Shown in pieces: positions 1-53,315 of a stretch of DNA of 53,315 nt. The DNA is from an uncultured Aminicenantes bacterium. GTDB lineage: Bacteria; Acidobacteriota; Aminicenantia; UBA2199. Below the pieces are notes generated by a model. The model had not been told where the DNA came from. It saw only the letters and a program-made list of their open reading frames with translations, and did not search any database. How positions within the stretch are numbered: the first letter of the stretch is position 1; each line of letters opens with the position of its first letter. The stretch is taken from positions 1 through 53,315 of the forward strand of contig CBDAFS010000045.1 of assembly GCA_965195285.1 (NCBI GenBank), in the 5' to 3' direction. The translations under genes were made by a program, and so were the position numbers.

Positions 1-196
1 CAACATGTATAACTTGGTTAAAACTCCCCTTTGAATCCAAGGTAATATCATTATCTGCTATTCTGATTGAATCATAAATGGGGTTTACAACTGTCCCGGA
101 AACCTTTATATTGAAAATCTGATTACTAGAATCTGAATGCACCCTTACAAAAACAAATAGAAAAACCAATACGAAAAGATTTCGTCCTCTGAGCAT
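1..196 (-). CDS. Partial (3' end outside window) exported protein with N-terminal signal peptide
   Basis: Not in the ORF track. ATG at 196 preceded by GGAGGA RBS; reads MLRGRNLFVLVFLFVFVRVHSDSSNQIFNIKVSGTVVNP... and stays open to the window edge. Confidence 0.6.
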   Translation of the reverse strand, partial: MLRGRNLFVLVFLFVFVRVHSDSSNQIFNIKVSGTVVNPIYDSIRIADNDITLDSKGSFNQVIHV

Positions 197-355
197 TTAT
201 TCCTCCAGTTACATATTTCTTTGGTTATTATAACGCCATTAACTTTGAATTGTTACAACAACATAAGGTAATTTCATAGGAAATTTCCTTTTTAATCACA
301 TAGAAATATTAATAATATGTATGTTGAATGTCAATGGATTGTGGTTTAACAACTC

Positions 356-432
356 GGGGGACACCATACTTAATTTTTCAAACATGGCTTATCCAGGGAC
401 ATTATAATCGAATAATTAGGTATGATGTACCT
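356..432. repeat. REP-like imperfect inverted repeat pair
   Basis: GGGGGACACCATACTTAATT (356-375) vs AATTAGGTATGATGTACC (413-431); style typical of RAYT-associated REPs. Confidence 0.55.
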
Positions 433-463
433 ATAATTTCTCGGTTCATTTTTTTTTATAAAT

Positions 464-504
464 AATAGAAAAAAAATCAAAAATCCAAAAGACCGTCCCC
501 AACC
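464..504 (+). repeat. 41-bp REP-like repeat, left copy (inverse of 11600-11640)
   Basis: AATAGAAAAAAAATCAAAAATCCAAAAGACCGTCCCCAACC is the exact reverse complement of 11600-11640; related GTCCCC/ATCCCC cores at ~612-630 and ~666-681. Confidence 0.85.
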
Positions 505-787
505 TTATAGACATCTAATTTGCCTCCTCATATTTCCTTAAAATAATTTTTCAATAGATATTTTAATAAAAACCAAAACTTTGTCAACTTCATAAAATTT
601 CCAAGTTTCAAAGCACCGTCCCCACTCCTCTGCAGGGAAAAGGTTGAAGAAGTCAAGAAATCAATGACCATCCCCCACCCTAGGGATTATAGAAAGCAAA
701 ATAAAAAGAAATCTTAACCATACAGAATACCTTCTATATGATTATCAGGCCTTTGATTCTAGCATTTGTTAAGTTATAAGAATAAAA

Positions 788-820
788 TGGCGAGACCATT
801 AAGGATAGAATTCCCCTGAA
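788..820 (+). pseudogene. N-terminal stub of a REP-associated (RAYT/Y1 HUH) tyrosine transposase
   Basis: ATGGCGAGACCATTAAGGATAGAATTCCCCTGA = MARPLRIEFP-stop, the characteristic start (MARPLRIEFPGA.YHV..RG) of this family; sits within the REP cluster. Confidence 0.7.
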
Positions 821-852
821 CTCTATTCATTTAATTTCACTTAGAGCTTTTC

Positions 853-881
853 TTGACAAAAACTCTAGGTTTTTTTATTAT
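853..881 (+). promoter_or_regulatory. sigma70-type promoter for the 979/1196 gene pair
   Basis: TTGACA-17 nt-TATTAT. Confidence 0.55.
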
Positions 882-978
882 TAGATTTACAAATAAGGAG
901 AGATAGTTAAAAACATTGGAAAAGGTAAAATTATAGAAAATAAATTACTCACTTTTTTTGACAATATATGAGGATGAC

Positions 979-1191
979 ATGGAAAAAGTATTTGAATTTT
1001 TTAAAAATAATTATTATTGGATTTTTTCAGGAATTGGAATATTTTTATTAGGCTTAATATTAAAATTCTTTAGGAGTAAAAAGAAGAATCAGTATCAAAA
1101 AATTGGAGATCATTCAAGAGGATTTCAAGCTGGTGAAAGTATAAACATAAGTTTAAACAATTCTAAATCAAAGAAAGAAGAAAAGGAATGA
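979..1191 (+). CDS. Small single-TM protein (70 aa) with C-terminal Q/N/G/S-rich putative amyloid signalling motif
   Basis: ATG at 979 after GAGGA RBS; TM WIFSGIGIFLLGLILKFF, basic patch, then QYQKIGDHSRGFQAGESINISLN. Confidence 0.75.
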   Translation: MEKVFEFFKNNYYWIFSGIGIFLLGLILKFFRSKKKNQYQKIGDHSRGFQAGESINISLNNSKSKKEEKE

Positions 1192-1195
1192 TAAT

Positions 1196-4100
1196 TTGGA
1201 GAAAAAACAAAAGCAAGTAATTGGGAATTATTCAACTGGTATTCAAGTTGAAAATATATCACTAAACATAAATGTTGAAAAATCTGCCCTTTATGAATTA
1301 ATACTTAATTTAATTGAAAATACCAAAAGTAATAAATTTGAGAATATTAAAATTAGTGAAATTAGTGAAATTCTTAAAATTTCAAATATTGTATCAGAGC
1401 CACCACTAATTCCAAATAAAATTTCTTATAGGAAAAAACTTATTGATAATATATATGAAAAATTAAAAAAATTGACATGGATAGGAATATATGGCGAAAA
1501 AGGTACAGGTAAAACTTATATAACTTTATTACTAAATAAAAAATTTACTGGAAACAAATATTGGATCTCATTTAAAGATATAAAAAACGAACTTTCAGAT
1601 TTATATCTTGATGAAGTCATTAAATCACATTTTGGAGAAGAAGTTCCAAAAAAAAATATATATGATTATTTCAGTGTAATTTTAAAAAAGACACCAAAGA
1701 ATAGTATTTTTATCCTTGATGATTTACCTGAACTGCTGTTAAATTTCCCTTTAACTCAAAAGTTAATTTATTTTGCAAAAGTTTGTGCAGAAAATGGAAT
1801 AAAAATAATATCAACAAGTTTTTATAATTTCCATTCAGATTTTGTGTATTCTCTTGGAGAAAATGAAATTAATACTTTTTCACCCCCCCCTTTTTGTAAA
1901 GATGAAATTTCTGAATTATTTAATATGCACAATGCAAAAACCGAAATTATAAATAATAATGTTTTAGAATTCATATTAACAATCACAAAAGGAAATCCAA
2001 TTCTTATTAGTTCACTTATCAAATATTTAGAAAAAAAAGATTGGAAGTATGATCTAAACATTTTCAATGATTTAATCATGGATAAGTATGCAAAAGATGA
2101 AAAAAAACAATATTTTTTAATTTTTTCAAGAACTGTTATTGAAGAAATTAAAGACTTAGTTTATAGGTTAGATTTAATAAATAGAAAATTTTCTTATAAA
2201 GAGATTTTACTAGTAAGTGAAGTGGAACCAAAAATAAAAAATCCTTATGATAAATTAGGTTTTGTGTTAAATGTTTGGATTCAACAAACAGAGGATATGT
2301 TTGAACTATCTCCACTCATTAAGGGCATTGGCTTTTTTAATTTGGATTTTACAATTGCAAAAAATATTTTTATTAGCTTGGCCAATAATATAATTAGCAA
2401 AAAGTTCCTTAATCAAAATGAGGTGAGCCAAGTTATTGTTTATTATATAAAAGCTAAAGAATATAATCTGGCAGCTTTACTTTTAAAAGATATCTTAATT
2501 GAATTTTTAAAGATTGAAAATAGAAAATTTGAGGATTGGGGGATTTCCTATATTTGGGCTAATCAAGCTCTGCCAGAAGAGATTGATTTAGATTTAAGGT
2601 TAATTATACGCAGTTTGCAGCTAAAAATCAATCAAAAGTTGAATAGAAAATCTGATTTCATTTTAGAAGATACTAAGAAATTAATCAGAGAAGCAAGTAA
2701 GGATGAGATTTATGGAGTGATGATAATTTCTTTTGTTTTGGCAACAGAAAGAATAGATAATAAGGATCAACTATTTTATAGTTGTTTTATAAAAACTCTT
2801 CAATTTGAAAACAGAAATGATCTTTTAAATAAAATAAAGAATTTTCGTTATGAATATATCCTTTGGCTTATAGCATTTGAAATAGAAAAACCTACCCAAC
2901 TAATCCAATGGATTAACACAATTGATAAAATGCCAGTTGAGTCAAAAAAAATATTTTTTGAGTCTAAAGAGTTCACTGAAAAAATTTCTCTGATTTTTGA
3001 TAATGTATATTTAAACGAATATCATAAGACAAGTAATGAACAAGATTGGGACAAATTTTTGAAATACATTGAGAAATATGAAAATAAATTAAAAAAGATG
3101 AACATTGAAATATTTTGGTGTCTTTTAAAGCGCCTTCAAATATTGATCTTAGCAGAACATATTAAGGATTTTGATAAATCAATGAAAGTAGCAAGGAATT
3201 CTCTTGAAAATTTCTCTAAAAATCCTATAATTCAATTTATAATAAAAGGAATTATTGCAAGGGAAAATTTATTTAATAAAAGATTTGAAGAATCTGATAA
3301 ATGGTTTACAGATGCTTTTAAAGAAAATATTAACTCACTTTTTTCAGAAAAAATTCTTGGATTTTTATGGCAAGCAGAAGCAGTATCTCATTTTGATTTA
3401 GATAAAGCCATAAAAATATGTAAGGAGGGAATTAGTTTTTATAATAAAAACAAAAAAAATATTAATGAAAGTTTTTTATTAATGAGTTATGGAGAGTTAA
3501 TAATTCTTATTTTTAGAAAATTTGGGTTTTCTAAAACTTTTAAGGCATATGAAAAAGGGATTGAATTACTTTGGTCATCAAAACAAAAAGACAATACATG
3601 GAAAAAACTGTTTGTATTATTTGGTCATATTAGTGGATATCTATCAGCTATGGCGTGTTCTGGATCACCTCCTTCGGGGACAGAAAATGGAAAAATTTAT
3701 ACTCCGCCAACAACTGGAATGTTTATAAATATGTCTGATGAGTTGATTTCGTTGTATAAATCTGATAATGATTTTTTATTACCAACTCAAGTGGCAATTT
3801 TTGCAGAAGATATAGGAAATGATGAGAAAGCTTTAAAGTGGGCATTAATAGCTTACAAAGTTTTGCCAAAGAATAATTATTTTCTAATTTATCCCATCAT
3901 TATAAAAATTCTTATCCCAAATTTAATATTAAATAAAGAATTCAAAAAAGCTATTGTTATGTCATATGAATTTTTCCTTAAAAAACCAGATTTTGTTGAA
4001 AGGTCTATATCAAATTCTTATAAAGATAAAATATTTGAAGATCACATTTTGTACTCCACTATAATCCCAATTATGCTTAATTATGGAATATTGAAAATTC

Positions 4101-4600
4101 AAAATTTAATTAACAAAAATGAAATTGATTCATTAGTACAAAAAATCTCAAACATATCATTTGAAAATATAAATAACGGATCTCGGGTAAAGAGTGATAT
4201 TGAAAAAGTTTTTAAAATATCTTTATTTGAAGATTTTTCACATAATAATGTCATTGAATTGGGGAAAAAATATCAAAAAGAAGATAGAAAGGGATTTACA
4301 TTATTGTGTTTTATCGGTGCGATATTGAAAGATAATATTTCAATTGAAGATTCCATACAATTACAAGAAAAATTTATAGAATTCATTCAGAAACAATATT
4401 CAAAATCATTAAAATTTATCTACAGAAATATAATTATTAGATTTTTCATAACCTATTGGGAAAATGTTATCAAAATTAACAAAACAAAATTTAAATATAC
4501 TAAAACATTATTAAAAAAAATAAAAAATAATTTTGATTCTCAAAATGAACACTCACTTGTAAAAACATTTATTATGGTTAAAGATAATTTAATTAAATAA
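1196..4600 (+). CDS. STAND/NLR-like P-loop NTPase with long helical-repeat C-terminus and N-terminal motif matching the upstream protein
   Basis: Walker A GEKGTGKT, Walker B IFILDD, GNP motif (TKGNPILI), about 700 aa alpha-helical/TPR-like tail; N-terminus QKQVIGNYSTGIQVENISLNIN. Confidence 0.8.
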   Translation: MEKKQKQVIGNYSTGIQVENISLNINVEKSALYELILNLIENTKSNKFENIKISEISEILKISNIVSEPPLIPNKISYRKKLIDNIYEKLKKLTWIGIYGEKGTGKTYITLLLNKKFTGNKYWISFKDIKNELSDLYLDEVIKSHFGEEVPKKNIYDYFSVILKKTPKNSIFILDDLPELLLNFPLTQKLIYFAKVCAENGIKIISTSFYNFHSDFVYSLGENEINTFSPPPFCKDEISELFNMHNAKTEIINNNVLEFILTITKGNPILISSLIKYLEKKDWKYDLNIFNDLIMDKYAKDEKKQYFLIFSRTVIEEIKDLVYRLDLINRKFSYKEILLVSEVEPKIKNPYDKLGFVLNVWIQQTEDMFELSPLIKGIGFFNLDFTIAKNIFISLANNIISKKFLNQNEVSQVIVYYIKAKEYNLAALLLKDILIEFLKIENRKFEDWGISYIWANQALPEEIDLDLRLIIRSLQLKINQKLNRKSDFILEDTKKLIREASKDEIYGVMIISFVLATERIDNKDQLFYSCFIKTLQFENRNDLLNKIKNFRYEYILWLIAFEIEKPTQLIQWINTIDKMPVESKKIFFESKEFTEKISLIFDNVYLNEYHKTSNEQDWDKFLKYIEKYENKLKKMNIEIFWCLLKRLQILILAEHIKDFDKSMKVARNSLENFSKNPIIQFIIKGIIARENLFNKRFEESDKWFTDAFKENINSLFSEKILGFLWQAEAVSHFDLDKAIKICKEGISFYNKNKKNINESFLLMSYGELIILIFRKFGFSKTFKAYEKGIELLWSSKQKDNTWKKLFVLFGHISGYLSAMACSGSPPSGTENGKIYTPPTTGMFINMSDELISLYKSDNDFLLPTQVAIFAEDIGNDEKALKWALIAYKVLPKNNYFLIYPIIIKILIPNLILNKEFKKAIVMSYEFFLKKPDFVERSISNSYKDKIFEDHILYSTIIPIMLNYGILKIQNLINKNEIDSLVQKISNISFENINNGSRVKSDIEKVFKISLFEDFSHNNVIELGKKYQKEDRKGFTLLCFIGAILKDNISIEDSIQLQEKFIEFIQKQYSKSLKFIYRNIIIRFFITYWENVIKINKTKFKYTKTLLKKIKNNFDSQNEHSLVKTFIMVKDNLIK

Positions 4601-4641
4601 AAAACAAGTATGAGTTGACCAAAGAGAACCTAGAAAAGCGA

Positions 4642-5355
4642 TTATTTCCCTAAACCCATATATGATGCATATAAATCTGGTATTAATGAAGTATGAGATT
4701 TTAATTGTCGTGTAGAAAATATATCATCCAAAACTTCAATCGAACATTCTATAGCATGAGAAATGTGAGGAAAAGAAGCACATGATACTTTTTGACCATT
4801 AAAGAAATCATATCTAATTCCTTTCAGATTGGAATGAAAATCAGATCCCTTAAATCCATAATGTATTCCATTGGTATGTAGGCTATTTCTAATTAATGCA
4901 TTTGTGTTTAAGATTTCGATAGCATTATGATTCTTTCCTAAATAGGTTAATAAATCATTAGCTATATTATAGAAACCTTTTTTATGATTTTTTTTTAGTG
5001 CTTGACAGATATTTTTGATACAGTTCTCAATTTGAAATTGCGCCAATAAAGATAAGGATAATTTTGATGTCTTATGAAGTGAATCTCCCATTAGTTTGAC
5101 AGATTTAGAATCAATCTGAGTCAAGCCTAATAATAGTGGAATATTTTGTCTGATGATTGTATCAGCAGTGGTCCAATTTTCTAATAAATTTAGAATGCCC
5201 AAGCATGAATAAGAAACCAATCTGATGTTTACTATAGATGCTGAACGAGTATCATTATCCGGATATTTATATTTATTAATTAAAGTGGTACATATTTCAA
5301 TTAAGTTTAAAACACATTCAGCTTCATCTTTATGTGATTTATATGCTTTAAACAT
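4642..5355 (-). CDS. Hypothetical protein, possible HEPN-like RNase
   Basis: 237 aa helical protein containing RxxxH-type motif IRNSLH; directly downstream of the TIR gene. Confidence 0.5.
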   Translation of the reverse strand: MFKAYKSHKDEAECVLNLIEICTTLINKYKYPDNDTRSASIVNIRLVSYSCLGILNLLENWTTADTIIRQNIPLLLGLTQIDSKSVKLMGDSLHKTSKLSLSLLAQFQIENCIKNICQALKKNHKKGFYNIANDLLTYLGKNHNAIEILNTNALIRNSLHTNGIHYGFKGSDFHSNLKGIRYDFFNGQKVSCASFPHISHAIECSIEVLDDIFSTRQLKSHTSLIPDLYASYMGLGK

Positions 5356-5387
5356 TGCTAAAAAACAAAACTTCTAAAGGTTGTCTT

Positions 5388-6308
5388 TTATATATTTTTT
5401 ATTTTCTCAATAAATGCATCTCTTGTTTGACCAGTAATTATATATAATTTGTTTTTTTTATATTTTAAGTTGAATTCTTCAAGTATTTTTTGAGCCTTAA
5501 TTGTTAATCTTAAAGCATTCGTTGCTATTATAACTGGGAATTTTGATGCAGATACTATTTTAAAAAATTTTTCTACTTGTTCACTTGGAAAATTTTTTCC
5601 TCTTTTATCATTCCAATATTCAATATAAATATAAAATATATTATCATTTTTGTTTTTAATTTCAGAGATGTATTTCCCTTTTGGAAAATAGTTGTTAATA
5701 TCATAGTAATGTAAATCTGCATTTTTTACTGCATCTCGAACTTTATATTTCAAATCTCTCTCACTATTTATAGTTGTAAATTGATCCTCTTTAACATATA
5801 AATCTTTTTGTTCTTTTAAATTGTGAATATTATCTAATTTTTTTTCAACTTTAAGAAATAAAGAATGAACAAAACGATCTCTTTGATTTCCTGTACAATC
5901 AAGAAATGTCTTCGGAAATTTAAATCTTTCACCTTCAAGTTGAAAAATTTGACGTTTTTTAAGTCCTTTTAGATTATGTCTCTCAAAATCCACTTGTTGT
6001 AACATTACAGGTATTATTGGTTTTTTATCAGTTTTTAAAAATATTGGAAGCTCTTTTTTTAATATATATTCAGATGCAAGAAAAGCTGGATTTATAAGAA
6101 GCAAGCCTAAATTACATCTTTTAAGAGCGGTGCGAATTTCTTCATCCCAATCTTCACCTATCAAAATATTTCCATCTTGCCAAAATTTGTACTCATACCT
6201 AAGAGATGCAGCAACTTGTTCTTTAAATCTTTCAAGAAATTTATTTGAATTGGCGCTATTTGATCTGGCATATGAAACAAAAAATTCGATCTTTATCCTT
6301 CTTCCCAT
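5388..6308 (-). CDS. TIR-domain protein with C-terminal restriction-endonuclease-like (Mrr-like) region
   Basis: FFVSYA...FWQD..ILIGEDW...LLLINPAFLASEYI.KKELP (TIR with putative catalytic Glu); C-terminal IYIEY...SEQVEKF...IIATNA..T..AQK resembles a degenerate Mrr catalytic fold. Confidence 0.75.
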   Translation of the reverse strand: MGRRIKIEFFVSYARSNSANSNKFLERFKEQVAASLRYEYKFWQDGNILIGEDWDEEIRTALKRCNLGLLLINPAFLASEYILKKELPIFLKTDKKPIIPVMLQQVDFERHNLKGLKKRQIFQLEGERFKFPKTFLDCTGNQRDRFVHSLFLKVEKKLDNIHNLKEQKDLYVKEDQFTTINSERDLKYKVRDAVKNADLHYYDINNYFPKGKYISEIKNKNDNIFYIYIEYWNDKRGKNFPSEQVEKFFKIVSASKFPVIIATNALRLTIKAQKILEEFNLKYKKNKLYIITGQTRDAFIEKIKNI

Positions 6309-6362
6309 TTTAAATATAATTTAATAAATATGTTAATAAAATATAATTTTCGCAATATTTTG

Positions 6363-7469
6363 TCAAATTATTGTATAGGTTGCATACATATGAGACTCAG
6401 GATAAGATTTTATCACATAATCAATGGGAGACAAATTCCCCAATGAGTTATGTGGTCTTTTAGTATTAAACCAGATAAGATGTTCCATAAGATCTTTGTT
6501 AAATTTAATCAAATCCCTGTCATCATAAAAAGGGTATGGGATCAGGAACTCTTCATTTAAGCTTCTGTTAGCCCTTTCAACAAAACTGTTTATTTTAGGA
6601 CATCTGGGATAGATGAAGAGATGTTCTATTTTCTTCTTTTTAAGGTATTGGTCAAATTTACCCAGGAACTCACTTCCATTATCTGTTTGTACTTTTTTTA
6701 TACCTCCTTTTAAAGGATATACCTGTTCAAGTTTTTTAAAGAAATCAAGACCATCACTGCTACTGGCAGAGTGATATGCATAAGAGAACTGAAACCGTGT
6801 CGATAGATCTATTGCATTAAAAATATAGGTCCTTATCCCCTCCATAAATCTTAGCATTGTATCGATCTGAATATATCCGGGAGTTGATATCTTTGGTGAT
6901 CTCTTTACCCTGTTCTTATAAGATACTTTCCTTTTTGCCCATTTACTTGACGGGTTATGATACACACGGCCATTGGGAGGGTGGAGCATATCATATCTCC
7001 TTATCACTTTACCTATTGTTGATACTGATATGCTATCGAGGTCATTTGTCTCACAGTATTCATCCAAAAACGGTTTGATCTTCTCTTTACCAAGACGGTA
7101 ATGATCTCTCCTTAGCTTCCTGATATAATTGATCAGTTCTCTTTTTACCATCATCTTACGCTTAACTTTAGGGGACCTGGATCTCGGAATTAGAGAGGTC
7201 AGCTCTTTGCCACTCGATTTATATAACTTAAACCACCTATAGATCGTTGCTCTCGATACTCCATATGCATCCATGCAGGATCTCAATCCATGACTCTCAA
7301 AATGCTCTATTACTTTTAATCTGAACTTACCCCGGGTACTGCCTGAAAATTTGAATATCTCCTCATATGAACTCATAACTCCTTTATTACATAGTGGAGT
7401 CCCGTACCACAAGTCTCTATAACGGGTCGATCGACCTATTTTGCCTCGCATATTTAAACTCTTATACAA
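6363..7469 (-). CDS. DDE transposase (IS481 family, integrase core)
   Basis: HTH (GVSRATIYRW), IQIDT, QTDNGSEF, NSFVERANR, N..RPH.SL...SP. Confidence 0.9.
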   Translation of the reverse strand: MYKSLNMRGKIGRSTRYRDLWYGTPLCNKGVMSSYEEIFKFSGSTRGKFRLKVIEHFESHGLRSCMDAYGVSRATIYRWFKLYKSSGKELTSLIPRSRSPKVKRKMMVKRELINYIRKLRRDHYRLGKEKIKPFLDEYCETNDLDSISVSTIGKVIRRYDMLHPPNGRVYHNPSSKWAKRKVSYKNRVKRSPKISTPGYIQIDTMLRFMEGIRTYIFNAIDLSTRFQFSYAYHSASSSDGLDFFKKLEQVYPLKGGIKKVQTDNGSEFLGKFDQYLKKKKIEHLFIYPRCPKINSFVERANRSLNEEFLIPYPFYDDRDLIKFNKDLMEHLIWFNTKRPHNSLGNLSPIDYVIKSYPESHMYATYTII

Positions 7470-7504
7470 TACATAAGAGTCTCATATGTTTCGTAACTTA
7501 TTCA
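6372..7504 (-). mobile_element. IS481-family insertion sequence, apparently intact
   Basis: IRs TGTATAGGTTGCATACATATGAGACTC (6372-6398) and GAGTCTCATATGTTTCGTAACTTATTCA (7477-7504); 5-bp flanking duplication ATTAT (6367-6371, 7505-7509). Confidence 0.8.
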
Positions 7505-7564
7505 ATTATTATGAAATGATCAAAGATGGTAAATGCAATTAAGTGTAGCAAAATAAATTAAATA

Positions 7565-7634
7565 TCAACGTTTTATGCAACAGTGCGCCCATTCCAACGG
7601 TTTTTCTCCTGTTGTTGCCATCTTTCTCTCCTTT
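7565..7634 (-). pseudogene. Truncated inverted duplicate of the zinc-ribbon gene at 10436
   Basis: Minus strand AAGGAGAGAAAGATGGCAAC..AGGAGAAAAACC (MATTGEKP) matches 10424-10459, then joins CTGTTGCATAAAA also seen at ~10690. Confidence 0.6.
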
Positions 7635-7708
7635 TCTATAATTGACATTTTTTAACGGAATCTTTTTTGAAAAGCAGGCTCACAGTGCTTGACAAGGATG
7701 TTGCTTGA

Positions 7709-7782
7709 GTGTGCCAAGCAGCCTGTTGCAATCTAGAGGGTTAAAATCCCTCACGGGCAAAGCTTAGCCAACAGACCGTGTC
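7709..7782 (+). mobile_element. Probable group II intron 5'-end remnant (copy 1)
   Basis: GTGTGCCAAGCAGCCTG...GAGGGTTAAAATCCCTCACGGGCAAAG; begins with GUGYG; similar to 10053 and 12620. Confidence 0.5.
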
Positions 7783-8004
7783 AAACGGCATATAAATTAC
7801 GAAGCAAATTGGAAGAAAATTTCATGATTTTATCCTGTATTAAAACGATACATTCATTAAAAACATTAATAATATCGAATATTCTTACATAATTGATAAA
7901 TTTTGAAAAATTAATGTTTTGAAATGGAACACCCTCAATATTCATTCAAATTCATTAAAAATTCAAAACCATTGATAAAAGACATTTTATAGTATCAAAA
8001 AAAA

Positions 8005-8021
8005 TTGGCATTTAAAATGCT
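8005..8021 (+). promoter_or_regulatory. sigma54 (-24/-12) promoter candidate
   Basis: TTGGCATTTAAAATGCT: GG and GC separated by exactly 10 nt; RBS GGAGGAG about 20 nt downstream. Confidence 0.5.
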
Positions 8022-8053
8022 ATATATATCTGTATTATTGGGAGGAGAAAATT

Positions 8054-8125
8054 ATGAAGATTAAAAGTATGGTTTGTTTTATTACCGTCCTTTCTTTAAT
8101 CTGCACAAAAAGTCTTTTTGGCTAG
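8054..8125 (+). pseudogene. 23-aa signal-peptide-only ORF (truncated exported protein)
   Basis: GGAGGAG RBS; MKIKSMVCFITVLSLICTKSLFG-stop. Confidence 0.45.
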
Positions 8126-8193
8126 GTCTTTTTTAAGAAAGAAAAATCAAGATAACTAAGCAAAATAGCATTGAAAAAAAATATTGTAACGGT

Positions 8194-8275
8194 GCTTGAC
8201 ACGGGCTACACGGCTCACTTTGTTTGCCCAAATTTCGGCTACTCCAAAACATCGTATATGCTGAGAATGTTAGGG
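8194..8275 (+). other. Degenerate integron attC site (upstream of RiPP module)
   Basis: R''-like GCTTGAC, L''-like CTACACG pairing imperfectly with CGTATATG, internal hairpins, R' GTTAGGG at 8269-8275. Confidence 0.55.
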
Positions 8276-8344
8276 AAGGAAATGTGGGCTCAGTTCTTTC
8301 ATTACAACATTTAAAGTGGATAGCCTTTTACCGAGAGGTGAAAC

Positions 8345-8569
8345 ATGATTGGAAGGATGAAAATGTATGTTCTCCCAGAGGGATGTATATGCGAACAGTT
8401 CACATATCTTACCAATTCAGGTGTATATCCGACCTGTTCGGATATGAATGAGTTAGGCGACATTGCATTGAAAGTAATGTTGCCATTTCAACTTAAAAAG
8501 AAAGGAGGTGATAGTAATGACGCAGAGACGAGTACCTACCGCTCCAACAGCCGGAACAGTTGTGCTTGA
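8345..8569 (+). CDS. Small Cys-containing hypothetical protein (possible accessory or second precursor)
   Basis: GAGAGGTG RBS 4 nt before ATG; overlaps the precursor start by about 50 nt. Confidence 0.35.
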   Translation: MIGRMKMYVLPEGCICEQFTYLTNSGVYPTCSDMNELGDIALKVMLPFQLKKKGGDSNDAETSTYRSNSRNSCA

Positions 8570-8747
8570 CGCAGGGGCAGCTGCTAAATTAGTTGCTGGA
8601 ATTACCGAGGCTAAATTGGCGAACATTCGCGAAATCCTAGCCACGAGGAAAGAAATTGCTGCTATGAGGGCCGAAGACGTTGAGAAATTGGCAAGGCTTG
8701 CGGAGGTTAATGTGGCTAACGGCGGTTGCGGTATTGGTTGTTGGTAG
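8517..8747 (+). CDS. Putative RiPP precursor peptide (76 aa) with C-terminal core GGCGIGCW
   Basis: Strong RBS AAGGAGGTG; helical Ala/Glu/Lys leader, Cys/Gly/Trp tail; directly upstream of a radical SAM/SPASM gene. Confidence 0.8.
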   Translation: MTQRRVPTAPTAGTVVLDAGAAAKLVAGITEAKLANIREILATRKEIAAMRAEDVEKLARLAEVNVANGGCGIGCW

Positions 8748-8755
8748 GTTAAAGC

Positions 8756-8798
8756 GGTTTTATGGGGGCAGTCCACTTGTGGACTTCCCCCATAAACC
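8756..8798 (+). terminator. Strong hairpin between precursor and maturase (stabiliser/attenuator)
   Basis: GGTTTTATGGGGGCAGTCCAC-TT-GTGGACTTCCCCCATAAACC. Confidence 0.65.
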
Positions 8799-8852
8799 TC
8801 TAGTGAGCTGTAAAGTTTTGGTGTTAACATTGCTACTGATGAAAGAAAGAGA

Positions 8853-9968
8853 ATGAGAAAAGAATTGAACAGGTTAGTGCTATCTGTCACTTCGCACTGT
8901 AACTTACGTTGTGAATATTGTTACGTTTTCAATGACAACAAAGAGCATTTTATACCTAAAACCATGACGCCTAGGATTATTCAGAAGGCGATCTATAAAA
9001 TATTCAATAGCTACAATGCTGTTCAATTTGTTCAGTTCTTTGGGGGAGAACCCCATTTAGCTCTTCAGAGTATGCAGATTGCGGTTGACGAAACTCGAAA
9101 GGTTTGCGAGATTCGTAAATTACTACATCCCCAATTCGGAATTGTTACAAATCTAATGATTCTTAATGAGGAAATCTTATCTTTTTACAAGGATAATCAT
9201 CTAAGAGTCACAGTGAGCATAGATGGCCCTGAGACGGTCCATAATTTTTTAAGAGTATATCCATCTGGAAGCGGTACTCACAACAAGGTTGTTCAAAATC
9301 TTGGGAGATTGCGCGATATGGGGATACCTTTTGCAGTAGAGTGCACATTTACTCAAATGCACATTAAGAAAGGGATAACGATAGTGGATTTACTAAAGTA
9401 CTTTGACCAGATAGGAGCAGTGCGCGCAGATATAGTATGTGTGATGGCCAAGCCTGACTCCAAGTTGTATGTTCATGGTGAGACTTTACCGCAGCTTATA
9501 CAACTGTTTATCAAAGCTGTTGACTATTGGTTTGATTATTGGCGACAAGGCGGAAAGACAGTGTTTGGAATAATAGGTGAGATCCTTGCAATGGTTAGTT
9601 CGTCACAAAAGGAAATTTATTGTCCTGCTGGAGAATCGTATTTGGCAGTAGCTCCTGATGGTAGAATTTACCCATGTCATCTTTTTATCAGTGATAGGAA
9701 GTATGTGCTCGGAAATGTCGAAGATTCTGGGCCACTCCATCTTTCAGGTTTCAAAAACTCTTTAAAGAGCAGTACCTCCTGTAAAAGTTGTCCAATTAAT
9801 TCCCTATGCCTCAGCTGCTTAGGTAGAAACAAGTACTATTGCGGCAATTTGGATCAACCATTCGTATCCGATTGTATTCTGAAAAGTAAGATCATAAGTA
9901 GAACATTAGAAAACCTGTGTGATGGGTTATTACCAGAAAATCAGGCCACGTCACCTAACACAGCATAA
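8853..9968 (+). CDS. Radical SAM/SPASM-domain peptide maturase (anSME-like)
   Basis: CNLRCEYC, FFGGEP, SIDGP..HN..R, SPASM C.AG...DG.IYPC...CKSC.....C..C...C. Confidence 0.9.
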   Translation: MRKELNRLVLSVTSHCNLRCEYCYVFNDNKEHFIPKTMTPRIIQKAIYKIFNSYNAVQFVQFFGGEPHLALQSMQIAVDETRKVCEIRKLLHPQFGIVTNLMILNEEILSFYKDNHLRVTVSIDGPETVHNFLRVYPSGSGTHNKVVQNLGRLRDMGIPFAVECTFTQMHIKKGITIVDLLKYFDQIGAVRADIVCVMAKPDSKLYVHGETLPQLIQLFIKAVDYWFDYWRQGGKTVFGIIGEILAMVSSSQKEIYCPAGESYLAVAPDGRIYPCHLFISDRKYVLGNVEDSGPLHLSGFKNSLKSSTSCKSCPINSLCLSCLGRNKYYCGNLDQPFVSDCILKSKIISRTLENLCDGLLPENQATSPNTA

Positions 9969-10031
9969 AAGGTTCAGGCTACGCCATAACCAAAATTGCT
10001 TTCCGGTAACTTCTTTTATCCGCAAGACGTA
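9953..10031 (+). other. Integron attC-like site overlapping the rSAM stop (R' end degenerate)
   Basis: R'' ACCTAAC, 5 nt, ATAAAAG ... CTTTTAT complementary pair, ends AAGACGT; R'' complements the GTTAGG at 8269. Confidence 0.55.
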
Positions 10032-10052
10032 AAAAAGTGTATCGGTGCTTGA

Positions 10053-10105
10053 GTGCGACAAGCAAGCTGGTGTAATCCAGGGGGTTAAAATCCCTCACGG
10101 GGAAG
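10053..10105 (+). mobile_element. Probable group II intron 5'-end remnant (copy 2)
   Basis: GTGCGACAAGCAAGCTGGTGTAATCCAGGGGGTTAAAATCCCTCACGGGGAAG, preceded like copy 1 by TGCTTGA. Confidence 0.55.
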
Positions 10106-10180
10106 TAAAAATTGGGGATAGGATTTGAAAAGTTTTAAAATTATATTTTGGATTTAATAAATTTCGAGGAGGGAAACATA

Positions 10181-10420
10181 ATGTCTGAAAGTTTGAAAGA
10201 TTTAAGGTCAATGTCTGAATCAGAATTAATTGAAAAACATGATAGATTGGCAAATACAACTCAGATTGGGATAAATCATTATTTGAATGAACTTGATAGA
10301 AGAGATCAGGAAAGGCATACAAAAGAGATGAAGAGATTTACTTGTTGGATTACAATAATGACATTTATTATAACAATTTTTACAGCTCTGAATGTAATTT
10401 TATTTGCAATAAAAAAGTAA
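10181..10420 (+). CDS. Small hypothetical protein with C-terminal TM helix
   Basis: GAGGAGG RBS; hydrophobic WITIMTFIITIFTALNVILFA tail. Confidence 0.65.
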   Translation: MSESLKDLRSMSESELIEKHDRLANTTQIGINHYLNELDRRDQERHTKEMKRFTCWITIMTFIITIFTALNVILFAIKK

Positions 10421-10435
10421 AATAAGGAGAGAAAG

Positions 10436-10576
10436 ATGGCAACTACAGGAGAAAAACCAGGAAAAGGAACTTATAGGTGCCGTAATTGTGGGACAACAGT
10501 AATACTGGATGATCATTCGGATACACTTCCGCCTTGCCCAAAATGCGCTGGTACTGAATTTAATAAAATTTCATAA
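10436..10576 (+). CDS. 46-aa zinc-ribbon protein (YjzC/DUF1451-like)
   Basis: Below the ORF-track cutoff; AAGGAG RBS; MATTGEKPGKGTYRCRNCGTTVILDDHSDTLPPCPKCAGTEFNKIS with two CxxC. Confidence 0.8.
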   Translation: MATTGEKPGKGTYRCRNCGTTVILDDHSDTLPPCPKCAGTEFNKIS

Positions 10577-10903
10577 TCCAGAAAAAACAGCATATATCGG
10601 GGGATGGTAGGTGGAAACGTTGCAATTGGAATCTGGAGACAGATTGTTAATTTATTAATCAATATAGATACAAAATGGAACTTACTGAACTGTTGCATAA
10701 AATACAAAGGTTGATTTCATTTATATTCATTTTTCTGGGCCTATCTCATCAGAGGAGTTAAGTTTTTATAGCAACTATTGATTTTAGCTTGTATGGGTTA
10801 AGCCTAGAAATTGATTCTAACTTTTAATACCAGAATTAAATAAAATTGAAAAAAGCAATTAATTTTTGTAGAATAAAGAAAAAGATTTGTCGAAGGGGTA
10901 AAG

Positions 10904-11569
10904 GTGAATAATAATCAAGACAATGAAAATTTAATGTGGAAATGGGCATACCTTGAACAATTGCATCTATATTATACTCAGGATGCCTTTTGGATAAAAT
11001 GCGCCAGAGAAAAGTGGACACAAGGAAAGGGAGATGCTGAATACTACGAATTTTTAAAAAGTTATGGGTTGTTAAGGGGGAAGGTAGGTTCTTATCTAAA
11101 ACGAGAAGAAAAAAAGAACAGACAAAAGTTTCTAAAAATTTGTAAAACTGAATTTGCAAAAGATTTGAATATAGAAGATTTTAAAACTGCAGGAATCAGA
11201 TGGAATAAAGTTCTATCAAAAATCAAGAATGAATGTAGAATTGAAAGTATTCCCTATTCAGCAACTTTAAAAACCTATTGGTTTTTTCAACCGGAAAAAG
11301 TGCCAATGTTTGATTCCCAAGTGTCAGATGCTATAAAAACTATTCTGAATGTGAAAAAATATAAAAAAGAAAAATTTCTTGACTACTTTTTAGAATTTTA
11401 TAATAAGAAAAAACAAAAGATTATCGAAGTTGATAAAGAGTATTCCTACAAATATAAATTTTATCCCCGAATCGCTGATAAATATCTCTGGTTGTATGGT
11501 TCTGGAAAGAGTGAAGAGATTTTGGAGAAGTTTCGGGAAGGGGTTAAAAAGATTCCGATAGGAACATAA
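10904..11569 (+). CDS. Hypothetical protein, possible HhH-type DNA glycosylase-like fold
   Basis: S.T.K..WF..P..VP.FDS.V and R..DKYLW pattern. Confidence 0.5.
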   Translation: MNNNQDNENLMWKWAYLEQLHLYYTQDAFWIKCAREKWTQGKGDAEYYEFLKSYGLLRGKVGSYLKREEKKNRQKFLKICKTEFAKDLNIEDFKTAGIRWNKVLSKIKNECRIESIPYSATLKTYWFFQPEKVPMFDSQVSDAIKTILNVKKYKKEKFLDYFLEFYNKKKQKIIEVDKEYSYKYKFYPRIADKYLWLYGSGKSEEILEKFREGVKKIPIGT

Positions 11570-11595
11570 AAAACGTTCTCGGTGCGAAATGATTG

Positions 11596-11950
11596 AAAGG
11601 GTTGGGGACGGTCTTTTGGATTTTTGATTTTTTTTCTATTGTATATAAATCCGGGGACGGGGTTTTAATATTTTAATTTTTTTAAAAGACAAAACCAGGG
11701 ATGCTATTGTTAATTTATTCATTTAAAAAAGAAAAAGGGTGGGGGATGACCTTTTGAATTTTTGATTTTTTTCTATTGTTTCTAAGTAAGCGTCTAATTA
11801 ACCATACCTGATATTTCTGGATGACATTTCTCTGTATTTGTTAGGGATCTGGTTTTCCCACCCAAGAGAATAAATAATCCAATCTTCCGTCTCCATTTGG
11901 TTAAGGAAATTCTTAAAGAAGTCAAGAAAGCAACGTCCCCAATCTTCGTC
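11596..11950. repeat. Cluster of GGGGAC-core REP-like repeats
   Basis: GGGTTGGGGACGGTCTTTTGGATTTTTG (11599), CCGGGGACGGGG (11651), GGGTGGGGGATGACCTTTTG (11737), inverse GCAACGTCCCCAATC (~11930). Confidence 0.8.
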
Positions 11951-12058
11951 CAGCACCCCTTTTTGTGCTTAATCTCACTGAAGAGACAGAAATTCCTTGG
12001 AAAATGGTTGACTTGTTAATATTTTTATTATATAAAAATGCTTAATCAAGGAGAAAAA

Positions 12059-12466
12059 ATGAGTAAAAAATTATTTGTTCCTTTTTTGGTTATGATTTTT
12101 ATTGGAGTAATTTTTCTAACTGGATGCAATACTGCTGAAGAAATCAGCTATGATATCACTGGCAATTGGCAATTTACTTTAACCGATAACGCAGGATGGA
12201 CTGATGTTTATGTTTTCAGTTTTTCAGGGACCATTGCCAGTGGGATTTCCACCGACATAACCAACGGACGTACCGGGACATACTCAGTAAACAATACCAA
12301 TGTTCAGTTCACTTTAAACTGGTGGGATTCCACCTGTTCAGATCAAACTGAAACTTTTACTGGCACTTTCAACTCTACCACATCTATGAGCGGATCTTAT
12401 GATTATAGTGCAACCGGTGGTTGTTTTAGAATTGGAAACTTTACCTGGACAGCAGTAAAGTTGTAA
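12059..12466 (+). CDS. Beta-rich lipoprotein
   Basis: AAGGAG RBS; signal peptide with lipobox LTGC; Thr/Ser/Gly-rich beta strands. Confidence 0.75.
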   Translation: MSKKLFVPFLVMIFIGVIFLTGCNTAEEISYDITGNWQFTLTDNAGWTDVYVFSFSGTIASGISTDITNGRTGTYSVNNTNVQFTLNWWDSTCSDQTETFTGTFNSTTSMSGSYDYSATGGCFRIGNFTWTAVKL

Positions 12467-12562
12467 AATTCAGCTCAGATCAGGGCAAAGGGAGAAGTAT
12501 ATTTAGATAAGCTTTAAAATTGGATTTTTTTCATCTCTCCCCAGTTTTTTCCTTTTTTCAGA

Positions 12563-12610
12563 AAGGTTGGGGACGGTCTTTTGGAATTTTGATTTATTTT
12601 CTATTGTTTA
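12563..12610. repeat. REP-like repeat copy
   Basis: AAGGTTGGGGACGGTCTTTTGGAATTTTGATTTATTTTCTATTG. Confidence 0.8.
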
Positions 12611-12619
12611 TGGTAATCC

Positions 12620-12706
12620 AAGGATGTTGCTTAGCACACTCAAGTAAGCAGATGCAATTTAGAGGATTCAAATCTCCCATGGGCAAAGTGTATTCAGCCA
12701 CCCGTT
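12620..12706 (+). mobile_element. Degenerate third copy of the intron-like 5' element
   Basis: AAGGATGTTGCTT...TGCAATTTAGAGGATTCAAATCTCCCATGGGCAAAG...AGCCACCCGT aligns with 7694-7780. Confidence 0.45.
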
Positions 12707-12869
12707 ATTTAAATAGATTCAAAATTGATTTAGCGACTGAAGTAGGAAGCGTAGAAATGTAGAAATAAAATGGACAGTGGTGATTGATATTTTGACAATT
12801 AAAAAAAGATTAAAGGTAAAAGATTAAAGATAAAAGGTTAAATTTAAAAATTTTTGTTATCTCGAAATC

Positions 12870-12898
12870 TTGACAACTAAGGTGTTTCCAACCATAAT
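12870..12898 (+). promoter_or_regulatory. sigma70 promoter
   Basis: TTGACA-17-CATAAT. Confidence 0.5.
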
Positions 12899-12946
12899 AA
12901 AAAAAATGGGGGAAAATCTTTTTTTATGAAGTGTAAGGAGGTTTTT

Positions 12947-13384
12947 ATGAGAAGAATCAACCTTTTATTTTCAGTAGCCTTAATATCAGCCGGTGTTTTA
13001 TTTTTCGGGTTGCTCACCCAAAACAGCTGGGGAAGTGACAAAACAGAACTCGAAGGGGAATGGGTAAGTACGGTATCGGGTCAGGACATGGTATTTGGAT
13101 TTTCTGGTGATAAATTCAGTATTAAGTCTCCCAATGTTCCAAACTACTGGTACACGGGCACTTTTTCCTTAAAACCAAAAGCTGATCCAAAAAAGATAGA
13201 TCTTGCGATTAAGCAGGGCGGTATTCCTCAATATGTAGGTAAAGCAAGTCTGGGAATTTACAAGATTGAAAACGGAGTTTTGATCCTGGCGTTAAATCAG
13301 CCTGGTGGACCGGCTTATCCTTCTTCTTTTCAGAACACCGGTGGCGCCATTGTTTTTAAATTAATGCAAAATGGGGGACGATAA
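12947..13384 (+). CDS. Secreted TIGR03067-domain protein
   Basis: AAGGAGG RBS; signal peptide; LEGEW...DPKKIDL...GK...GIYKIE...L.LA...PG...P.SF. Confidence 0.7.
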   Translation: MRRINLLFSVALISAGVLFFGLLTQNSWGSDKTELEGEWVSTVSGQDMVFGFSGDKFSIKSPNVPNYWYTGTFSLKPKADPKKIDLAIKQGGIPQYVGKASLGIYKIENGVLILALNQPGGPAYPSSFQNTGGAIVFKLMQNGGR

Positions 13385-13425
13385 AAGGGTTGGGGACGGT
13401 CTTTTGTACAAGGAGTGGGGACGTA
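13385..13425. repeat. Two REP-like copies
   Basis: AAGGGTTGGGGACGGTCTTTTG and AGGAGTGGGGACG (inverse of 617-630). Confidence 0.75.
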
Positions 13426-13597
13426 TTGAAATTTGATTCAAAGAAAATAAAGTCTATTTGCACGTTTGAACCCGCTGTCAAGCGGCGTATACTTTTACGA
13501 ATTTAGGGTATAAAAAATGTTTTGGGAAAATGTGTAAAACCCGAAGGGTTTTGCAGGGGGATGGGGTGAATATGAGGCATTTAAATCAAATGTTATT

Positions 13598-14026
13598 CTA
13601 TTTGTTGAAATCTCTTGGGCGATGAAGTTTTAAGCCAAGTATTTTTGAATAGTTTTGAAAGTCATTATCAGAGGTAAATATAGTGAATTCATTTCTTTTG
13701 GCAAAAGCACATATTAAAAAATCAATATGAGAGCCTTGAATCCCTTTTTTTCTGCTGGTATTATAAAATTCCGCAGCCAGTTCATAATCAGTAGAATGAA
13801 TTGAAAAATCTTTGAAAGCCTTTAATTTATTTTTTAATTTATTGAATTGAACTGTATCTGAAATTCCAGATAGAATCTCCTGTCTTATCGGACCAATTAG
13901 TATTGCTCGGGTTTCGTTAATAAGTTCTTTTAATTCTTTCAGAGTTAATTCATCTTTTCTATCATCTAGTCCTTTTTTTCGACGAAATGCCAGAGACCAT
14001 ATAGATGTATCAATAAGAATTTTCAT
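13598..14026 (-). CDS. vapC: VapC PIN-domain toxin
   Basis: ILIDTSIW, E.LSG, D.LI.A.A, T.D.DF. Confidence 0.9.
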   Translation of the reverse strand: MKILIDTSIWSLAFRRKKGLDDRKDELTLKELKELINETRAILIGPIRQEILSGISDTVQFNKLKNKLKAFKDFSIHSTDYELAAEFYNTSRKKGIQGSHIDFLICAFAKRNEFTIFTSDNDFQNYSKILGLKLHRPRDFNK

Positions 14027-14223
14027 TTCCTATTCCTGTGGGATTTATAATCATAATCTTTTTCATAATTGATCTTTCCGAATAATTTAATGATCTCCAG
14101 CTGTTTTCTTCTCTGAATATATTCCTTTAATGCTTCGGTTACTGCTGACTTTTTAGTCTTGTGTTTTCCTATATTTTGAGCTTCCAGGATTAGTCTATCG
14201 TCTATTGCTAAGTTTGTTGCCAT
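14023..14223 (-). CDS. vapB: VapB-type antitoxin (DUF2191-like)
   Basis: MATNLAIDD.LI.EA...G.HKTKK.AV.EALKEYI; 4-nt overlap with vapC. Confidence 0.9.
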   Translation of the reverse strand: MATNLAIDDRLILEAQNIGKHKTKKSAVTEALKEYIQRRKQLEIIKLFGKINYEKDYDYKSHRNRK

Positions 14224-14382
14224 TTCGTCCTCCTACACATCATAATACACTAAACATTGTGTGAAATCAACAAATTTATGAAAAATAAAGGGACATTAGA
14301 ATGGGCGTCCCTAGATCTTATATGATAGCGACAAAACTATTTTGAATAGCAAGATATTACAAATAAATGAAAATCAAATAAA

Positions 14383-14448
14383 GCCTATGCTGATGAAAGT
14401 GATCCGGGGCCTTATCCAATTCCTGAAGATGCTCCGATTGAAAAACCA
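14383..14448 (+). pseudogene. Isolated coding fragment AYADESDPGPYPIPEDAPIE
   Basis: GC-richer patch translating to a motif recalled from conserved hypothetical secreted proteins; in-frame stop at 14368, no start. Confidence 0.35.
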
Positions 14449-14629
14449 TACTCAAAACCGTACTTGGTGCGTAGAAGTATAGAAATAGATATAATAAATA
14501 CTGGGTGAATGATTATCAAACTGGCTGAGGTAAAGGTAAAGAAAGGAAGTTAAGAAGCTATAAAAAAAACCGGGGAAGGGATTTTAATTATTGTAAAATT
14601 TTTTTTATAATATTTACAGTAAGAATATA

Positions 14630-14658
14630 TTGACACTATGCCATTATTATACTATTCT
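14630..14658 (+). promoter_or_regulatory. sigma70 promoter of TA operon
   Basis: TTGACA-17-TATTCT. Confidence 0.5.
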
Positions 14659-14687
14659 ATTAGTAGATTTTATGGGAGGATTAAAAT

Positions 14688-14927
14688 ATGGATACGGTAA
14701 CCGTCAGAATACCCAAAGAAAAAAGGGATATATTAAAGATTATTTCCAGTGTTGAAAGAAGAGATATCAAATCCATTCTAAGCGAATTGATTGATGAATA
14801 CATAGAAAGTCATCAGGAAACCCTTGATCTTTTATCCAAACCCGAGTGGGTTGAATCGATTGGAAAAGGCAAAAAGGAAGTTATAGATGGAATAAAAGGA
14901 AAATCACTCCATGAGTTGGACGATTGA
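14688..14927 (+). CDS. RHH-type antitoxin
   Basis: TVTVRIP N-terminal strand, ETLDLLS.P motif; overlaps relE. Confidence 0.75.
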   Translation: MDTVTVRIPKEKRDILKIISSVERRDIKSILSELIDEYIESHQETLDLLSKPEWVESIGKGKKEVIDGIKGKSLHELDD

Positions 14928-15177
14928 AATCAAACCCAATGCGGAGAAGCAATATCTGAAATTAGATAAAAAAGTCAGAAAAAGGGTTAAAAAATCATTG
15001 GCTTTACTTGAGAATTCAGAGAATCCTTTTAAGTCAAAAAATATAAAGTCCTTGACCGGGGAGCTTAAGGGAGATTTTCGCTTGAGAGTAGGGAAATGGA
15101 GAATTTTATTCACTCCGGAGAAAAAGATAAAAAAACTATATGTATATGCAATATTGCCTCGCGGAGACGCCTATTAA
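14911..15177 (+). CDS. relE: RelE/ParE family toxin
   Basis: I...A.KQ..KLDK, K.L.G...G.FRLRVG.WRILF, I.PRGDAY. Confidence 0.9.
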   Translation: MSWTIEIKPNAEKQYLKLDKKVRKRVKKSLALLENSENPFKSKNIKSLTGELKGDFRLRVGKWRILFTPEKKIKKLYVYAILPRGDAY

Positions 15178-15198
15178 AATGAAAAGGTCGGGGACCTC

Positions 15199-15645
15199 TC
15201 ATTTTTTTTTGGTTACCCGAATAATCATAAAGGCTCCCAAAGCGATCAAAACTGATGGCCAGAAGATATGGCCGATCTGATGGCGAAACCACCAGTAATA
15301 TTCATTGAAAAACGGAAGGTTACGCATTAAAAAAATGCAGCCTACCACCACCAGCACAATTCCGATGATGAATGCCCCGGAATCACCACCCGCTTTTATC
15401 ACTTCCTTTTTATCACCCTTGGACACCGCTTTGGTGGTTTTCTTCTGCTCCGACTCAACGGTCCCCGGATCCAACGGAATGATGATCATGGCAATAATAT
15501 AGGCAATGACCCCACTGCCGCCCCAGAAAAAGAGTATCACAGCGATGATTCTGATGATGACCGGGTCAATGCCAACGTATTCCCCGATGCCTCCACAGAC
15601 ACCGGCGATTATCTTATCTTTCTGACTTCGGTATAAACGTTTCAT
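15199..15645 (-). CDS. pspC: PspC-domain membrane protein with C-terminal LiaF/DUF5668-like TM region
   Basis: KRLYRS..DKIIAGVCGGIGEY.GIDP.IIR. Confidence 0.85.
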   Translation of the reverse strand: MKRLYRSQKDKIIAGVCGGIGEYVGIDPVIIRIIAVILFFWGGSGVIAYIIAMIIIPLDPGTVESEQKKTTKAVSKGDKKEVIKAGGDSGAFIIGIVLVVVGCIFLMRNLPFFNEYYWWFRHQIGHIFWPSVLIALGAFMIIRVTKKK

Positions 15646-15789
15646 TCAACCATACCTCCTCATTGTTCTCATTAAACCTTATAACGTACCGGAGACTGAT
15701 TTGGTTCAATACATCTGTTGATATTAACAAAAAAAAATATTTTATGTATAATGGAATTTAATCCAATGATTTATTAAATAGATAATAAA

Positions 15790-17724
15790 ATGGCTGAAGA
15801 CAATCAAGGTTCGATGGGAAAATGGGTTAAGCAGGGCATCAAAAAAATCATTTCCTTGACGCTGGGGGATTCGGATTTCAGCTCCTCCAGACACCAGAAG
15901 GGTGAATTGTTCTTCAATGAAGAGTTCATGCAGGTGATTGAAATAGACTTTGATGAACAAAACCTGCCCCGGCCCAAGGTCTTCAAATTGAATCTGGTGG
16001 TCTCCAGTTTTTTCAAACGGATTAAGAAGAATCTCAGATCCATAAATTCAATTTACCTGGTATATTCGGATGCCCTGGTCATGCAATTTGAAAGTTTCAG
16101 CCATGAATGGAAAGACAGATTTAGAAAAATACTCAATGAAGAGTACCAGCTGGAGCTGGAACATATTCATTATGTTCGGGAATCCGATATCCTGGCTATC
16201 TTCAATAGCCGGGGTGTACGGGATCAATTGGGAGAACCAAACAGGTATTTCAAGGATCCCTATCACTTAAATCCCCATGAATTCCTGATAATTTCCGGCG
16301 GATTCATTAATTTCAAGTATGATCAACCACCGCTGTTCCGAGAAATAAAGGGGATTTCCACCAATTACAAATCCAAACAAACCATCGCCGATATCGAAGT
16401 CGAATTTTTCAGATTGGAAAAGGGTATTCAGGGTGAAAAAATTCTGATTACCGGAGATTACCCGGTCAAGTATCATCAAAATGCAGGTGCTTATTTTTAT
16501 GTGGGAGGTGATTGGTATCACAACCTGTTCATTCCGGATATTTTCAGCCTGGAGAAATCCCGATATATCTGTTTCCGGATCGATGATGAGGGAAAATATA
16601 TTCGGTTCTTTCCGGATGCCGAAAACCGCCATATCCCGGTATGTGTCAGGAAACCCGAAAAGGAATATGGGCCCGGTTTTGTCAAGCTGAGCTATCGAAT
16701 AAACCCTGAATATTTGGATAGACCGGATATCATGGATTTCAAGATATCGATTTGCTATGAATCGGACGAAGCATACAACCATACGGAAATCATTGAGAAA
16801 GCGGTCGAAGATTCCGAGACTACACTGGAAACCCTTAGCTGGGAAAAAATAAGCCAGGAAATGAAGTCGCTCAACCAAAAGGATAATCAAACAGGCATAG
16901 ATCATGATATATTGCCTTATTTCAGAAGTGAAATGATATTGCTCCCCCGACCGGGTAACCGGGATGATGATATAACCGATTATGTGATGCGGTTGGACAC
17001 CCGTGCAAACGCCCTTCAATTCAAGGCCTCAGGTCCGGATAACGAGATTTCAATTTTTTTATCCGGGGAAAAGAATCAAATTTACAAAAAGAAAATAGGG
17101 GATAGCATTCATTTTTCCACGATTCTGGACGGCCATCAATACGCCTTCTCCAATGATATGATATCCAGAATCCAGGATGATGAAATAAAGCTTTATTTTT
17201 TTTGCATGCTGGATAGCACACTGAAGGAAAAAATATATTTAAAATCCGATTACTATGTGATCGGCAGGGATCCGGCATACTGCTCTCCGGAAAATACCAT
17301 TGAACTCAATAAAACCCGGGATGCTTTCTGGAGAATCGGATCATCCAGAAATCATGCTTTTTTAAAAAAGAGCAGGAACAGTTATGACCTCTATAATATT
17401 TCATCGTCCAATTTCATCTATATTTTGAAACCGGAAGATCTGAAGAAAAAGAAAATCTTTCCCCTGAAACTAAAACCGATAATCGATAACCGTAATATGG
17501 CCAGGCTGAAATCTTTCCTGGACCGGATCCGGACAACCTGCGAAGAGAAGGAATTGAAGGAACTCGATCGGTTTACACGTCCCCACACCCTGAAAAACAA
17601 TGACCTGGTATTTATCGGTAATCGGGTATTTCTGTTTGTGATTCCTCTGGTTATCGAATCTCAGTTAAAGGGGGATATCCAGGGATTCCTGAAAACCGTG
17701 CAATTGAAAAAGAATATTAAATAA
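15790..17724 (+). CDS. Large soluble protein with C-terminal FHA domain
   Basis: VIGRD...SRNHA...N.SS.N...LKNNDLVFIG. Confidence 0.7.
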   Translation: MAEDNQGSMGKWVKQGIKKIISLTLGDSDFSSSRHQKGELFFNEEFMQVIEIDFDEQNLPRPKVFKLNLVVSSFFKRIKKNLRSINSIYLVYSDALVMQFESFSHEWKDRFRKILNEEYQLELEHIHYVRESDILAIFNSRGVRDQLGEPNRYFKDPYHLNPHEFLIISGGFINFKYDQPPLFREIKGISTNYKSKQTIADIEVEFFRLEKGIQGEKILITGDYPVKYHQNAGAYFYVGGDWYHNLFIPDIFSLEKSRYICFRIDDEGKYIRFFPDAENRHIPVCVRKPEKEYGPGFVKLSYRINPEYLDRPDIMDFKISICYESDEAYNHTEIIEKAVEDSETTLETLSWEKISQEMKSLNQKDNQTGIDHDILPYFRSEMILLPRPGNRDDDITDYVMRLDTRANALQFKASGPDNEISIFLSGEKNQIYKKKIGDSIHFSTILDGHQYAFSNDMISRIQDDEIKLYFFCMLDSTLKEKIYLKSDYYVIGRDPAYCSPENTIELNKTRDAFWRIGSSRNHAFLKKSRNSYDLYNISSSNFIYILKPEDLKKKKIFPLKLKPIIDNRNMARLKSFLDRIRTTCEEKELKELDRFTRPHTLKNNDLVFIGNRVFLFVIPLVIESQLKGDIQGFLKTVQLKKNIK

Positions 17725-17754
17725 AAATCAATTACTATTAACTGAAGCCTGTTC

Positions 17755-20700
17755 ATGAAAACCATACTTTATATTATTCTTTATGTCTCATGGACGCTCT
17801 GGCTTTTCTTTTCCTTCAGGATCATTATCAAAATGAAGGTTGAGCCGAGACTGAATTCATTATGGGCCATGCTGTTTTCCACTCTGGCCATATTTACCAT
17901 GTTTTTTTTATTATGTTATGACTATCAGTCCGATACTTTTTATTTCACCCAAAAATATATATACCCGGTCGATCAGTCCAAATCCCAGGTGATTATCGGA
18001 AACCAGAAGGATGCTTCTGACCTGACCATAGAAAATCCTTATGCTGATGCCGCTCATGTCAAGCTAAAACTGAAAGACCAATGGTTTTTGGTGGAAAACA
18101 TCAGTGATTCCAAAAATGTCGACATCAATGGACGGTATTTGAATAAGATGGTGGTTCGGCCCGGGGATAAAATTGAGATCCAAGGAAAGGATAGTATCGA
18201 AGTGTTGGGCCTGAACCGTCAGTATCCCCTTGGAAGGTCTATCAAATTCCGCATAACCACCAACCGGGATTCAATAGGAAAAATCATTACCATATCCACT
18301 TTTCTGAACAAAAACGTGTATATCCGTTACGGCCCGGTTGAGAAAATAACCGCAGGGTTCAATACCCTGATACTTCCGTCCCGGGAATCCCGGGCCATTG
18401 CCAGCTTGGCCTATGAGTCAAAGAATTCTCTTTTGGGGCTGAATATTTATTATTTTATTGTTTTCCTGATCATATCGCTCTTATCTGTGGCTATTTATCT
18501 TTATCTGAAAAATCATTTCAATGGGGCAGTCTTCCTGCTGCTGATTGGGTCACTTCCCTTCCTATCCGGATATATTTCAAATGCAAAACAGATCCTGGTT
18601 ATTCTGGGCTTTCTCCCCCTGATTCTGATCACTCAAATCAGACGCAAAACCAAATGGAAAATGGGTTCGGTTTTGATTCTGATTTCATTTGTCATTATTT
18701 TTTTCCTTCCCGGACTCATCAATATGCAGGGTGATTTCACCATCATTCCGGCCGGCGGCCAAGACAATTTCTCCATGCGATTTTCCACCCGGAGCAACAG
18801 CTTTTTCTTATCGGAAATTCAAAGGACCCTGAGTTATGACCGGGAACACCAAATCATATTGGGATATACACCGTATAAATTAAAAGTCAATAAAAAGAAA
18901 ATTGTTCTGTCTCCCCTGAATCCGGAAAGAATCCGGGTCGCTGATCAATTCAGCGGCATTATCAGCAATCTGAATGATGTGATCCCGGGAAGAAGTTATA
19001 TTCACCTGAAATACCCCCATCAATTTGAATTCATTTCACCGCAGTCCATTGCCGGAAAGGACCGGTTCACCGTTGCCAACCAAGCTGGAAATGCGGTGGT
19101 AATGTCAAGGACCGAAAAGGAGCATTATACATTATTCTCCAATGGGCTGCTGCTCTTAACCGGTGCATTCTGGTTGTTCTGGTTTATCAATTTATTCGGC
19201 GTAACCGGGAAAAAATTTAAAATCTTCAATCTGAACCTGGTCAGGGGATCAAATTTTTTTATATTCAATTTTGTCTATTTCATGCTCAGTCTGGGTTATA
19301 TCATGTTCGGCAGTCTGGCCCTTTACAACAATTATTTTTTAAAGAACTTCGAAAAATACAGAACCAAAGGGCTTTTCTTGTTTGTCATGGCTTTTTTTTT
19401 CCTGCTGATTTTCAGTAAATACAACAAGATTTGGATACTGCTTTTCCGGATTCTGAAACAGACCAAATTTCAAATCCCGCTGGCTGTGGGATTATTGCTT
19501 ATGCTGCCCGGTCTTTACTCTAGGTTTTTTTTAATATTGGCAGCCGGATATATTGTTTTCGTTTTTTTTATCAAGCTACGTAAGGATTTAATCTATGAAA
19601 TTCAAAATCTCTATCATCAACCCCTGGGATTGAGAAATGTCAATGAAAAAGTCATTTCAGACCTGAATAAAAACGAAAATCAGAGACTGTTTTTCAGCCT
19701 GGGAAAAGTACTCTACCATCAGGGCTGGAATTACATAATTGTCTCCGACCTGTTGCTTTTGCTCTCTCTTTTTTTCATTGTACTTCAGGTATTTTTAGGT
19801 GGAGAGCTTGGGGTTTCGGTGGCGGGCTTTTTCTTTCTTCCCATTGAAATCGGAAAGATATTGTTGACCATTTACTTTGCCGATTGGGTGAGCCGGATCG
19901 ACCGGGGCATGCACCTGGGAGTCCTATGGATATACGGACTTGTGCTGGTACCCTTTTTGTTGTTAATTGTGTTTTTAAAGGATTTTTCCCCTCTGCTGGT
20001 CTTTTCCTTTGTGTTTCTTTATCACATCATCAAGATTAAAAAATCCTTCTTGTTTAAGATCATATTGCTTCTTATAATTGTATCAACTCTAGCCATTTCA
20101 ATCGCTTCTATCGGAGAATACACTTTTCCGTTCAAAACCAGGCCTTACAATTTGATTCTTACTCTGGCCCTGTTATTGATGATAGGGGTGATGTTGCTGA
20201 GGATATGGATGGGAAAATATGCTAAAACCTTCAAGCTGATCAGTAAGTTCATCTTTTCCGCCCTGCTGATATTGGCACTACTTTCAGTCCTGGGAGCGGT
20301 CTGGCATTCCAATATGTCCGTCCCCCGGGTTCTGGGAGACCGCATCGACTCCTGGCTGAATCCCTGGCAGGACTATAACCTGTCTTATCAGTTCATTAAC
20401 TCGCTGTGGCTGATGAAGGGAGCCGGTTTGCTGGGCAATCCGACCCAGGTTATGGAGCAGGCCGTTCATGTCCCCCTTATCGAACAGGACTTGAGCTTCA
20501 GCCTGTATATCGGCGTTTTTGGCCTGGCCGGTATTGTTTTCATTTTTGCCACCCTGGTAATGCTGGTTTTTTTGATTCACCGGCTGGTCACCCGGTTCAG
20601 GGATGGACCTTTTCGATGGGAGGTTTATGTAATCGAATTCCTGACGGTTATTTTTTGCGCCCAGTTTCTCTTTCCGGCCCTGTATGTGGTCGGTTTACTG

Positions 20701-20817
20701 CCCATCATGAGCCAGCCGTTGCCATTTCTTTCCTATTCCAATAACATGTTGCTCCTCTTTTCCCTGCCCTTTTCTCTGTTGATCATGGTATTAATCAATA
20801 ATCTGGAAAGGTCATGA
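17755..20817 (+). CDS. FtsW/RodA (SEDS) family protein with N-terminal FHA-like domain
   Basis: PIEIGKI, KDFSP, R..SWLNPW, YQ..NSL, VP..EQD, G.LP...QPLPFLSY; FHA-like ING...PGDKIEI. Confidence 0.85.
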   Translation: MKTILYIILYVSWTLWLFFSFRIIIKMKVEPRLNSLWAMLFSTLAIFTMFFLLCYDYQSDTFYFTQKYIYPVDQSKSQVIIGNQKDASDLTIENPYADAAHVKLKLKDQWFLVENISDSKNVDINGRYLNKMVVRPGDKIEIQGKDSIEVLGLNRQYPLGRSIKFRITTNRDSIGKIITISTFLNKNVYIRYGPVEKITAGFNTLILPSRESRAIASLAYESKNSLLGLNIYYFIVFLIISLLSVAIYLYLKNHFNGAVFLLLIGSLPFLSGYISNAKQILVILGFLPLILITQIRRKTKWKMGSVLILISFVIIFFLPGLINMQGDFTIIPAGGQDNFSMRFSTRSNSFFLSEIQRTLSYDREHQIILGYTPYKLKVNKKKIVLSPLNPERIRVADQFSGIISNLNDVIPGRSYIHLKYPHQFEFISPQSIAGKDRFTVANQAGNAVVMSRTEKEHYTLFSNGLLLLTGAFWLFWFINLFGVTGKKFKIFNLNLVRGSNFFIFNFVYFMLSLGYIMFGSLALYNNYFLKNFEKYRTKGLFLFVMAFFFLLIFSKYNKIWILLFRILKQTKFQIPLAVGLLLMLPGLYSRFFLILAAGYIVFVFFIKLRKDLIYEIQNLYHQPLGLRNVNEKVISDLNKNENQRLFFSLGKVLYHQGWNYIIVSDLLLLLSLFFIVLQVFLGGELGVSVAGFFFLPIEIGKILLTIYFADWVSRIDRGMHLGVLWIYGLVLVPFLLLIVFLKDFSPLLVFSFVFLYHIIKIKKSFLFKIILLLIIVSTLAISIASIGEYTFPFKTRPYNLILTLALLLMIGVMLLRIWMGKYAKTFKLISKFIFSALLILALLSVLGAVWHSNMSVPRVLGDRIDSWLNPWQDYNLSYQFINSLWLMKGAGLLGNPTQVMEQAVHVPLIEQDLSFSLYIGVFGLAGIVFIFATLVMLVFLIHRLVTRFRDGPFRWEVYVIEFLTVIFCAQFLFPALYVVGLLPIMSQPLPFLSYSNNMLLLFSLPFSLLIMVLINNLERS

Positions 20818-23800
20818 AAAAAAGTTTTTTTATTTTTATTCTGGTTCTTCTATTGATGATTACTTTAATACTGCTGAGGATCCAATCCATTTCCTTTCCC
20901 AAAGAGGTAGGGGATGAAACCGAGATTATCTATCTGGAGGAATTTCAGGATGACGACCGTATCTTAAAAATATTTTCAAAGAATGATCATTTTTATATTA
21001 AACCCTTTATCTATGAGATAAAACTGAATGGCCAGAATATCAACACCGAAATGGAAATCTGTCACGACGATATCATTTCTGCCAGAACCAAACAATTTCG
21101 CTTTGAAATTCAACCAAAAGTCCGATCCTATAAAAAAATCTTTCAGCGGCCACTCAGGGAAATCCTGCCGCTTCCCGGTAATGAGAAATATATCGGGGGC
21201 TGGATGTCTCCCACCAAAAGACGGATTTTGTCTTCTGAAAGGGATAAGCAACTGTTGAAGAAACTGATCATAGAACTAGAACCGGAACTTTTGCAGAAAA
21301 TAATTCCGGAAAGAAGCAAATTTGGTGGGCGCCTGATTCACCTCAGGCGTAATAAGACCGGCGCTGGCATTCAGGTCAAATCCGAAGCGGTCACTATGAT
21401 ACGAATTCAAAATATCAACTCCCAATCAATCGAAAAAAACCGATGGATCAGCTTGAAATCAGGTGATATCTTTAAATTCCGCAAACATGACGACGGTACC
21501 ACACTGCAAATAAAATTCGATTTTAACCGGGTGAAATCCAGAATGTTCAGGGGCTCCCGGGGCCAGGAAAAACTGGTCTCTGCCGATATCATCTATCTCA
21601 TCGTTTCCTACCTGAAAAAGAACCAAACCGTTTCACCGACACCGCCTATCACCGCCTCTCTGAAGTCATTGAATGAGGGGAATCGTTACCGGATCCAAAA
21701 AAACAAAGACAATCTGTTCCTGGGGAAAAAAGGTCTTTTCCTGTTCAGTCTGAGACCAGACAAATTACTGAACCGCCAGTACATTCCCGATGCGGTTCAC
21801 GAAGGCGGTATCATGGACATCAAAGAAATGCTGGACCGTAAAATGCTGTACCGCAAGCAGAATAATTTCTACCCGGTCGATCCGGTCTTTCTGGATCAGA
21901 TCAGGGAAATTGTCATCCTGAAAAAATCCGATTTAAATGAATTCCTGAAGCAGCATCATATTGAATGGATGGATTTCCAAGACCAGAAGGAAATTGAACA
22001 TTACCTGGTTCAGGCTGAAACACGGATCCGAAAAATGAAAAAGAAGGGCAATTGGAATTGGTTTTGCCGGGAAATCAAGAAAATGAACAACCTTTATTTC
22101 CTGAAAGGACTTGGGATTAAAGTCAATGATGACATCAAATATCGGGTATTTTACCGGGTGGGAAATATTTCCTGGATTCCGGCGGAAACCTGGTTCCGGG
22201 ATATCCCCCAGGTATCCGGTATAGAAGATTATTATTGGGGTCCCTTGATAAAAGATTCCAAGGAGGTTGAATTCAGGATTGATTTCAACCGGCCTCCCGG
22301 CCGGGTCCGACTGCTTTCGGTGGCCGATTACCGCTTCAGACAGGAGGGAAGACCTTTTACCCGAAGAAGTTTTTTCGACGGGGTACAGGACATATCTCTC
22401 GGTCGAAATGGAAACAGGCTCTATGTAAAAATCTCAAATATTCTCGACTTCAACCAAAGCATCAGTATTGCCAGTCTCCAGCTGAAGGCTGATATTAAAA
22501 CCTCTACGTCAAATATATTGAGTATTTTCACCGATGAAACCTGGAGTTCATCCATTGATATGACCCACTGGATGGCGGTTCGTCTGAATCCCTATTTTAG
22601 TGCTTCGGATGATGCGGCTGCGGATATAAAATCTATCTGGTACAACGAGGATTGGAATCCCATTTTCAGGGGGGTCAAGCACCGCTTTTTTAAAAAAGAT
22701 TTCAGACTTGATTCCCGACCGCTTTCCTCCAGCTGGAGAATATTTACTTTAGGACAATATCTGCTCTGGATCAATAATCAACCGATTGTAAATCCGGAAG
22801 ATTTTACCCGGAATCTCCGACCGGGACTTAACACCCTGATGGTAATGATTTCCAAAAAAGGATATTTGAAAAAATATCTCCGAAGCAGGCTCTTCAAGAT
22901 AAAAAACAACCAAATCGTTTTGCAGCAAAAAATCCTGCGCAGATCCAGTTTTGTGCGGGGAAAAGGAAGCAAAAAACCCACTATTTTTGATACCCAAAAG
23001 CAAGTATTAGCCTACAGTGTGAAAATCAATGATAAATTTCACCGTTTTTACTCTCCGGTTGCCAGCTCCGAGCTGCAAGCCATTGTGGGAAGTGCCGAAT
23101 CCGGGTCCTGGGGCATCGAACAGGTTTTTTATAACCTTCATAAGCAAAAGGGAGTTAGTGAGATTCATCTGACCTTGAACTCCGAATGGCAGAAGATTGC
23201 TGTCCGCCACCTGTTCTCCCTTCTGGGGGATATCAAGAAAAGGGAATCCATGAACCCGGTTTATCTGAATTTGAAAGATCGTCTCATCCAAACCGAAAAC
23301 CAGCTGTCCCGGGCCCGTATCGAACTCATGACCCTGAAGAATGAATACTATCGGGCGATCACCATGAGAAATATCATCGATATGCAAAACCGGATTGAGT
23401 CCTTGAAAACCGAAATCAACAAAATCAAGAATTATTTCTACGAAGCATCCATGATAATCATGAATTCCAAGGGACAGATATTGGTTTCCGCCTGTTACCC
23501 CTATGATGAAAAGAGCATGCAAATGCTCAACGGCTCATTGTTGAAACCCTATCGTGCCTATGAAGTTCCGGAACTGAATCGAGCCTGGAAATGGAGATAC
23601 AATCCCGGTTCAACAGTCAAAGTGCTGGATTCAATTGCCTTTTTACATTCGCTTTCACAAAAGCATCAGGCCACCGGTGGTTATGAATTTTCCCATCTGA
23701 AACATTTACTGAATTCCACCAGTGATTTTTCTCATTTCCCCAGAAATGATCTGAAAGGCAGCCGGATGCTAAACGGGAAACAGGTCTTCTTTCAACTTCA

Positions 23801-24677
23801 GAATTTCAGAGGGCACAATATTCCCTATGGATTTTGCTCATTGAAAGATGCCCTGACCTATTCGTACAACACCTATTTTGCTTACCTGGCCCTGCATCAC
23901 AACCTCATGTTAACCCTTGACAGCGCCCTTTATAAAAAGAGTAGCTACTTTATTTCAAAATCCAACATACCTTTGGAGAAAACCTACCGTGACTATCCGG
24001 TACTTGAATTTGCCGAGAAACTCGGATTCAACAGAAGAATTGATCTGCTGGCCAACTTGAACCATACCGAAATTGGCCGGTTTTTAAACCGGAGCCCCTA
24101 TGATGCTTTTACCAGCATCGAATCGGTTTTTCCGGTGAATGCCTATACCCCTAGTGATATTGCCTATTTCTCCATCGGACAGAGTGACCTCCAGTTGACC
24201 ACTCTGCAGAACTCCCTGGTGGTGTCCACCATACTGAATAACGGATGTCTGTTCTACCCCTCGGTGATAAAATCAATCAACATGTATAATTCTGTGGATA
24301 AAAAAATGGAGTTGATTGAACCGGACCCTGAAAAAAGCAGGTCCAGGATATTCGACCCGGATATTGCCGAACAGATCAAACAGGCCATGAAAAATGTAGT
24401 TGATTCGGGTACGGCAGGTGGGGTGTTTTCGAGGAAATTGAAACAGGCCCGGTTATTTTATGCCAAGACCGGCACAGCTGAGACCAAATTTTACCGGGAT
24501 CATTCACTTTTTGTGGGATTTGTGATTTTCCGAAATGGAGAAAAAATCATTTTTTCAACCGTGGTTCCCCGATCCGGGACCGGTGCTGCGGTTGCCGGGC
24601 GCTTAACAGCCAGAATCATCCAAGACATCATTGAATTTGAAAATAAAAATCCGAATCGCCCGGTTAATCCGTACTGA
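20814..24677 (+). CDS. Very large class B-type penicillin-binding transpeptidase
   Basis: N-terminal TM; SxxK (PGSTVK), SxN (SYN), KTG (KTGTAE); 4-nt overlap with the SEDS gene. Confidence 0.85.
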   Translation: MKKSFFIFILVLLLMITLILLRIQSISFPKEVGDETEIIYLEEFQDDDRILKIFSKNDHFYIKPFIYEIKLNGQNINTEMEICHDDIISARTKQFRFEIQPKVRSYKKIFQRPLREILPLPGNEKYIGGWMSPTKRRILSSERDKQLLKKLIIELEPELLQKIIPERSKFGGRLIHLRRNKTGAGIQVKSEAVTMIRIQNINSQSIEKNRWISLKSGDIFKFRKHDDGTTLQIKFDFNRVKSRMFRGSRGQEKLVSADIIYLIVSYLKKNQTVSPTPPITASLKSLNEGNRYRIQKNKDNLFLGKKGLFLFSLRPDKLLNRQYIPDAVHEGGIMDIKEMLDRKMLYRKQNNFYPVDPVFLDQIREIVILKKSDLNEFLKQHHIEWMDFQDQKEIEHYLVQAETRIRKMKKKGNWNWFCREIKKMNNLYFLKGLGIKVNDDIKYRVFYRVGNISWIPAETWFRDIPQVSGIEDYYWGPLIKDSKEVEFRIDFNRPPGRVRLLSVADYRFRQEGRPFTRRSFFDGVQDISLGRNGNRLYVKISNILDFNQSISIASLQLKADIKTSTSNILSIFTDETWSSSIDMTHWMAVRLNPYFSASDDAAADIKSIWYNEDWNPIFRGVKHRFFKKDFRLDSRPLSSSWRIFTLGQYLLWINNQPIVNPEDFTRNLRPGLNTLMVMISKKGYLKKYLRSRLFKIKNNQIVLQQKILRRSSFVRGKGSKKPTIFDTQKQVLAYSVKINDKFHRFYSPVASSELQAIVGSAESGSWGIEQVFYNLHKQKGVSEIHLTLNSEWQKIAVRHLFSLLGDIKKRESMNPVYLNLKDRLIQTENQLSRARIELMTLKNEYYRAITMRNIIDMQNRIESLKTEINKIKNYFYEASMIIMNSKGQILVSACYPYDEKSMQMLNGSLLKPYRAYEVPELNRAWKWRYNPGSTVKVLDSIAFLHSLSQKHQATGGYEFSHLKHLLNSTSDFSHFPRNDLKGSRMLNGKQVFFQLQNFRGHNIPYGFCSLKDALTYSYNTYFAYLALHHNLMLTLDSALYKKSSYFISKSNIPLEKTYRDYPVLEFAEKLGFNRRIDLLANLNHTEIGRFLNRSPYDAFTSIESVFPVNAYTPSDIAYFSIGQSDLQLTTLQNSLVVSTILNNGCLFYPSVIKSINMYNSVDKKMELIEPDPEKSRSRIFDPDIAEQIKQAMKNVVDSGTAGGVFSRKLKQARLFYAKTGTAETKFYRDHSLFVGFVIFRNGEKIIFSTVVPRSGTGAAVAGRLTARIIQDIIEFENKNPNRPVNPY

Positions 24678-24723
24678 CTTTGACTATTTTTTGTTAATTT
24701 GATATTTTGAAAGCAGGTGAAAT

Positions 24724-24915
24724 ATGACAAAATTGTTATTATGGCTGTTGTTATTATTTTTATGCTGGCCTCTGGCTCTGTTAGCCATCATCCTTTACCC
24801 CTTTGTATGGTTGCTAATGTTGCCCTTTCGCTTATTAGGAATAACCGTTGATGCGGTTTTTGATCTGATCAAGGCCATCATTACCTTACCGGCCCGGGTT
24901 TTCAGAAAGATATAA
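24724..24915 (+). CDS. Small hydrophobic membrane protein
   Basis: AGGTG RBS; CWPLALL..ILYP.VWL..LPFRLLGI. Confidence 0.7.
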   Translation: MTKLLLWLLLLFLCWPLALLAIILYPFVWLLMLPFRLLGITVDAVFDLIKAIITLPARVFRKI

Positions 24916-24934
24916 GCGGGTAGGGGATTACCGG

Positions 24935-25819
24935 GTGAAAATGCTAAAGGTTATTCCCCTGCTATTAATAACCGCAGTCTGTCTCATGCCCCAGAAAAAT
25001 CCGTTAAACAAAATATTTTCCCAACTTCCGGATCACTTATCTCTTTGGGAAAAACCGTCAACCTTTGAGATCTACGGACCGGAAAACCTGTTTGACTATA
25101 TAAACGGCGGCGCCGAGCTCTATCTCTCCTATGGCTTCAAACAGCTTCTGTCCTGCACATACACAGGACAAGACCAGCCGGATATCACCATTGATCTGTT
25201 TGATATGGGTAACTCACATCAAGCTTTCGGTGTTTTTTCCCACAGCCGGGAGACTATTGATGATTCCATTGGACAGGGTTGTGAATACGGAGGAGGGTTG
25301 TTAATTTTCTGGAAGGGGCAATTTTACATTTCCATTCTGGCTTATCCTGAAACCGAAGTGGCCCGTCAGGCGATCTTGCATATCGGCCGGGAAATTGCAG
25401 GCACCATAGGGGAGAAAGGTCAGCTGCCCTCTATCCTGAAATTGCTGCCTGCGGAAGATCTGGTCAGGGAATCCATTCGCTATTTCAATCATTACATCTG
25501 GCTGAACAGTCATTATTTTATATCCAATGACAACATTTTGCACATTGACCGGCATACGGAAGCGGTTCTGGCCCAGTACAAAAAAGGATTCGGAAAATAT
25601 TTTATGCTCCTGGTGGAATATCCGGAGCTCGAAAAGGCACAGAAAGCCTATTCGGACTTCAGGAAGTATTATCTGAAAGGTTCAACCAGTGGTATCGAAA
25701 ATATCCAGGACAACCGCTGGGCCGGATGTCAAATCCAAAGTAAACAGCTGTGGCTGGTATTTAATGCTGGCAGTAAAAAAGAGATTGATGATATTTTTGC
25801 CCGTTTATTGGTGGAATAA
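24935..25819 (+). CDS. DUF6599-like exported protein
   Basis: LFDYINGGAELYLSYGF, DLFDMG....AFGVFS. Confidence 0.75.
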   Translation: MKMLKVIPLLLITAVCLMPQKNPLNKIFSQLPDHLSLWEKPSTFEIYGPENLFDYINGGAELYLSYGFKQLLSCTYTGQDQPDITIDLFDMGNSHQAFGVFSHSRETIDDSIGQGCEYGGGLLIFWKGQFYISILAYPETEVARQAILHIGREIAGTIGEKGQLPSILKLLPAEDLVRESIRYFNHYIWLNSHYFISNDNILHIDRHTEAVLAQYKKGFGKYFMLLVEYPELEKAQKAYSDFRKYYLKGSTSGIENIQDNRWAGCQIQSKQLWLVFNAGSKKEIDDIFARLLVE

Positions 25820-25858
25820 ACAAGACAATCACATTATCTATAATACCAGGAGATCACC

Positions 25859-26764
25859 ATGAAAAAGAAAACCGGTATTTCCAGAAGGGAATTCTTGAAA
25901 AGCGCTTCCATGGCCGCAGTGGGAAGCACCTTTTTTATAGCTTCAGGCGGGAAGGAAAACTTGACTGAAGAATCGGTCCGGCATAGAGCAACCGTTGTAC
26001 TGGTCAGGGATCCGGCCGTACTGGACAGTTCGGGCCAGCCCGTATTCGAAGTTGTGCTTCGTATGTTGGATCAAGGAATCACCACGCTCATGGGGGAAAA
26101 AAATCCGGTTGAATGCTGGAAAAAAATACTAAAAAAAGATGATATTGTGGGCATCAAGAGCAATATCTGGCGTTTCATTCCCACCACTGCCCAGGTGGAA
26201 AATGCCATTAAAAAAAGGATCATGAATGCCGGAATTCCGGAAAACCGAATCGGAGTAGGGGACCGGGGAATCCTGAGGCAGGAAATCTTTAAATATTCCA
26301 CGGCCCTGATCAATGCCCGGCCTATGCGATCCCACCACTGGTCCGGGGTGGGAAGCCTGATAAAAAACTATATTATGTTCGTGCCCCGTCCTCAGGAGTA
26401 TCACCCGGATTCCTGCGCGGATCTGGCCACCATATGGAAACTCCCGATTGTAAAGGACAAAACCCGCTTGAATATCCTGGTCATGTTCACCCCCCAGTTT
26501 CACGGTGTTGGACCCCATAATTTCAATCCCAGATATATCTGGAAATACCATGGAATGATTATCGGTTTTGATCCGGTGGCAGTGGATTCAACCGGTGTCC
26601 GCATACTTCAGGCCAAGCGAAAGGATTATTTCGGAGAGATGCGTCCACTGAATCCGCCTCCCAAACATGTTTTCCTGGCTGATTCCCGTCATCATCTGGG
26701 AACTGCGGACCCGAATAAAATAAAGTTGATTAAATTGGGGTATCAGGAAGATATTCTGATATAA
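25859..26764 (+). CDS. Tat-exported DUF362-domain protein
   Basis: SRREFLK twin-arginine signal; V.IK.N, KN, DPVAVD. Confidence 0.8.
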   Translation: MKKKTGISRREFLKSASMAAVGSTFFIASGGKENLTEESVRHRATVVLVRDPAVLDSSGQPVFEVVLRMLDQGITTLMGEKNPVECWKKILKKDDIVGIKSNIWRFIPTTAQVENAIKKRIMNAGIPENRIGVGDRGILRQEIFKYSTALINARPMRSHHWSGVGSLIKNYIMFVPRPQEYHPDSCADLATIWKLPIVKDKTRLNILVMFTPQFHGVGPHNFNPRYIWKYHGMIIGFDPVAVDSTGVRILQAKRKDYFGEMRPLNPPPKHVFLADSRHHLGTADPNKIKLIKLGYQEDILI

Positions 26765-26801
26765 ATAGTATGATTGCATGGATGCATGATTGCATGGGTG
26801 A

Positions 26802-27338
26802 ATGAGGATGAAAAGCGGTAAAAAATTTATATTATTAAACCAAATTTTCTTGTTAAGTTTATCGATTATCATATTCAATAATTGTGGAAAAGGGAAAAAC
26901 GATGAGGATTTGATTTTGGAACTGGTAGAATCAATGGAAAAATTGATCGAAGACCAGTATACGGCCAGTATCCTCGATGTGTTAACCGAAAATTTCCGGG
27001 ATATGGAAGACCGTTCAAAGGATGACATGGAAACCGTATTGAACCAATATTTTGAAGAATTTTCCGGAATCGTGGTCAATATTCTGGCCACCCATTTCAA
27101 GGTTTTGAAACCGGCCCAGGCTGAAATCCAGACCGATGTATCGCTCTCCCACGGTGCCGCTAAAATGTTCAGAAAAATCGTTGCCTATTCAGGACAAACC
27201 TACCGCTTCACAATCAAGCTAAAGAAAACGGATCAGAAATGGAAGGTTTTTTATGCGGAATGGAGATATGTTTATCTCGAAGAACTGTTTCCCGAATCCA
27301 TAAAAATATTAAAAAAGTTGTTTCCCAAACTTCGATGA
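26802..27338 (+). CDS. Lipoprotein, NTF2-like fold
   Basis: Signal peptide ending NNC-G; alpha/beta pattern ending WKV..AEW. Confidence 0.6.
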   Translation: MRMKSGKKFILLNQIFLLSLSIIIFNNCGKGKNDEDLILELVESMEKLIEDQYTASILDVLTENFRDMEDRSKDDMETVLNQYFEEFSGIVVNILATHFKVLKPAQAEIQTDVSLSHGAAKMFRKIVAYSGQTYRFTIKLKKTDQKWKVFYAEWRYVYLEELFPESIKILKKLFPKLR

Positions 27339-28606
27339 TCAGAAAGAAGATTATTGCGAATAAAAGTTTTACTTGTTTGACAGTTTTTTTTGTTTTGTTG
27401 ATTGGATTGCACCTGCCTGCATTTTCGCAGAATTTTGATTACCGGAACGAGGAATCAGCTGCCATCAGCTGGAACGGGGTAATTCTGCATGATGCCCGGA
27501 TGATGTCCACCGGAGGTATTTCCCTCCTGTCAGCCGGTCCATTTTCCGCTATTGCCAATCCCGCCCTGCTGGCCAGGTATGATCATTTTATCCTGGGTGG
27601 CAGTCTGGAATTCATGTATTTCCAGGCCTTCCAATACTGGGGGGTCAACCAGGGGGTGTTGAATGCCTCCAATGGACTGGATGACAAAAATGTCCGTATC
27701 AGTGGTTTTTCAATCATAATACCGCTGAAATCCTTCCATCTGTCCATTGGCTGGTACCTATCGGACATCCTGGAATTTCCAGATTTTGACCAGGATGACC
27801 AGGCCTGGGGTTATTCCGGTGCATTCGAGGGAAAGGAGGATCGTTTTTTTATAGGTGTCGCGACTCAACTGGAAACCGGATTTCGGCTGGGGGCCAGAAT
27901 GGAATACGGCAGCGGTCAACGGTCTGTAGATATGATCGAACATTTTTACTTCGAAGGCGGTTACTACTCGATTATTGAACACCAAGAATCGCACCGGTCC
28001 CGGTCCATGAGCCTATCGGTGGGCCTGACGGTTTCCATTTCCCGGAAATGGGAATTGGGAGCGGTTTTTGATTATGCGTTTTATGGAAAGGTTGATAGAA
28101 GTGTGGACCGAATATTTGATAGTAATTTTCCCTCCCACTCGATCTACGATCACCAGAGCAGCCAGGACAACCACCATATTCCAGCCAAAATAAAACTGGC
28201 CACTTCCTATTTAATCTGGCAGAAAAAATCCATGAAAACGGACAAAAAAATAATTCTGGCTACCGAAGTCATGATGGTCTTCTGGTCTGCCTATGAATAC
28301 GAATTCTTTCAGGAAAAACTGGACCGCGATATGAGAGATACCCTGGTGGCAGCCCTGGGGATCGAATATGGCTGCCACGGAGAACGGTATGATTATTTTC
28401 TGAGGGCCGGATACCGGCTGGACCCGCAACCCCTGCTTGAGCCTGCCACCACCATTCATGTTTTTTGCGGCGGGGTGGGGGTACGCTGGAAACGTTTCAG
28501 CGGGGACCTGGGCATGGCCTTTTTTACCGGATCTATTGGAAATTATTCTCAGAGCCATTTTATTCTCAGTACCACCCTGGGTTATGACTTAAAAGGAGAA
28601 AAATAA
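27335..28606 (+). CDS. Outer-membrane beta-barrel (FadL/OmpP1-like)
   Basis: Likely start ATG 27335; ARMMSTGG, NPALL, LRAGY..DP.P, amphipathic strands. Confidence 0.7.
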   Translation: MIRKKIIANKSFTCLTVFFVLLIGLHLPAFSQNFDYRNEESAAISWNGVILHDARMMSTGGISLLSAGPFSAIANPALLARYDHFILGGSLEFMYFQAFQYWGVNQGVLNASNGLDDKNVRISGFSIIIPLKSFHLSIGWYLSDILEFPDFDQDDQAWGYSGAFEGKEDRFFIGVATQLETGFRLGARMEYGSGQRSVDMIEHFYFEGGYYSIIEHQESHRSRSMSLSVGLTVSISRKWELGAVFDYAFYGKVDRSVDRIFDSNFPSHSIYDHQSSQDNHHIPAKIKLATSYLIWQKKSMKTDKKIILATEVMMVFWSAYEYEFFQEKLDRDMRDTLVAALGIEYGCHGERYDYFLRAGYRLDPQPLLEPATTIHVFCGGVGVRWKRFSGDLGMAFFTGSIGNYSQSHFILSTTLGYDLKGEK

Positions 28607-29829
28607 TGGCCAGATCAATGAAAATACTGATTGGCAGTTTAATCGTACTGGGCTGCATCGGTTTGTTTTCCCAGTTGTCCGATGATCCAAACACATCGAC
28701 CGGGTCCCTGGTATCCATGAGCTTGGAAGATTACCGGGCCTATATCCAGCACCAACTGCCTTTGGATCGACTCTATATGATTGACAACGTTTGCTATTTC
28801 CTGGTCAAGCCCAATGAACTGATTACCCTGACCCGGTCCGGCATCTCTTTTCGTCAGCAGGCAATGGATCCATGTCCTTTAAAACCGGTAAAAACCACCG
28901 GGAGTATCGGTGATTATCACACATACACGGAAAGTGTGGAACTAATGGAGGATCTGGTCAGACAATTTCCCGATTTGGCCCAATTATCCAGTGCGGGACA
29001 ATCCATAGAAGGCCGTGAGATCTATGTGCTCAAAATCAGTGACAATGTATTATCCGAAGAGGCTGAACCGAATATTTTTATCAGTGGCTGTCATCATGCC
29101 AGGGAATGGATATCGGTTGAGATTCCGCTTTTGTTTGCCCGGTTTGTACTGGAGAATTACAGCAGCCATCAACAGTCACGTGATATCGTGGAGGGCGGCC
29201 AGCTTTATATCATGCCCATTCAAAACCCGGATGGCCTGGAATATTCCATACACACCTACCGCATGTGGCGCAAAAACCGCCGGTATAATGGTGGTTTGAG
29301 CTGGGGAGTGGATCCCAACCGAAATTACGGCTACCAGTGGGGATATGACAACATCGGTTCCAGCCCATATCCGGATGATGCGGTTTACCGGGGACCCTAT
29401 GCCTTTTCAGAACCCGAAACCCGGGCGGTCAGGGAATTTCTGCTGATTCATCCACCCTCGGGATCTTTAAATTTTCATAATTATTCCCAATTGATTTTAT
29501 ACCCTTGGGGATATACTGATACACCAACTACCGATGATACCGAAATGGAGGAGATAGCCCGGAGGATGGCGGAATTGATCTTTCAGGTGAATGGACGGGT
29601 TTATCAATATGGTGCGGGTGCCATTGCCATCTATCCCACCAACGGAGATACCGATGACTGGATTTACGGAACTTTCGGCAGTCCATCTTTTACGGTTGAA
29701 TTGCCACCCGAACTCTTCATTCAAGGAGGATTTTTCACCAGCCAGCAGATGATCGACTCGGCATTCAGCGAGATGTTACCGGCAATGCTCTATTTTTGCC
29801 AGTATACAATCGATAAATATCAACAATAA
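28606..29829 (+). CDS. M14 zinc carboxypeptidase (carboxypeptidase T-like)
   Basis: HHAREW, NPDG, WRKNRR, GVDPNRN, FSEPET, FH.YSQ, TVEL. Confidence 0.9.
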   Translation: MARSMKILIGSLIVLGCIGLFSQLSDDPNTSTGSLVSMSLEDYRAYIQHQLPLDRLYMIDNVCYFLVKPNELITLTRSGISFRQQAMDPCPLKPVKTTGSIGDYHTYTESVELMEDLVRQFPDLAQLSSAGQSIEGREIYVLKISDNVLSEEAEPNIFISGCHHAREWISVEIPLLFARFVLENYSSHQQSRDIVEGGQLYIMPIQNPDGLEYSIHTYRMWRKNRRYNGGLSWGVDPNRNYGYQWGYDNIGSSPYPDDAVYRGPYAFSEPETRAVREFLLIHPPSGSLNFHNYSQLILYPWGYTDTPTTDDTEMEEIARRMAELIFQVNGRVYQYGAGAIAIYPTNGDTDDWIYGTFGSPSFTVELPPELFIQGGFFTSQQMIDSAFSEMLPAMLYFCQYTIDKYQQ

Positions 29830-30040
29830 TAGTGGTTTTTAACCGGAATCTATTTATTATCATATATATTCTCTAATTAAAGAAAAGATCGTCGATTCTC
29901 GTCCATTTCTCGCACTCATGAGAGTTTTATTTAAAACATTGATGACTCTTAACAAATATAAAAAAGCTTGGTAGACAGAATATAGAAATTGAGAAGATAA
30001 GAAGTTCTGAAGATAAGAACAATATAAACTGGTTATTCAT

Positions 30041-30268
30041 GGTCATATGCAACCATAGGTTGCGTCATATGTTCACTTCGTGAACGTCATAAGATCGCAA
30101 AGCTCACGTCATAAAGATCCCCAGAAAACTGTAATGACAAGTTATGATAAGTTCTTAATGACAAGAATCAGAGAGTTATAATGACAAGCTACATAGAGCT
30201 TTAATGACAAACTCTAATTAGTTCTTACTGACAAGGCTACAGAGAGTTTTAGTGACAAGTACCAGAGA
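30041..30268. repeat. Bipartite periodic array: 4x GTCATA (22-bp period) then 6x TAATGACAA-like (23-24-bp period) with small hairpins between
   Basis: GTCATA at 30042/64/86/108; TA(A/C/G)TGACAA at 30132/156/179/202/226/250. Confidence 0.85.
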
Positions 30269-30432
30269 GATGGATTCAAATAATTAATTTAACTAGATAT
30301 ATTGGAATAAATGGAATAAAATATATGTTTATTATGTCGGATAAGATATATTATGTAAACCAGCTATTATAATTTGATATAAACATGTCCTCTTTTCAAT
30401 AATCGATGTGATTGAGTTTTATGTGAATTGCT

Positions 30433-31281
30433 TTATTTATTTTTAAATTCTTTTATTTTGTTTTCTTTTATATCTTCAATCAATTTTTGCAAAGCTTCGA
30501 TGACTTTATCCCGGTCGTACGCTTCGGATTTTATCTTGAAATTAATTTTTATTGTATTGTCTGATGTTACAAACTTATAATTAAACACTGGTTTTTTATC
30601 TTTGTTCTTATAAATTTCTTTTCGCTTCTCTTTTATTGCATCCCTTGAAAACGGTTTTTTGTCATACATCTTCAACATCTCTAACATATCCTCTCTGTTT
30701 TTCAGTTTGGAAAGTTCCAGAACGAATGTTTTCGAGGTAATATTCAATTCCAGACATCTCTTGACTACATCTGGTGGTAGTTCTGTGATACGGATTAGTT
30801 CGGTGACCGTAACCCTGGATTTTCCGATTTTCTGGGCAATATCCTGGTGGGTATAGCCATAAATATCATTCAGTGATTTTAATGAAAAGGCAGTTTCAAA
30901 CAGGTTCAGATCCTTGCGCTGGATGTTTTCAATGATGGTGATCTCCAGGGCTTCGTTGTCCGGAACCTCATGCTCGATACAGGGAATTTCGTTTAACCCT
31001 GCCAATTCTGCAGCCTTAAAGCGTCTTTCACCGGCGATAATTTCAAATTTTCCATCCCGGGTCCGAACAATGATGGGTTCAATGATACCCAATTCCTTTA
31101 TCGATTGGGCCAATCCCTCCAGATCCCCCAGATCCTTTCGGGGCTGAAGGATATTGGTGACAATCTTATCGATGGGAATATTCCGGATAATCGAGGTGCG
31201 GGTTCGGGTGGAAATTTCCTCTACAAAATGCATGTCATGCCTTGATTTGATAAATTCGGGTAATCCGACTTTTTTAGGCAT
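30433..31281 (-). CDS. parB: ParB/Spo0J family partition protein
   Basis: QPRK, GIIEPIIVR, IIAGERRFKA, ENIQRKDL, HTH. Confidence 0.92.
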   Translation of the reverse strand: MPKKVGLPEFIKSRHDMHFVEEISTRTRTSIIRNIPIDKIVTNILQPRKDLGDLEGLAQSIKELGIIEPIIVRTRDGKFEIIAGERRFKAAELAGLNEIPCIEHEVPDNEALEITIIENIQRKDLNLFETAFSLKSLNDIYGYTHQDIAQKIGKSRVTVTELIRITELPPDVVKRCLELNITSKTFVLELSKLKNREDMLEMLKMYDKKPFSRDAIKEKRKEIYKNKDKKPVFNYKFVTSDNTIKINFKIKSEAYDRDKVIEALQKLIEDIKENKIKEFKNK

Positions 31282-32029
31282 TTTTTAATATCTCCTCTGA
31301 TAAAAGTTGATACTCTTTGGCCCCTTTTGAATTCGGGGCAAAGGTAAAAATGGATTCCTTGTAGGCCGGGCTCTCTTCCAGCCTGACACTTTTTGAGATG
31401 ATGGTTTTAAAAACTTTTTTTCCAAATAGTTTACCTATATGTTCCTTGCTGTCCTTGGCAATGGTGGTGCGTTTGTCATACAATGTAATCAATACCCCCA
31501 GCAGCTTCAAGTTCGGATTGCTTCGGATTCTGACCTTTTCATAGGTTTCCAGCAGGTCGTCGGTTCCTTCCAGGGCGTAATAGCTCGACTGAATCGGTAT
31601 AATTAAATGGGTGGCAGCCACAAAGGAATTGATGGTAATCAGGCCCAGTGTCGGCGGAGTATCGATAATAATAAAATCATATTTATATTTAATAGCATCT
31701 ATTTTATCCTTGAGCCTGAAATGGCTATCGATTTCCCCTATCAATTTGGATTCCAGTTTGGCAAGGGAAATTGAGGCCGGAATTACGGATAAATTGATAA
31801 TGCCGGTATTCTGAATAACCTCTTCCAGAGGAACATCGGCGTTTTCCATTAGCTCATAAGCCGAGTTTTTGACATTTTGTAGATCAATAAACGAAACGGT
31901 TGAATTGGCCTGGGGATCCATATCCACCAGCAGGGTTTTGTAGCCTTGGAAGGCAAAAGCGGCGGCCAGATTTATGGAGGTGGTGGTTTTGCCGACTCCC
32001 CCTTTTTGATTGGCAATGGCTATGATCAT
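31274..32029 (-). CDS. parA: ParA/Soj ATPase
   Basis: NQKGGVGKTT, DMDPQAN, IDTPP; start ATG 32029 with AGGAG RBS. Confidence 0.93.
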   Translation of the reverse strand: MIIAIANQKGGVGKTTTSINLAAAFAFQGYKTLLVDMDPQANSTVSFIDLQNVKNSAYELMENADVPLEEVIQNTGIINLSVIPASISLAKLESKLIGEIDSHFRLKDKIDAIKYKYDFIIIDTPPTLGLITINSFVAATHLIIPIQSSYYALEGTDDLLETYEKVRIRSNPNLKLLGVLITLYDKRTTIAKDSKEHIGKLFGKKVFKTIISKSVRLEESPAYKESIFTFAPNSKGAKEYQLLSEEILKNA

Positions 32030-32164
32030 TCTTTTCTCCTGAGTAGATTTAGCAAGAAACAAGTCCTTTTTATTTAATAATATTATTTTATCAGGTTGTC
32101 AAGAAAATTAAAATAATAAATATAAAAAATGCGATATTTTTTCTGTTCGTTGTAATAAGAATTG

Positions 32165-32186
32165 CTATGTCGACATGTCGACATAG
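32165..32186. promoter_or_regulatory. Perfect 22-bp palindrome, candidate non-canonical parS/operator
   Basis: CTATGTCGACATGTCGACATAG about 135 bp upstream of parA. Confidence 0.6.
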
Positions 32187-32216
32187 TAGGGTCCCCCTAC
32201 CCGATTAAATCTGTAA

Positions 32217-32816
32217 TCAGAGAAAAAAGCGATATTCAATGATTTTTTTTAATTCAAAATAATGTTGAAAATAAACCACGTCATCCAATGTTTTAACATC
32301 ATTTGTTATATCCGATTTGATATATATATTGGCTATATTGGCTCTTTTAGATGCTTCAATATCGTAATGGCTATCCCCTATTGAAATGGTTTCTTCCGGA
32401 GAACAGGAAAGCACCTCCATCATATACAGAAATGCATCCGGATCAGGCTTCCATAACCTTGCCTCCCGGGTCACCACTCTATGGAACTCCAAATGGAATT
32501 TTTCAAGCAGATAATCGGTATTGGCTTTGTTGTTATTGGTGATGAGGACCAGCTTCAGTCCCTGCTGTTTTAAAAAGGTGACGAATTCGGGGATTCCCCG
32601 AATGGGTTGGGTCTTGAGGGTATTTTCCTTTTCATGCTTCTCCAGTAATTTTAAGCGTTGATGATCTACCTGTTGAACCTGGTAAATTTCTCTTAGAATA
32701 TTCCGATTCTCTAAATCCAGTTCCTTTTTAATATTGGACCAGTCCATATAGCTTTCAAAAATAGTCCCATCCATATCAAAAAAAGCAAGCCTGATCGCCA
32801 TGTTATCTCCCGACAT
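32217..32816 (-). CDS. HAD-family phosphatase
   Basis: FFDMDGTI, ITNN, KPDP, IGDS..D. Confidence 0.88.
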   Translation of the reverse strand: MSGDNMAIRLAFFDMDGTIFESYMDWSNIKKELDLENRNILREIYQVQQVDHQRLKLLEKHEKENTLKTQPIRGIPEFVTFLKQQGLKLVLITNNNKANTDYLLEKFHLEFHRVVTREARLWKPDPDAFLYMMEVLSCSPEETISIGDSHYDIEASKRANIANIYIKSDITNDVKTLDDVVYFQHYFELKKIIEYRFFL

Positions 32817-32918
32817 GAGGAAGAGGGTGTATAAAGGGAGATCGGGCCGTCACGGGGCTTTTAAGGACTTTTCCGGTAACTATTTCAGTTAAACTGGCAC
32901 AGTCCACATTCCATCCAT

Positions 32919-34250
32919 TCATTTTTTACTTATAGTTTTAAAAAAGATAGGAACGCCCTCCAGGTTAAATTCCTGCAGGATTCGCTTTTTAACATACATT
33001 TCGCTGGACGCTTTCAACCGAATCTGCGATTTCATATGGAAGCAGATAAAAAAAGGACGCCGGGATTCAATGCTGGCATATTTGGGATTGAATGTTTTAT
33101 TGTTTTCGGTAGTCAATTTTTTTTCAACCAAAATCTTTTGTATAATTCTGTTCAGCTGCGAGGTCTTGATCTCCGTATGAAAATAGATGTCGATGGCCTC
33201 GATTCGGTTGATCAGGGTGTGGATATTCTTTCCGGTTTTGGCTGAGACCAGAACCAGCGGGGCAAAATACAAAAAGTTGAACCGGCTTTTGATTTTTTTC
33301 AAAACCGCTTCCGGTGTCTTTTTGTTTTCCACCAGGTCCCATTTGTTTCCGACCAGGATAACCGGCTTAGCGGAATTTAGAATTTTACGGGCAATATACA
33401 GATCGTTTTGGTCAACCTTCCGGGACAGGTCAACCACAAATATGATCATATCGGCCTTTTTTATATCTTTGCCGGCCCGGATAACCGCTGCACTTTCGGT
33501 ATCTTCCCTGACTTTCTGCAGTTTGCGAATACCGGCATTGTCCACAAAAATGAATTTCTGCCCTTTGATTTTTATTTCCAGATCCACCGAATCCCGGGTG
33601 GTTCCCGGGATTGGGCTGACAATCACCCGTTGGTCATTCAGAATCCGGTTGATGATGGATGATTTTCCCACATTGGGCTTACCCACAATACTGATCCGGG
33701 TTTCCGCCAACGGGTATGGATCATATGCTACCGGGTTCTGTTGGTAATCGGAAAATCTGGCTTCTATCTTTCCGATTAGGATTTCGGTTCCCACGTTGTG
33801 TTCGGCCGATATTTCAATATAATCCAATTTCAAGGAGTAGTAGCCAGTAGGCATTATGAATTTTTCCGGGTTGTCCACCTTGTTCATCACCGGAAGGATA
33901 TGGTCCTGGATTTTCTTCAAATGAAGGTACAGATCCTTCTCATACCCCAACAATTCCCGCTTGCCATCAAATAAAAAAATCACCAGATCCGAATCCCGGG
34001 CGGCTTCCATTATTTTTTTATTGATCTCTTGGGTAATCATTTCGTCATTCACAAAGAATCCGCCCGAATCCTGCAGGGTATAGGGCCGGTCATCGATCTC
34101 AAAAGTCTTTTTGAAAATATCCCGGGTCATGCCTGGATCAGAATGGATCAGTGCCTTGCGCTTTCCGATCAAACGGTTGAACAGCGTGGACTTACCGGTG
34201 TTGGGAACACCGATTATGGTTATCAAGGGGTTGCGTTTGGTCATCCTCAA
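32919..34250 (-). CDS. der: Ribosome biogenesis GTPase Der (EngA)
   Basis: Two G domains (GVPNTGKST, GKPNVGKSS), TRD, NKVD/NKWD. Confidence 0.93.
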   Translation of the reverse strand: MRMTKRNPLITIIGVPNTGKSTLFNRLIGKRKALIHSDPGMTRDIFKKTFEIDDRPYTLQDSGGFFVNDEMITQEINKKIMEAARDSDLVIFLFDGKRELLGYEKDLYLHLKKIQDHILPVMNKVDNPEKFIMPTGYYSLKLDYIEISAEHNVGTEILIGKIEARFSDYQQNPVAYDPYPLAETRISIVGKPNVGKSSIINRILNDQRVIVSPIPGTTRDSVDLEIKIKGQKFIFVDNAGIRKLQKVREDTESAAVIRAGKDIKKADMIIFVVDLSRKVDQNDLYIARKILNSAKPVILVGNKWDLVENKKTPEAVLKKIKSRFNFLYFAPLVLVSAKTGKNIHTLINRIEAIDIYFHTEIKTSQLNRIIQKILVEKKLTTENNKTFNPKYASIESRRPFFICFHMKSQIRLKASSEMYVKKRILQEFNLEGVPIFFKTISKK

Positions 34251-34269
34251 TGGTTTTTTGGCGATCGCC

Positions 34270-34755
34270 TTACCGGGTGTATCTCACCATGGAAATGCAG
34301 TAACATTCAATACCGTCTCCCCTACCCACCGAATCCAGAGCTTCACGGGTCTTAGATTTTACATTGAAATCGGTTATCGGAATATTCAGGATACCCGCTA
34401 CATTTCTTTTTATGGCTTCTTTAAAGGGTGAAATCCGGGGGCGCTGGGCAATCAGAACACAATCAATATTGATGATCTCAACATGTTTTTGCTTTAACAA
34501 ATCCAGGATCTTTTTCAACAAAATCTGGCTGCTGATATTTTTATATGCCGGATCTGAATCCGGGAACATCTCTCCGATATCGGGTTCTCCAACAGCGCCC
34601 AGCAGTGAATCGATCAGGGCATGGATGAGCACATCTCCGTCTGAATGGGCGATAAAACCCAGGTCCGGGGCCACCTGGACACCGCCGATATGAAGTCCGG
34701 TGCCTTTATCCACCCTGTGAATATCATAACCGATTCCCGACCTGATCTTGAGCAT
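34270..34755 (-). CDS. ispF: 2-C-methyl-D-erythritol 2,4-cyclodiphosphate synthase
   Basis: GIGYDIH, HSDGDVLIHA..D..LGA, DIG..FPD. Confidence 0.95.
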   Translation of the reverse strand: MLKIRSGIGYDIHRVDKGTGLHIGGVQVAPDLGFIAHSDGDVLIHALIDSLLGAVGEPDIGEMFPDSDPAYKNISSQILLKKILDLLKQKHVEIINIDCVLIAQRPRISPFKEAIKRNVAGILNIPITDFNVKSKTREALDSVGRGDGIECYCISMVRYTR

Positions 34756-35735
34756 CAGGTTTTCTTGCCGAAAATCATTTTGCCGGAAGTGGATTGCAGG
34801 ACCGATGTGACTTCTATTTGGAGGGTTTGGCCTATGGCCGATTTTGCGTCATCCACAATCACCATGGTGCCATCTTCCAGGTAGGCTAATCCCTGATTTT
34901 TCTCTTTTCCCGCTTTGGTAATATGGACTTTTAAATGTTCTCCGGGATGGACAATGGGTTTCAGGGCAAAGGCCAGTTCATTGATGTTAAGGACCTTGAT
35001 GTCCTGGAGTTTGGCAATTTTACTCAGGTTAATATCATTGGTAATGATCTTAAAATTGTTTTCCTTGGCCATCAACACCAGTTTCTGGTCCACCTCTTTT
35101 ACCCCGGATATATTCTTGTTCAGGATAGTCACGGTCAACTGTTTGTTTTTTCTCAATTGTTCGATGATATCCAGGCCACGCTTGCCCCTGATTTTTTTAC
35201 TGGAATCATTGGAATCGGCAATCATCTGAAGTTCGGCTAATACAAACTGGGTGATAATGAGTTCCCCTTCAATGAAACCCGAATCCGTGACCTGGATAAT
35301 CCTGCCATCTATGATGGCGCTGGTATCCAAGAGAAAGGAATCGGTGAAAGCACTGCTGCCCCGGAAGAATTCTTTTATATTCATGGGGGCGAACAGGTTG
35401 GGTTTATGACTTCCGATAAACAATCCGGTTATGGGAAAACCGATCAGGAACAACGATTTGAAAAATACATGGGCCCCGAAAGCCACCGTGATCAGACTGA
35501 ATAACTCAAAAAGAATCCAGCCGATGAAAATACCCCCCAGCAGGCCGATTGATGCGCTCCATAAATCTTTCAGTTCGGTATTTTTAACCTTTATGGCTAA
35601 AACCGAAAGGGTCAGGGCAAAAAGAGCGCCCAAAATAGCACCGGTCATTTTCGAAGTGCCGGTAAAGGGCGGATAATTATAGCCGATCAGGCCAAATATG
35701 GATACAAAAATTAATTTATAAAAGTAAATAATCAT
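34755..35735 (-). CDS. Membrane PIN/TRAM-domain protein (YacL-like)
   Basis: 4 TMs, LDTSAIIDGRI, RGKRGLD, TND.NL, GKE..QG.AYLEDGTMV. Confidence 0.9.
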   Translation of the reverse strand: MIIYFYKLIFVSIFGLIGYNYPPFTGTSKMTGAILGALFALTLSVLAIKVKNTELKDLWSASIGLLGGIFIGWILFELFSLITVAFGAHVFFKSLFLIGFPITGLFIGSHKPNLFAPMNIKEFFRGSSAFTDSFLLDTSAIIDGRIIQVTDSGFIEGELIITQFVLAELQMIADSNDSSKKIRGKRGLDIIEQLRKNKQLTVTILNKNISGVKEVDQKLVLMAKENNFKIITNDINLSKIAKLQDIKVLNINELAFALKPIVHPGEHLKVHITKAGKEKNQGLAYLEDGTMVIVDDAKSAIGQTLQIEVTSVLQSTSGKMIFGKKT

Positions 35736-35833
35736 GGTTATCCCTCCATAAAATTGGTTTCTTTTATTTTAACAGATTTTAAAATAAATATCCAGTCGAT
35801 ATTGTTAAATATTAATTAAAGGTTTTGCGCCTT

Positions 35834-36553
35834 TCAACCTTTTTTTCCGGCAACGCGGGCAATGCCAATACTCAACAAATAAAGCAATATGGTGGGTATG
35901 GCAAAAATCGACTGATTGACAATGTCGGGGGTCGGAGTCAAAATAGCGGCAATGATGAAGATCAATACCACGGCATATTTAAAATATTTGATGAGAAATT
36001 TTGAGGTAACCAGTCCCAGCTTGGAAAGCAAATAAACCATGACCGGCAGTTCGAACATCAGGGCCATGCCCAGAAGCACCGTCAATATCAGAGAAAAGTA
36101 CTCCTTAATTTTAATCAGCTGCTGAAAATCCTGACCAAAACCCAGCAGGAACTTGCAGTACATGGGAAATACAATATAATAAGCGAAGGCCCCGCCAAGA
36201 AAAAAGAAGATAGTGGCCATTATGATAAATGGTAATACATATTTTTTCTCCTTGGCATACAGCCCGGGTGAGATAAAGAGCCACAGCTGATAAAATATGA
36301 AGGGAGAGCCCAGAAACAGGGCCGAGATAAAGGACATCTTGATGTACATCATGATGGGTTCGGTCAGGGAAGTATAGATGAGTTTGTCGTCCAGGTACTG
36401 TAGAATGGGAAGGGATAACCAGTTGTAAATATCTTCCCGGAAATGCCAGGAAACCAAAAAAAATATCAATAAAAAAAATACAGAATGAATAATCCGCTTG
36501 CGAAAGTCTCCCAGGTGTTCAAGGAATGACATTTCATTGGGAGTTTTTTTCAC
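35834..36553 (-). CDS. tatC: Twin-arginine translocase TatC
   Basis: MSFLEHL..FRKR, YQLW.FISPGLY..EK, FELP, TPTPD. Confidence 0.95.
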   Translation of the reverse strand: MKKTPNEMSFLEHLGDFRKRIIHSVFFLLIFFLVSWHFREDIYNWLSLPILQYLDDKLIYTSLTEPIMMYIKMSFISALFLGSPFIFYQLWLFISPGLYAKEKKYVLPFIIMATIFFFLGGAFAYYIVFPMYCKFLLGFGQDFQQLIKIKEYFSLILTVLLGMALMFELPVMVYLLSKLGLVTSKFLIKYFKYAVVLIFIIAAILTPTPDIVNQSIFAIPTILLYLLSIGIARVAGKKG

Positions 36554-36873
36554 TTTTTCTTTTTAGGCCTGGTGGTTTTGGTGGCTTGAGCTTTTTTTTT
36601 GGGTTCTGATAAGAAGCTATCTTCATCCAGATTAAGCTGAGTGGCAGATTTGATTTCATTCAGGTTCTGTTTGATTTCCTTTAGATCTTCGGTCACATTT
36701 AGATCTCCCAGTTCATCTTCAATGGTCGATTTGGCATCATTGACGGTTTTTTTGAATTCACGGATGGCCTTTCCTAAAAATTTGGCAAACTCCGGAAGTT
36801 TTTTTGGACCGAACAATAACAGGACTACCATAAAAATCAGCATCAATTCCGGGAAACCAATCGGGCCAAACAT
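36550..36873 (-). CDS. tatA: TatA/TatB family subunit
   Basis: IG.PEL..I..V.LLLFGPKKLPE. Confidence 0.85.
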   Translation of the reverse strand: MFGPIGFPELMLIFMVVLLLFGPKKLPEFAKFLGKAIREFKKTVNDAKSTIEDELGDLNVTEDLKEIKQNLNEIKSATQLNLDEDSFLSEPKKKAQATKTTRPKKKK

Positions 36874-37044
36874 TTAACCGCAGCCTGTCAGCCGGGAACG
36901 GACATCTCCTACCCGGATCACCGGTATCCATTTATGTAATAAGGGGGGATTCATTCTGTTTATCATCAGCTGAATGGTATCATAAAAGTTTTTGAAAATC
37001 AATCGACCTACTCACGCAGGAAACTACCTGATAAGACCTTGGTT

Positions 37045-37836
37045 CTATCCCTTTATAAAAATCCCCTCTTTAAGACGGCCAAAACCATCAAAGGCACGGC
37101 CGGAGGAAAACACCAATACCAGGTAAGTAGAGACCGTGGAGGTTACAAAGATGGCCACCATGATCATGATCTGGTACTGAATAGCCACCAGGGGTGAAGC
37201 TCCGCCCAGAATTTGGCCGGTCATCATGCCGGGCAGAGACACCAGTCCCATGGTGGCCACGGTGGCAATATAGGGGGATATGGCTGCTTTTATAGCTTCA
37301 GCCATGAATGGCTTCAGGGCTTCATTGACCGATGCTCCCATGGAAATATAGAAAATGTATTCATCCTGCCGCTTGGAAATCGAGTGGTAAAACCGGTCCA
37401 GTGAGATGATATTTCCACGGAGGATATTACCCAGAATCATCCCTCCCAGTGGAATAAGATACCTGGCCGATAACAGGACCCGGATATCGAAGAGTATGAA
37501 GAAGGTCAAAAAAATGAAAATGATACTGATCAAATAGGCTGGCATGGTGGAGAAATAAAAGACCTTGAACTTCAACCCGCTCTGCCTGACAATGGCCTGA
37601 TTGGCCACCAGGATCATGATGGCAATCCACAAACCGTTGATCAGGGGATTGTTTAGCTCGAAGATGTATTCCAGGTAAACCGCTACAAATCCAAGCTGAA
37701 CCACCATGCGGATGACGGCAATGATCAAGCGTTTTATCAGCTTGATCCGCAAATACATGAATATGAGGATGGGAATGACAATCAGCAGCAGGTAAAAAAA
37801 CAGATTCAGATAGGATATTTTGGATGCACCCATCAT
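37045..37836 (-). CDS. fetB: ABC permease, UPF0014/FetB family
   Basis: RM.VQL, GLVSLPGMMTGQILGG.SP..A..YQI. Confidence 0.85.
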   Translation of the reverse strand: MMGASKISYLNLFFYLLLIVIPILIFMYLRIKLIKRLIIAVIRMVVQLGFVAVYLEYIFELNNPLINGLWIAIMILVANQAIVRQSGLKFKVFYFSTMPAYLISIIFIFLTFFILFDIRVLLSARYLIPLGGMILGNILRGNIISLDRFYHSISKRQDEYIFYISMGASVNEALKPFMAEAIKAAISPYIATVATMGLVSLPGMMTGQILGGASPLVAIQYQIMIMVAIFVTSTVSTYLVLVFSSGRAFDGFGRLKEGIFIKG

Positions 37837-38480
37837 GAAATACTCCGGTCCCTGAAAATGCGGCCCTTTTTCATTTCAATCACCCGGTCGGAGAATTTCT
37901 TCCATTCGGCATGGTGCGAGATGGAGATGACGGTTCTCTTCTTATTCCGGGTGATCAGTTCAATGGCCCGGGCAATATTCCTTTTATCCAGGGATGCAGT
38001 CACCTCGTCGAATATATAAATCGGCTTATTCAGCCGTAATATCTGGAGGATGAGCAGCCGTTGTTTTTCCCCCACGGAAAGATCGTTATATCTCTTTTCC
38101 AGTACGGAATCATCGAAATTGAGGGTCTCAATCAACTTGGTGATTTGTTCTTGATTGAAGCGAAGCTGCTGGTTGGATTTGTAACGGAAAGGGATCTTGA
38201 AAAAATCAACCACCGATTCATCCAGATTGGGGGTGACCTGGCCGATATAACCGATATGACTTCGGAAACCAATCAGGTTATGCTCCCCTACTTTCTGATT
38301 TTGGAAGGAAATGGTTCCGGAAAACCGCTCAAAAAACAAGATCGATTTAATCAGGGTGGATTTTCCACTGCCCGATTCACCCTGGATCAGGATTTTTTCT
38401 CCGGGACGGATGGTCAGGTTGATGCCGGAGATGATGGACTTGCCTTTTTTGATTACCTTCAAATCTTGAACTTCAATCAA
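37833..38480 (-). CDS. ABC ATP-binding protein (FetA-like)
   Basis: GESGSGKST, LSVGEKQR, FDE.TASLD. Confidence 0.85.
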   Translation of the reverse strand: MIEVQDLKVIKKGKSIISGINLTIRPGEKILIQGESGSGKSTLIKSILFFERFSGTISFQNQKVGEHNLIGFRSHIGYIGQVTPNLDESVVDFFKIPFRYKSNQQLRFNQEQITKLIETLNFDDSVLEKRYNDLSVGEKQRLLILQILRLNKPIYIFDEVTASLDKRNIARAIELITRNKKRTVISISHHAEWKKFSDRVIEMKKGRIFRDRSIS

Positions 38481-38610
38481 TATTTACCTCAAAGCGAAAC
38501 AGTTACGGTATCAGATCAATTATACACCGCTCCCGGTTTGAAATCCAGATATTTGTTCATTGGAAATCAATCTGTTGAATGAATGCGGGGAATGAGTTAC
38601 AGAATGCGCT

Positions 38611-38730
38611 TAAATCCGAAGTACGAATGTTAAAAATACAAATTCAAGAAACAAACAAATATAAATAATATTTTTAGATTTGGGACATTTGAATTTGTTT
38701 CGGATTTCGGTATTCGAATTTCGGATTTGA
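38611..38730. repeat. Imperfect long inverted repeat built from TCCGAA/TTCGGA-type heptamers
   Basis: AAATCCGAAGTACGAA...CAAATTCAA vs TTGAATTTG...TTCGAATTTCGGATTT. Confidence 0.65.
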
Positions 38731-38755
38731 ATTCATATAGAGTAAAATCTATTGA

Positions 38756-38784
38756 TTGACAGGTTAGCGGGATTTTGATAAAAT
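38756..38784 (+). promoter_or_regulatory. sigma70 promoter of tRNA-Ser
   Basis: TTGACA-17-(TG-n)TAAAAT, 10 nt before the tRNA. Confidence 0.7.
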
Positions 38785-38794
38785 CAGGCTTCCC

Positions 38795-38881
38795 GGAGGG
38801 ATGGCAGAGCGGTTGAATGCGGCGGTCTTGAAAACCGTTGACCCTTTACCGGGTCCCGGGGTTCGAATCCCTGTCCCTCCG
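38795..38881 (+). tRNA. tRNA-Ser (anticodon UGA), CCA not encoded
   Basis: GGAGGGA acceptor / TCCCTCC, anticodon arm GCGGT-CTTGAAA-ACCGT, long variable arm, GGTTCGAATCC. Confidence 0.95.
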
Positions 38882-38947
38882 TTTAACAAAATCATGCCAT
38901 CTGGTATGATTTTGTTAAATTCTGGGTACTTGATGAGAATCCACAAT

Positions 38948-39048
38948 GGGTTCGATAAAATTGAAACGTTCAATTTTAGAACGTGAGTGAAACGAGCGGC
39001 CCCAAAGGGGTTGACGTCATCAGGCGTCAATCCATCCCTGTCCCTCCG
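38948..39048 (+). repeat. tRNA-Ser 3'-end duplicate with a hairpin-rich insert in the T-loop
   Basis: GGGTTCGA + about 78 nt of hairpins + ATCCCTGTCCCTCCG (identical to 38867-38881). Confidence 0.7.
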
Positions 39049-39608
39049 GTATGTACCATACGGTACATACCTCCGCCATAAAACCCTCTCCCATAAAGCG
39101 TTTCCAGGTTTGGTGTTTTCACTCCCCTACTCTATTGTCAGAAAAAAACCGTTGACCTTTCCCGCTTTTTTCCCGCATGAAAAAACCTTAAAAGCCCATT
39201 ATCCTCTCTGGGACTGCAGAATCAGCTTTCTCGTTCCCGCATTTTTCCCGCATAAAATAATTCCGGTTTTCAGACATTTCAATTTCAGAGGCATATTTTT
39301 TACTGAAGATATTTTTTAAAATGCGAGAAATAGACGAGAACGCGCGATCTTTTTTTCACTATAACTGACATATTCATCAAAACAAAAATCATAATGACGT
39401 TGGCAACGTTTTATTGTTTTAGCAAAAAGGGTTGTGAAAATAATGACACTTAGAACATCATTCATAGACGAAAATAAAGCCTCAGAAACGATTCTCCGCA
39501 ATCCTGGAAGGTATATTTATAATGAATGAAGTGCCCTTCCCCAACCATCCATTACGCACCTCTTCTATCCCACCTGTCGTATGTGACACTTGACTATATT
39601 GGTGCTAA

Positions 39609-39661
39609 AGAGCGCTTGATTCGTAATCAAAAGGTCCCCAGTTCGACTCTGGGCATCGGCT
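39609..39661 (+). pseudogene. 3' fragment of tRNA-Thr(CGU), probable att remnant
   Basis: AGAGCG-CTTGA-TTCGTAA-TCAAA-AGGTC-CCCAG-TTCGACT-CTGGG-CATCGGC; 5' acceptor strand missing. Confidence 0.7.
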
Positions 39662-39755
39662 TCTCCCTACTTTTGTGACCATAATTAACCACATTTAACC
39701 ATATTGAACAGTATTATAATGGATTAGATGTAACGATATGGCTCTACAGTGGTGA

Positions 39756-40050
39756 TTAGCAGTCTGTAGCAGCTGCGCGGGCGCGGTTGAGAGAGATGTA
39801 GTCACGTCTGTATCGTTCTTCCTGGATGTATTGAAATGCGGCGAAGATTACGCTGAGGACGCCGAAGATAGTAGAGATGGACACCACGGCACAGAGATGG
39901 TCTTTCTGCTCTGATATGACCCCGAGAAATACGATGATTGCCAGGAAGAAAACCATCAATCCGATCACAGCGAGTACTGCTACATAGTGTGCTGAGTGAG
40001 TATAGCCATCCTTTCTGTATGTCTCCTTTCTGACGTGAACGTCACACGTG
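39756..40050 (-). CDS. Possible 2-TM cassette-type ORF (start uncertain, may be degraded)
   Basis: Two hydrophobic helices, GC-richer than flanks, directly follows an attC-like site. Confidence 0.35.
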
Positions 40051-40052
40051 AG

Positions 40053-40111
40053 GCTCAACATGATCCGAGTTCGCGCGGCTTTTGTGGTCCGCTGCAAAAG
40101 CCTTGTTAGAG
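40053..40111 (-). other. Degenerate 59-bp attC site
   Basis: Minus strand CTCTAAC AAGGC TTTTGCAGCGGAC...GCCGCGCGAACTCGGATCAT GTTGAGC (R''-like end and GTTRRRY). Confidence 0.55.
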
Positions 40112-40447
40112 GCATTATTCGTATGCGGTTAATTAACCGCATACTTTTCAACTTCTTTTTATAGTTGATTCAGCATCGATGCGGGGTAAATATTCTGTGA
40201 CATCTAATTATGGAATTAGTTCTTACCCTTCTTCAAAAAGTAAGTAGGAATATATTTTTAAAAAATATCTTACTTTTTGTGATTCCTATTATTTGTAAAA
40301 AAATTGTTAAATCATTTTACAAATAAATTAAAATCACTAGGTCTAAATGCTGGCTTGAATCAATAAAAATTGAAAATAAATTATAGATATGATAGAAAGT
40401 TATCATAGAATTTAAAACATTCCATTTTAGGAGGTCATGAGGAATCA

Positions 40448-41257
40448 ATGGAGAAAAATAATTTATTATATCATAGTGAGTCAATTGTCCGGCAAGGAGC
40501 AGTGTTAAAATTAGAGGATCAGAAATTACTTGCAGAAATTGCTCTATATGATAAAGATTCAGATGTTCGCGAAACCGCAGTGAAAAAATTAAAGGATCAG
40601 AAATTACTTACAAGAATTGCTAAAAATGATAAAGATAAATTTGTCCGCAACGAAGCGGCTTGTAAATTAGAGGACCAAGAAATTTTAGCCGATATTGCGA
40701 AAAATGATGGCTATTGTGAGATCCGAATGAATACAATCCATAAATTAGACCCTACCAAATGCCAGGAAGTTTTGGCTGACATAGCTAAATATGATGAAGA
40801 TAAAAATATTCGAATATCCGCAATGGATAAATTAGATCCTGGAAAATGGCAGGATTTGTTAGCCAATATTGCGAAAAAAGATCCTCATAGTTATGTCCGC
40901 GAAGAAGCAGTTAAAAAATTAGATCCCAAGAAATGGCAAAAGGTTTTCTTTAAAATTGCTAAAAGAGAAAAAGATGAGTATGTCCGGCGATGTGCAGTGG
41001 AAAAATTAGAGGATCAGAAATTACTAACAAGAATTGCTAAAAATGATAAAGCAAGATCTGTTCGAGTAGCGGCGTATTGGAAATTGGGGAACCAAATGTA
41101 TATTGCCGATGTTGCCAAAAATGATGAAGATGAATTTGTCCGCCGATATGCAGTGCAGAAATTAGAAGATCAGAAATTACTTGCAGACATTGCTGAAAAT
41201 GATGAACATAAAGATGTACGTGAAACAGCAGAAAAAAGACTGAAGGAAATAAAATAA
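40448..41257 (+). CDS. HEAT-like tandem repeat protein (about 25-31-aa units)
   Basis: Repeated KLEDQKLL..IAKND.D..VR..AV; DNA-level repeats AAATTAGAGGATCAGAAATTAC. Confidence 0.85.
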   Translation: MEKNNLLYHSESIVRQGAVLKLEDQKLLAEIALYDKDSDVRETAVKKLKDQKLLTRIAKNDKDKFVRNEAACKLEDQEILADIAKNDGYCEIRMNTIHKLDPTKCQEVLADIAKYDEDKNIRISAMDKLDPGKWQDLLANIAKKDPHSYVREEAVKKLDPKKWQKVFFKIAKREKDEYVRRCAVEKLEDQKLLTRIAKNDKARSVRVAAYWKLGNQMYIADVAKNDEDEFVRRYAVQKLEDQKLLADIAENDEHKDVRETAEKRLKEIK

Positions 41258-41281
41258 AAGTATACATTTTTTAGACATGTG

Positions 41282-42226
41282 CTAACGTTTTTTGAGCTCA
41301 TTAAGTACTTCCATAGCTACTTCTTTTACTTCTCCTTTTGTACCCCAAAAATCTTTGTACTGATTCTCCAATAAATTTTCAAGTACTGGAATTGCATTTT
41401 TACCAAGCTTTCCTATAAGGCTAAGTGCAGTCTCTTTAGCTTTATTAGCCTGATGAGTATAATTGCTGGATCCCTTCCAGCCTTCGCATTCCTTTTCCAC
41501 CCAGTCAAGAGTTTCACTAACATCTCCAGAGTCACTCAGACCAGCTTTTTCAAGTTCCCTTAAAACCCATTCATGTTCTAGATAATCATTATGTGGAATA
41601 CAAATCAAGGCTAATCTCATTAAGGAAGGTGCAGCGGGTGGACCTATTTTAGATAACATAATAAGCTTCTTCTCAAAATTAAACCGATTCCCTAAATTAG
41701 ATACTGAGGCAGCTTCTAAATTCTGTATAATAGTGTTGATTTCATCCTTGGACAATATAGTTTTTTTCTTGTTCGAGACAGAATATTTTTCAGCTAAAAC
41801 CTCCATTGCATCCTCTAAAGAATTTTTCGCTATCCAGTCTTTTTCTACTGCAAAGGCTCTCTGCACAAATGGGAATGTTCTGGCAGCATCGTTCCCTATC
41901 TGTTTGAGAGCTTCAGCTGCGGCTGATCGAGCATAATTATAAGAATCAGTCAGGCACTTCTCCAAGGCCGAAACAATATCCGAACTTTTTGCTTCAATAG
42001 ATTTAATGGCCATGAGGCATTTAAGTCGGACATACTGGTTGGAATCTCCTGTACCCTTGATGAGTGTATTAATAATTATTTGAGAATCAGCACCCTCTTT
42101 GAGGGCTTTTAGGCCTAACTTGTCGATGATTTTTGCGCCTTTGCATCGGGTTTCAGAATCATTACTATTCAGTTTATTTAAAGCTCTTTGTATTTTTGAG
42201 GTCCTTGTCCAAAAAATAATGCTCAT
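41282..42226 (-). CDS. HEAT-repeat protein
   Basis: D.N.YVR...L.AI, D....ARSAAAEAL..IG; AGGAG RBS. Confidence 0.75.
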   Translation of the reverse strand: MSIIFWTRTSKIQRALNKLNSNDSETRCKGAKIIDKLGLKALKEGADSQIIINTLIKGTGDSNQYVRLKCLMAIKSIEAKSSDIVSALEKCLTDSYNYARSAAAEALKQIGNDAARTFPFVQRAFAVEKDWIAKNSLEDAMEVLAEKYSVSNKKKTILSKDEINTIIQNLEAASVSNLGNRFNFEKKLIMLSKIGPPAAPSLMRLALICIPHNDYLEHEWVLRELEKAGLSDSGDVSETLDWVEKECEGWKGSSNYTHQANKAKETALSLIGKLGKNAIPVLENLLENQYKDFWGTKGEVKEVAMEVLNELKKR

Positions 42227-42326
42227 TTTGTCAAGACTCCTATTATTTTTTCTTTATTTCTTTTATCTTTTTTCGTAAGCGCAACTTTTAAAGTATCTAA
42301 AAACTTATGATACAGAATTGAAAATT

Positions 42327-42533
42327 TTATTTCAAGTCTACTTTTGAGATATTCATGGGTAATAAATTAAACACATCCTCAGAGGTTTTGGCATACGGAA
42401 ACTTTTCAAATAAATATCGAAGGTATTTTGATGGTTCTAAGCCGTTTGCTTTTGCCGTCTCAATCAGGCTATAAAATGAGGCACTGGCCCTGACTCCTTC
42501 AGGTGCCACTGAATATAGCCAGTTCTTTCTTTA
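42327..42533 (-). pseudogene. IS66 transposase C-terminal remnant
   Basis: RKNWLYS..PEG..ASA.FYSLIETAKANGLEP..YL.YLFE..P. Confidence 0.85.
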
Positions 42534-42855
42534 ATAAAAAAGCTACGGTAAAACATTTATTTCATCTACTAAAGTCACCAATAAAAGCCCTCAAAACACT
42601 CCTGAATCCACCAGAAGCGACGATCTCTTCTATGGTATGGATATGGGCATATATGGTTGATAAAATGCCTATAACGCCTATATTCCTGGATAATGTGGCG
42701 GATACGCCCATTTTTGCCTTACCATATTTCTCTGGCCACCTGCTGCCCTTTTTGGATTCAGTGGGCAATGGTGTCCTTAGACATATTCTTTGACCTTTTT
42801 TAGCCCTATATGTTGACAATCTGGGCTGAATCGGTTAAACATTAAGCAAATAGCC

Positions 42856-45756
42856 ATGAGCAAAACCTTCGAACAGGGACGAGAAGATATAGCCAAATTA
42901 TGCCGGTACTTTGCCACCAACAAAAAGGCATTTTTTGCTCCTGGGATCAAAGAAGCTCATGTCCGCCAAAGTTTGATCGATCCTTTTTTCGAAGCTCTGG
43001 GTTGGGACGTGCGAAACTCAGCCATGACTGCTCCCCAATATCGCGAAGTCGTTCCTGAGGACAGTTTAGAGATCGAGGGGCATCAAAAAGCTCCGGATTA
43101 CACCTTCCGTGTCGGGACTCTCCCAAAGTTTTATGCGGAAGCCAAAAAATGCGGTATTAATATCCATGCTGATCCCGGGCCGGCCTACCAATTGCGCCGT
43201 TATGGCTGGAGTGCCAAAGTGGCTCTCTCTATCTTGACTGATTTCGAAGAATTGGCCGTGTATGACTGTTCACTTAGGCCACGCCAATCAGATAAAGCTG
43301 GTTATAGCAGAATCCAGTATTTTCGAAATGAGGAATACCCAGACCGATGGAAGGAAATATGGGAGATCTTCTCACGTGAGGCTGTTTGGTCAGGTGCATT
43401 TGATAAATTTTCAGCCTCAAAGCGCAAACGAGGTACCTCTGAAGTTGATAATGAATTTCTGAAGGAAATTGAGGGTTGGCGTGATTCTCTGGCCCGTAAC
43501 ATAGCTTTGCGCAATCAATTTCTTGGTCCTGACGATTTAAACAAAGTTGTACACCATACCATTGACCGAATTATTTTCCTACGAATGGCTGAAGACAGAG
43601 GCATCGAACCTTATGGTCAATTGCTTAAGCTCTGTGAACAACCAAAAATTTACTCGCGTTTTATGAGCAAGTTATGCCGCATGGCGGATGAAAAATATAA
43701 TTCCGGCCTATTTCATTTTCGTAAAGAGGAAGACATATCCGAGTCTCCTGATTTGCTTTCTCCAAAACTCACAATCGATGACAAGGTGTTCAAGCCCATC
43801 TTGCAGAGTCTTTATTTTGAACATGGCTCTCCTTACCATTTCGGTGTCCTACCAGTGGAAATTCTGGGGACCGTATATGAGCGATTCCTGGGAAAAGTTA
43901 TCCGCTTAACTACAGAACATCGTGCCAAAGTTGAAGAGAAGCCCGAAGTGCGCAAAGCCGGCGGAGTTTACTATACGCCTGCCTACATTGTCGATTATAT
44001 TGTTAAAAACACGGTTGGCAAGTTAATAGAGAGCAAAAGTCCTGCCCAGCTTGCAGGTGGTAAAAACGGTCAACCATTACGGATATTGGACATGGCCTGC
44101 GGCTCAGGATCTTTCCTTTTAGGAGCTTTCCAGTGCCTGCTTGATCACTGCCAGAAATGGTATGAAGAACATAAACCGGAAAAATTCAAAAATGAAATAT
44201 ACAAGAGCCGCCGAGGCGAATGGCAGTTAACAATTGCTGAGAAAAAGCGCATCCTTACTACACATATCTTTGGTGTGGACATTGATCCCCAGGCGGTTGA
44301 GGTTTCGAAGCTGTCATTGTTGCTTAAGGTCATGGAAGGTGAAACTGATGAGACAATAGGCAAAACGCGTATGTTGTTCCAAGAGAGAGCTCTGCCAAAC
44401 CTCTCTGCTAACACTAAATGTGGAAACTCCCTGATCGGTCCAGATTATTTCTCAAGCAAACTGATAACTGATCCTGATGAAATGAGACGAATAAATCCCT
44501 TTGATTGGGATTATGAATTCCCCAAGGCAATGAAATCTGGTGGCTTCGATTGTGTGATTGGTAATCCGCCCTATGGATACATGATCTCTGATAAAGAACA
44601 AGAATATTTCTCAATAAAGTACAAATATCAAGATTATCAGAAGGATTTATATTTATTATTCCTGGAACGTTATAGCAGAATTTTAAAGATTACGGGATTA
44701 CTTGGAGTAATTGTTTCCAACACTTGGTTACAATCAATTACATATAAAAATATCCGATATTATTTAACTAATGAATTTTTTTGGCTAAAAATTCTACACC
44801 TAACAGAAAAAGTTTTTAAGGCCGTTGTTGATACTCATGTTCTTATATTTGAGCGAGTTCCAGGATTTATTCCAAAGAATGAAAAATTAATAGTCGAAGT
44901 TAAAAACAATACAGGAGTAAGGCCTTTGCATTCACTTTTTTTGAAGGGTATCCCAAGAAATGGAGATCCAATAAATATAGTAGCACCTGAGGCTGTTCAG
45001 AATTTATTTCGAAAAATTCGAAATAAATCTCGTCCTCTTTCAGAATTTTGCGACGTTTATAATGGAATAAAACCCTTTGAAAAAGGTAAGGGAATACCTC
45101 CTCAAACTGATGAAATCGTGAAAGATAAACCATATGTGAAAAAGGACTTAAAACCAAATAATAAATGGTCTCCATTACTACGTGGAAGTCTTATAAACCG
45201 ATATCAGAATCTATGGAATAATAATTATTGGATTCTTTATGGAGAATGGCTGGCAGCTCCACGTGATGTAGAGATTTTTAAAGCACCTAGCAAAATTGTT
45301 GTAAGACAAACTGGGGATTCAATTATAGCAGTAATATCAGATGATTCTTTCTTTGCAAGAAATAATCTGCATATTATATTACCGAAATCAAATGATTATG
45401 ATTTGAATTACATATTGGCAATAATCAATTCCTCATTAATTGAATTCTACTATTCAATAATGAATCCTGAAAAAGGAGAGGCACTAGCGGAAGTTAAAAA
45501 ACATCATGTCGAAGAACTCCCAATCCGTCCTATTGATCCCACCATTTTAAAAGATAAATCTATCCATGATAAACTTGTATTGATTGTTTCCTCAATTATC
45601 GACCTTCATAAAAAACTTCAACTCACCCACAATGAGCGTGAAAAAACTATTATCCAGCGTCAGATTGATGCCACTGATCGCAAAATTGATAACCTTGTTT
45701 ATGAATTGTTCGGATTGAAAGAAGATGAAATAAAAATTGTTGAGCAATTTGATTAG
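42856..45756 (+). CDS. Type IIG restriction-modification fusion (REase + m6A MTase + TaqI-like TRD)
   Basis: PDY.F...FYAEAKK nuclease, GVYYTP, ILDMACGSGSFL, GNPPY, C-terminal ID..VYELFGL. Confidence 0.92.
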   Translation: MSKTFEQGREDIAKLCRYFATNKKAFFAPGIKEAHVRQSLIDPFFEALGWDVRNSAMTAPQYREVVPEDSLEIEGHQKAPDYTFRVGTLPKFYAEAKKCGINIHADPGPAYQLRRYGWSAKVALSILTDFEELAVYDCSLRPRQSDKAGYSRIQYFRNEEYPDRWKEIWEIFSREAVWSGAFDKFSASKRKRGTSEVDNEFLKEIEGWRDSLARNIALRNQFLGPDDLNKVVHHTIDRIIFLRMAEDRGIEPYGQLLKLCEQPKIYSRFMSKLCRMADEKYNSGLFHFRKEEDISESPDLLSPKLTIDDKVFKPILQSLYFEHGSPYHFGVLPVEILGTVYERFLGKVIRLTTEHRAKVEEKPEVRKAGGVYYTPAYIVDYIVKNTVGKLIESKSPAQLAGGKNGQPLRILDMACGSGSFLLGAFQCLLDHCQKWYEEHKPEKFKNEIYKSRRGEWQLTIAEKKRILTTHIFGVDIDPQAVEVSKLSLLLKVMEGETDETIGKTRMLFQERALPNLSANTKCGNSLIGPDYFSSKLITDPDEMRRINPFDWDYEFPKAMKSGGFDCVIGNPPYGYMISDKEQEYFSIKYKYQDYQKDLYLLFLERYSRILKITGLLGVIVSNTWLQSITYKNIRYYLTNEFFWLKILHLTEKVFKAVVDTHVLIFERVPGFIPKNEKLIVEVKNNTGVRPLHSLFLKGIPRNGDPINIVAPEAVQNLFRKIRNKSRPLSEFCDVYNGIKPFEKGKGIPPQTDEIVKDKPYVKKDLKPNNKWSPLLRGSLINRYQNLWNNNYWILYGEWLAAPRDVEIFKAPSKIVVRQTGDSIIAVISDDSFFARNNLHIILPKSNDYDLNYILAIINSSLIEFYYSIMNPEKGEALAEVKKHHVEELPIRPIDPTILKDKSIHDKLVLIVSSIIDLHKKLQLTHNEREKTIIQRQIDATDRKIDNLVYELFGLKEDEIKIVEQFD

Positions 45757-45816
45757 TCCAATTTAATCACTTTAACTCAATAAATTTATCGTCACCAGAG
45801 ATGTTTTCTCGAAATC

Positions 45817-46593
45817 TTAAACCATAATAAGTCCATTGAACTGATATTCATTATTTACACTTGTTTTAAATCCGTAAGTGTTGAGAAGATATTGATAACG
45901 CTCTTTTCCATAGAGTGGTTTTGGGGAGAGTATTGCGAGAGCCTCACCTTTGGATCTTTTTAATTCAGGATCGAGCAATAATGAGGTGCTCTCTACTTTT
46001 GAGTATAGCAGAGATTTTTTTATGTGAGTCTTGCGTTCACCAAACTCATTTATAAGTAACATCAACCCTTTTGGGCCACCCAGAATTACAGCATCAAGAA
46101 TTGGATAATTGCGAAACTCAGAGAATTCATAGTAAAAACACGGAAGAGATCCGCAATATCTATCATCGGCATCGGTTTCGCGCCAAAGATTCAGCTTAAC
46201 CTCTCCGTACAGTAAGTATCTAGATGCATCAAGTACATACTTCCAGTCATCGTTTAGACTCGAAATGAAAAGAATGCGAAGTGCTGTTTTTGGAGCAGGT
46301 GTATTCTGGAGTTGTTCGGTTGCTTCTCTCACTACTGATGAAAGTGCACTCCAAGGAACAACTTTACGGGATGATGATGCTAATCCCTTTGATTTAACCT
46401 CTTTTATTAGATCAATGTAATCTTTATGTGCCTCTTTCCCTTTTGCCTCTATAATGATCTCATCACTCCCATAGATAGCCTTCAGATCAGCACGCTTTTC
46501 TTTGTGTTTTTGCGATTCTGGTATTAGAGTTACAGAGTATCCCAAGTCCTTGAATAGTAACTTGGCATAAGTTTTAGAGTCTTCTTCACTCAT
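45817..46593 (-). CDS. Hypothetical PD-(D/E)XK-like protein
   Basis: LGY.V..IPE...KRADL...IIIEAKG. Confidence 0.6.
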   Translation of the reverse strand: MSEEDSKTYAKLLFKDLGYSVTLIPESQKHKEKRADLKAIYGSDEIIIEAKGKEAHKDYIDLIKEVKSKGLASSSRKVVPWSALSSVVREATEQLQNTPAPKTALRILFISSLNDDWKYVLDASRYLLYGEVKLNLWRETDADDRYCGSLPCFYYEFSEFRNYPILDAVILGGPKGLMLLINEFGERKTHIKKSLLYSKVESTSLLLDPELKRSKGEALAILSPKPLYGKERYQYLLNTYGFKTSVNNEYQFNGLIMV

Positions 46594-46858
46594 TGTCAGA
46601 ATAAAACAATCCTTCTAAATTATCTTTAAGCATTTGCAGAAGGAGATTCTATAATGTAAGCAAAGAATTTAAATTGAATATCAGACTTATTAGTCATCTC
46701 CCGCCTTATAAATGATGCTTACAAACTACTTGACTTAAAATTTTACCACAAATTAAACACATTTTAAATAATAATTCTATCTCAATTTTCTGGTATAAGT
46801 CTATGACAGGAACATAGCGCATATCGCCTATATTCCTGCATAATCCAAGGAGGATTAA

Positions 46859-47272
46859 ATGCAAAATGTATCAACAAGTGGGACCGGTCTGTCCCGAGGA
46901 AAACAGGCCAATGTTAAGGATCAGCAGCGGCTGGAAACACTTTTCCGGGCGGTTGACTTGATCAAAAGTGATCTCACCAAGTGCGGCAAAGGGCTGCCAG
47001 AGTCGCGGAAGCCGGTGTTTGAGTGTGGATCAGATTATTTTACCGTGCGGTTTAAAGAGAAGACTGTTCAGACAATACTGTACCGTTTCGATTTGGAACG
47101 GAAGGTACTGACCCGGCAGGTCAATCGGAAAAGGACTGAGACCGTGCTGGACTGTGTCAGCGATTTTTACATTACGTTCTTTCCGGAATCTAAATCAGTG
47201 TTATACCGAATTGAAGTGAATGGTCGCGAGAATATCCGAGGCTATATTTTTCTGGTCAACATGACCAATTAA
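46859..47272 (+). CDS. Hypothetical protein
   Basis: AAGGAGG RBS; first gene of a tight operon. Confidence 0.7.
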   Translation: MQNVSTSGTGLSRGKQANVKDQQRLETLFRAVDLIKSDLTKCGKGLPESRKPVFECGSDYFTVRFKEKTVQTILYRFDLERKVLTRQVNRKRTETVLDCVSDFYITFFPESKSVLYRIEVNGRENIRGYIFLVNMTN

Positions 47273-47283
47273 GGAGGTAAACC

Positions 47284-47550
47284 ATGAAAGAAAAAATGAT
47301 CGAATTGAATTTGCTTCTTCTCTACCTTTCCGGCTGGGAGGAAGATTCGCGAAACGATCCAGGCCAGAAAATTTACCGGGCCTGGAAAGGATTCCTTTTT
47401 GAGGTTCTGAATGAAATGGAAGAGAAGGAAATGATTCAACAGTTCCGCAACGGAAAATCCGTCATCATCACACCGGATGGAATCAAGAAAGCTGAAGAAT
47501 TGAAACAGAAATTTTTAGGAGGTGACAATCATGACAAATCGAAATGGTAA
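47284..47550 (+). CDS. Small wHTH-like protein (DUF6429-like)
   Basis: LLLLYL..W, RAWKGF.F.VLN.....I, KSV..T..G. Confidence 0.7.
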   Translation: MKEKMIELNLLLLYLSGWEEDSRNDPGQKIYRAWKGFLFEVLNEMEEKEMIQQFRNGKSVIITPDGIKKAEELKQKFLGGDNHDKSKW

Positions 47551-48496
47551 ACAGGTACTGACCTATTCCGCAATGCAGTCGTTTCTGACCTGCCCGAGAA
47601 AATATTTTTGGAGGTATGTCGAGGAAATCGAGCCGGTAGAGAAATCAGAGCCTCTTATTCTGGGATCGGCAGTTCATCGCTGGCTTGAATATTTCTACAC
47701 CCAGGTTCCGGTTGAGAAGAGCACCTTTTTAAACGAGGTTGTTTCCCCGAAGGCACGGGGCATTCTGCAGGGGGTGATCGATAACTACAGCCGGATCTAC
47801 CAGGATGATTTTGATCAATTCGATGTGTTGGGAGTGGAACGTGTACTCTCCGGAAAAATTATCAACCCGGAAACTCACCGGTCTTCTGCAAACTTCCGAT
47901 TTGGTGGAAAATTGGACACTCTAGTACGGTTGAAGGTGGAGATAGAGAACATACCTACCGGAAGCCTGGCCATCATGGAGACCAAAACGGCTGCACGTGT
48001 TGATGATCTGTTCTGGAGTCGGATCGCCATGGATCCCCAAGTTCAACTGTACGCGCACTTTCTGTCAGAGGAACTCGGTGAGCCGATTGCTGGAGTGATC
48101 TTCAACGTTATCGAGAAGCCCTCTTTGAGGCAAAAGAAGGCTGAGAGCGAAGAGGAGTTCACAAATCGCATCTGTGAGAAGATGAGCGATCCGGCTATGT
48201 ATCACCGGCGCACCATTGCGGTCAGTGATCTGGATTCGGCAGAGCTTCTGAACGATCTTTGGAACACCAAAAGCTTCATCCATCTGGCCAAGGAAAACAA
48301 TGCTTTCCCCAAAAGCAGCAACGCGTGTACTCTCTATAATTCGACCTGTGATTATATGCCCCTCTGTTCCGCAAAAGATCCGGATGCAGTGATCAAAGAG
48401 TCGGGTCTGTATCAGAAGCGAGAAGCGAATATCGAACTGGTGGAAACTGAAACTGCTTTCAGAGAGCAGGAGCGCAACGTTGCTGTACCGTTCTAA
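47531..48496 (+). CDS. Phage-type PD-(D/E)XK exonuclease (RecB/Cas4-like) with 4-Cys Fe-S staple
   Basis: TYS....F..CPRKY, GSAVH, GKLD, METKT, Q.QLY, C......CDY..LC. Confidence 0.85.
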   Translation: MTNRNGKQVLTYSAMQSFLTCPRKYFWRYVEEIEPVEKSEPLILGSAVHRWLEYFYTQVPVEKSTFLNEVVSPKARGILQGVIDNYSRIYQDDFDQFDVLGVERVLSGKIINPETHRSSANFRFGGKLDTLVRLKVEIENIPTGSLAIMETKTAARVDDLFWSRIAMDPQVQLYAHFLSEELGEPIAGVIFNVIEKPSLRQKKAESEEEFTNRICEKMSDPAMYHRRTIAVSDLDSAELLNDLWNTKSFIHLAKENNAFPKSSNACTLYNSTCDYMPLCSAKDPDAVIKESGLYQKREANIELVETETAFREQERNVAVPF

Positions 48497-48507
48497 GGAG
48501 GTGAGAC

Positions 48508-49209
48508 ATGAAAAACAAAACAGAAAAAAATCCATGGAGCATTCTGGTCTATGGGGTGCCCAAAATCGGACTCTCAACGCTGGCAACCCAATTCCCGGAT
48601 CCTGTGTTTATCAACCTTGATGACAACCTCTCCTATTTAGCGCCAAAGAAAGAAATTAAGGTCTCCAATTGGGACGATTTTATCCGTGCTGGTGCTGAGA
48701 TCAGTGAGGGTAAAAGCCCCTCTCAAACGCTTGTGGTGGCCCATGTGGAGCGATTGTGGCAGTTCACCTGTGATCATGTGACTGCGACGGCAAACGGCAA
48801 GAATGGTACGAAGGCAGAGAATATTGCTGACTTAGCCTACTCGGATTGGCGACAGGCCATTGATCTCTTCGAAACCAAACTGAAGAAACTGACCTCACTG
48901 GGAAACACGGTTTTCCTGAGTCACGAAATTGCAGAATCCCGCAACATCAGAGGACTGGAAAGGACCCACTTTCTGGCCAATCTGGAGAGGAAGGCAAGTC
49001 TGGTGGTACTGAATTTGGTGGATTCTGTAGGACGATTGTATTCCGTTGAGCAAGATGTCAGAATTCTCTCATTCATAAGCCAGGAGAATCAGATCACCGG
49101 ATCACGCATACCGGAATTGACGAACAAAAAATTCGTATTCCAGGATCAGGATATATCACCCTTCATCCGGGTGATACAATCACTTGAAAACGCTCATCCT
49201 GCAAACTGA
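48508..49209 (+). CDS. AAA_24/Sak4-like protein with degenerate Walker motifs
   Basis: ILVYG.PKIGLST, FP.PVFI, ..W.DF, FLSHE, D.VG.L. Confidence 0.7.
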   Translation: MKNKTEKNPWSILVYGVPKIGLSTLATQFPDPVFINLDDNLSYLAPKKEIKVSNWDDFIRAGAEISEGKSPSQTLVVAHVERLWQFTCDHVTATANGKNGTKAENIADLAYSDWRQAIDLFETKLKKLTSLGNTVFLSHEIAESRNIRGLERTHFLANLERKASLVVLNLVDSVGRLYSVEQDVRILSFISQENQITGSRIPELTNKKFVFQDQDISPFIRVIQSLENAHPAN

Positions 49210-49219
49210 GGGGGATGCT

Positions 49220-49339
49220 ATGAACATCTACCAATTGTTCAGATATATCATGCGGATGCTCACATCCAAAGAAGCGCTCCTGGCACTCATCGAACTGCTC
49301 AAGCGCATCCTTGAAAAGAAATATCCAAATCGGCACTGA
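49220..49339 (+). CDS. 39-aa helical peptide
   Basis: GAGGGGG RBS; MNIYQLFRYIMRMLTSKEALLALIELLKRILEKKYPNRH; lies before the terminator. Confidence 0.5.
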   Translation: MNIYQLFRYIMRMLTSKEALLALIELLKRILEKKYPNRH

Positions 49340-49352
49340 ACATCTGCCGAGT

Positions 49353-49379
49353 AAAGAGGCGGAGAAATCCGTCTCTTTT
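49353..49379 (+). terminator. Intrinsic terminator
   Basis: AAAGAGGCGGA-GAAA-TCCGTCTCTTTT. Confidence 0.75.
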
Positions 49380-49593
49380 AGTCACAATACCATTTCCGGT
49401 CTCTGGCGATCGGGGGAGGAGGGGGTGGAGGGGTCCCCTGAATAGAATATTAGGTTATCAATTTTCCAAGTTTCAATGCATCGTCCCCGTTTTCTCATTT
49501 TATTAATCTTCCAATGATTTTCTGTAAAACTTTTACATCACTTCATTCGTTCAGTTACATGGGAGCAAAGTCTGTCCTTGCCGGAGGAAAAAC

Positions 49594-51819
49594 ATGAACA
49601 TGAGGAAAAAACGAATGCTGGCAACCATGGTATGGTTTATCGCAACCTTTGCGCTGGTTCTTTCAGCGGCAAGACCCGATGTCAACCACGCTGACCGGGC
49701 TGCACCAGTCACCATCCACAAGACTGAATCGCCGCCGGTCATCGACGGCAAGCTGGACGACCCTGTCTGGCAGTTGGCCACCCGTTTTGACGGTTTCATC
49801 ACCTTCAAACCTGACTACGGCAAACCGACCTCTGAGAAGACCGTGGTGCTGATGACCTATGACCAGAAATACATCTACTTCGCCTTTGACTGCCGGGACA
49901 GCGAGCCCTCCAAGATAAAGGCCGCCATGTCCAAAAGGGATGGTATCGACATGGACGACTGGATCGGCGTGGTACTGGACACCTTCGGTGACAGGCAGGG
50001 TGGCTACCTGTTCTCGGTCAATCCCCTAGGTGTGCAGCAGGATGGCATGCTCAATGCCGATGGCAATGGCGACGTCAGCTTCGATACCGTCTGGAAAAGC
50101 GATGGAAATATCAACAGCCAGGGCTACATTGTGGAAGTGGCCATACCTTTCAAAAGTTTGCGCTATTCCTTCAAGAAAAAAATAACCATGGGGCTGCTGG
50201 CGACCCGATACATCGGCCGCAAGTCCGAGCAGACCAGTTTTCCGGAATTTGATCCCGAGGGCGGAGCCATCATGACCCAGTCCCAGATGATTGAATTGAG
50301 CGACATAAAGTTCGAACGGCCGGTGGAGTTTATCCCGGCTGTCACTTACAGCCAAAACAGTGTTCACAGTGATGGCGCCCTGGGCTCGACAGGAAAGAAC
50401 ACCGAGTTCAGCCTGACCGGCAAGGTCGGCCTCACCTCCAACCTGACCCTGGACGCAGCGTACAATCCCGATTTCAGCCAGGTAGAGGCCGATGCCGGCC
50501 AGATCGACGTCAACCTGCGCTATTCGATATACTACTCCGAGAAGCGCCCGTTCTTCCTTGAGGGCATGGAGCACTTCAACTTCGCTACGGCCCTGGAACA
50601 AAACCCCCTTGGGGCGGTCGTCTATACCCGCACCATCGTCGACCCTCTTCTGGGCTTTAAACTGACGGGGAAAATCGGTAATTCTAATGTGGTTTCCGGC
50701 ATTTTCGCCCTGGACGAGTATCCCGGTGACCTGGCCCAAGAGGAGGGCGATTCCGAGAATGCAGGCAGCAACGCCGCCTTCTCCATCCTGCGTTACAAGC
50801 GGCAGATGAGTCGGGATAATTATGTCGGTGCCTTTTTCACTAACCGCAGTTTTTCCGGCGACAGCAACAGCGTCGGCGGCATCGACGGCCGCTGGCGGCT
50901 GAACAACACCAGCTTCCTGGAGTACAGCGCTCTGGGCTCGATAAGCCACGATGCGGATGCTACCGATGACGAGCAGGGCCACTACCTCGGCCTGCGCTAC
51001 AACTTCAGTAACCGGCGCTGGTATGTCGACCTGGGCCTGTTCGACCTGAGCCAGAATTTCCGCATCGACACGGGCTATGTGACCCGCACCGGCATCACCA
51101 TGGTGCCGGTATTGATAATGCACTATATATATCCCAAGTCCAAGTTCTTCCAGAAGCTCGACGCCTTCTGGTGGGGCTACCACCTGCTGGACAAGCACAG
51201 TGACCTCTTCGAGACCTACAATCACTTGGTGCTTCGCCTCAGCATGCCGCGCCAGTCGCAGGTGCGCTTTGACGCCATCCTGGGCAACGAGGTTTTTGCC
51301 GACCTGCGCTTCAGTCTGAGTGGATGGCGGGTCCGCGGATACACCCAGATTTTCAAGCAGCTGTACCTGGAAGGCGGTTACCGACGTTCGGACCGCATCT
51401 ACTACGATGAGGAGGACCCGTTCCAGGGCAGAGGAAATACGGCCGATCTCTACCTGCTCTTCCAGCCTTTCGAGAAGCTGAGCTCTTCACTGGGTCTCAC
51501 CTACTATGATTTTTATCGCTCCAGTAATGGGGAAAAGGTCTACGACTACACGATCTGGCGCAGCCGTACGACCTTTCAGGTGAACCGCTACCTGTTCTTC
51601 CGGGCCATCATCGAGTACAACCACTACTGGAAAGAGATCAACGCCGACTTCCTGGCCAGCTTCACCTATATCCCGGGAACGGTAATCTACTTCGGCTACG
51701 GCTCGGTCTACGAGAAGATTATGTGGAGCAACGAGGACCGCGAGTATTTTCCCTCTGAGGACTATCTTCAGACCAAAAGAAGTTTCTTCTTCAAAGCGTC
51801 GTATTTATGGAGGTTCTAA
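49594..51819 (+). CDS. CBM9-like + DUF5916 outer-membrane protein
   Basis: P.IDGKLDD.VW, F.VNP.GVQ.D, E.AIPFKSLRY, NPDFSQVEAD, EKRPFFLEG, C-terminal K.SYLWRF. Confidence 0.88.
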   Translation: MNMRKKRMLATMVWFIATFALVLSAARPDVNHADRAAPVTIHKTESPPVIDGKLDDPVWQLATRFDGFITFKPDYGKPTSEKTVVLMTYDQKYIYFAFDCRDSEPSKIKAAMSKRDGIDMDDWIGVVLDTFGDRQGGYLFSVNPLGVQQDGMLNADGNGDVSFDTVWKSDGNINSQGYIVEVAIPFKSLRYSFKKKITMGLLATRYIGRKSEQTSFPEFDPEGGAIMTQSQMIELSDIKFERPVEFIPAVTYSQNSVHSDGALGSTGKNTEFSLTGKVGLTSNLTLDAAYNPDFSQVEADAGQIDVNLRYSIYYSEKRPFFLEGMEHFNFATALEQNPLGAVVYTRTIVDPLLGFKLTGKIGNSNVVSGIFALDEYPGDLAQEEGDSENAGSNAAFSILRYKRQMSRDNYVGAFFTNRSFSGDSNSVGGIDGRWRLNNTSFLEYSALGSISHDADATDDEQGHYLGLRYNFSNRRWYVDLGLFDLSQNFRIDTGYVTRTGITMVPVLIMHYIYPKSKFFQKLDAFWWGYHLLDKHSDLFETYNHLVLRLSMPRQSQVRFDAILGNEVFADLRFSLSGWRVRGYTQIFKQLYLEGGYRRSDRIYYDEEDPFQGRGNTADLYLLFQPFEKLSSSLGLTYYDFYRSSNGEKVYDYTIWRSRTTFQVNRYLFFRAIIEYNHYWKEINADFLASFTYIPGTVIYFGYGSVYEKIMWSNEDREYFPSEDYLQTKRSFFFKASYLWRF

Positions 51820-52093
51820 GAAACAAGTACAGCGGAGTGCTGTGTGTTCGTTTTTACCGGACGTTTATCCCCTTCTTTACCCTCTCACCCCCTTCTCTCT
51901 AGAAGTATTAAAATCGCAGTTCTGCAGCCAGGTGGCAAAATCGCGGATTTCCGAAGAAAGGAAGGGGGACGATGGCTGAGTTCTTGAGTTTATGAAAATG
52001 TCAGTTAATATGTCAATGGACAATAGATTTTGTCAAGACTTTTTTTATGCCGTCTTAAAACAATTCCCAAATTCAGTGATGTGAAGTTAAGAA

Positions 52094-52120
52094 GGGGACA
52101 GGCAAAGTTTGCCTGTCCCC
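52094..52120. repeat. Perfect REP-like hairpin / possible bidirectional terminator
   Basis: GGGGACAGGCAAA-G-TTTGCCTGTCCCC between convergent genes. Confidence 0.7.
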
Positions 52121-52154
52121 CATAATAAAAGAGCCAAAAATCGTTAAAAAAATT

Positions 52155-52757
52155 TTACAACCAACCTTTTTGACGGGCAATTCTGTAAGCATCAATGCGA
52201 TTATTCGCATCCAACTTGCTGATGGCTTCAGAGAGATAGTTTCGGACAGTACCCTCAGCTAGATAAATCTGTTTTGAAATTTCTTTGACTGTCAATCCTT
52301 CACCGGCAAGCCTAAGTGTCAATCGCTCATTTTCGGTTAAGGGGTCATTTTCGGTCCATGCTTCCATAGCCAATTCCGGATCTATTGAACGCCCCCCTGA
52401 AACCACCTCTCGGATGGCGTTTGCCAGTTTCTCCGAAGGCGTATCTTTTAAGAGATAACCGGAGACACCTGAATCAAGAGCTCTTCTGAGAAATCCCGGT
52501 CTGGCAAAAGTCGTCAGGATAATGACACGGGTCTTGATGTGATGTTCTTTTATTTTTATAGCTAGGTCCAGGCCGGACATTTTTGGCATCTCAATATCAG
52601 TAAGCACAATATCGATTGGTTGCTCTTTGAGTAACTTAAATGCAGTTTCGCCATTCAATGCGGTTGCCTTAACTTCAAAATCCGATTCGATTTCCAACAA
52701 CGCCACCAATGCGCCCAAAACCATTGCCTGATCCTCTGCAACAAGAATCTTAATCAA
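52155..52757 (-). CDS. NarL/DesR-family response regulator
   Basis: AEDQ, DIEMP, LTTFARPG.L.RAL..GV.GYLLKD, GTVRNYLS. Confidence 0.92.
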   Translation of the reverse strand: MIKILVAEDQAMVLGALVALLEIESDFEVKATALNGETAFKLLKEQPIDIVLTDIEMPKMSGLDLAIKIKEHHIKTRVIILTTFARPGFLRRALDSGVSGYLLKDTPSEKLANAIREVVSGGRSIDPELAMEAWTENDPLTENERLTLRLAGEGLTVKEISKQIYLAEGTVRNYLSEAISKLDANNRIDAYRIARQKGWL

Positions 52758-53315
52758 GTTGGACCTCAGGATATGTATTACTTCTAATCGGAATTTTCAA
52801 CTGGATCGTGGTTCCATTGGATGACTTTATCTTTATTTTGCCCCCCAGTAGTTTGATCCTCGTTCTCATACCATCAATACCCAAGCCATTCTCATTTGGC
52901 AAATAGCCGATTCCGTTATCAGTTACTGTGATTTCAACATTCGACCCGGAATGTTGAATTGAAAATTCACATTGCGTGGCTTTTGAATGACGGATAATAT
53001 TTGTCACCGATTCACGAAGAATGTAAGCGAGAACATTTTCAATCTTTGAAGATATCTTAATTGGTGTTGAATGGATGGAATATTTAATTTCAGCTGCTTT
53101 CAGGGCAACTTTAATGCCCCTTAATTCAGCTGCCAAGCCCCCTTTCCTAAAACCTTTCACAACTTCTCTCACCTCTGAGAGGGCTTTTCTGGAAATATCT
53201 TCAACCTCATTGATTTCCTGTTCCGCCAGTTTTAAATTTTTATGGATCAGCTTTCCTGCCAATTCCGATTTTAAAACAATAACGGAAAGGGTATGGCCCA
53301 GAAGATCGTGAAGAT
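52750..53315 (-). CDS. DesK-like sensor histidine kinase (5' part outside window)
   Basis: In-frame LHDLLGHTLSVIVLKSELA upstream of the listed ORF; E.VTN.IRHS, DNG.G, G.G..GM..R. Confidence 0.9.
   Translation of the reverse strand, partial: LHDLLGHTLSVIVLKSELAGKLIHKNLKLAEQEINEVEDISRKALSEVREVVKGFRKGGLAAELRGIKVALKAAEIKYSIHSTPIKISSKIENVLAYILRESVTNIIRHSKATQCEFSIQHSGSNVEITVTDNGIGYLPNENGLGIDGMRTRIKLLGGKIKIKSSNGTTIQLKIPIRSNTYPEVQLD

Follow-up and report, generated by a model that had tools for sequence, protein, structure and literature searches.

A small single-pass membrane protein and the STAND NTPase encoded directly behind it share a motif of about 24 aa rich in Q, N, G and S. We read the two genes, with a probability of about 0.55, as an amyloid-signalling (BASS-like) NLR/effector module whose effector consists of a transmembrane helix and the motif, without a Bell domain. 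The signalling principle is already established in bacteria by the BASS pairs and by Bab/Agp, and the present pair is an extension of it. The pair was found in the window, the whole stretch of 53,315 nucleotides analysed here (positions 1 to 53,315, forward strand, of contig CBDAFS010000045.1), which comes from the metagenome-assembled genome of an uncultured Aminicenantes bacterium (GCA_965195285.1; 62 contigs, 3,282,334 bases, 3.28 Mb). As the earlier note had reported, the NTPase gene starts 4 nt after the small gene (1192-1195, between the stop codon and TTG 1196). Both genes lie on the plus strand and are probably translationally coupled.

The pair is located inside an island of 23-30% GC, compared with 42% for the genome, and its neighbours there include a TIR gene and an IS481-type transposase. 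We count this setting in favour of the proposed module; against it weighs that the genome is metagenome-assembled and that the island lies at a contig end. A promoter-like site upstream of the small gene agreed with 11 of 12 consensus positions and was the joint best within 600-5500. Since such sites were not enriched in the AT-rich stretch (33 found against 37.8 expected), it is only a candidate.

Table. Features of the two-gene locus (positions in the window; residue numbers refer to the respective protein).
Feature	Position	Strand	Details
Promoter-like site TTGACA-17-TATTAT	853..881	+	tentative; the small gene follows after ~100 nt
Small gene, 70-aa single-pass membrane protein, candidate effector	979..1191	+	ATG 979, TGA 1189-1191
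Predicted transmembrane helix, residues ~12-31	1012..1071	+	Kyte-Doolittle and sequence
Effector-side motif QYQKIGDHSRGFQAGESINISLNN, residues 38-61	1090..1161	+	G-F-Q-A-G at 48-52
STAND NTPase / NLR-like receptor, 1134 aa	1196..4600	+	TTG start
Receptor-side motif QKQVIGNYSTGIQVENISLNIN, residues 5-26	1208..1273	+	within disordered tail, residues 1-56
Walker A GEKGTGKT, residues 100-107	1493..1516	+	G100, G105, K106 invariant or nearly so in family alignments
Walker B region IFILDDLP, residues 171-178 (ILDD 173-176)	1706..1729	+	sequence
C-terminal all-helical TPR-like repeat region, ~residues 400-1134, presumed sensor	2400..4597	+	boundaries approximate

The receptor and its family

Judged by its sequence and predicted structure, the product of the large gene is a true STAND/NLR-like protein with Walker A and B motifs, helical/winged-helix modules and a presumed repeat sensor. 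TTG 1196 is the sole ATG, GTG or TTG start that retains the family-invariant P70 and R79, and D175, D176 and P178 of the Walker B region were nearly invariant in a 51-sequence alignment. The AF2 model (pLDDT 86.9) showed helices throughout the C-terminal region, and in a profile search TPR proteins were matched between positions 657 and 793 (E 2.2e-8 at best). Foldseek searches with the model retrieved the STAND-TPR protein 6mfv (E 1.7e-11), Apaf-1 (1e-7), Avs3 (4.7e-7) and Avs4 (1e-5), and CED-4 and plant resistosomes were also matched. The protein's own Pfam NB-ARC match stayed below the cut-off (15.4 vs 23.5 bits); members of its family pass the NB-ARC or NACHT cut-offs. None of the PADLOC Avs models matched it, the only PADLOC hit being mad8 (E 0.054). 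Ahead of the P-loop, Pfam, PADLOC and NCBIfam recognised no domain, in line with the earlier claim that no enzymatic effector precedes it. The N-terminus reads MEKK followed by the motif, and residues 1-56 fell under a pLDDT of 50, while the rest of the model was confident.

The NTPase family comprises at least 1010 cluster representatives, and its heads include nuclease-like, hydrolase, TIR and metallophosphatase domains, EAD adaptors and short tails. When the P-loop was located by a regular expression in 150 representatives, its position was >300 in 86, 141-300 in 32, 61-140 in 17 and <=60 in 3. Pfam heads were detected in 11 of the 31 proteins scanned (SMEK_N, Metallophos, EAD8, EAD1, Mrr_cat_2, SEFIR/TIR and, in five proteins, NNH5), and a Kaistella member carries an alpha/beta-hydrolase-type head. 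This variability is typical of NLRs. Because the relatives carry fused effector or EAD heads at the same position, the motif together with the small gene is the split form of a design that in these relatives has fused heads.

The small membrane protein and the shared motif

The small gene is preceded by GAGGA, 4 nt ahead of its ATG. In order, its product comprises a hydrophobic stretch (the strongest 19-residue Kyte-Doolittle window, 13-31, averages 1.91), RSKKKN, the motif and a charged 9-residue tail, so the motif that had been described as ending the protein does lie near the C-terminus but is not terminal. Only 37 residues precede it, 20 of which form the transmembrane helix. The acidic E2 before the helix and five basic residues after it (K29-K36) suggest, by the positive-inside rule, an N-out, C-in topology. 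The PADLOC model PDC-M43A (PDLC04646) gave an E value of 7.6e-8 with residues 6-68, mostly through the transmembrane part, which alone scored 19.4 bits. This was not a full-length match: it covered positions 2-61 of the 203-position profile, and the remaining ~140 positions, which match receiver-like domains in other genomes, have no counterpart in the small protein. We take "PDC" to stand for "phage defence candidate".

The similarity between the two motif copies, already proposed from the letters of the sequence, stood up to statistical testing. Their local alignment scored 56, a value reached by none of 5000 composition-preserving shuffles, be it of one sequence or of both (mean 25.1, sd 4.7, maximum 53). 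Across all 62 contigs translated in six frames, the pattern Q.Q.IG..S.G.Q occurred twice, both times at this pair. At the DNA level, 52 of 81 aligned nucleotides were identical and different codons were used at 5 of the 12 identical residues; on these grounds a recent DNA duplication was rejected as the origin of the copies. Q, N, G, V and I make up 59% of the motif against 30% in the genome's frames, and K, P and L 9% against 21%. Published BASS motifs are 20-25 aa long, enriched in Q/N/G/V/I and depleted in K/P/L (Dyrka et al. 2020, bioRxiv 10.1101/2020.01.06.895854).

A G-phi-Q-phi-G core is the published central signature of RHIM/PP/BASS3. The small protein carries it as GFQAG, the NTPase copy (GIQVE) agrees at 4 of 5 positions and the N-terminal motif of a relative (P0142) contains the fitting G-Y-Q-A-G. 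The genome's long frames, 1.42 million residues in all, contained the signature only 59 times (4.2e-5 per residue). The likeness to RHIM/PP/BASS3, which concerns this core and not the flanks of the published logos, may be convergence. Of the comparisons with known motif models proposed earlier, that with Pfam RHIM gave no match to any of the six motif segments up to an E value of 10, in a search whose HMMER filters drop weak short matches. The BASS-type label as used here denotes length, composition and gene layout, not a match to the BASS1-11 logos.

Paired relatives and known systems

The arrangement of a motif at the N-terminus of an NLR and at the C-terminus of an adjacent membrane protein, as put forward in the earlier note, recurs at two distant homologous loci. 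In the first (L039, a metagenome contig of 4165 bases), a gene for a 69-aa single-TM protein overlaps by 14 nt that of an NLR (P0026) which is 27% identical to the window NLR in the search and 23% in the family alignments. The 69-aa protein has E2, a single TM helix (mean Kyte-Doolittle value 2.35), then KK and finally a Q/N/S tail; PDC-M43A did not match it. Its tail scored 53 against the N-terminus of its own NLR, which 1 of 5000 shuffles reached. In the second (L031, from another genome), 3 nt separate the end of a ~132-aa helical protein from a 1166-aa NLR, and both share Q-[IL]-A-x-G-x-x-I-A-Q-A (score 39, reached by 6 of 5000 shuffles). When each of the three effector tails was aligned with 11 NLR N-termini, the best-scoring NLR was in all three cases its own. 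These descriptions assume ATG 99 rather than TTG 81 as the start in L039 and ATG 988 rather than ATG 889 in L031. The choice of start in these two loci alters the acidic feature at position 2. The single-TM pairs so far number two, the window and L039, and a word search among 5.8 billion proteins gave no other relatives of the small protein.

A profile built from the six motif segments, run against 5.8 billion proteins with 1279 candidates scored, retrieved none but its own four NLRs, and again those four only within the 150 family representatives (next best E 2.5). With the window's two copies left out of the profile, the small ORF ranked first of 57,293 six-frame genome segments, but at E 0.17, and the NTPase N-terminus was absent from the 12 best segments.

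The pairs resemble the published Bell/NLR pairs with BASS motifs, of which 91.3% are collinear, 57% lie <=10 bp apart and 42% overlap (Dyrka et al. 2020, bioRxiv 10.1101/2020.01.06.895854); the genes described here are separated by 4 nt and 3 nt or overlap by 14 nt. They also have in common the Q/N/G/V/I-rich, K/P/L-poor motif and the existence of "all-in-one" relatives in which the effector is fused to the NTPase. In contrast, the 70-aa effector is a bare TM helix, too short to accommodate the ~100-aa helical Bell domain, and therefore the pair is not a Bell-domain system; with 37 residues ahead of the motif, a Bell-domain effector was rejected as its identity. As the published screen was seeded on Bell-domain proteins, bare-TM pairs of this kind were beyond its reach, and domain-seeded searches would have missed such partners; the word "transmembrane" does not occur in the main text of that study.

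N-termini of the Bell/HeLo/MLKL type are described as having a hydrophobic helix with a negative charge ahead of it, at position 2 or 3, and the small protein has E2 and then the hydrophobic stretch 12-31. In Bab, the acidic position 2 is required, D2A having abolished its activity in fungal incompatibility assays (Ibarlosa et al. 2024, bioRxiv 10.1101/2024.11.07.622273). The same source reports experiments in which Bab/Agp (BASS11) of E. coli ECOR25 caused abortive infection by amyloid templating, with altered membranes. That system likewise has adjacent genes and a motif at the partner's N-terminus; unlike the small protein, Bab keeps a small helical "Babybell" domain. The spacing of the BASS11 residues I87-G88-S89-V90, Q92, D99 and N100 showed no obvious fit to the window motif, a comparison that concerns these residues and not the BASS11 consensus itself. 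Domain and structure searches gave no PIN or GreA/B match in the window partner, which is a STAND NTPase. In the fungal HET-S/NWD2 system, as described in both papers, the membrane-targeting protein inserts into the membrane by its N-terminal helix, and its C-terminal motif is templated by the N-terminal motif of the NLR; HET-S, however, has a globular HeLo domain and two motif pseudorepeats, whereas the small protein has a single copy and lacks a globular domain. The absence of a globular domain that would restrain the helix before activation, as in HeLo/Bell proteins, counts against the effector reading. Avs proteins and the all-in-one members of the NTPase family share with the window receptor the NTPase fold, the helical repeat sensor and the N-terminal effector position, as well as sporadic distribution and island context; in the window, unlike in Avs, a gene of its own encodes the candidate effector, and a peptide motif provides the coupling.

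Proposed mechanism, alternatives and significance

For the module favoured here, we infer amyloid formation, membrane damage and a role in defence. The small protein would reside in the inner membrane with its motif facing the cytoplasm. Upon sensing of a phage-derived or other invader cue by the repeat region, the NTPase would oligomerise and gather its N-terminal motifs into a beta-sheet (amyloid-like) nucleus, which would act as a template and impose this fold on the membrane-protein tails. The resulting polymer would pack many TM helices together and breach the membrane, and the cell would be killed or arrested before the invader multiplies (abortive infection). More tentatively, and with the balance of our judgement slightly against it, a bare TM helix with a RHIM-like amyloid motif might be a complete NLR-gated executioner, with the HeLo, Bell and Babybell domains dispensable and killing achieved by amyloid-driven, in-register helix stacking, and might represent an overlooked class beside short-headed members of several NLR families.

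It is also conceivable, although we regard it as unlikely, that the motif is a homotypic docking peptide engaged in ordinary stoichiometric binding (e.g. beta-strand pairing) and that the small protein anchors, recruits or regulates the NTPase at the membrane like EAD/Death-like adaptors, any killing being left to another component such as the TIR neighbour. Non-amyloid adaptor heads (EAD1, EAD8) do exist in the same NTPase family, the opposite strand carries a TIR gene 0.8 kb downstream, the probably permanent insertion of the TM helix suits an anchor, and the motif does not match the Pfam RHIM model. However, the TIR gene and the neighbouring gene for a 237-aa protein are convergent to the pair and not co-transcribed with it, neither protein contained a trace of the motif (alignment scores at the shuffle mean), and the NTPase itself lacks an effector. 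The length, composition and core of the motif fit amyloid signalling motifs, and L039 shows the same two-gene unit with no ORF of >=100 aa in the ~340 bases after its NLR, flanks too short to exclude one.

Matched motifs would equally be expected of an inhibitor that caps the receptor motif, and the 4-nt spacing with coupling could fix the stoichiometry as in toxin-antitoxin pairs. The small protein would then be a decoy whose tail mimics the receptor motif and occupies or sequesters receptor tails at the membrane against premature self-assembly, the output being receptor polymerisation or another partner. We hold this to be quite improbable: it leaves the receptor without an effector at a position where its relatives bear one, and the role of executioner falls, in the published BASS and Bab/Agp systems, to the small helical partner that targets the membrane. 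Even less credit is given to the absence of any functional link, with the small ORF as a local duplication remnant or a non-coding frame. The lack of relatives by word search and the AT-rich region, where open frames abound, as do low-complexity N/K/I-rich peptides, would agree with it. Against it stand the shuffle statistics of the motif, synonymous differences that indicate divergence with the residues kept, the GAGGA ahead of the ATG, a helix with a positive-inside layout resembling a real membrane protein, and the recurrence of the arrangement in L031 and in L039, whose NLR is about a quarter identical.

If the amyloid-signalling module is real, the 70-aa protein would be the smallest amyloid-controlled executioner described so far, compared with the 109 aa of Bab and with Bell effectors, in which the Bell domain alone takes up ~100 aa and the motif is added, and a TM helix with a templating motif would suffice. 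This would sharpen the question of whether HeLo/Bell/MLKL-type killing depends on helix release or on polymer-driven clustering. The system is small, and two peptides and a two-gene construct allow direct testing. The signalling principle would furthermore reach into a large STAND/TPR family of sporadic distribution, in which fused nuclease-like, hydrolase, TIR or phosphoesterase heads are otherwise found.

Anatomy of the gene pair and its shared motif

The small membrane protein starts with M-E, followed by a 20-residue hydrophobic stretch, RSKKKN, the motif QYQKIGDHSRGFQAGESINISLNN (residues 38-61) and a charged tail. Its top Kyte-Doolittle window covered residues 13-31 (mean 1.91), and the positive-inside rule was used to assign a putative topology. 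The N-terminus of the NTPase corresponds to MEKK-QKQVIGNYSTGIQVENISLNIN. The TTG at 1196 is the sole canonical start upstream of P70 and R79, two residues that family alignments showed to be invariant or nearly so. Promoter-type sites were not enriched in the AT-rich stretch (33 found, 37.8 expected). A frameshifted single gene (TM-motif-motif-NTPase), and hence a pseudogene, was rejected because two related loci, L039 and L031, presented the same two-gene layout, each gene having its own start signals.

Features of the window and of two related loci
Feature	Position	Strand	Details
TTGACA-17-TATTAT site	853-881	+	pattern match upstream of the small ORF
GAGGA	4 nt ahead of ATG 979	+	sequence preceding the small ORF
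Small ORF	ATG 979 to TGA 1189-1191	+	70 aa
NTPase frame	TTG 1196, four bases past the small-ORF stop	+	1134 aa
Walker A GEKGTGKT	NTPase residues 100-107	+	sequence
ILDD	NTPase residues 173-176	+	sequence
237-aa protein gene	4642-5355	-	convergent with the NTPase; no known family
TIR_2 protein gene	5388-6308	-	convergent with the NTPase; 306 aa; N-terminal TIR_2 E 3.8e-12; PADLOC ThsB-like E 1.1e-7
IS481/rve-type transposase	6363-7469	-	rve_3, rve, HTH_32; at the inner border of the stretch with 23-30% GC
79-aa ORF	8508-8747	+	ends GGCGIGCW
Radical-SAM enzyme	8853-9968	+	Radical_SAM E 3.6e-15; Cys-rich C-terminal part
FtsW/RodA-type gene	17755-20817	+	1020 aa, unusually long
Penicillin-binding transpeptidase gene	20814-24677	+	1287 aa, unusually long
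Eco57I/MmeI-like restriction-modification fusion	42856-45756	+	966 aa; Eco57I, TaqI_C, N6_Mtase
L039	metagenome contig, 4165 bases		encodes NLR P0026
L039 small ORF	ATG 99 (preceded at 9 nt by AAGGA), alternatively TTG 81		69 aa
L031	genome of the window's own phylum		helical protein and 1166-aa NLR
L031 helical protein	ATG 988		~132 aa

The earlier note had claimed that the small protein and the adjacent NTPase share a motif, and the alignments bore this out. A local alignment between the C-terminal 40 residues of the small protein and the N-terminal 60 residues of the NTPase scored 56, which none of 5000 composition-preserving shuffles reached (mean 25.1, sd 4.7). When the entire 3.28-Mb assembly was translated in six frames, the pattern Q.Q.IG..S.G.Q was present at only two places, the two genes of this pair. 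At the DNA level, 52 out of 81 aligned bases were identical between the two motif copies and 5 out of the 12 conserved motif residues were encoded by different codons, indicating that the likeness has been kept at the protein level and does not reflect a recent duplication. A complex prediction with three copies each of the NTPase segment 1-40 and the small-protein segment 31-70, run without controls, scored 0.02, a value that speaks neither way on the pairing.

The motif is 22-24 aa long and contains 59% Q/N/G/V/I and 9% K/P/L, compared to 30% and 21%, respectively, in the long frames of the genome. Both length and composition fit the description of bacterial amyloid signalling motifs (BASS) in the text of Dyrka et al. 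2020 (bioRxiv 10.1101/2020.01.06.895854). The same text gives G-phi-Q-phi-G as the core common to RHIM, PP and BASS3. The small protein carries G-F-Q-A-G, the N-terminal motif of P0142 (a relative of the window NTPase) carries G-Y-Q-A-G, and the window NTPase reads G-I-Q-V-E. Within the genome's long frames (1.42 million residues) this core turned up 59 times, and the 150 family representatives (197,917 residues) contained it 4 times, one of the four being the P0142 motif. Pfam RHIM matched none of the six motif segments from the window and its relatives.

The earlier note had proposed using a motif model to look for co-occurrence at NLR N-termini and in adjacent small membrane proteins; the motif profile (A8) matched its own four NLRs and retrieved no further proteins from a 5.8-billion-protein collection or from the 150 representatives. 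When the window's copies were left out of the profile, the small ORF ranked first of 57,293 genome segments, though only at E 0.17, and the NTPase copy was absent from the best 12. Word-index searches with the small protein returned itself alone among proteins of similar length and no longer protein at all. Against plasmids, tblastn gave no match, and neither effector had a significant match in PDB sequence searches. In the ESM Atlas, the hits were only small-protein clusters without a name (0.92-0.93), and the recognition value stayed under the tool's mark. A match to PDC-M43A rested mainly on the TM segment and was absent from the L039 protein.

Paired genes in relatives

L039 encodes a small protein in which E2 is followed by a single TM helix (Kyte-Doolittle mean 2.35), then by KK and finally by a tail rich in Q/N/S that closes with QISGGDMNVGS. 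Its ORF overlaps the start (ATG 295) of its NLR, whose N-terminal sequence contains NFVAGRDINVQLN, by 14 nt. Tail and NLR N-terminus aligned with a score of 53, reached by 1 out of 5000 shuffles. In L031, the partner presents D2 followed by a Gly/Ala-rich hydrophobic helix, is predicted to form five helices plus a disordered tail, and stops 3 nt ahead of an NLR that starts with TTG, as in the window. Both L031 proteins carry Q-[IL]-A-x-G-x-x-I-A-Q-A (score 39, reached by 6 out of 5000 shuffles). The single-sequence model of this effector (pLDDT 67.8) gave helical-bundle or TPR matches of a generic kind in Foldseek (best E 0.5) and a designed four-helix bundle as best VIA hit (Z 10.2), results that speak neither for nor against a relationship to Bell or Babybell domains. 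No orthologues of the L031 pair were found for covariation in the sampled genomes.

When the three effector tails were compared with 11 NLR N-termini, the own partner ranked first in each row: 56 with a next best of 44 for the window tail, 53 and 34 for L039, and 39 and 36 for L031. Homologous NLRs devoid of the motif or of the paired gene, the case that would have spoken against the earlier note, were encountered at neither of the short-headed loci that could be read (L039 and L031). The other loci inspected presented fused heads (L029, L030, L032-L034, L036, L038 and L040) or a truncated head (L037). The tail of the L031 helical protein (encoded within locus positions 889-1389) also scored 36 against the N-terminus of P0104, an NLR from an unrelated locus, compared to 39 against its own partner, so that family members may share another motif class besides the first.

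Receptor fold and family

In the window NTPase, Pfam NB-ARC and nSTAND6 remained below threshold; some of its family's representatives exceeded the NB-ARC or NACHT cut-offs. Exhaustive phmmer retrieved 1010 cluster representatives (E <=0.001), and 472 of these had E <=1e-30. The AlphaFold2 model, for which 51 family sequences were used, reached a mean pLDDT of 86.9, with residues 1-56 below 50. Foldseek matched it to the STAND-TPR protein 6mfv (E 1.7e-11), Apaf-1 (E 1e-7) and Avs3 (E 4.7e-7), as well as to Avs4, CED-4, SAMD9, MalT and plant resistosomes, and the family profile matched TPR proteins over positions 657-793. The model and these matches show that the protein is an NLR-like STAND NTPase, combining a sensor of helical repeats with a disordered N-terminal tail that bears the motif.

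The P-loop, placed by regex, was located in 138 of the 150 best representatives (the window's own protein included), lying beyond residue 300 in 86 proteins, at 141-300 in 32, at 61-140 in 17 and at residue 60 or earlier in 3. Pfam named the heads in 11 out of 31 of these representatives: SMEK_N, Metallophos, EAD8, EAD1, Mrr_cat_2, NNH5 (five proteins) and SEFIR/TIR. The commonest head, of ~320 aa with conserved R-G-[FY]-x-Y-Q ... G-E-D-I-D ... E-Q-[VI]-K, is carried by P0004, P0010 and P0030, by the majority of the 86 relatives with long heads, and at L029, L030, L032-L034 and L038. Pfam gave no match to it in the members scanned, and its conserved residues suggest a PD-(D/E)xK nuclease. In a Kaistella genome, the head holds GHSMGG, typical of alpha/beta hydrolases. 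Several short heads consist of peptides rich in Q/N/G whose sequences differ, and those of the relatives P0142, P0026 and P0005 align with the window motif (consensus K.Q.Q.V.G.S.G.Q[AS]G.DINV.LN). This variety is the pattern of NLRs, in which effector or adaptor heads can be exchanged.

The family was present in 7/401 sampled genomes of the window's own phylum, 3/401 of Kaistella's phylum and 2/201 of G123's family. A profile search of loci with alignment A4 recovered the Kaistella locus alone, with its fused hydrolase-type head. Related-locus searches gave nothing in genome contigs (with the window NLR, P0142, P0016 and alignment A6), in metagenome contigs (with P0016) or in four scans of viral contigs, and tblastn of the window NLR against phages gave no match. 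Plasmid tblastn matches had fused or truncated heads. One of them, L036 (Priestia aryabhattai plasmid NZ_CP128554.1, 2434-6258), has a fused head whose first element, as in P0045 and P0077, is a hydrophobic helix rich in Gly; it may represent an all-in-one form in which a helical head targets the membrane.

Genomic island, putative mechanism and known systems

Positions 1-6000 have 23-30% GC, compared to 42% in the genome, and this island, at the contig end, looks horizontally acquired. The motif was found in neither the 237-aa protein nor the TIR_2 protein, whose ~180-aa C-terminal part has no family match; the two genes may form a separate defence unit in the same island. The low GC content, the TIR gene, the IS481-type transposase and the sporadic family distribution suggest a putative role in defence. 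Elsewhere on the contig, the Eco57I/MmeI-like fusion is a further defence gene. The 79-aa ORF, overlapped by a 145-aa ORF on the opposite strand, lies directly upstream of the radical-SAM enzyme, and both may constitute a peptide-maturation (RiPP-like) pair. In the FtsW/RodA-type and transpeptidase proteins, recognised domains are C-terminal only and ~800-1000 N-terminal residues in each had no domain match.

The anatomy, the motif match and its recurrence, the family context and the receptor fold are established here. The best-supported reading is the published Bell/NLR and Bab/Agp mechanism applied to a smaller effector. Ligand-driven oligomerisation of the NTPase would gather its N-terminal tails, which would nucleate a cross-beta fold; this fold would be imposed on the membrane protein's cytoplasmic tails, and the resulting array of TM helices would then damage the membrane. 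By analogy with those systems, amyloid formation, templating and membrane damage are putative steps.

The pair would act like a BASS pair, yet it is no Bell-domain system. In the small protein the motif has just 37 residues ahead of it, so the ~100-aa Bell domain is absent. Two features are shared with Bell/HeLo-type proteins as described in the published text, an acidic residue in position 2 and a hydrophobic helix at the N-terminus. In HeLo/Bell proteins a globular domain keeps the helix harmless before activation, whereas the small protein is a bare TM helix without one. Bab (Ibarlosa et al. 2024, bioRxiv 10.1101/2024.11.07.622273), the smallest executioner described, retains a helical domain and has a non-STAND partner (Agp), in contrast to the bare TM helix and STAND NTPase found here. 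According to its text, the bacterial screen of Dyrka et al. was seeded on Bell-domain proteins and, therefore, Bell-less partners would escape it. The literature searches and the passages covered contained no description of a single-TM effector that lacks a Bell domain but bears an amyloid signalling motif. We regard such an effector with a BASS-like motif as a variant built on a known principle, represented by two independent instances, the window and L039.

Follow-up and report, generated by a model that had tools for sequence, protein, structure and literature searches.

A candidate two-gene RiPP-type cassette that pairs a two-cysteine peptide with an RRE-less radical SAM/SPASM enzyme

Radical SAM/SPASM peptide systems are a main source of new peptide chemistry. 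Among them, SCIFF loci consist essentially of a precursor and its maturase. The streptococcal enzyme NxxcB forms a beta-thioether from Cys to the upstream Asn of an NxxC motif and tolerates Asp in its place (PMC9389541), and the acceptor of PapB must lie C-terminal to the Cys (PMC12373016). In phylogenetic trees, thioether-forming SPASM enzymes are interleaved with makers of C-C and C-O bonds (PMC10288494); therefore homology alone leaves the chemistry unfixed. The two large catalogues admitted a system only if it had an RRE or an ABC transporter next to it (PMC10288494). The family described below has neither, so catalogue-type screens would miss it. Its core strings and the host names senegalensis and Hoeflea are absent from the supplementary table of PMC10288494, and a search of a full-text article library with the core strings returned no relevant match.

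We analysed a 53,315-nucleotide stretch of DNA from an uncultured Aminicenantes bacterium (contig CBDAFS010000045.1), referred to throughout as the window. A preliminary description, made from the sequence alone, had proposed an unrecognised RiPP-type pair of a short peptide and an RRE-less radical SAM/SPASM enzyme, and a hexapeptide that could be cut out after Gly-Gly and carry thioether or Cys-Trp links; we retain the pair and the RRE-less enzyme and find no support for the cleavage and the Cys-Trp link as family features. We favour, with moderate confidence, the reading that these genes form a new two-gene RiPP-type cassette of an unnamed family, whose enzyme would bridge both invariant cysteines through thioethers, a chemistry that we infer. 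A Cys-containing precursor next to a maturase, a trait of ranthipeptides and sactipeptides, is present in the window and in six other loci.

The peptide gene and the intergenic stem-loop

The first gene (8517-8747, + strand) encodes a peptide of 76 aa, MTQRR...VANGGCGIGCW, followed by a stop codon; it is established by its ORF, homologues, alignments and AF2 helices. Its ATG at 8517 lies within a larger ORF (8508-8747, +), and a GGAGG ribosome-binding site, read from the sequence, stands 8 nt 5' of it (8504-8508, +). Position 8345, originally given as the start, is that of another, out-of-frame ORF of 74 aa, while the 76-aa peptide with its helical leader and terminal GGCGIGCW was correctly described. 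Within 8517-8747 (+) we distinguish a leader (residues 1-65) from a conserved tail (residues 66-76). An AF2 model built from a 32-sequence alignment (mean pLDDT 71.7) places helices at residues 19-42, 44-48 and 52-65 and coil at 66-76; the leader is therefore predicted to be helical. The core motif N68-G-G-C71-G-I-G-C75-W76 occupies 8718-8744 (+) and was delimited by the invariant columns of this alignment and by tabulation of 82 family members. Compared codon by codon with the copy at locus L085, the window peptide has 29 identical codons, 22 that differ only synonymously and 26 that are nonsynonymous. Pfam and NCBIfam (the latter at E <= 1) gave 0 matches for the peptide, and the ESM Atlas gave no usable match.

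Directly 3' of the peptide stop codon, folding locates a stem-loop (8762-8793, +; extended stem 8756-8798), the hairpin already noticed between the two genes. It corresponds to inverted repeat I3, whose 18-nt arms are 94% complementary. The segment 8740-8860 folds at -38 kcal/mol (z = -3.9, with 0/200 shuffles as good), and for the intergenic piece by itself z is -3.1 (1/200 shuffles as good). The stem-loop has no U-tract and is not listed by the terminator scan, and an Rfam search of 7400-10400 at E <= 1 found nothing relevant. In the window, L085 and L160 (z about -3 to -3.8), and more weakly in L084 (z = -1.2), the peptide stop is followed by a stem-loop whose sequence shows no relation from one locus to the next; the hairpin is absent from L049 (z = -0.2) and from L083, where merely 8 nt separate the genes. 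In the window the structure probably holds the peptide mRNA in excess over the enzyme mRNA. An integron-cassette origin of the repeats that bracket the cassette was considered and dropped: the best integrase match genome-wide scored 98 bits against 265, and the repeat showed no covariation.

The peptide family and its linkage to the enzyme gene

Profile searches yielded 82 non-redundant relatives of 65-96 aa. The peptide has 3 close homologues; a search of 1.84 billion representative proteins gave 26 profile matches, and one of 5.8 billion gave 70 clusters. Every member (82/82) ends in x-G-x-C-x-x(x)-G-C plus 0-7 residues. The tail is exactly CGIGCW in 56 of the 82, the family consensus GGCGIGCW occurs in 49, and 76 members contain exactly two Cys. 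In window numbering, G69, C71, G74 and C75 are invariant, and the two cysteines are the sole invariant side chains of the tail. Although small, the family is genuine, and its core is unusually constant.

The same tabulation bears on the proposal that a cut after GG frees the hexapeptide CGIGCW, crosslinked by thioethers or Cys-Trp, for export in the manner of a bacteriocin. GG does precede the first Cys in 60/82 members, and GG, GS or GA in 64/82, but the remaining 18 have GN or GH. Counted back from the first Cys, position -2 is G in 82/82; position -1 is G in 60, N in 16, S in 3, H in 2 and A in 1; and position -3 is D or N in 69/82. Because G(-2) is invariant, G(-1) is variable and D/N(-3) is conserved together with the core, the conserved block begins before the 'GG', and it looks like part of the modified core rather than the end of the leader. 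No C39 peptidase transporter occurs in the loci examined, the only C39 match in the genome being a 309-aa ORF on another contig, and the core is near-identical across distant hosts, unlike the variable cores of bacteriocins. Release of an exported hexapeptide is therefore very unlikely. As family features, GG cleavage finds no support, given the variable -1 position and the lack of a nearby C39 protein, and the Cys-Trp crosslink fails on the residue after the second Cys, which is Trp in only 59/82 and otherwise A, F, C, M, K, S or none.

Linkage to the enzyme is established by locus comparison. A peptide HMM run over 162 loci gave six matches besides the window (L083, L084, L085, L118, L160 and L049), and in each the peptide gene lies just upstream of a radical SAM gene on the same strand. 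Where the enzyme is at least 45% identical and upstream DNA is available, 3/3 loci carry the peptide; L086 and L087 begin inside the enzyme gene and have no upstream DNA. Eight further peptide/radical SAM pairs agree in source and in the length of the longest contig, and presumably lie on the same contig. The other neighbours of the cassette differ in every locus, and none is conserved. No sulfatase was found among the scanned neighbours (window, L049, L083-L087, L160), and, as first reported, no peptidase or transporter among the 12 neighbouring ORFs scanned in the window, nor beside the relatives examined.

A further rival reading makes the small ORF something other than the substrate: a protein that partners or regulates the enzyme, or an ORF without function. 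We consider this highly improbable: the ribosome-binding site is strong, the 82 relatives keep frame, length and end, the gene always lies upstream of that for the enzyme and on the same strand, and an unstructured, Cys-bearing extreme C-terminal tail is typical of radical SAM substrates.

The hosts named by the sources are Pseudodesulfovibrio, Bradyrhizobium, a Chloroflexi MAG and Hoeflea, with Hoeflea olei JC234 and Pseudodesulfovibrio senegalensis as cultured carriers. Of 214 relatives in species genomes, the 80 best are at most 38% identical, and among these 80 the peptide occurs at one locus, in H. olei, so further carriers may lie among the rest; across the order of H. olei it was found in 1/301 sampled genomes, namely H. 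olei itself. A search of 60 related genomes at E <= 1e-30 did not recover the enzyme. The family is rare, widely scattered and so far unnamed, and it probably yields a small sulfur-bridged peptide.

The radical SAM/SPASM enzyme and its probable chemistry

The second gene (8853-9968, +) encodes a radical SAM/SPASM peptide-maturase-like protein of 371 aa, assigned by Pfam, NCBIfam, PDB sequence comparison, an AF2 model (pLDDT 77.6) and Foldseek. It matches Radical_SAM (PF04055; 56.9 bits vs a cut-off of 29.5), Fer4_12 and SPASM (PF13186; 24.1 vs 21.5). Alignment A2 establishes the cofactor motifs: a CX3CX2C motif (C16, C20, C23; 8898-8921, +) for the SAM-binding [4Fe-4S] cluster, and a SPASM region (9621-9875, +) with seven conserved cysteines (C257, C275, C310, C313, C319, C322, C341). 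Each of the seven aligns with a cysteine in CteB, and the enzyme lacks the additional Cys that anSME has. Only 15 residues precede CX3CX2C. An N-terminal RRE is absent, as had been claimed: matches to RRE-bearing families begin at profile position 77-96, and the CteB match begins at residue 95-97 of the CteB chain. A scan of the 12 larger neighbouring ORFs gave no PqqD-like match.

The enzyme falls below every curated NCBIfam cut-off and the peptide matches no Pfam or NCBIfam family; the two do look like an unrecognised pair of RiPP type. The best models are PapB (166.5 bits vs 340), the SCIFF maturase (129.6 vs 425) and QhpD (123.3 vs 453), all of which describe formers of Cys thioethers; RumMC (87.9 vs 720) and GggB (78.7 vs 650) are likewise not passed. 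PapB is also the top NCBIfam model for each clade member tested (120-178 bits, cut-off 340), and five other clade members likewise stay below the curated maturase cut-offs. The closest solved structure is CteB, by profile (E = 4.5e-50) and by Foldseek (TMq 0.80). PADLOC gave weak pVip matches only, over the radical SAM core (45 bits), and none for the peptide. The initial separation from named classes holds up: no SCIFF peptide model matched, MftC and PqqE are outside the top 25 NCBIfam matches, and a triceptide assignment is opposed by the position of Trp as the last residue and by the scores for YhhB (91.1 vs 445) and GrrM (68 vs 310).

A quick IQ-TREE analysis placed four RRE-less subclades in a polytomy, with an SH-aLRT of 93 for the whole group. 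Given this polytomy we dropped the monophyly of the peptide-bearing enzymes, and we claim one RRE-less group and no peptide-specific clade. A sister clade carries a second unnamed peptide family (...CGCGCCCCC...), which suggests a wider unexplored RRE-less branch. We do not claim a leader common to both peptide families (hhalign, 42% probability over 24 columns).

In our working model, the 76-aa product would be the substrate of the enzyme. The amphipathic helical leader (about residues 19-65) would dock straight onto the RRE-less enzyme, and the unstructured C-terminal block (D/N)-G-G-C-G-I-G-C-W would enter the active site. The enzyme, resembling CteB, PapB, QhpD and NxxcB, would cleave SAM and take a hydrogen from a tail carbon, and the activated carbon would bond to the sulfur of each invariant Cys, likely giving two small thioether rings. 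These may be acceptor-x-G-Cys rings, one spanning residue 68 to C71 and the other residue 72 to C75; the alpha-carbons of the invariant glycines, or the C-terminal residue, could serve as acceptors instead. Seven-Cys SPASM domains have been read as leaving an open AuxI iron able to bind a substrate Cys (PMC13692751). Leader binding, leader fate, the type of chemistry and the acceptor sites are what we infer, with thioether formation as our best guess. Several findings speak against the model: the only conserved polar tail residue is N-terminal to the Cys, opposite to PapB; the second acceptor of the model, residue 72, is Gly in most members; the cassette includes neither protease nor exporter; and no family model is passed. 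A complex prediction from the enzyme alignment (A2) and the peptide alignment (A4) gave a score of 0.05 (mark 0.32), which weighs neither for nor against the model.

Other sulfur chemistry in the same pair is possible, and we rate it as unlikely though by no means negligible. It could be anSME-like oxidation of the Cys beta-carbon to formylglycine or a thioaldehyde, a methylene or thioacetal Cys-Cys bridge, or a bond with the last residue, next to its free carboxylate, of the type PapB makes in vitro. anSME is the second-best structure (TMq 0.71; E = 5e-30), lacks an RRE and has a similar length, and a YydG-like, epimerase-type radical SAM enzyme lies beside the L083 and L087 loci (88 bits vs a cut-off of 300). 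The chain ends zero or one residue past the second Cys in 73/82 members, so a free C-terminus may matter, and PapB joins Cys to a C-terminal Gly or D-residue (PMC12373016). The same paper, however, has PapB refusing C-terminal L-residues except Gly, and the distance to the carboxylate is variable, 2-7 residues following the second Cys in 9/82 and none in one member. The anaerobic sulfatase maturase model TIGR03942 is not passed (116 vs 349.45), the cysteine pattern is the seven of CteB and not that of anSME, and neither a CxPxR motif nor a nearby sulfatase is present.

Lower still we place action on non-sulfur positions, such as a Trp/Ile C-C or C-O crosslink or an epimerisation, with the cysteines serving as a disulfide, metal site or cluster handle. 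SPASM enzymes of similar sequence catalyse many reactions (PMC10288494), the RRE-less cyclophane enzyme ChlB is close structurally (TMq 0.73; E = 1e-21), and Trp is terminal in 56/82 peptides. Yet the two cysteines are the only fixed tail side chains. Other residues can take the place of Ile and Trp: 11 members have GNG between the cysteines, and in others the end residue is A, F, C or M. A last-position Trp is unable to start an aromatic-X-X cyclophane motif, and the cyclophane models score far under their cut-offs, as with YhhB above.

As to the product of the cassette, something that stays inside the cell, either a small molecule derived from the peptide or a crosslinked mini-protein of fixed structure, rather than an exported antibiotic, is conceivable, and we suggest it only tentatively; it would be a redox cofactor, metal binder or signal, for instance, with a status like that of mycofactocin or SCIFF. 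Distant hosts share the nine-residue core (D/N)GGCGIGCW almost without change, neither protease nor exporter accompanies the cassette, and the substrate would be read without an RRE. The rings could also involve new chemistry, as would a stack of two four-residue thioether rings of which one is anchored at a Gly alpha-carbon.

Comparison with described systems

The SCIFF ranthipeptide system (CteB; PDB 5WGG, TIGR03974) shares the radical SAM and seven-Cys SPASM architecture and Cys thioethers. CteB differs in about 95 N-terminal residues, its RRE, that the window enzyme lacks, and SCIFF peptides have six Cys in forty-five residues, whereas the window family has two (76/82 members) and a longer leader. 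PapB (freyrasin; NF047865) also makes Cys thioethers and can bridge Cys to a C-terminal residue (PMC12373016), but it is a 467-aa protein with an RRE, against 371 aa without one, and its CX3D/E motif places the acceptor C-terminal to the Cys, where the window tail has no such acidic residue. The streptococcal RaS-RiPP NxxC and its enzyme NxxcB resemble the family in an Asn/Asp three residues before Cys (PMC9389541), as seen at -3 in 69/82 peptides; the likeness is limited to the motif, and hosts, leader and cassette make-up differ. anSME (PDB 4K36-4K39) has a SPASM domain, similar length and no RRE, and differs in an extra Cys at the SPASM start and in its sulfatase targets, none of which is adjacent in the scanned loci.

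Mycofactocin and PQQ share with the cassette a C-terminal core near-identical across distant phyla, a radical SAM/SPASM enzyme and the lack of an exporter, but both depend on additional enzymes and on an RRE carried by a protein of its own (MftB, PqqD), and their cores (GVY; E...Y) are unrelated to that of the window. ChlB (PDB 9GM3) forms C-C cyclophanes on aromatic-X-X, for which the window tail has no suitably placed motif, and its sequence match is limited to residues 8-250. With two genes, a constant core and cultured, harmless carriers, the family is testable by co-expression, and the cassette could make clear how a helical leader is recognised by a maturase that lacks an RRE; ChlB, an RRE-less SPASM maturase crystallised, by its entry title, with its substrate leader, provides a precedent for such direct leader binding.

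A conserved peptide family with a Cys/Gly tail

The putative precursor gene lies within a plus-strand ORF at 8508-8747. Translation from an internal ATG at 8517, 8 bases behind a GGAGG ribosome-binding site (8504-8508, +), yields the 76-aa peptide with a GGCGIGCW end that a preliminary description had claimed, terminating in VANGGCGIGCW. The left coordinate of that description, 8345, was mistaken: an unrelated ORF in another frame starts there. The G+C content of the peptide gene is 51.5%, versus 39% for the enzyme gene and 33% for the flanks. An AF2 model of the peptide predicted helices at residues 19-42, 44-48 and 52-65, with the tail as coil.

A word-based search found three close homologues (64-84% identity), all ending CGIGC(W/C). 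Among 1.84 billion representatives, 26 proteins matched a nine-sequence profile at E <= 1e-3, and a 32-sequence profile retrieved 70 clusters among 5.8 billion. Pooling gave 82 non-redundant peptides of 65-96 aa, on which the following counts are based. Relative to the first Cys, residue -2 was G in all 82; residue -3 was D (49), N (20), H (6), S (5), T (1) or V (1), and residue -1 was G (60), N (16), S (3), H (2) or A (1). The stretch between the two Cys was GIG in 60 peptides, GNG in 11, FIG in 4, GFG in 3 and otherwise in 4. The second Cys was followed by W (56), A (6), F (4), C (3), M (1), nothing (1) or 2-7 residues (11), so that 56/82 peptides end exactly in CGIGCW; 76 of the 82 contain exactly two Cys over their full length. 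Columns G69, C71, G74 and C75 were invariant in the 32-sequence alignment. Between the window gene and its copy at L085, a locus with a closely related enzyme, 29 codons were identical, 22 differed only synonymously and 26 carried replacements. Judged by its sequence, the peptide is a member of a real family and not a chance ORF. It was rightly called unrecognised: the window peptide had no match in Pfam or NCBIfam (June 2026), four relatives had no significant NCBIfam match, and the source records annotate members of the 82-peptide family only as 'hypothetical protein'.

Linkage to an RRE-less radical SAM/SPASM enzyme

The 371-aa enzyme encoded at 8853-9968 (+) matches Pfam Radical_SAM, Fer4_12 and SPASM, and carries CX3CX2C at residues 16-23 plus seven more conserved Cys. 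It scored below the cut-off of every one of its best NCBIfam models: PapB (166.5 bits; cut-off 340), SCIFF maturase (129.6; 425) and QhpD (123.3; 453), followed by the nif11-type maturase and anSME, the anaerobic sulfatase-maturating enzyme (116; 349). Five other clade members behaved likewise, none passing a model. The closest solved structure was the SCIFF ranthipeptide maturase CteB (profile E = 4.5e-50, query 4-348 on chain residues 95-442), which was also the best Foldseek match (TMq 0.80), with anSME and ChlB next among solved structures. In a residue alignment all seven SPASM Cys of the enzyme pair with CteB Cys, but the ~95 CteB residues forming its RRE (RiPP recognition element) have no counterpart, as expected from the earlier claim that the gene lacks an N-terminal RRE. 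In a FastTree phylogeny of 125 relatives from the comparison loci, the family clade and its sister clade have 0-16 residues before the core (once 26 or 42), versus 50-135 in nearly all others. A quick IQ-TREE (51 rows) grouped the RRE-less enzymes (SH-aLRT 93), with four subclades in a polytomy.

A search for short ORFs ending CGxGCW near enzyme homologues had been proposed. When a peptide HMM was run on all stop-to-stop frames of 162 loci, six beyond the window matched, each with the peptide gene directly 5' of the radical SAM gene and in the same orientation (enzyme identity to the window's: L085 73%, L083 46%, L084 45%, L118 33%, L160 28%, L049 26%). L086 and L087 also hold close enzyme relatives; the DNA of both begins inside the enzyme gene. 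In each of eight further peptide/enzyme pairs, the two members agree in source and in the length of their longest contig (1658, 1648, 9498, 8039, 2481, 2298, 7682 and 6519 nt), and we infer that each pair lies on one contig.

No other neighbour was conserved around the pair at the loci scanned. Near it in the window are genes for an IS481-type transposase and for TIR, PIN and zinc-ribbon proteins; L160 carries his genes together with a secretin and a ComM-like ATPase, L049 encodes a transglutaminase-like protein and a WYL regulator, and L084 has a weak cytochrome-like ORF. The scanned neighbours included no peptidase or transporter, in agreement with the preliminary description, and no sulfatase, a neighbour it had said would count against its reading. 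In the L083/L087 subclade alone, the family enzyme gene is followed directly by another radical SAM gene (L083 6541-7563; L087 695-1711), which scores highest against the YydG peptide epimerase model (88 bits; cut-off 300) and might add D-residues.

The hairpin described between the two genes was found at 8762-8793, after the peptide stop codon, with 18-bp arms, no U-tract and z = -3.1. Stem-loops of unrelated sequence stand at the same place in L085 (15 bp, z = -3.8) and L160 (12 bp, z = -3.1). That of L084 is weaker (9 bp, z = -1.2), none was found at the L049 intergenic position (z = -0.2), and the L083 gap is just 8 nt. The stem-loop would fit a device raising precursor mRNA above enzyme mRNA.

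Related enzymes are preceded by other peptides. The RRE-less sister clade has its own conserved ~85-aa upstream peptide (L106 7605-7853; L120 1332-1592; L114 1748-1999; L088 6-263; L025 785-1060; L119 208-483), with an aligned motif ...ELV(D/E)AQGRxDRE(F/Y)L... and core CG(C/R)G(S/C)CCCC. Two members tested had no NCBIfam match, and these peptides appear to form another precursor family that has no name. Many RRE-bearing relatives (26-33% identical) follow short peptides, rich in Cys and Gly, in which a C-x-x-G-C unit is repeated (among them L033 5557-5676, L098 7559-7696, L045 5632-5748 and L054 5503-5685; for example ...FGIICGGGCWGIGCIG), four of which, when tested, had no significant NCBIfam match. 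The C-x-x-G-C unit thus recurs more widely.

Distribution and mobility of the cassette

Its genome carries one copy of the peptide-enzyme cassette. A search of 60 related genomes, including three from the same genus, did not find the enzyme at E <= 1e-30, and among 301 genomes sampled from the order of Hoeflea olei the peptide occurred in Hoeflea olei alone. The carriers identified by name are Pseudodesulfovibrio senegalensis, Bradyrhizobium sp. HKCCYLS3077, Hoeflea olei JC234 and a Chloroflexi MAG; Candidatus Saccharicenans is the name given for one close relative of the enzyme. Contigs of a second study hold the cassette with 0-5 differences. The scattered distribution, the adjacent IS and bracketing repeats point to a rare and horizontally moving cassette.

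A 59-nt direct repeat (7702-7760, 10046-10104 and 12628-12686; later copies 85% and 68% identical to the first) brackets the cassette and the next gene block. It has five genome copies, two on other contigs, and two hairpins, one T-arm-like, in which covariation was sought and not found. A T-rich 50-nt repeat occurs three times (11597-11646, 11734-11783, 12562-12611), with raised contig depth. Contigs from two runs of another study connect 11634 with 7693 through 18 other letters, so that the order of blocks near the cassette is not the same in all samples. The IS481-type transposase element (rve + HTH domains; 6403-7498) is a multi-copy insertion sequence: in all four runs it assembled as a separate 1096-nt contig, several- to many-fold deeper, and both of its borders had loose ends. 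Genes for the TIR-domain protein (5388-6308, -; weakly ThsB-like, 29 bits), the PIN-domain protein (13598-14026, -) and a 1134-aa ORF (1196-4600, +) with no Pfam or PADLOC match sit in DNA of 24-27% G+C, and together resemble an island of accessory or defence type that surrounds the cassette.

Proposed chemistry and comparison with known systems

The family is real; its thioether chemistry is a proposal. The best reading, in which we have moderate confidence, is that the enzyme would form thioethers on the peptide tail, because the three closest characterised enzymes all join Cys sulfur to carbon, the two Cys are the sole invariant side chains in the tail, and a seven-Cys SPASM has been read as leaving the AuxI iron open to a substrate thiolate (PMC13692751). 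We infer candidate acceptors from the tail, which could be divided into two units of the form acceptor-x-G-C (NGGC and GIGC). In NxxC, NxxcB attaches Cys to the upstream Asn at its beta-carbon and tolerates Asp (PMC9389541). Alternatively, the acceptors might be the alpha-carbons of the invariant Gly, or the residue at the C-terminus; a precedent for the C-terminus is the in-vitro C-terminal macrocyclisation by PapB, for which Gly or a D-residue is described as necessary, along with a free carboxylate (PMC12373016).

The two large catalogues of radical SAM RiPPs are described as restricted to systems associated with an RRE or an ABC transporter (PMC10288494); neither feature occurs in this family. 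The core strings, senegalensis and Hoeflea were all absent from the supplementary table of that paper, and a full-text literature search with the core strings returned nothing relevant.

Under the thioether reading, the cassette would putatively work like ranthipeptide and sactipeptide systems. It nevertheless fails the membership tests of every named family, in that the models are not passed, the RRE is absent and the precursor is of another family, in line with the claim that it is neither SCIFF nor another defined family. The additional Cys of anSME has no counterpart in the enzyme. The (D/N)-G-G-C block of the peptide resembles the NxxC motif of NxxcB (PMC9389541), and ChlB, going by the title of PDB 9GM3, offers a structural precedent for a SPASM enzyme that has no RRE and binds the leader directly.
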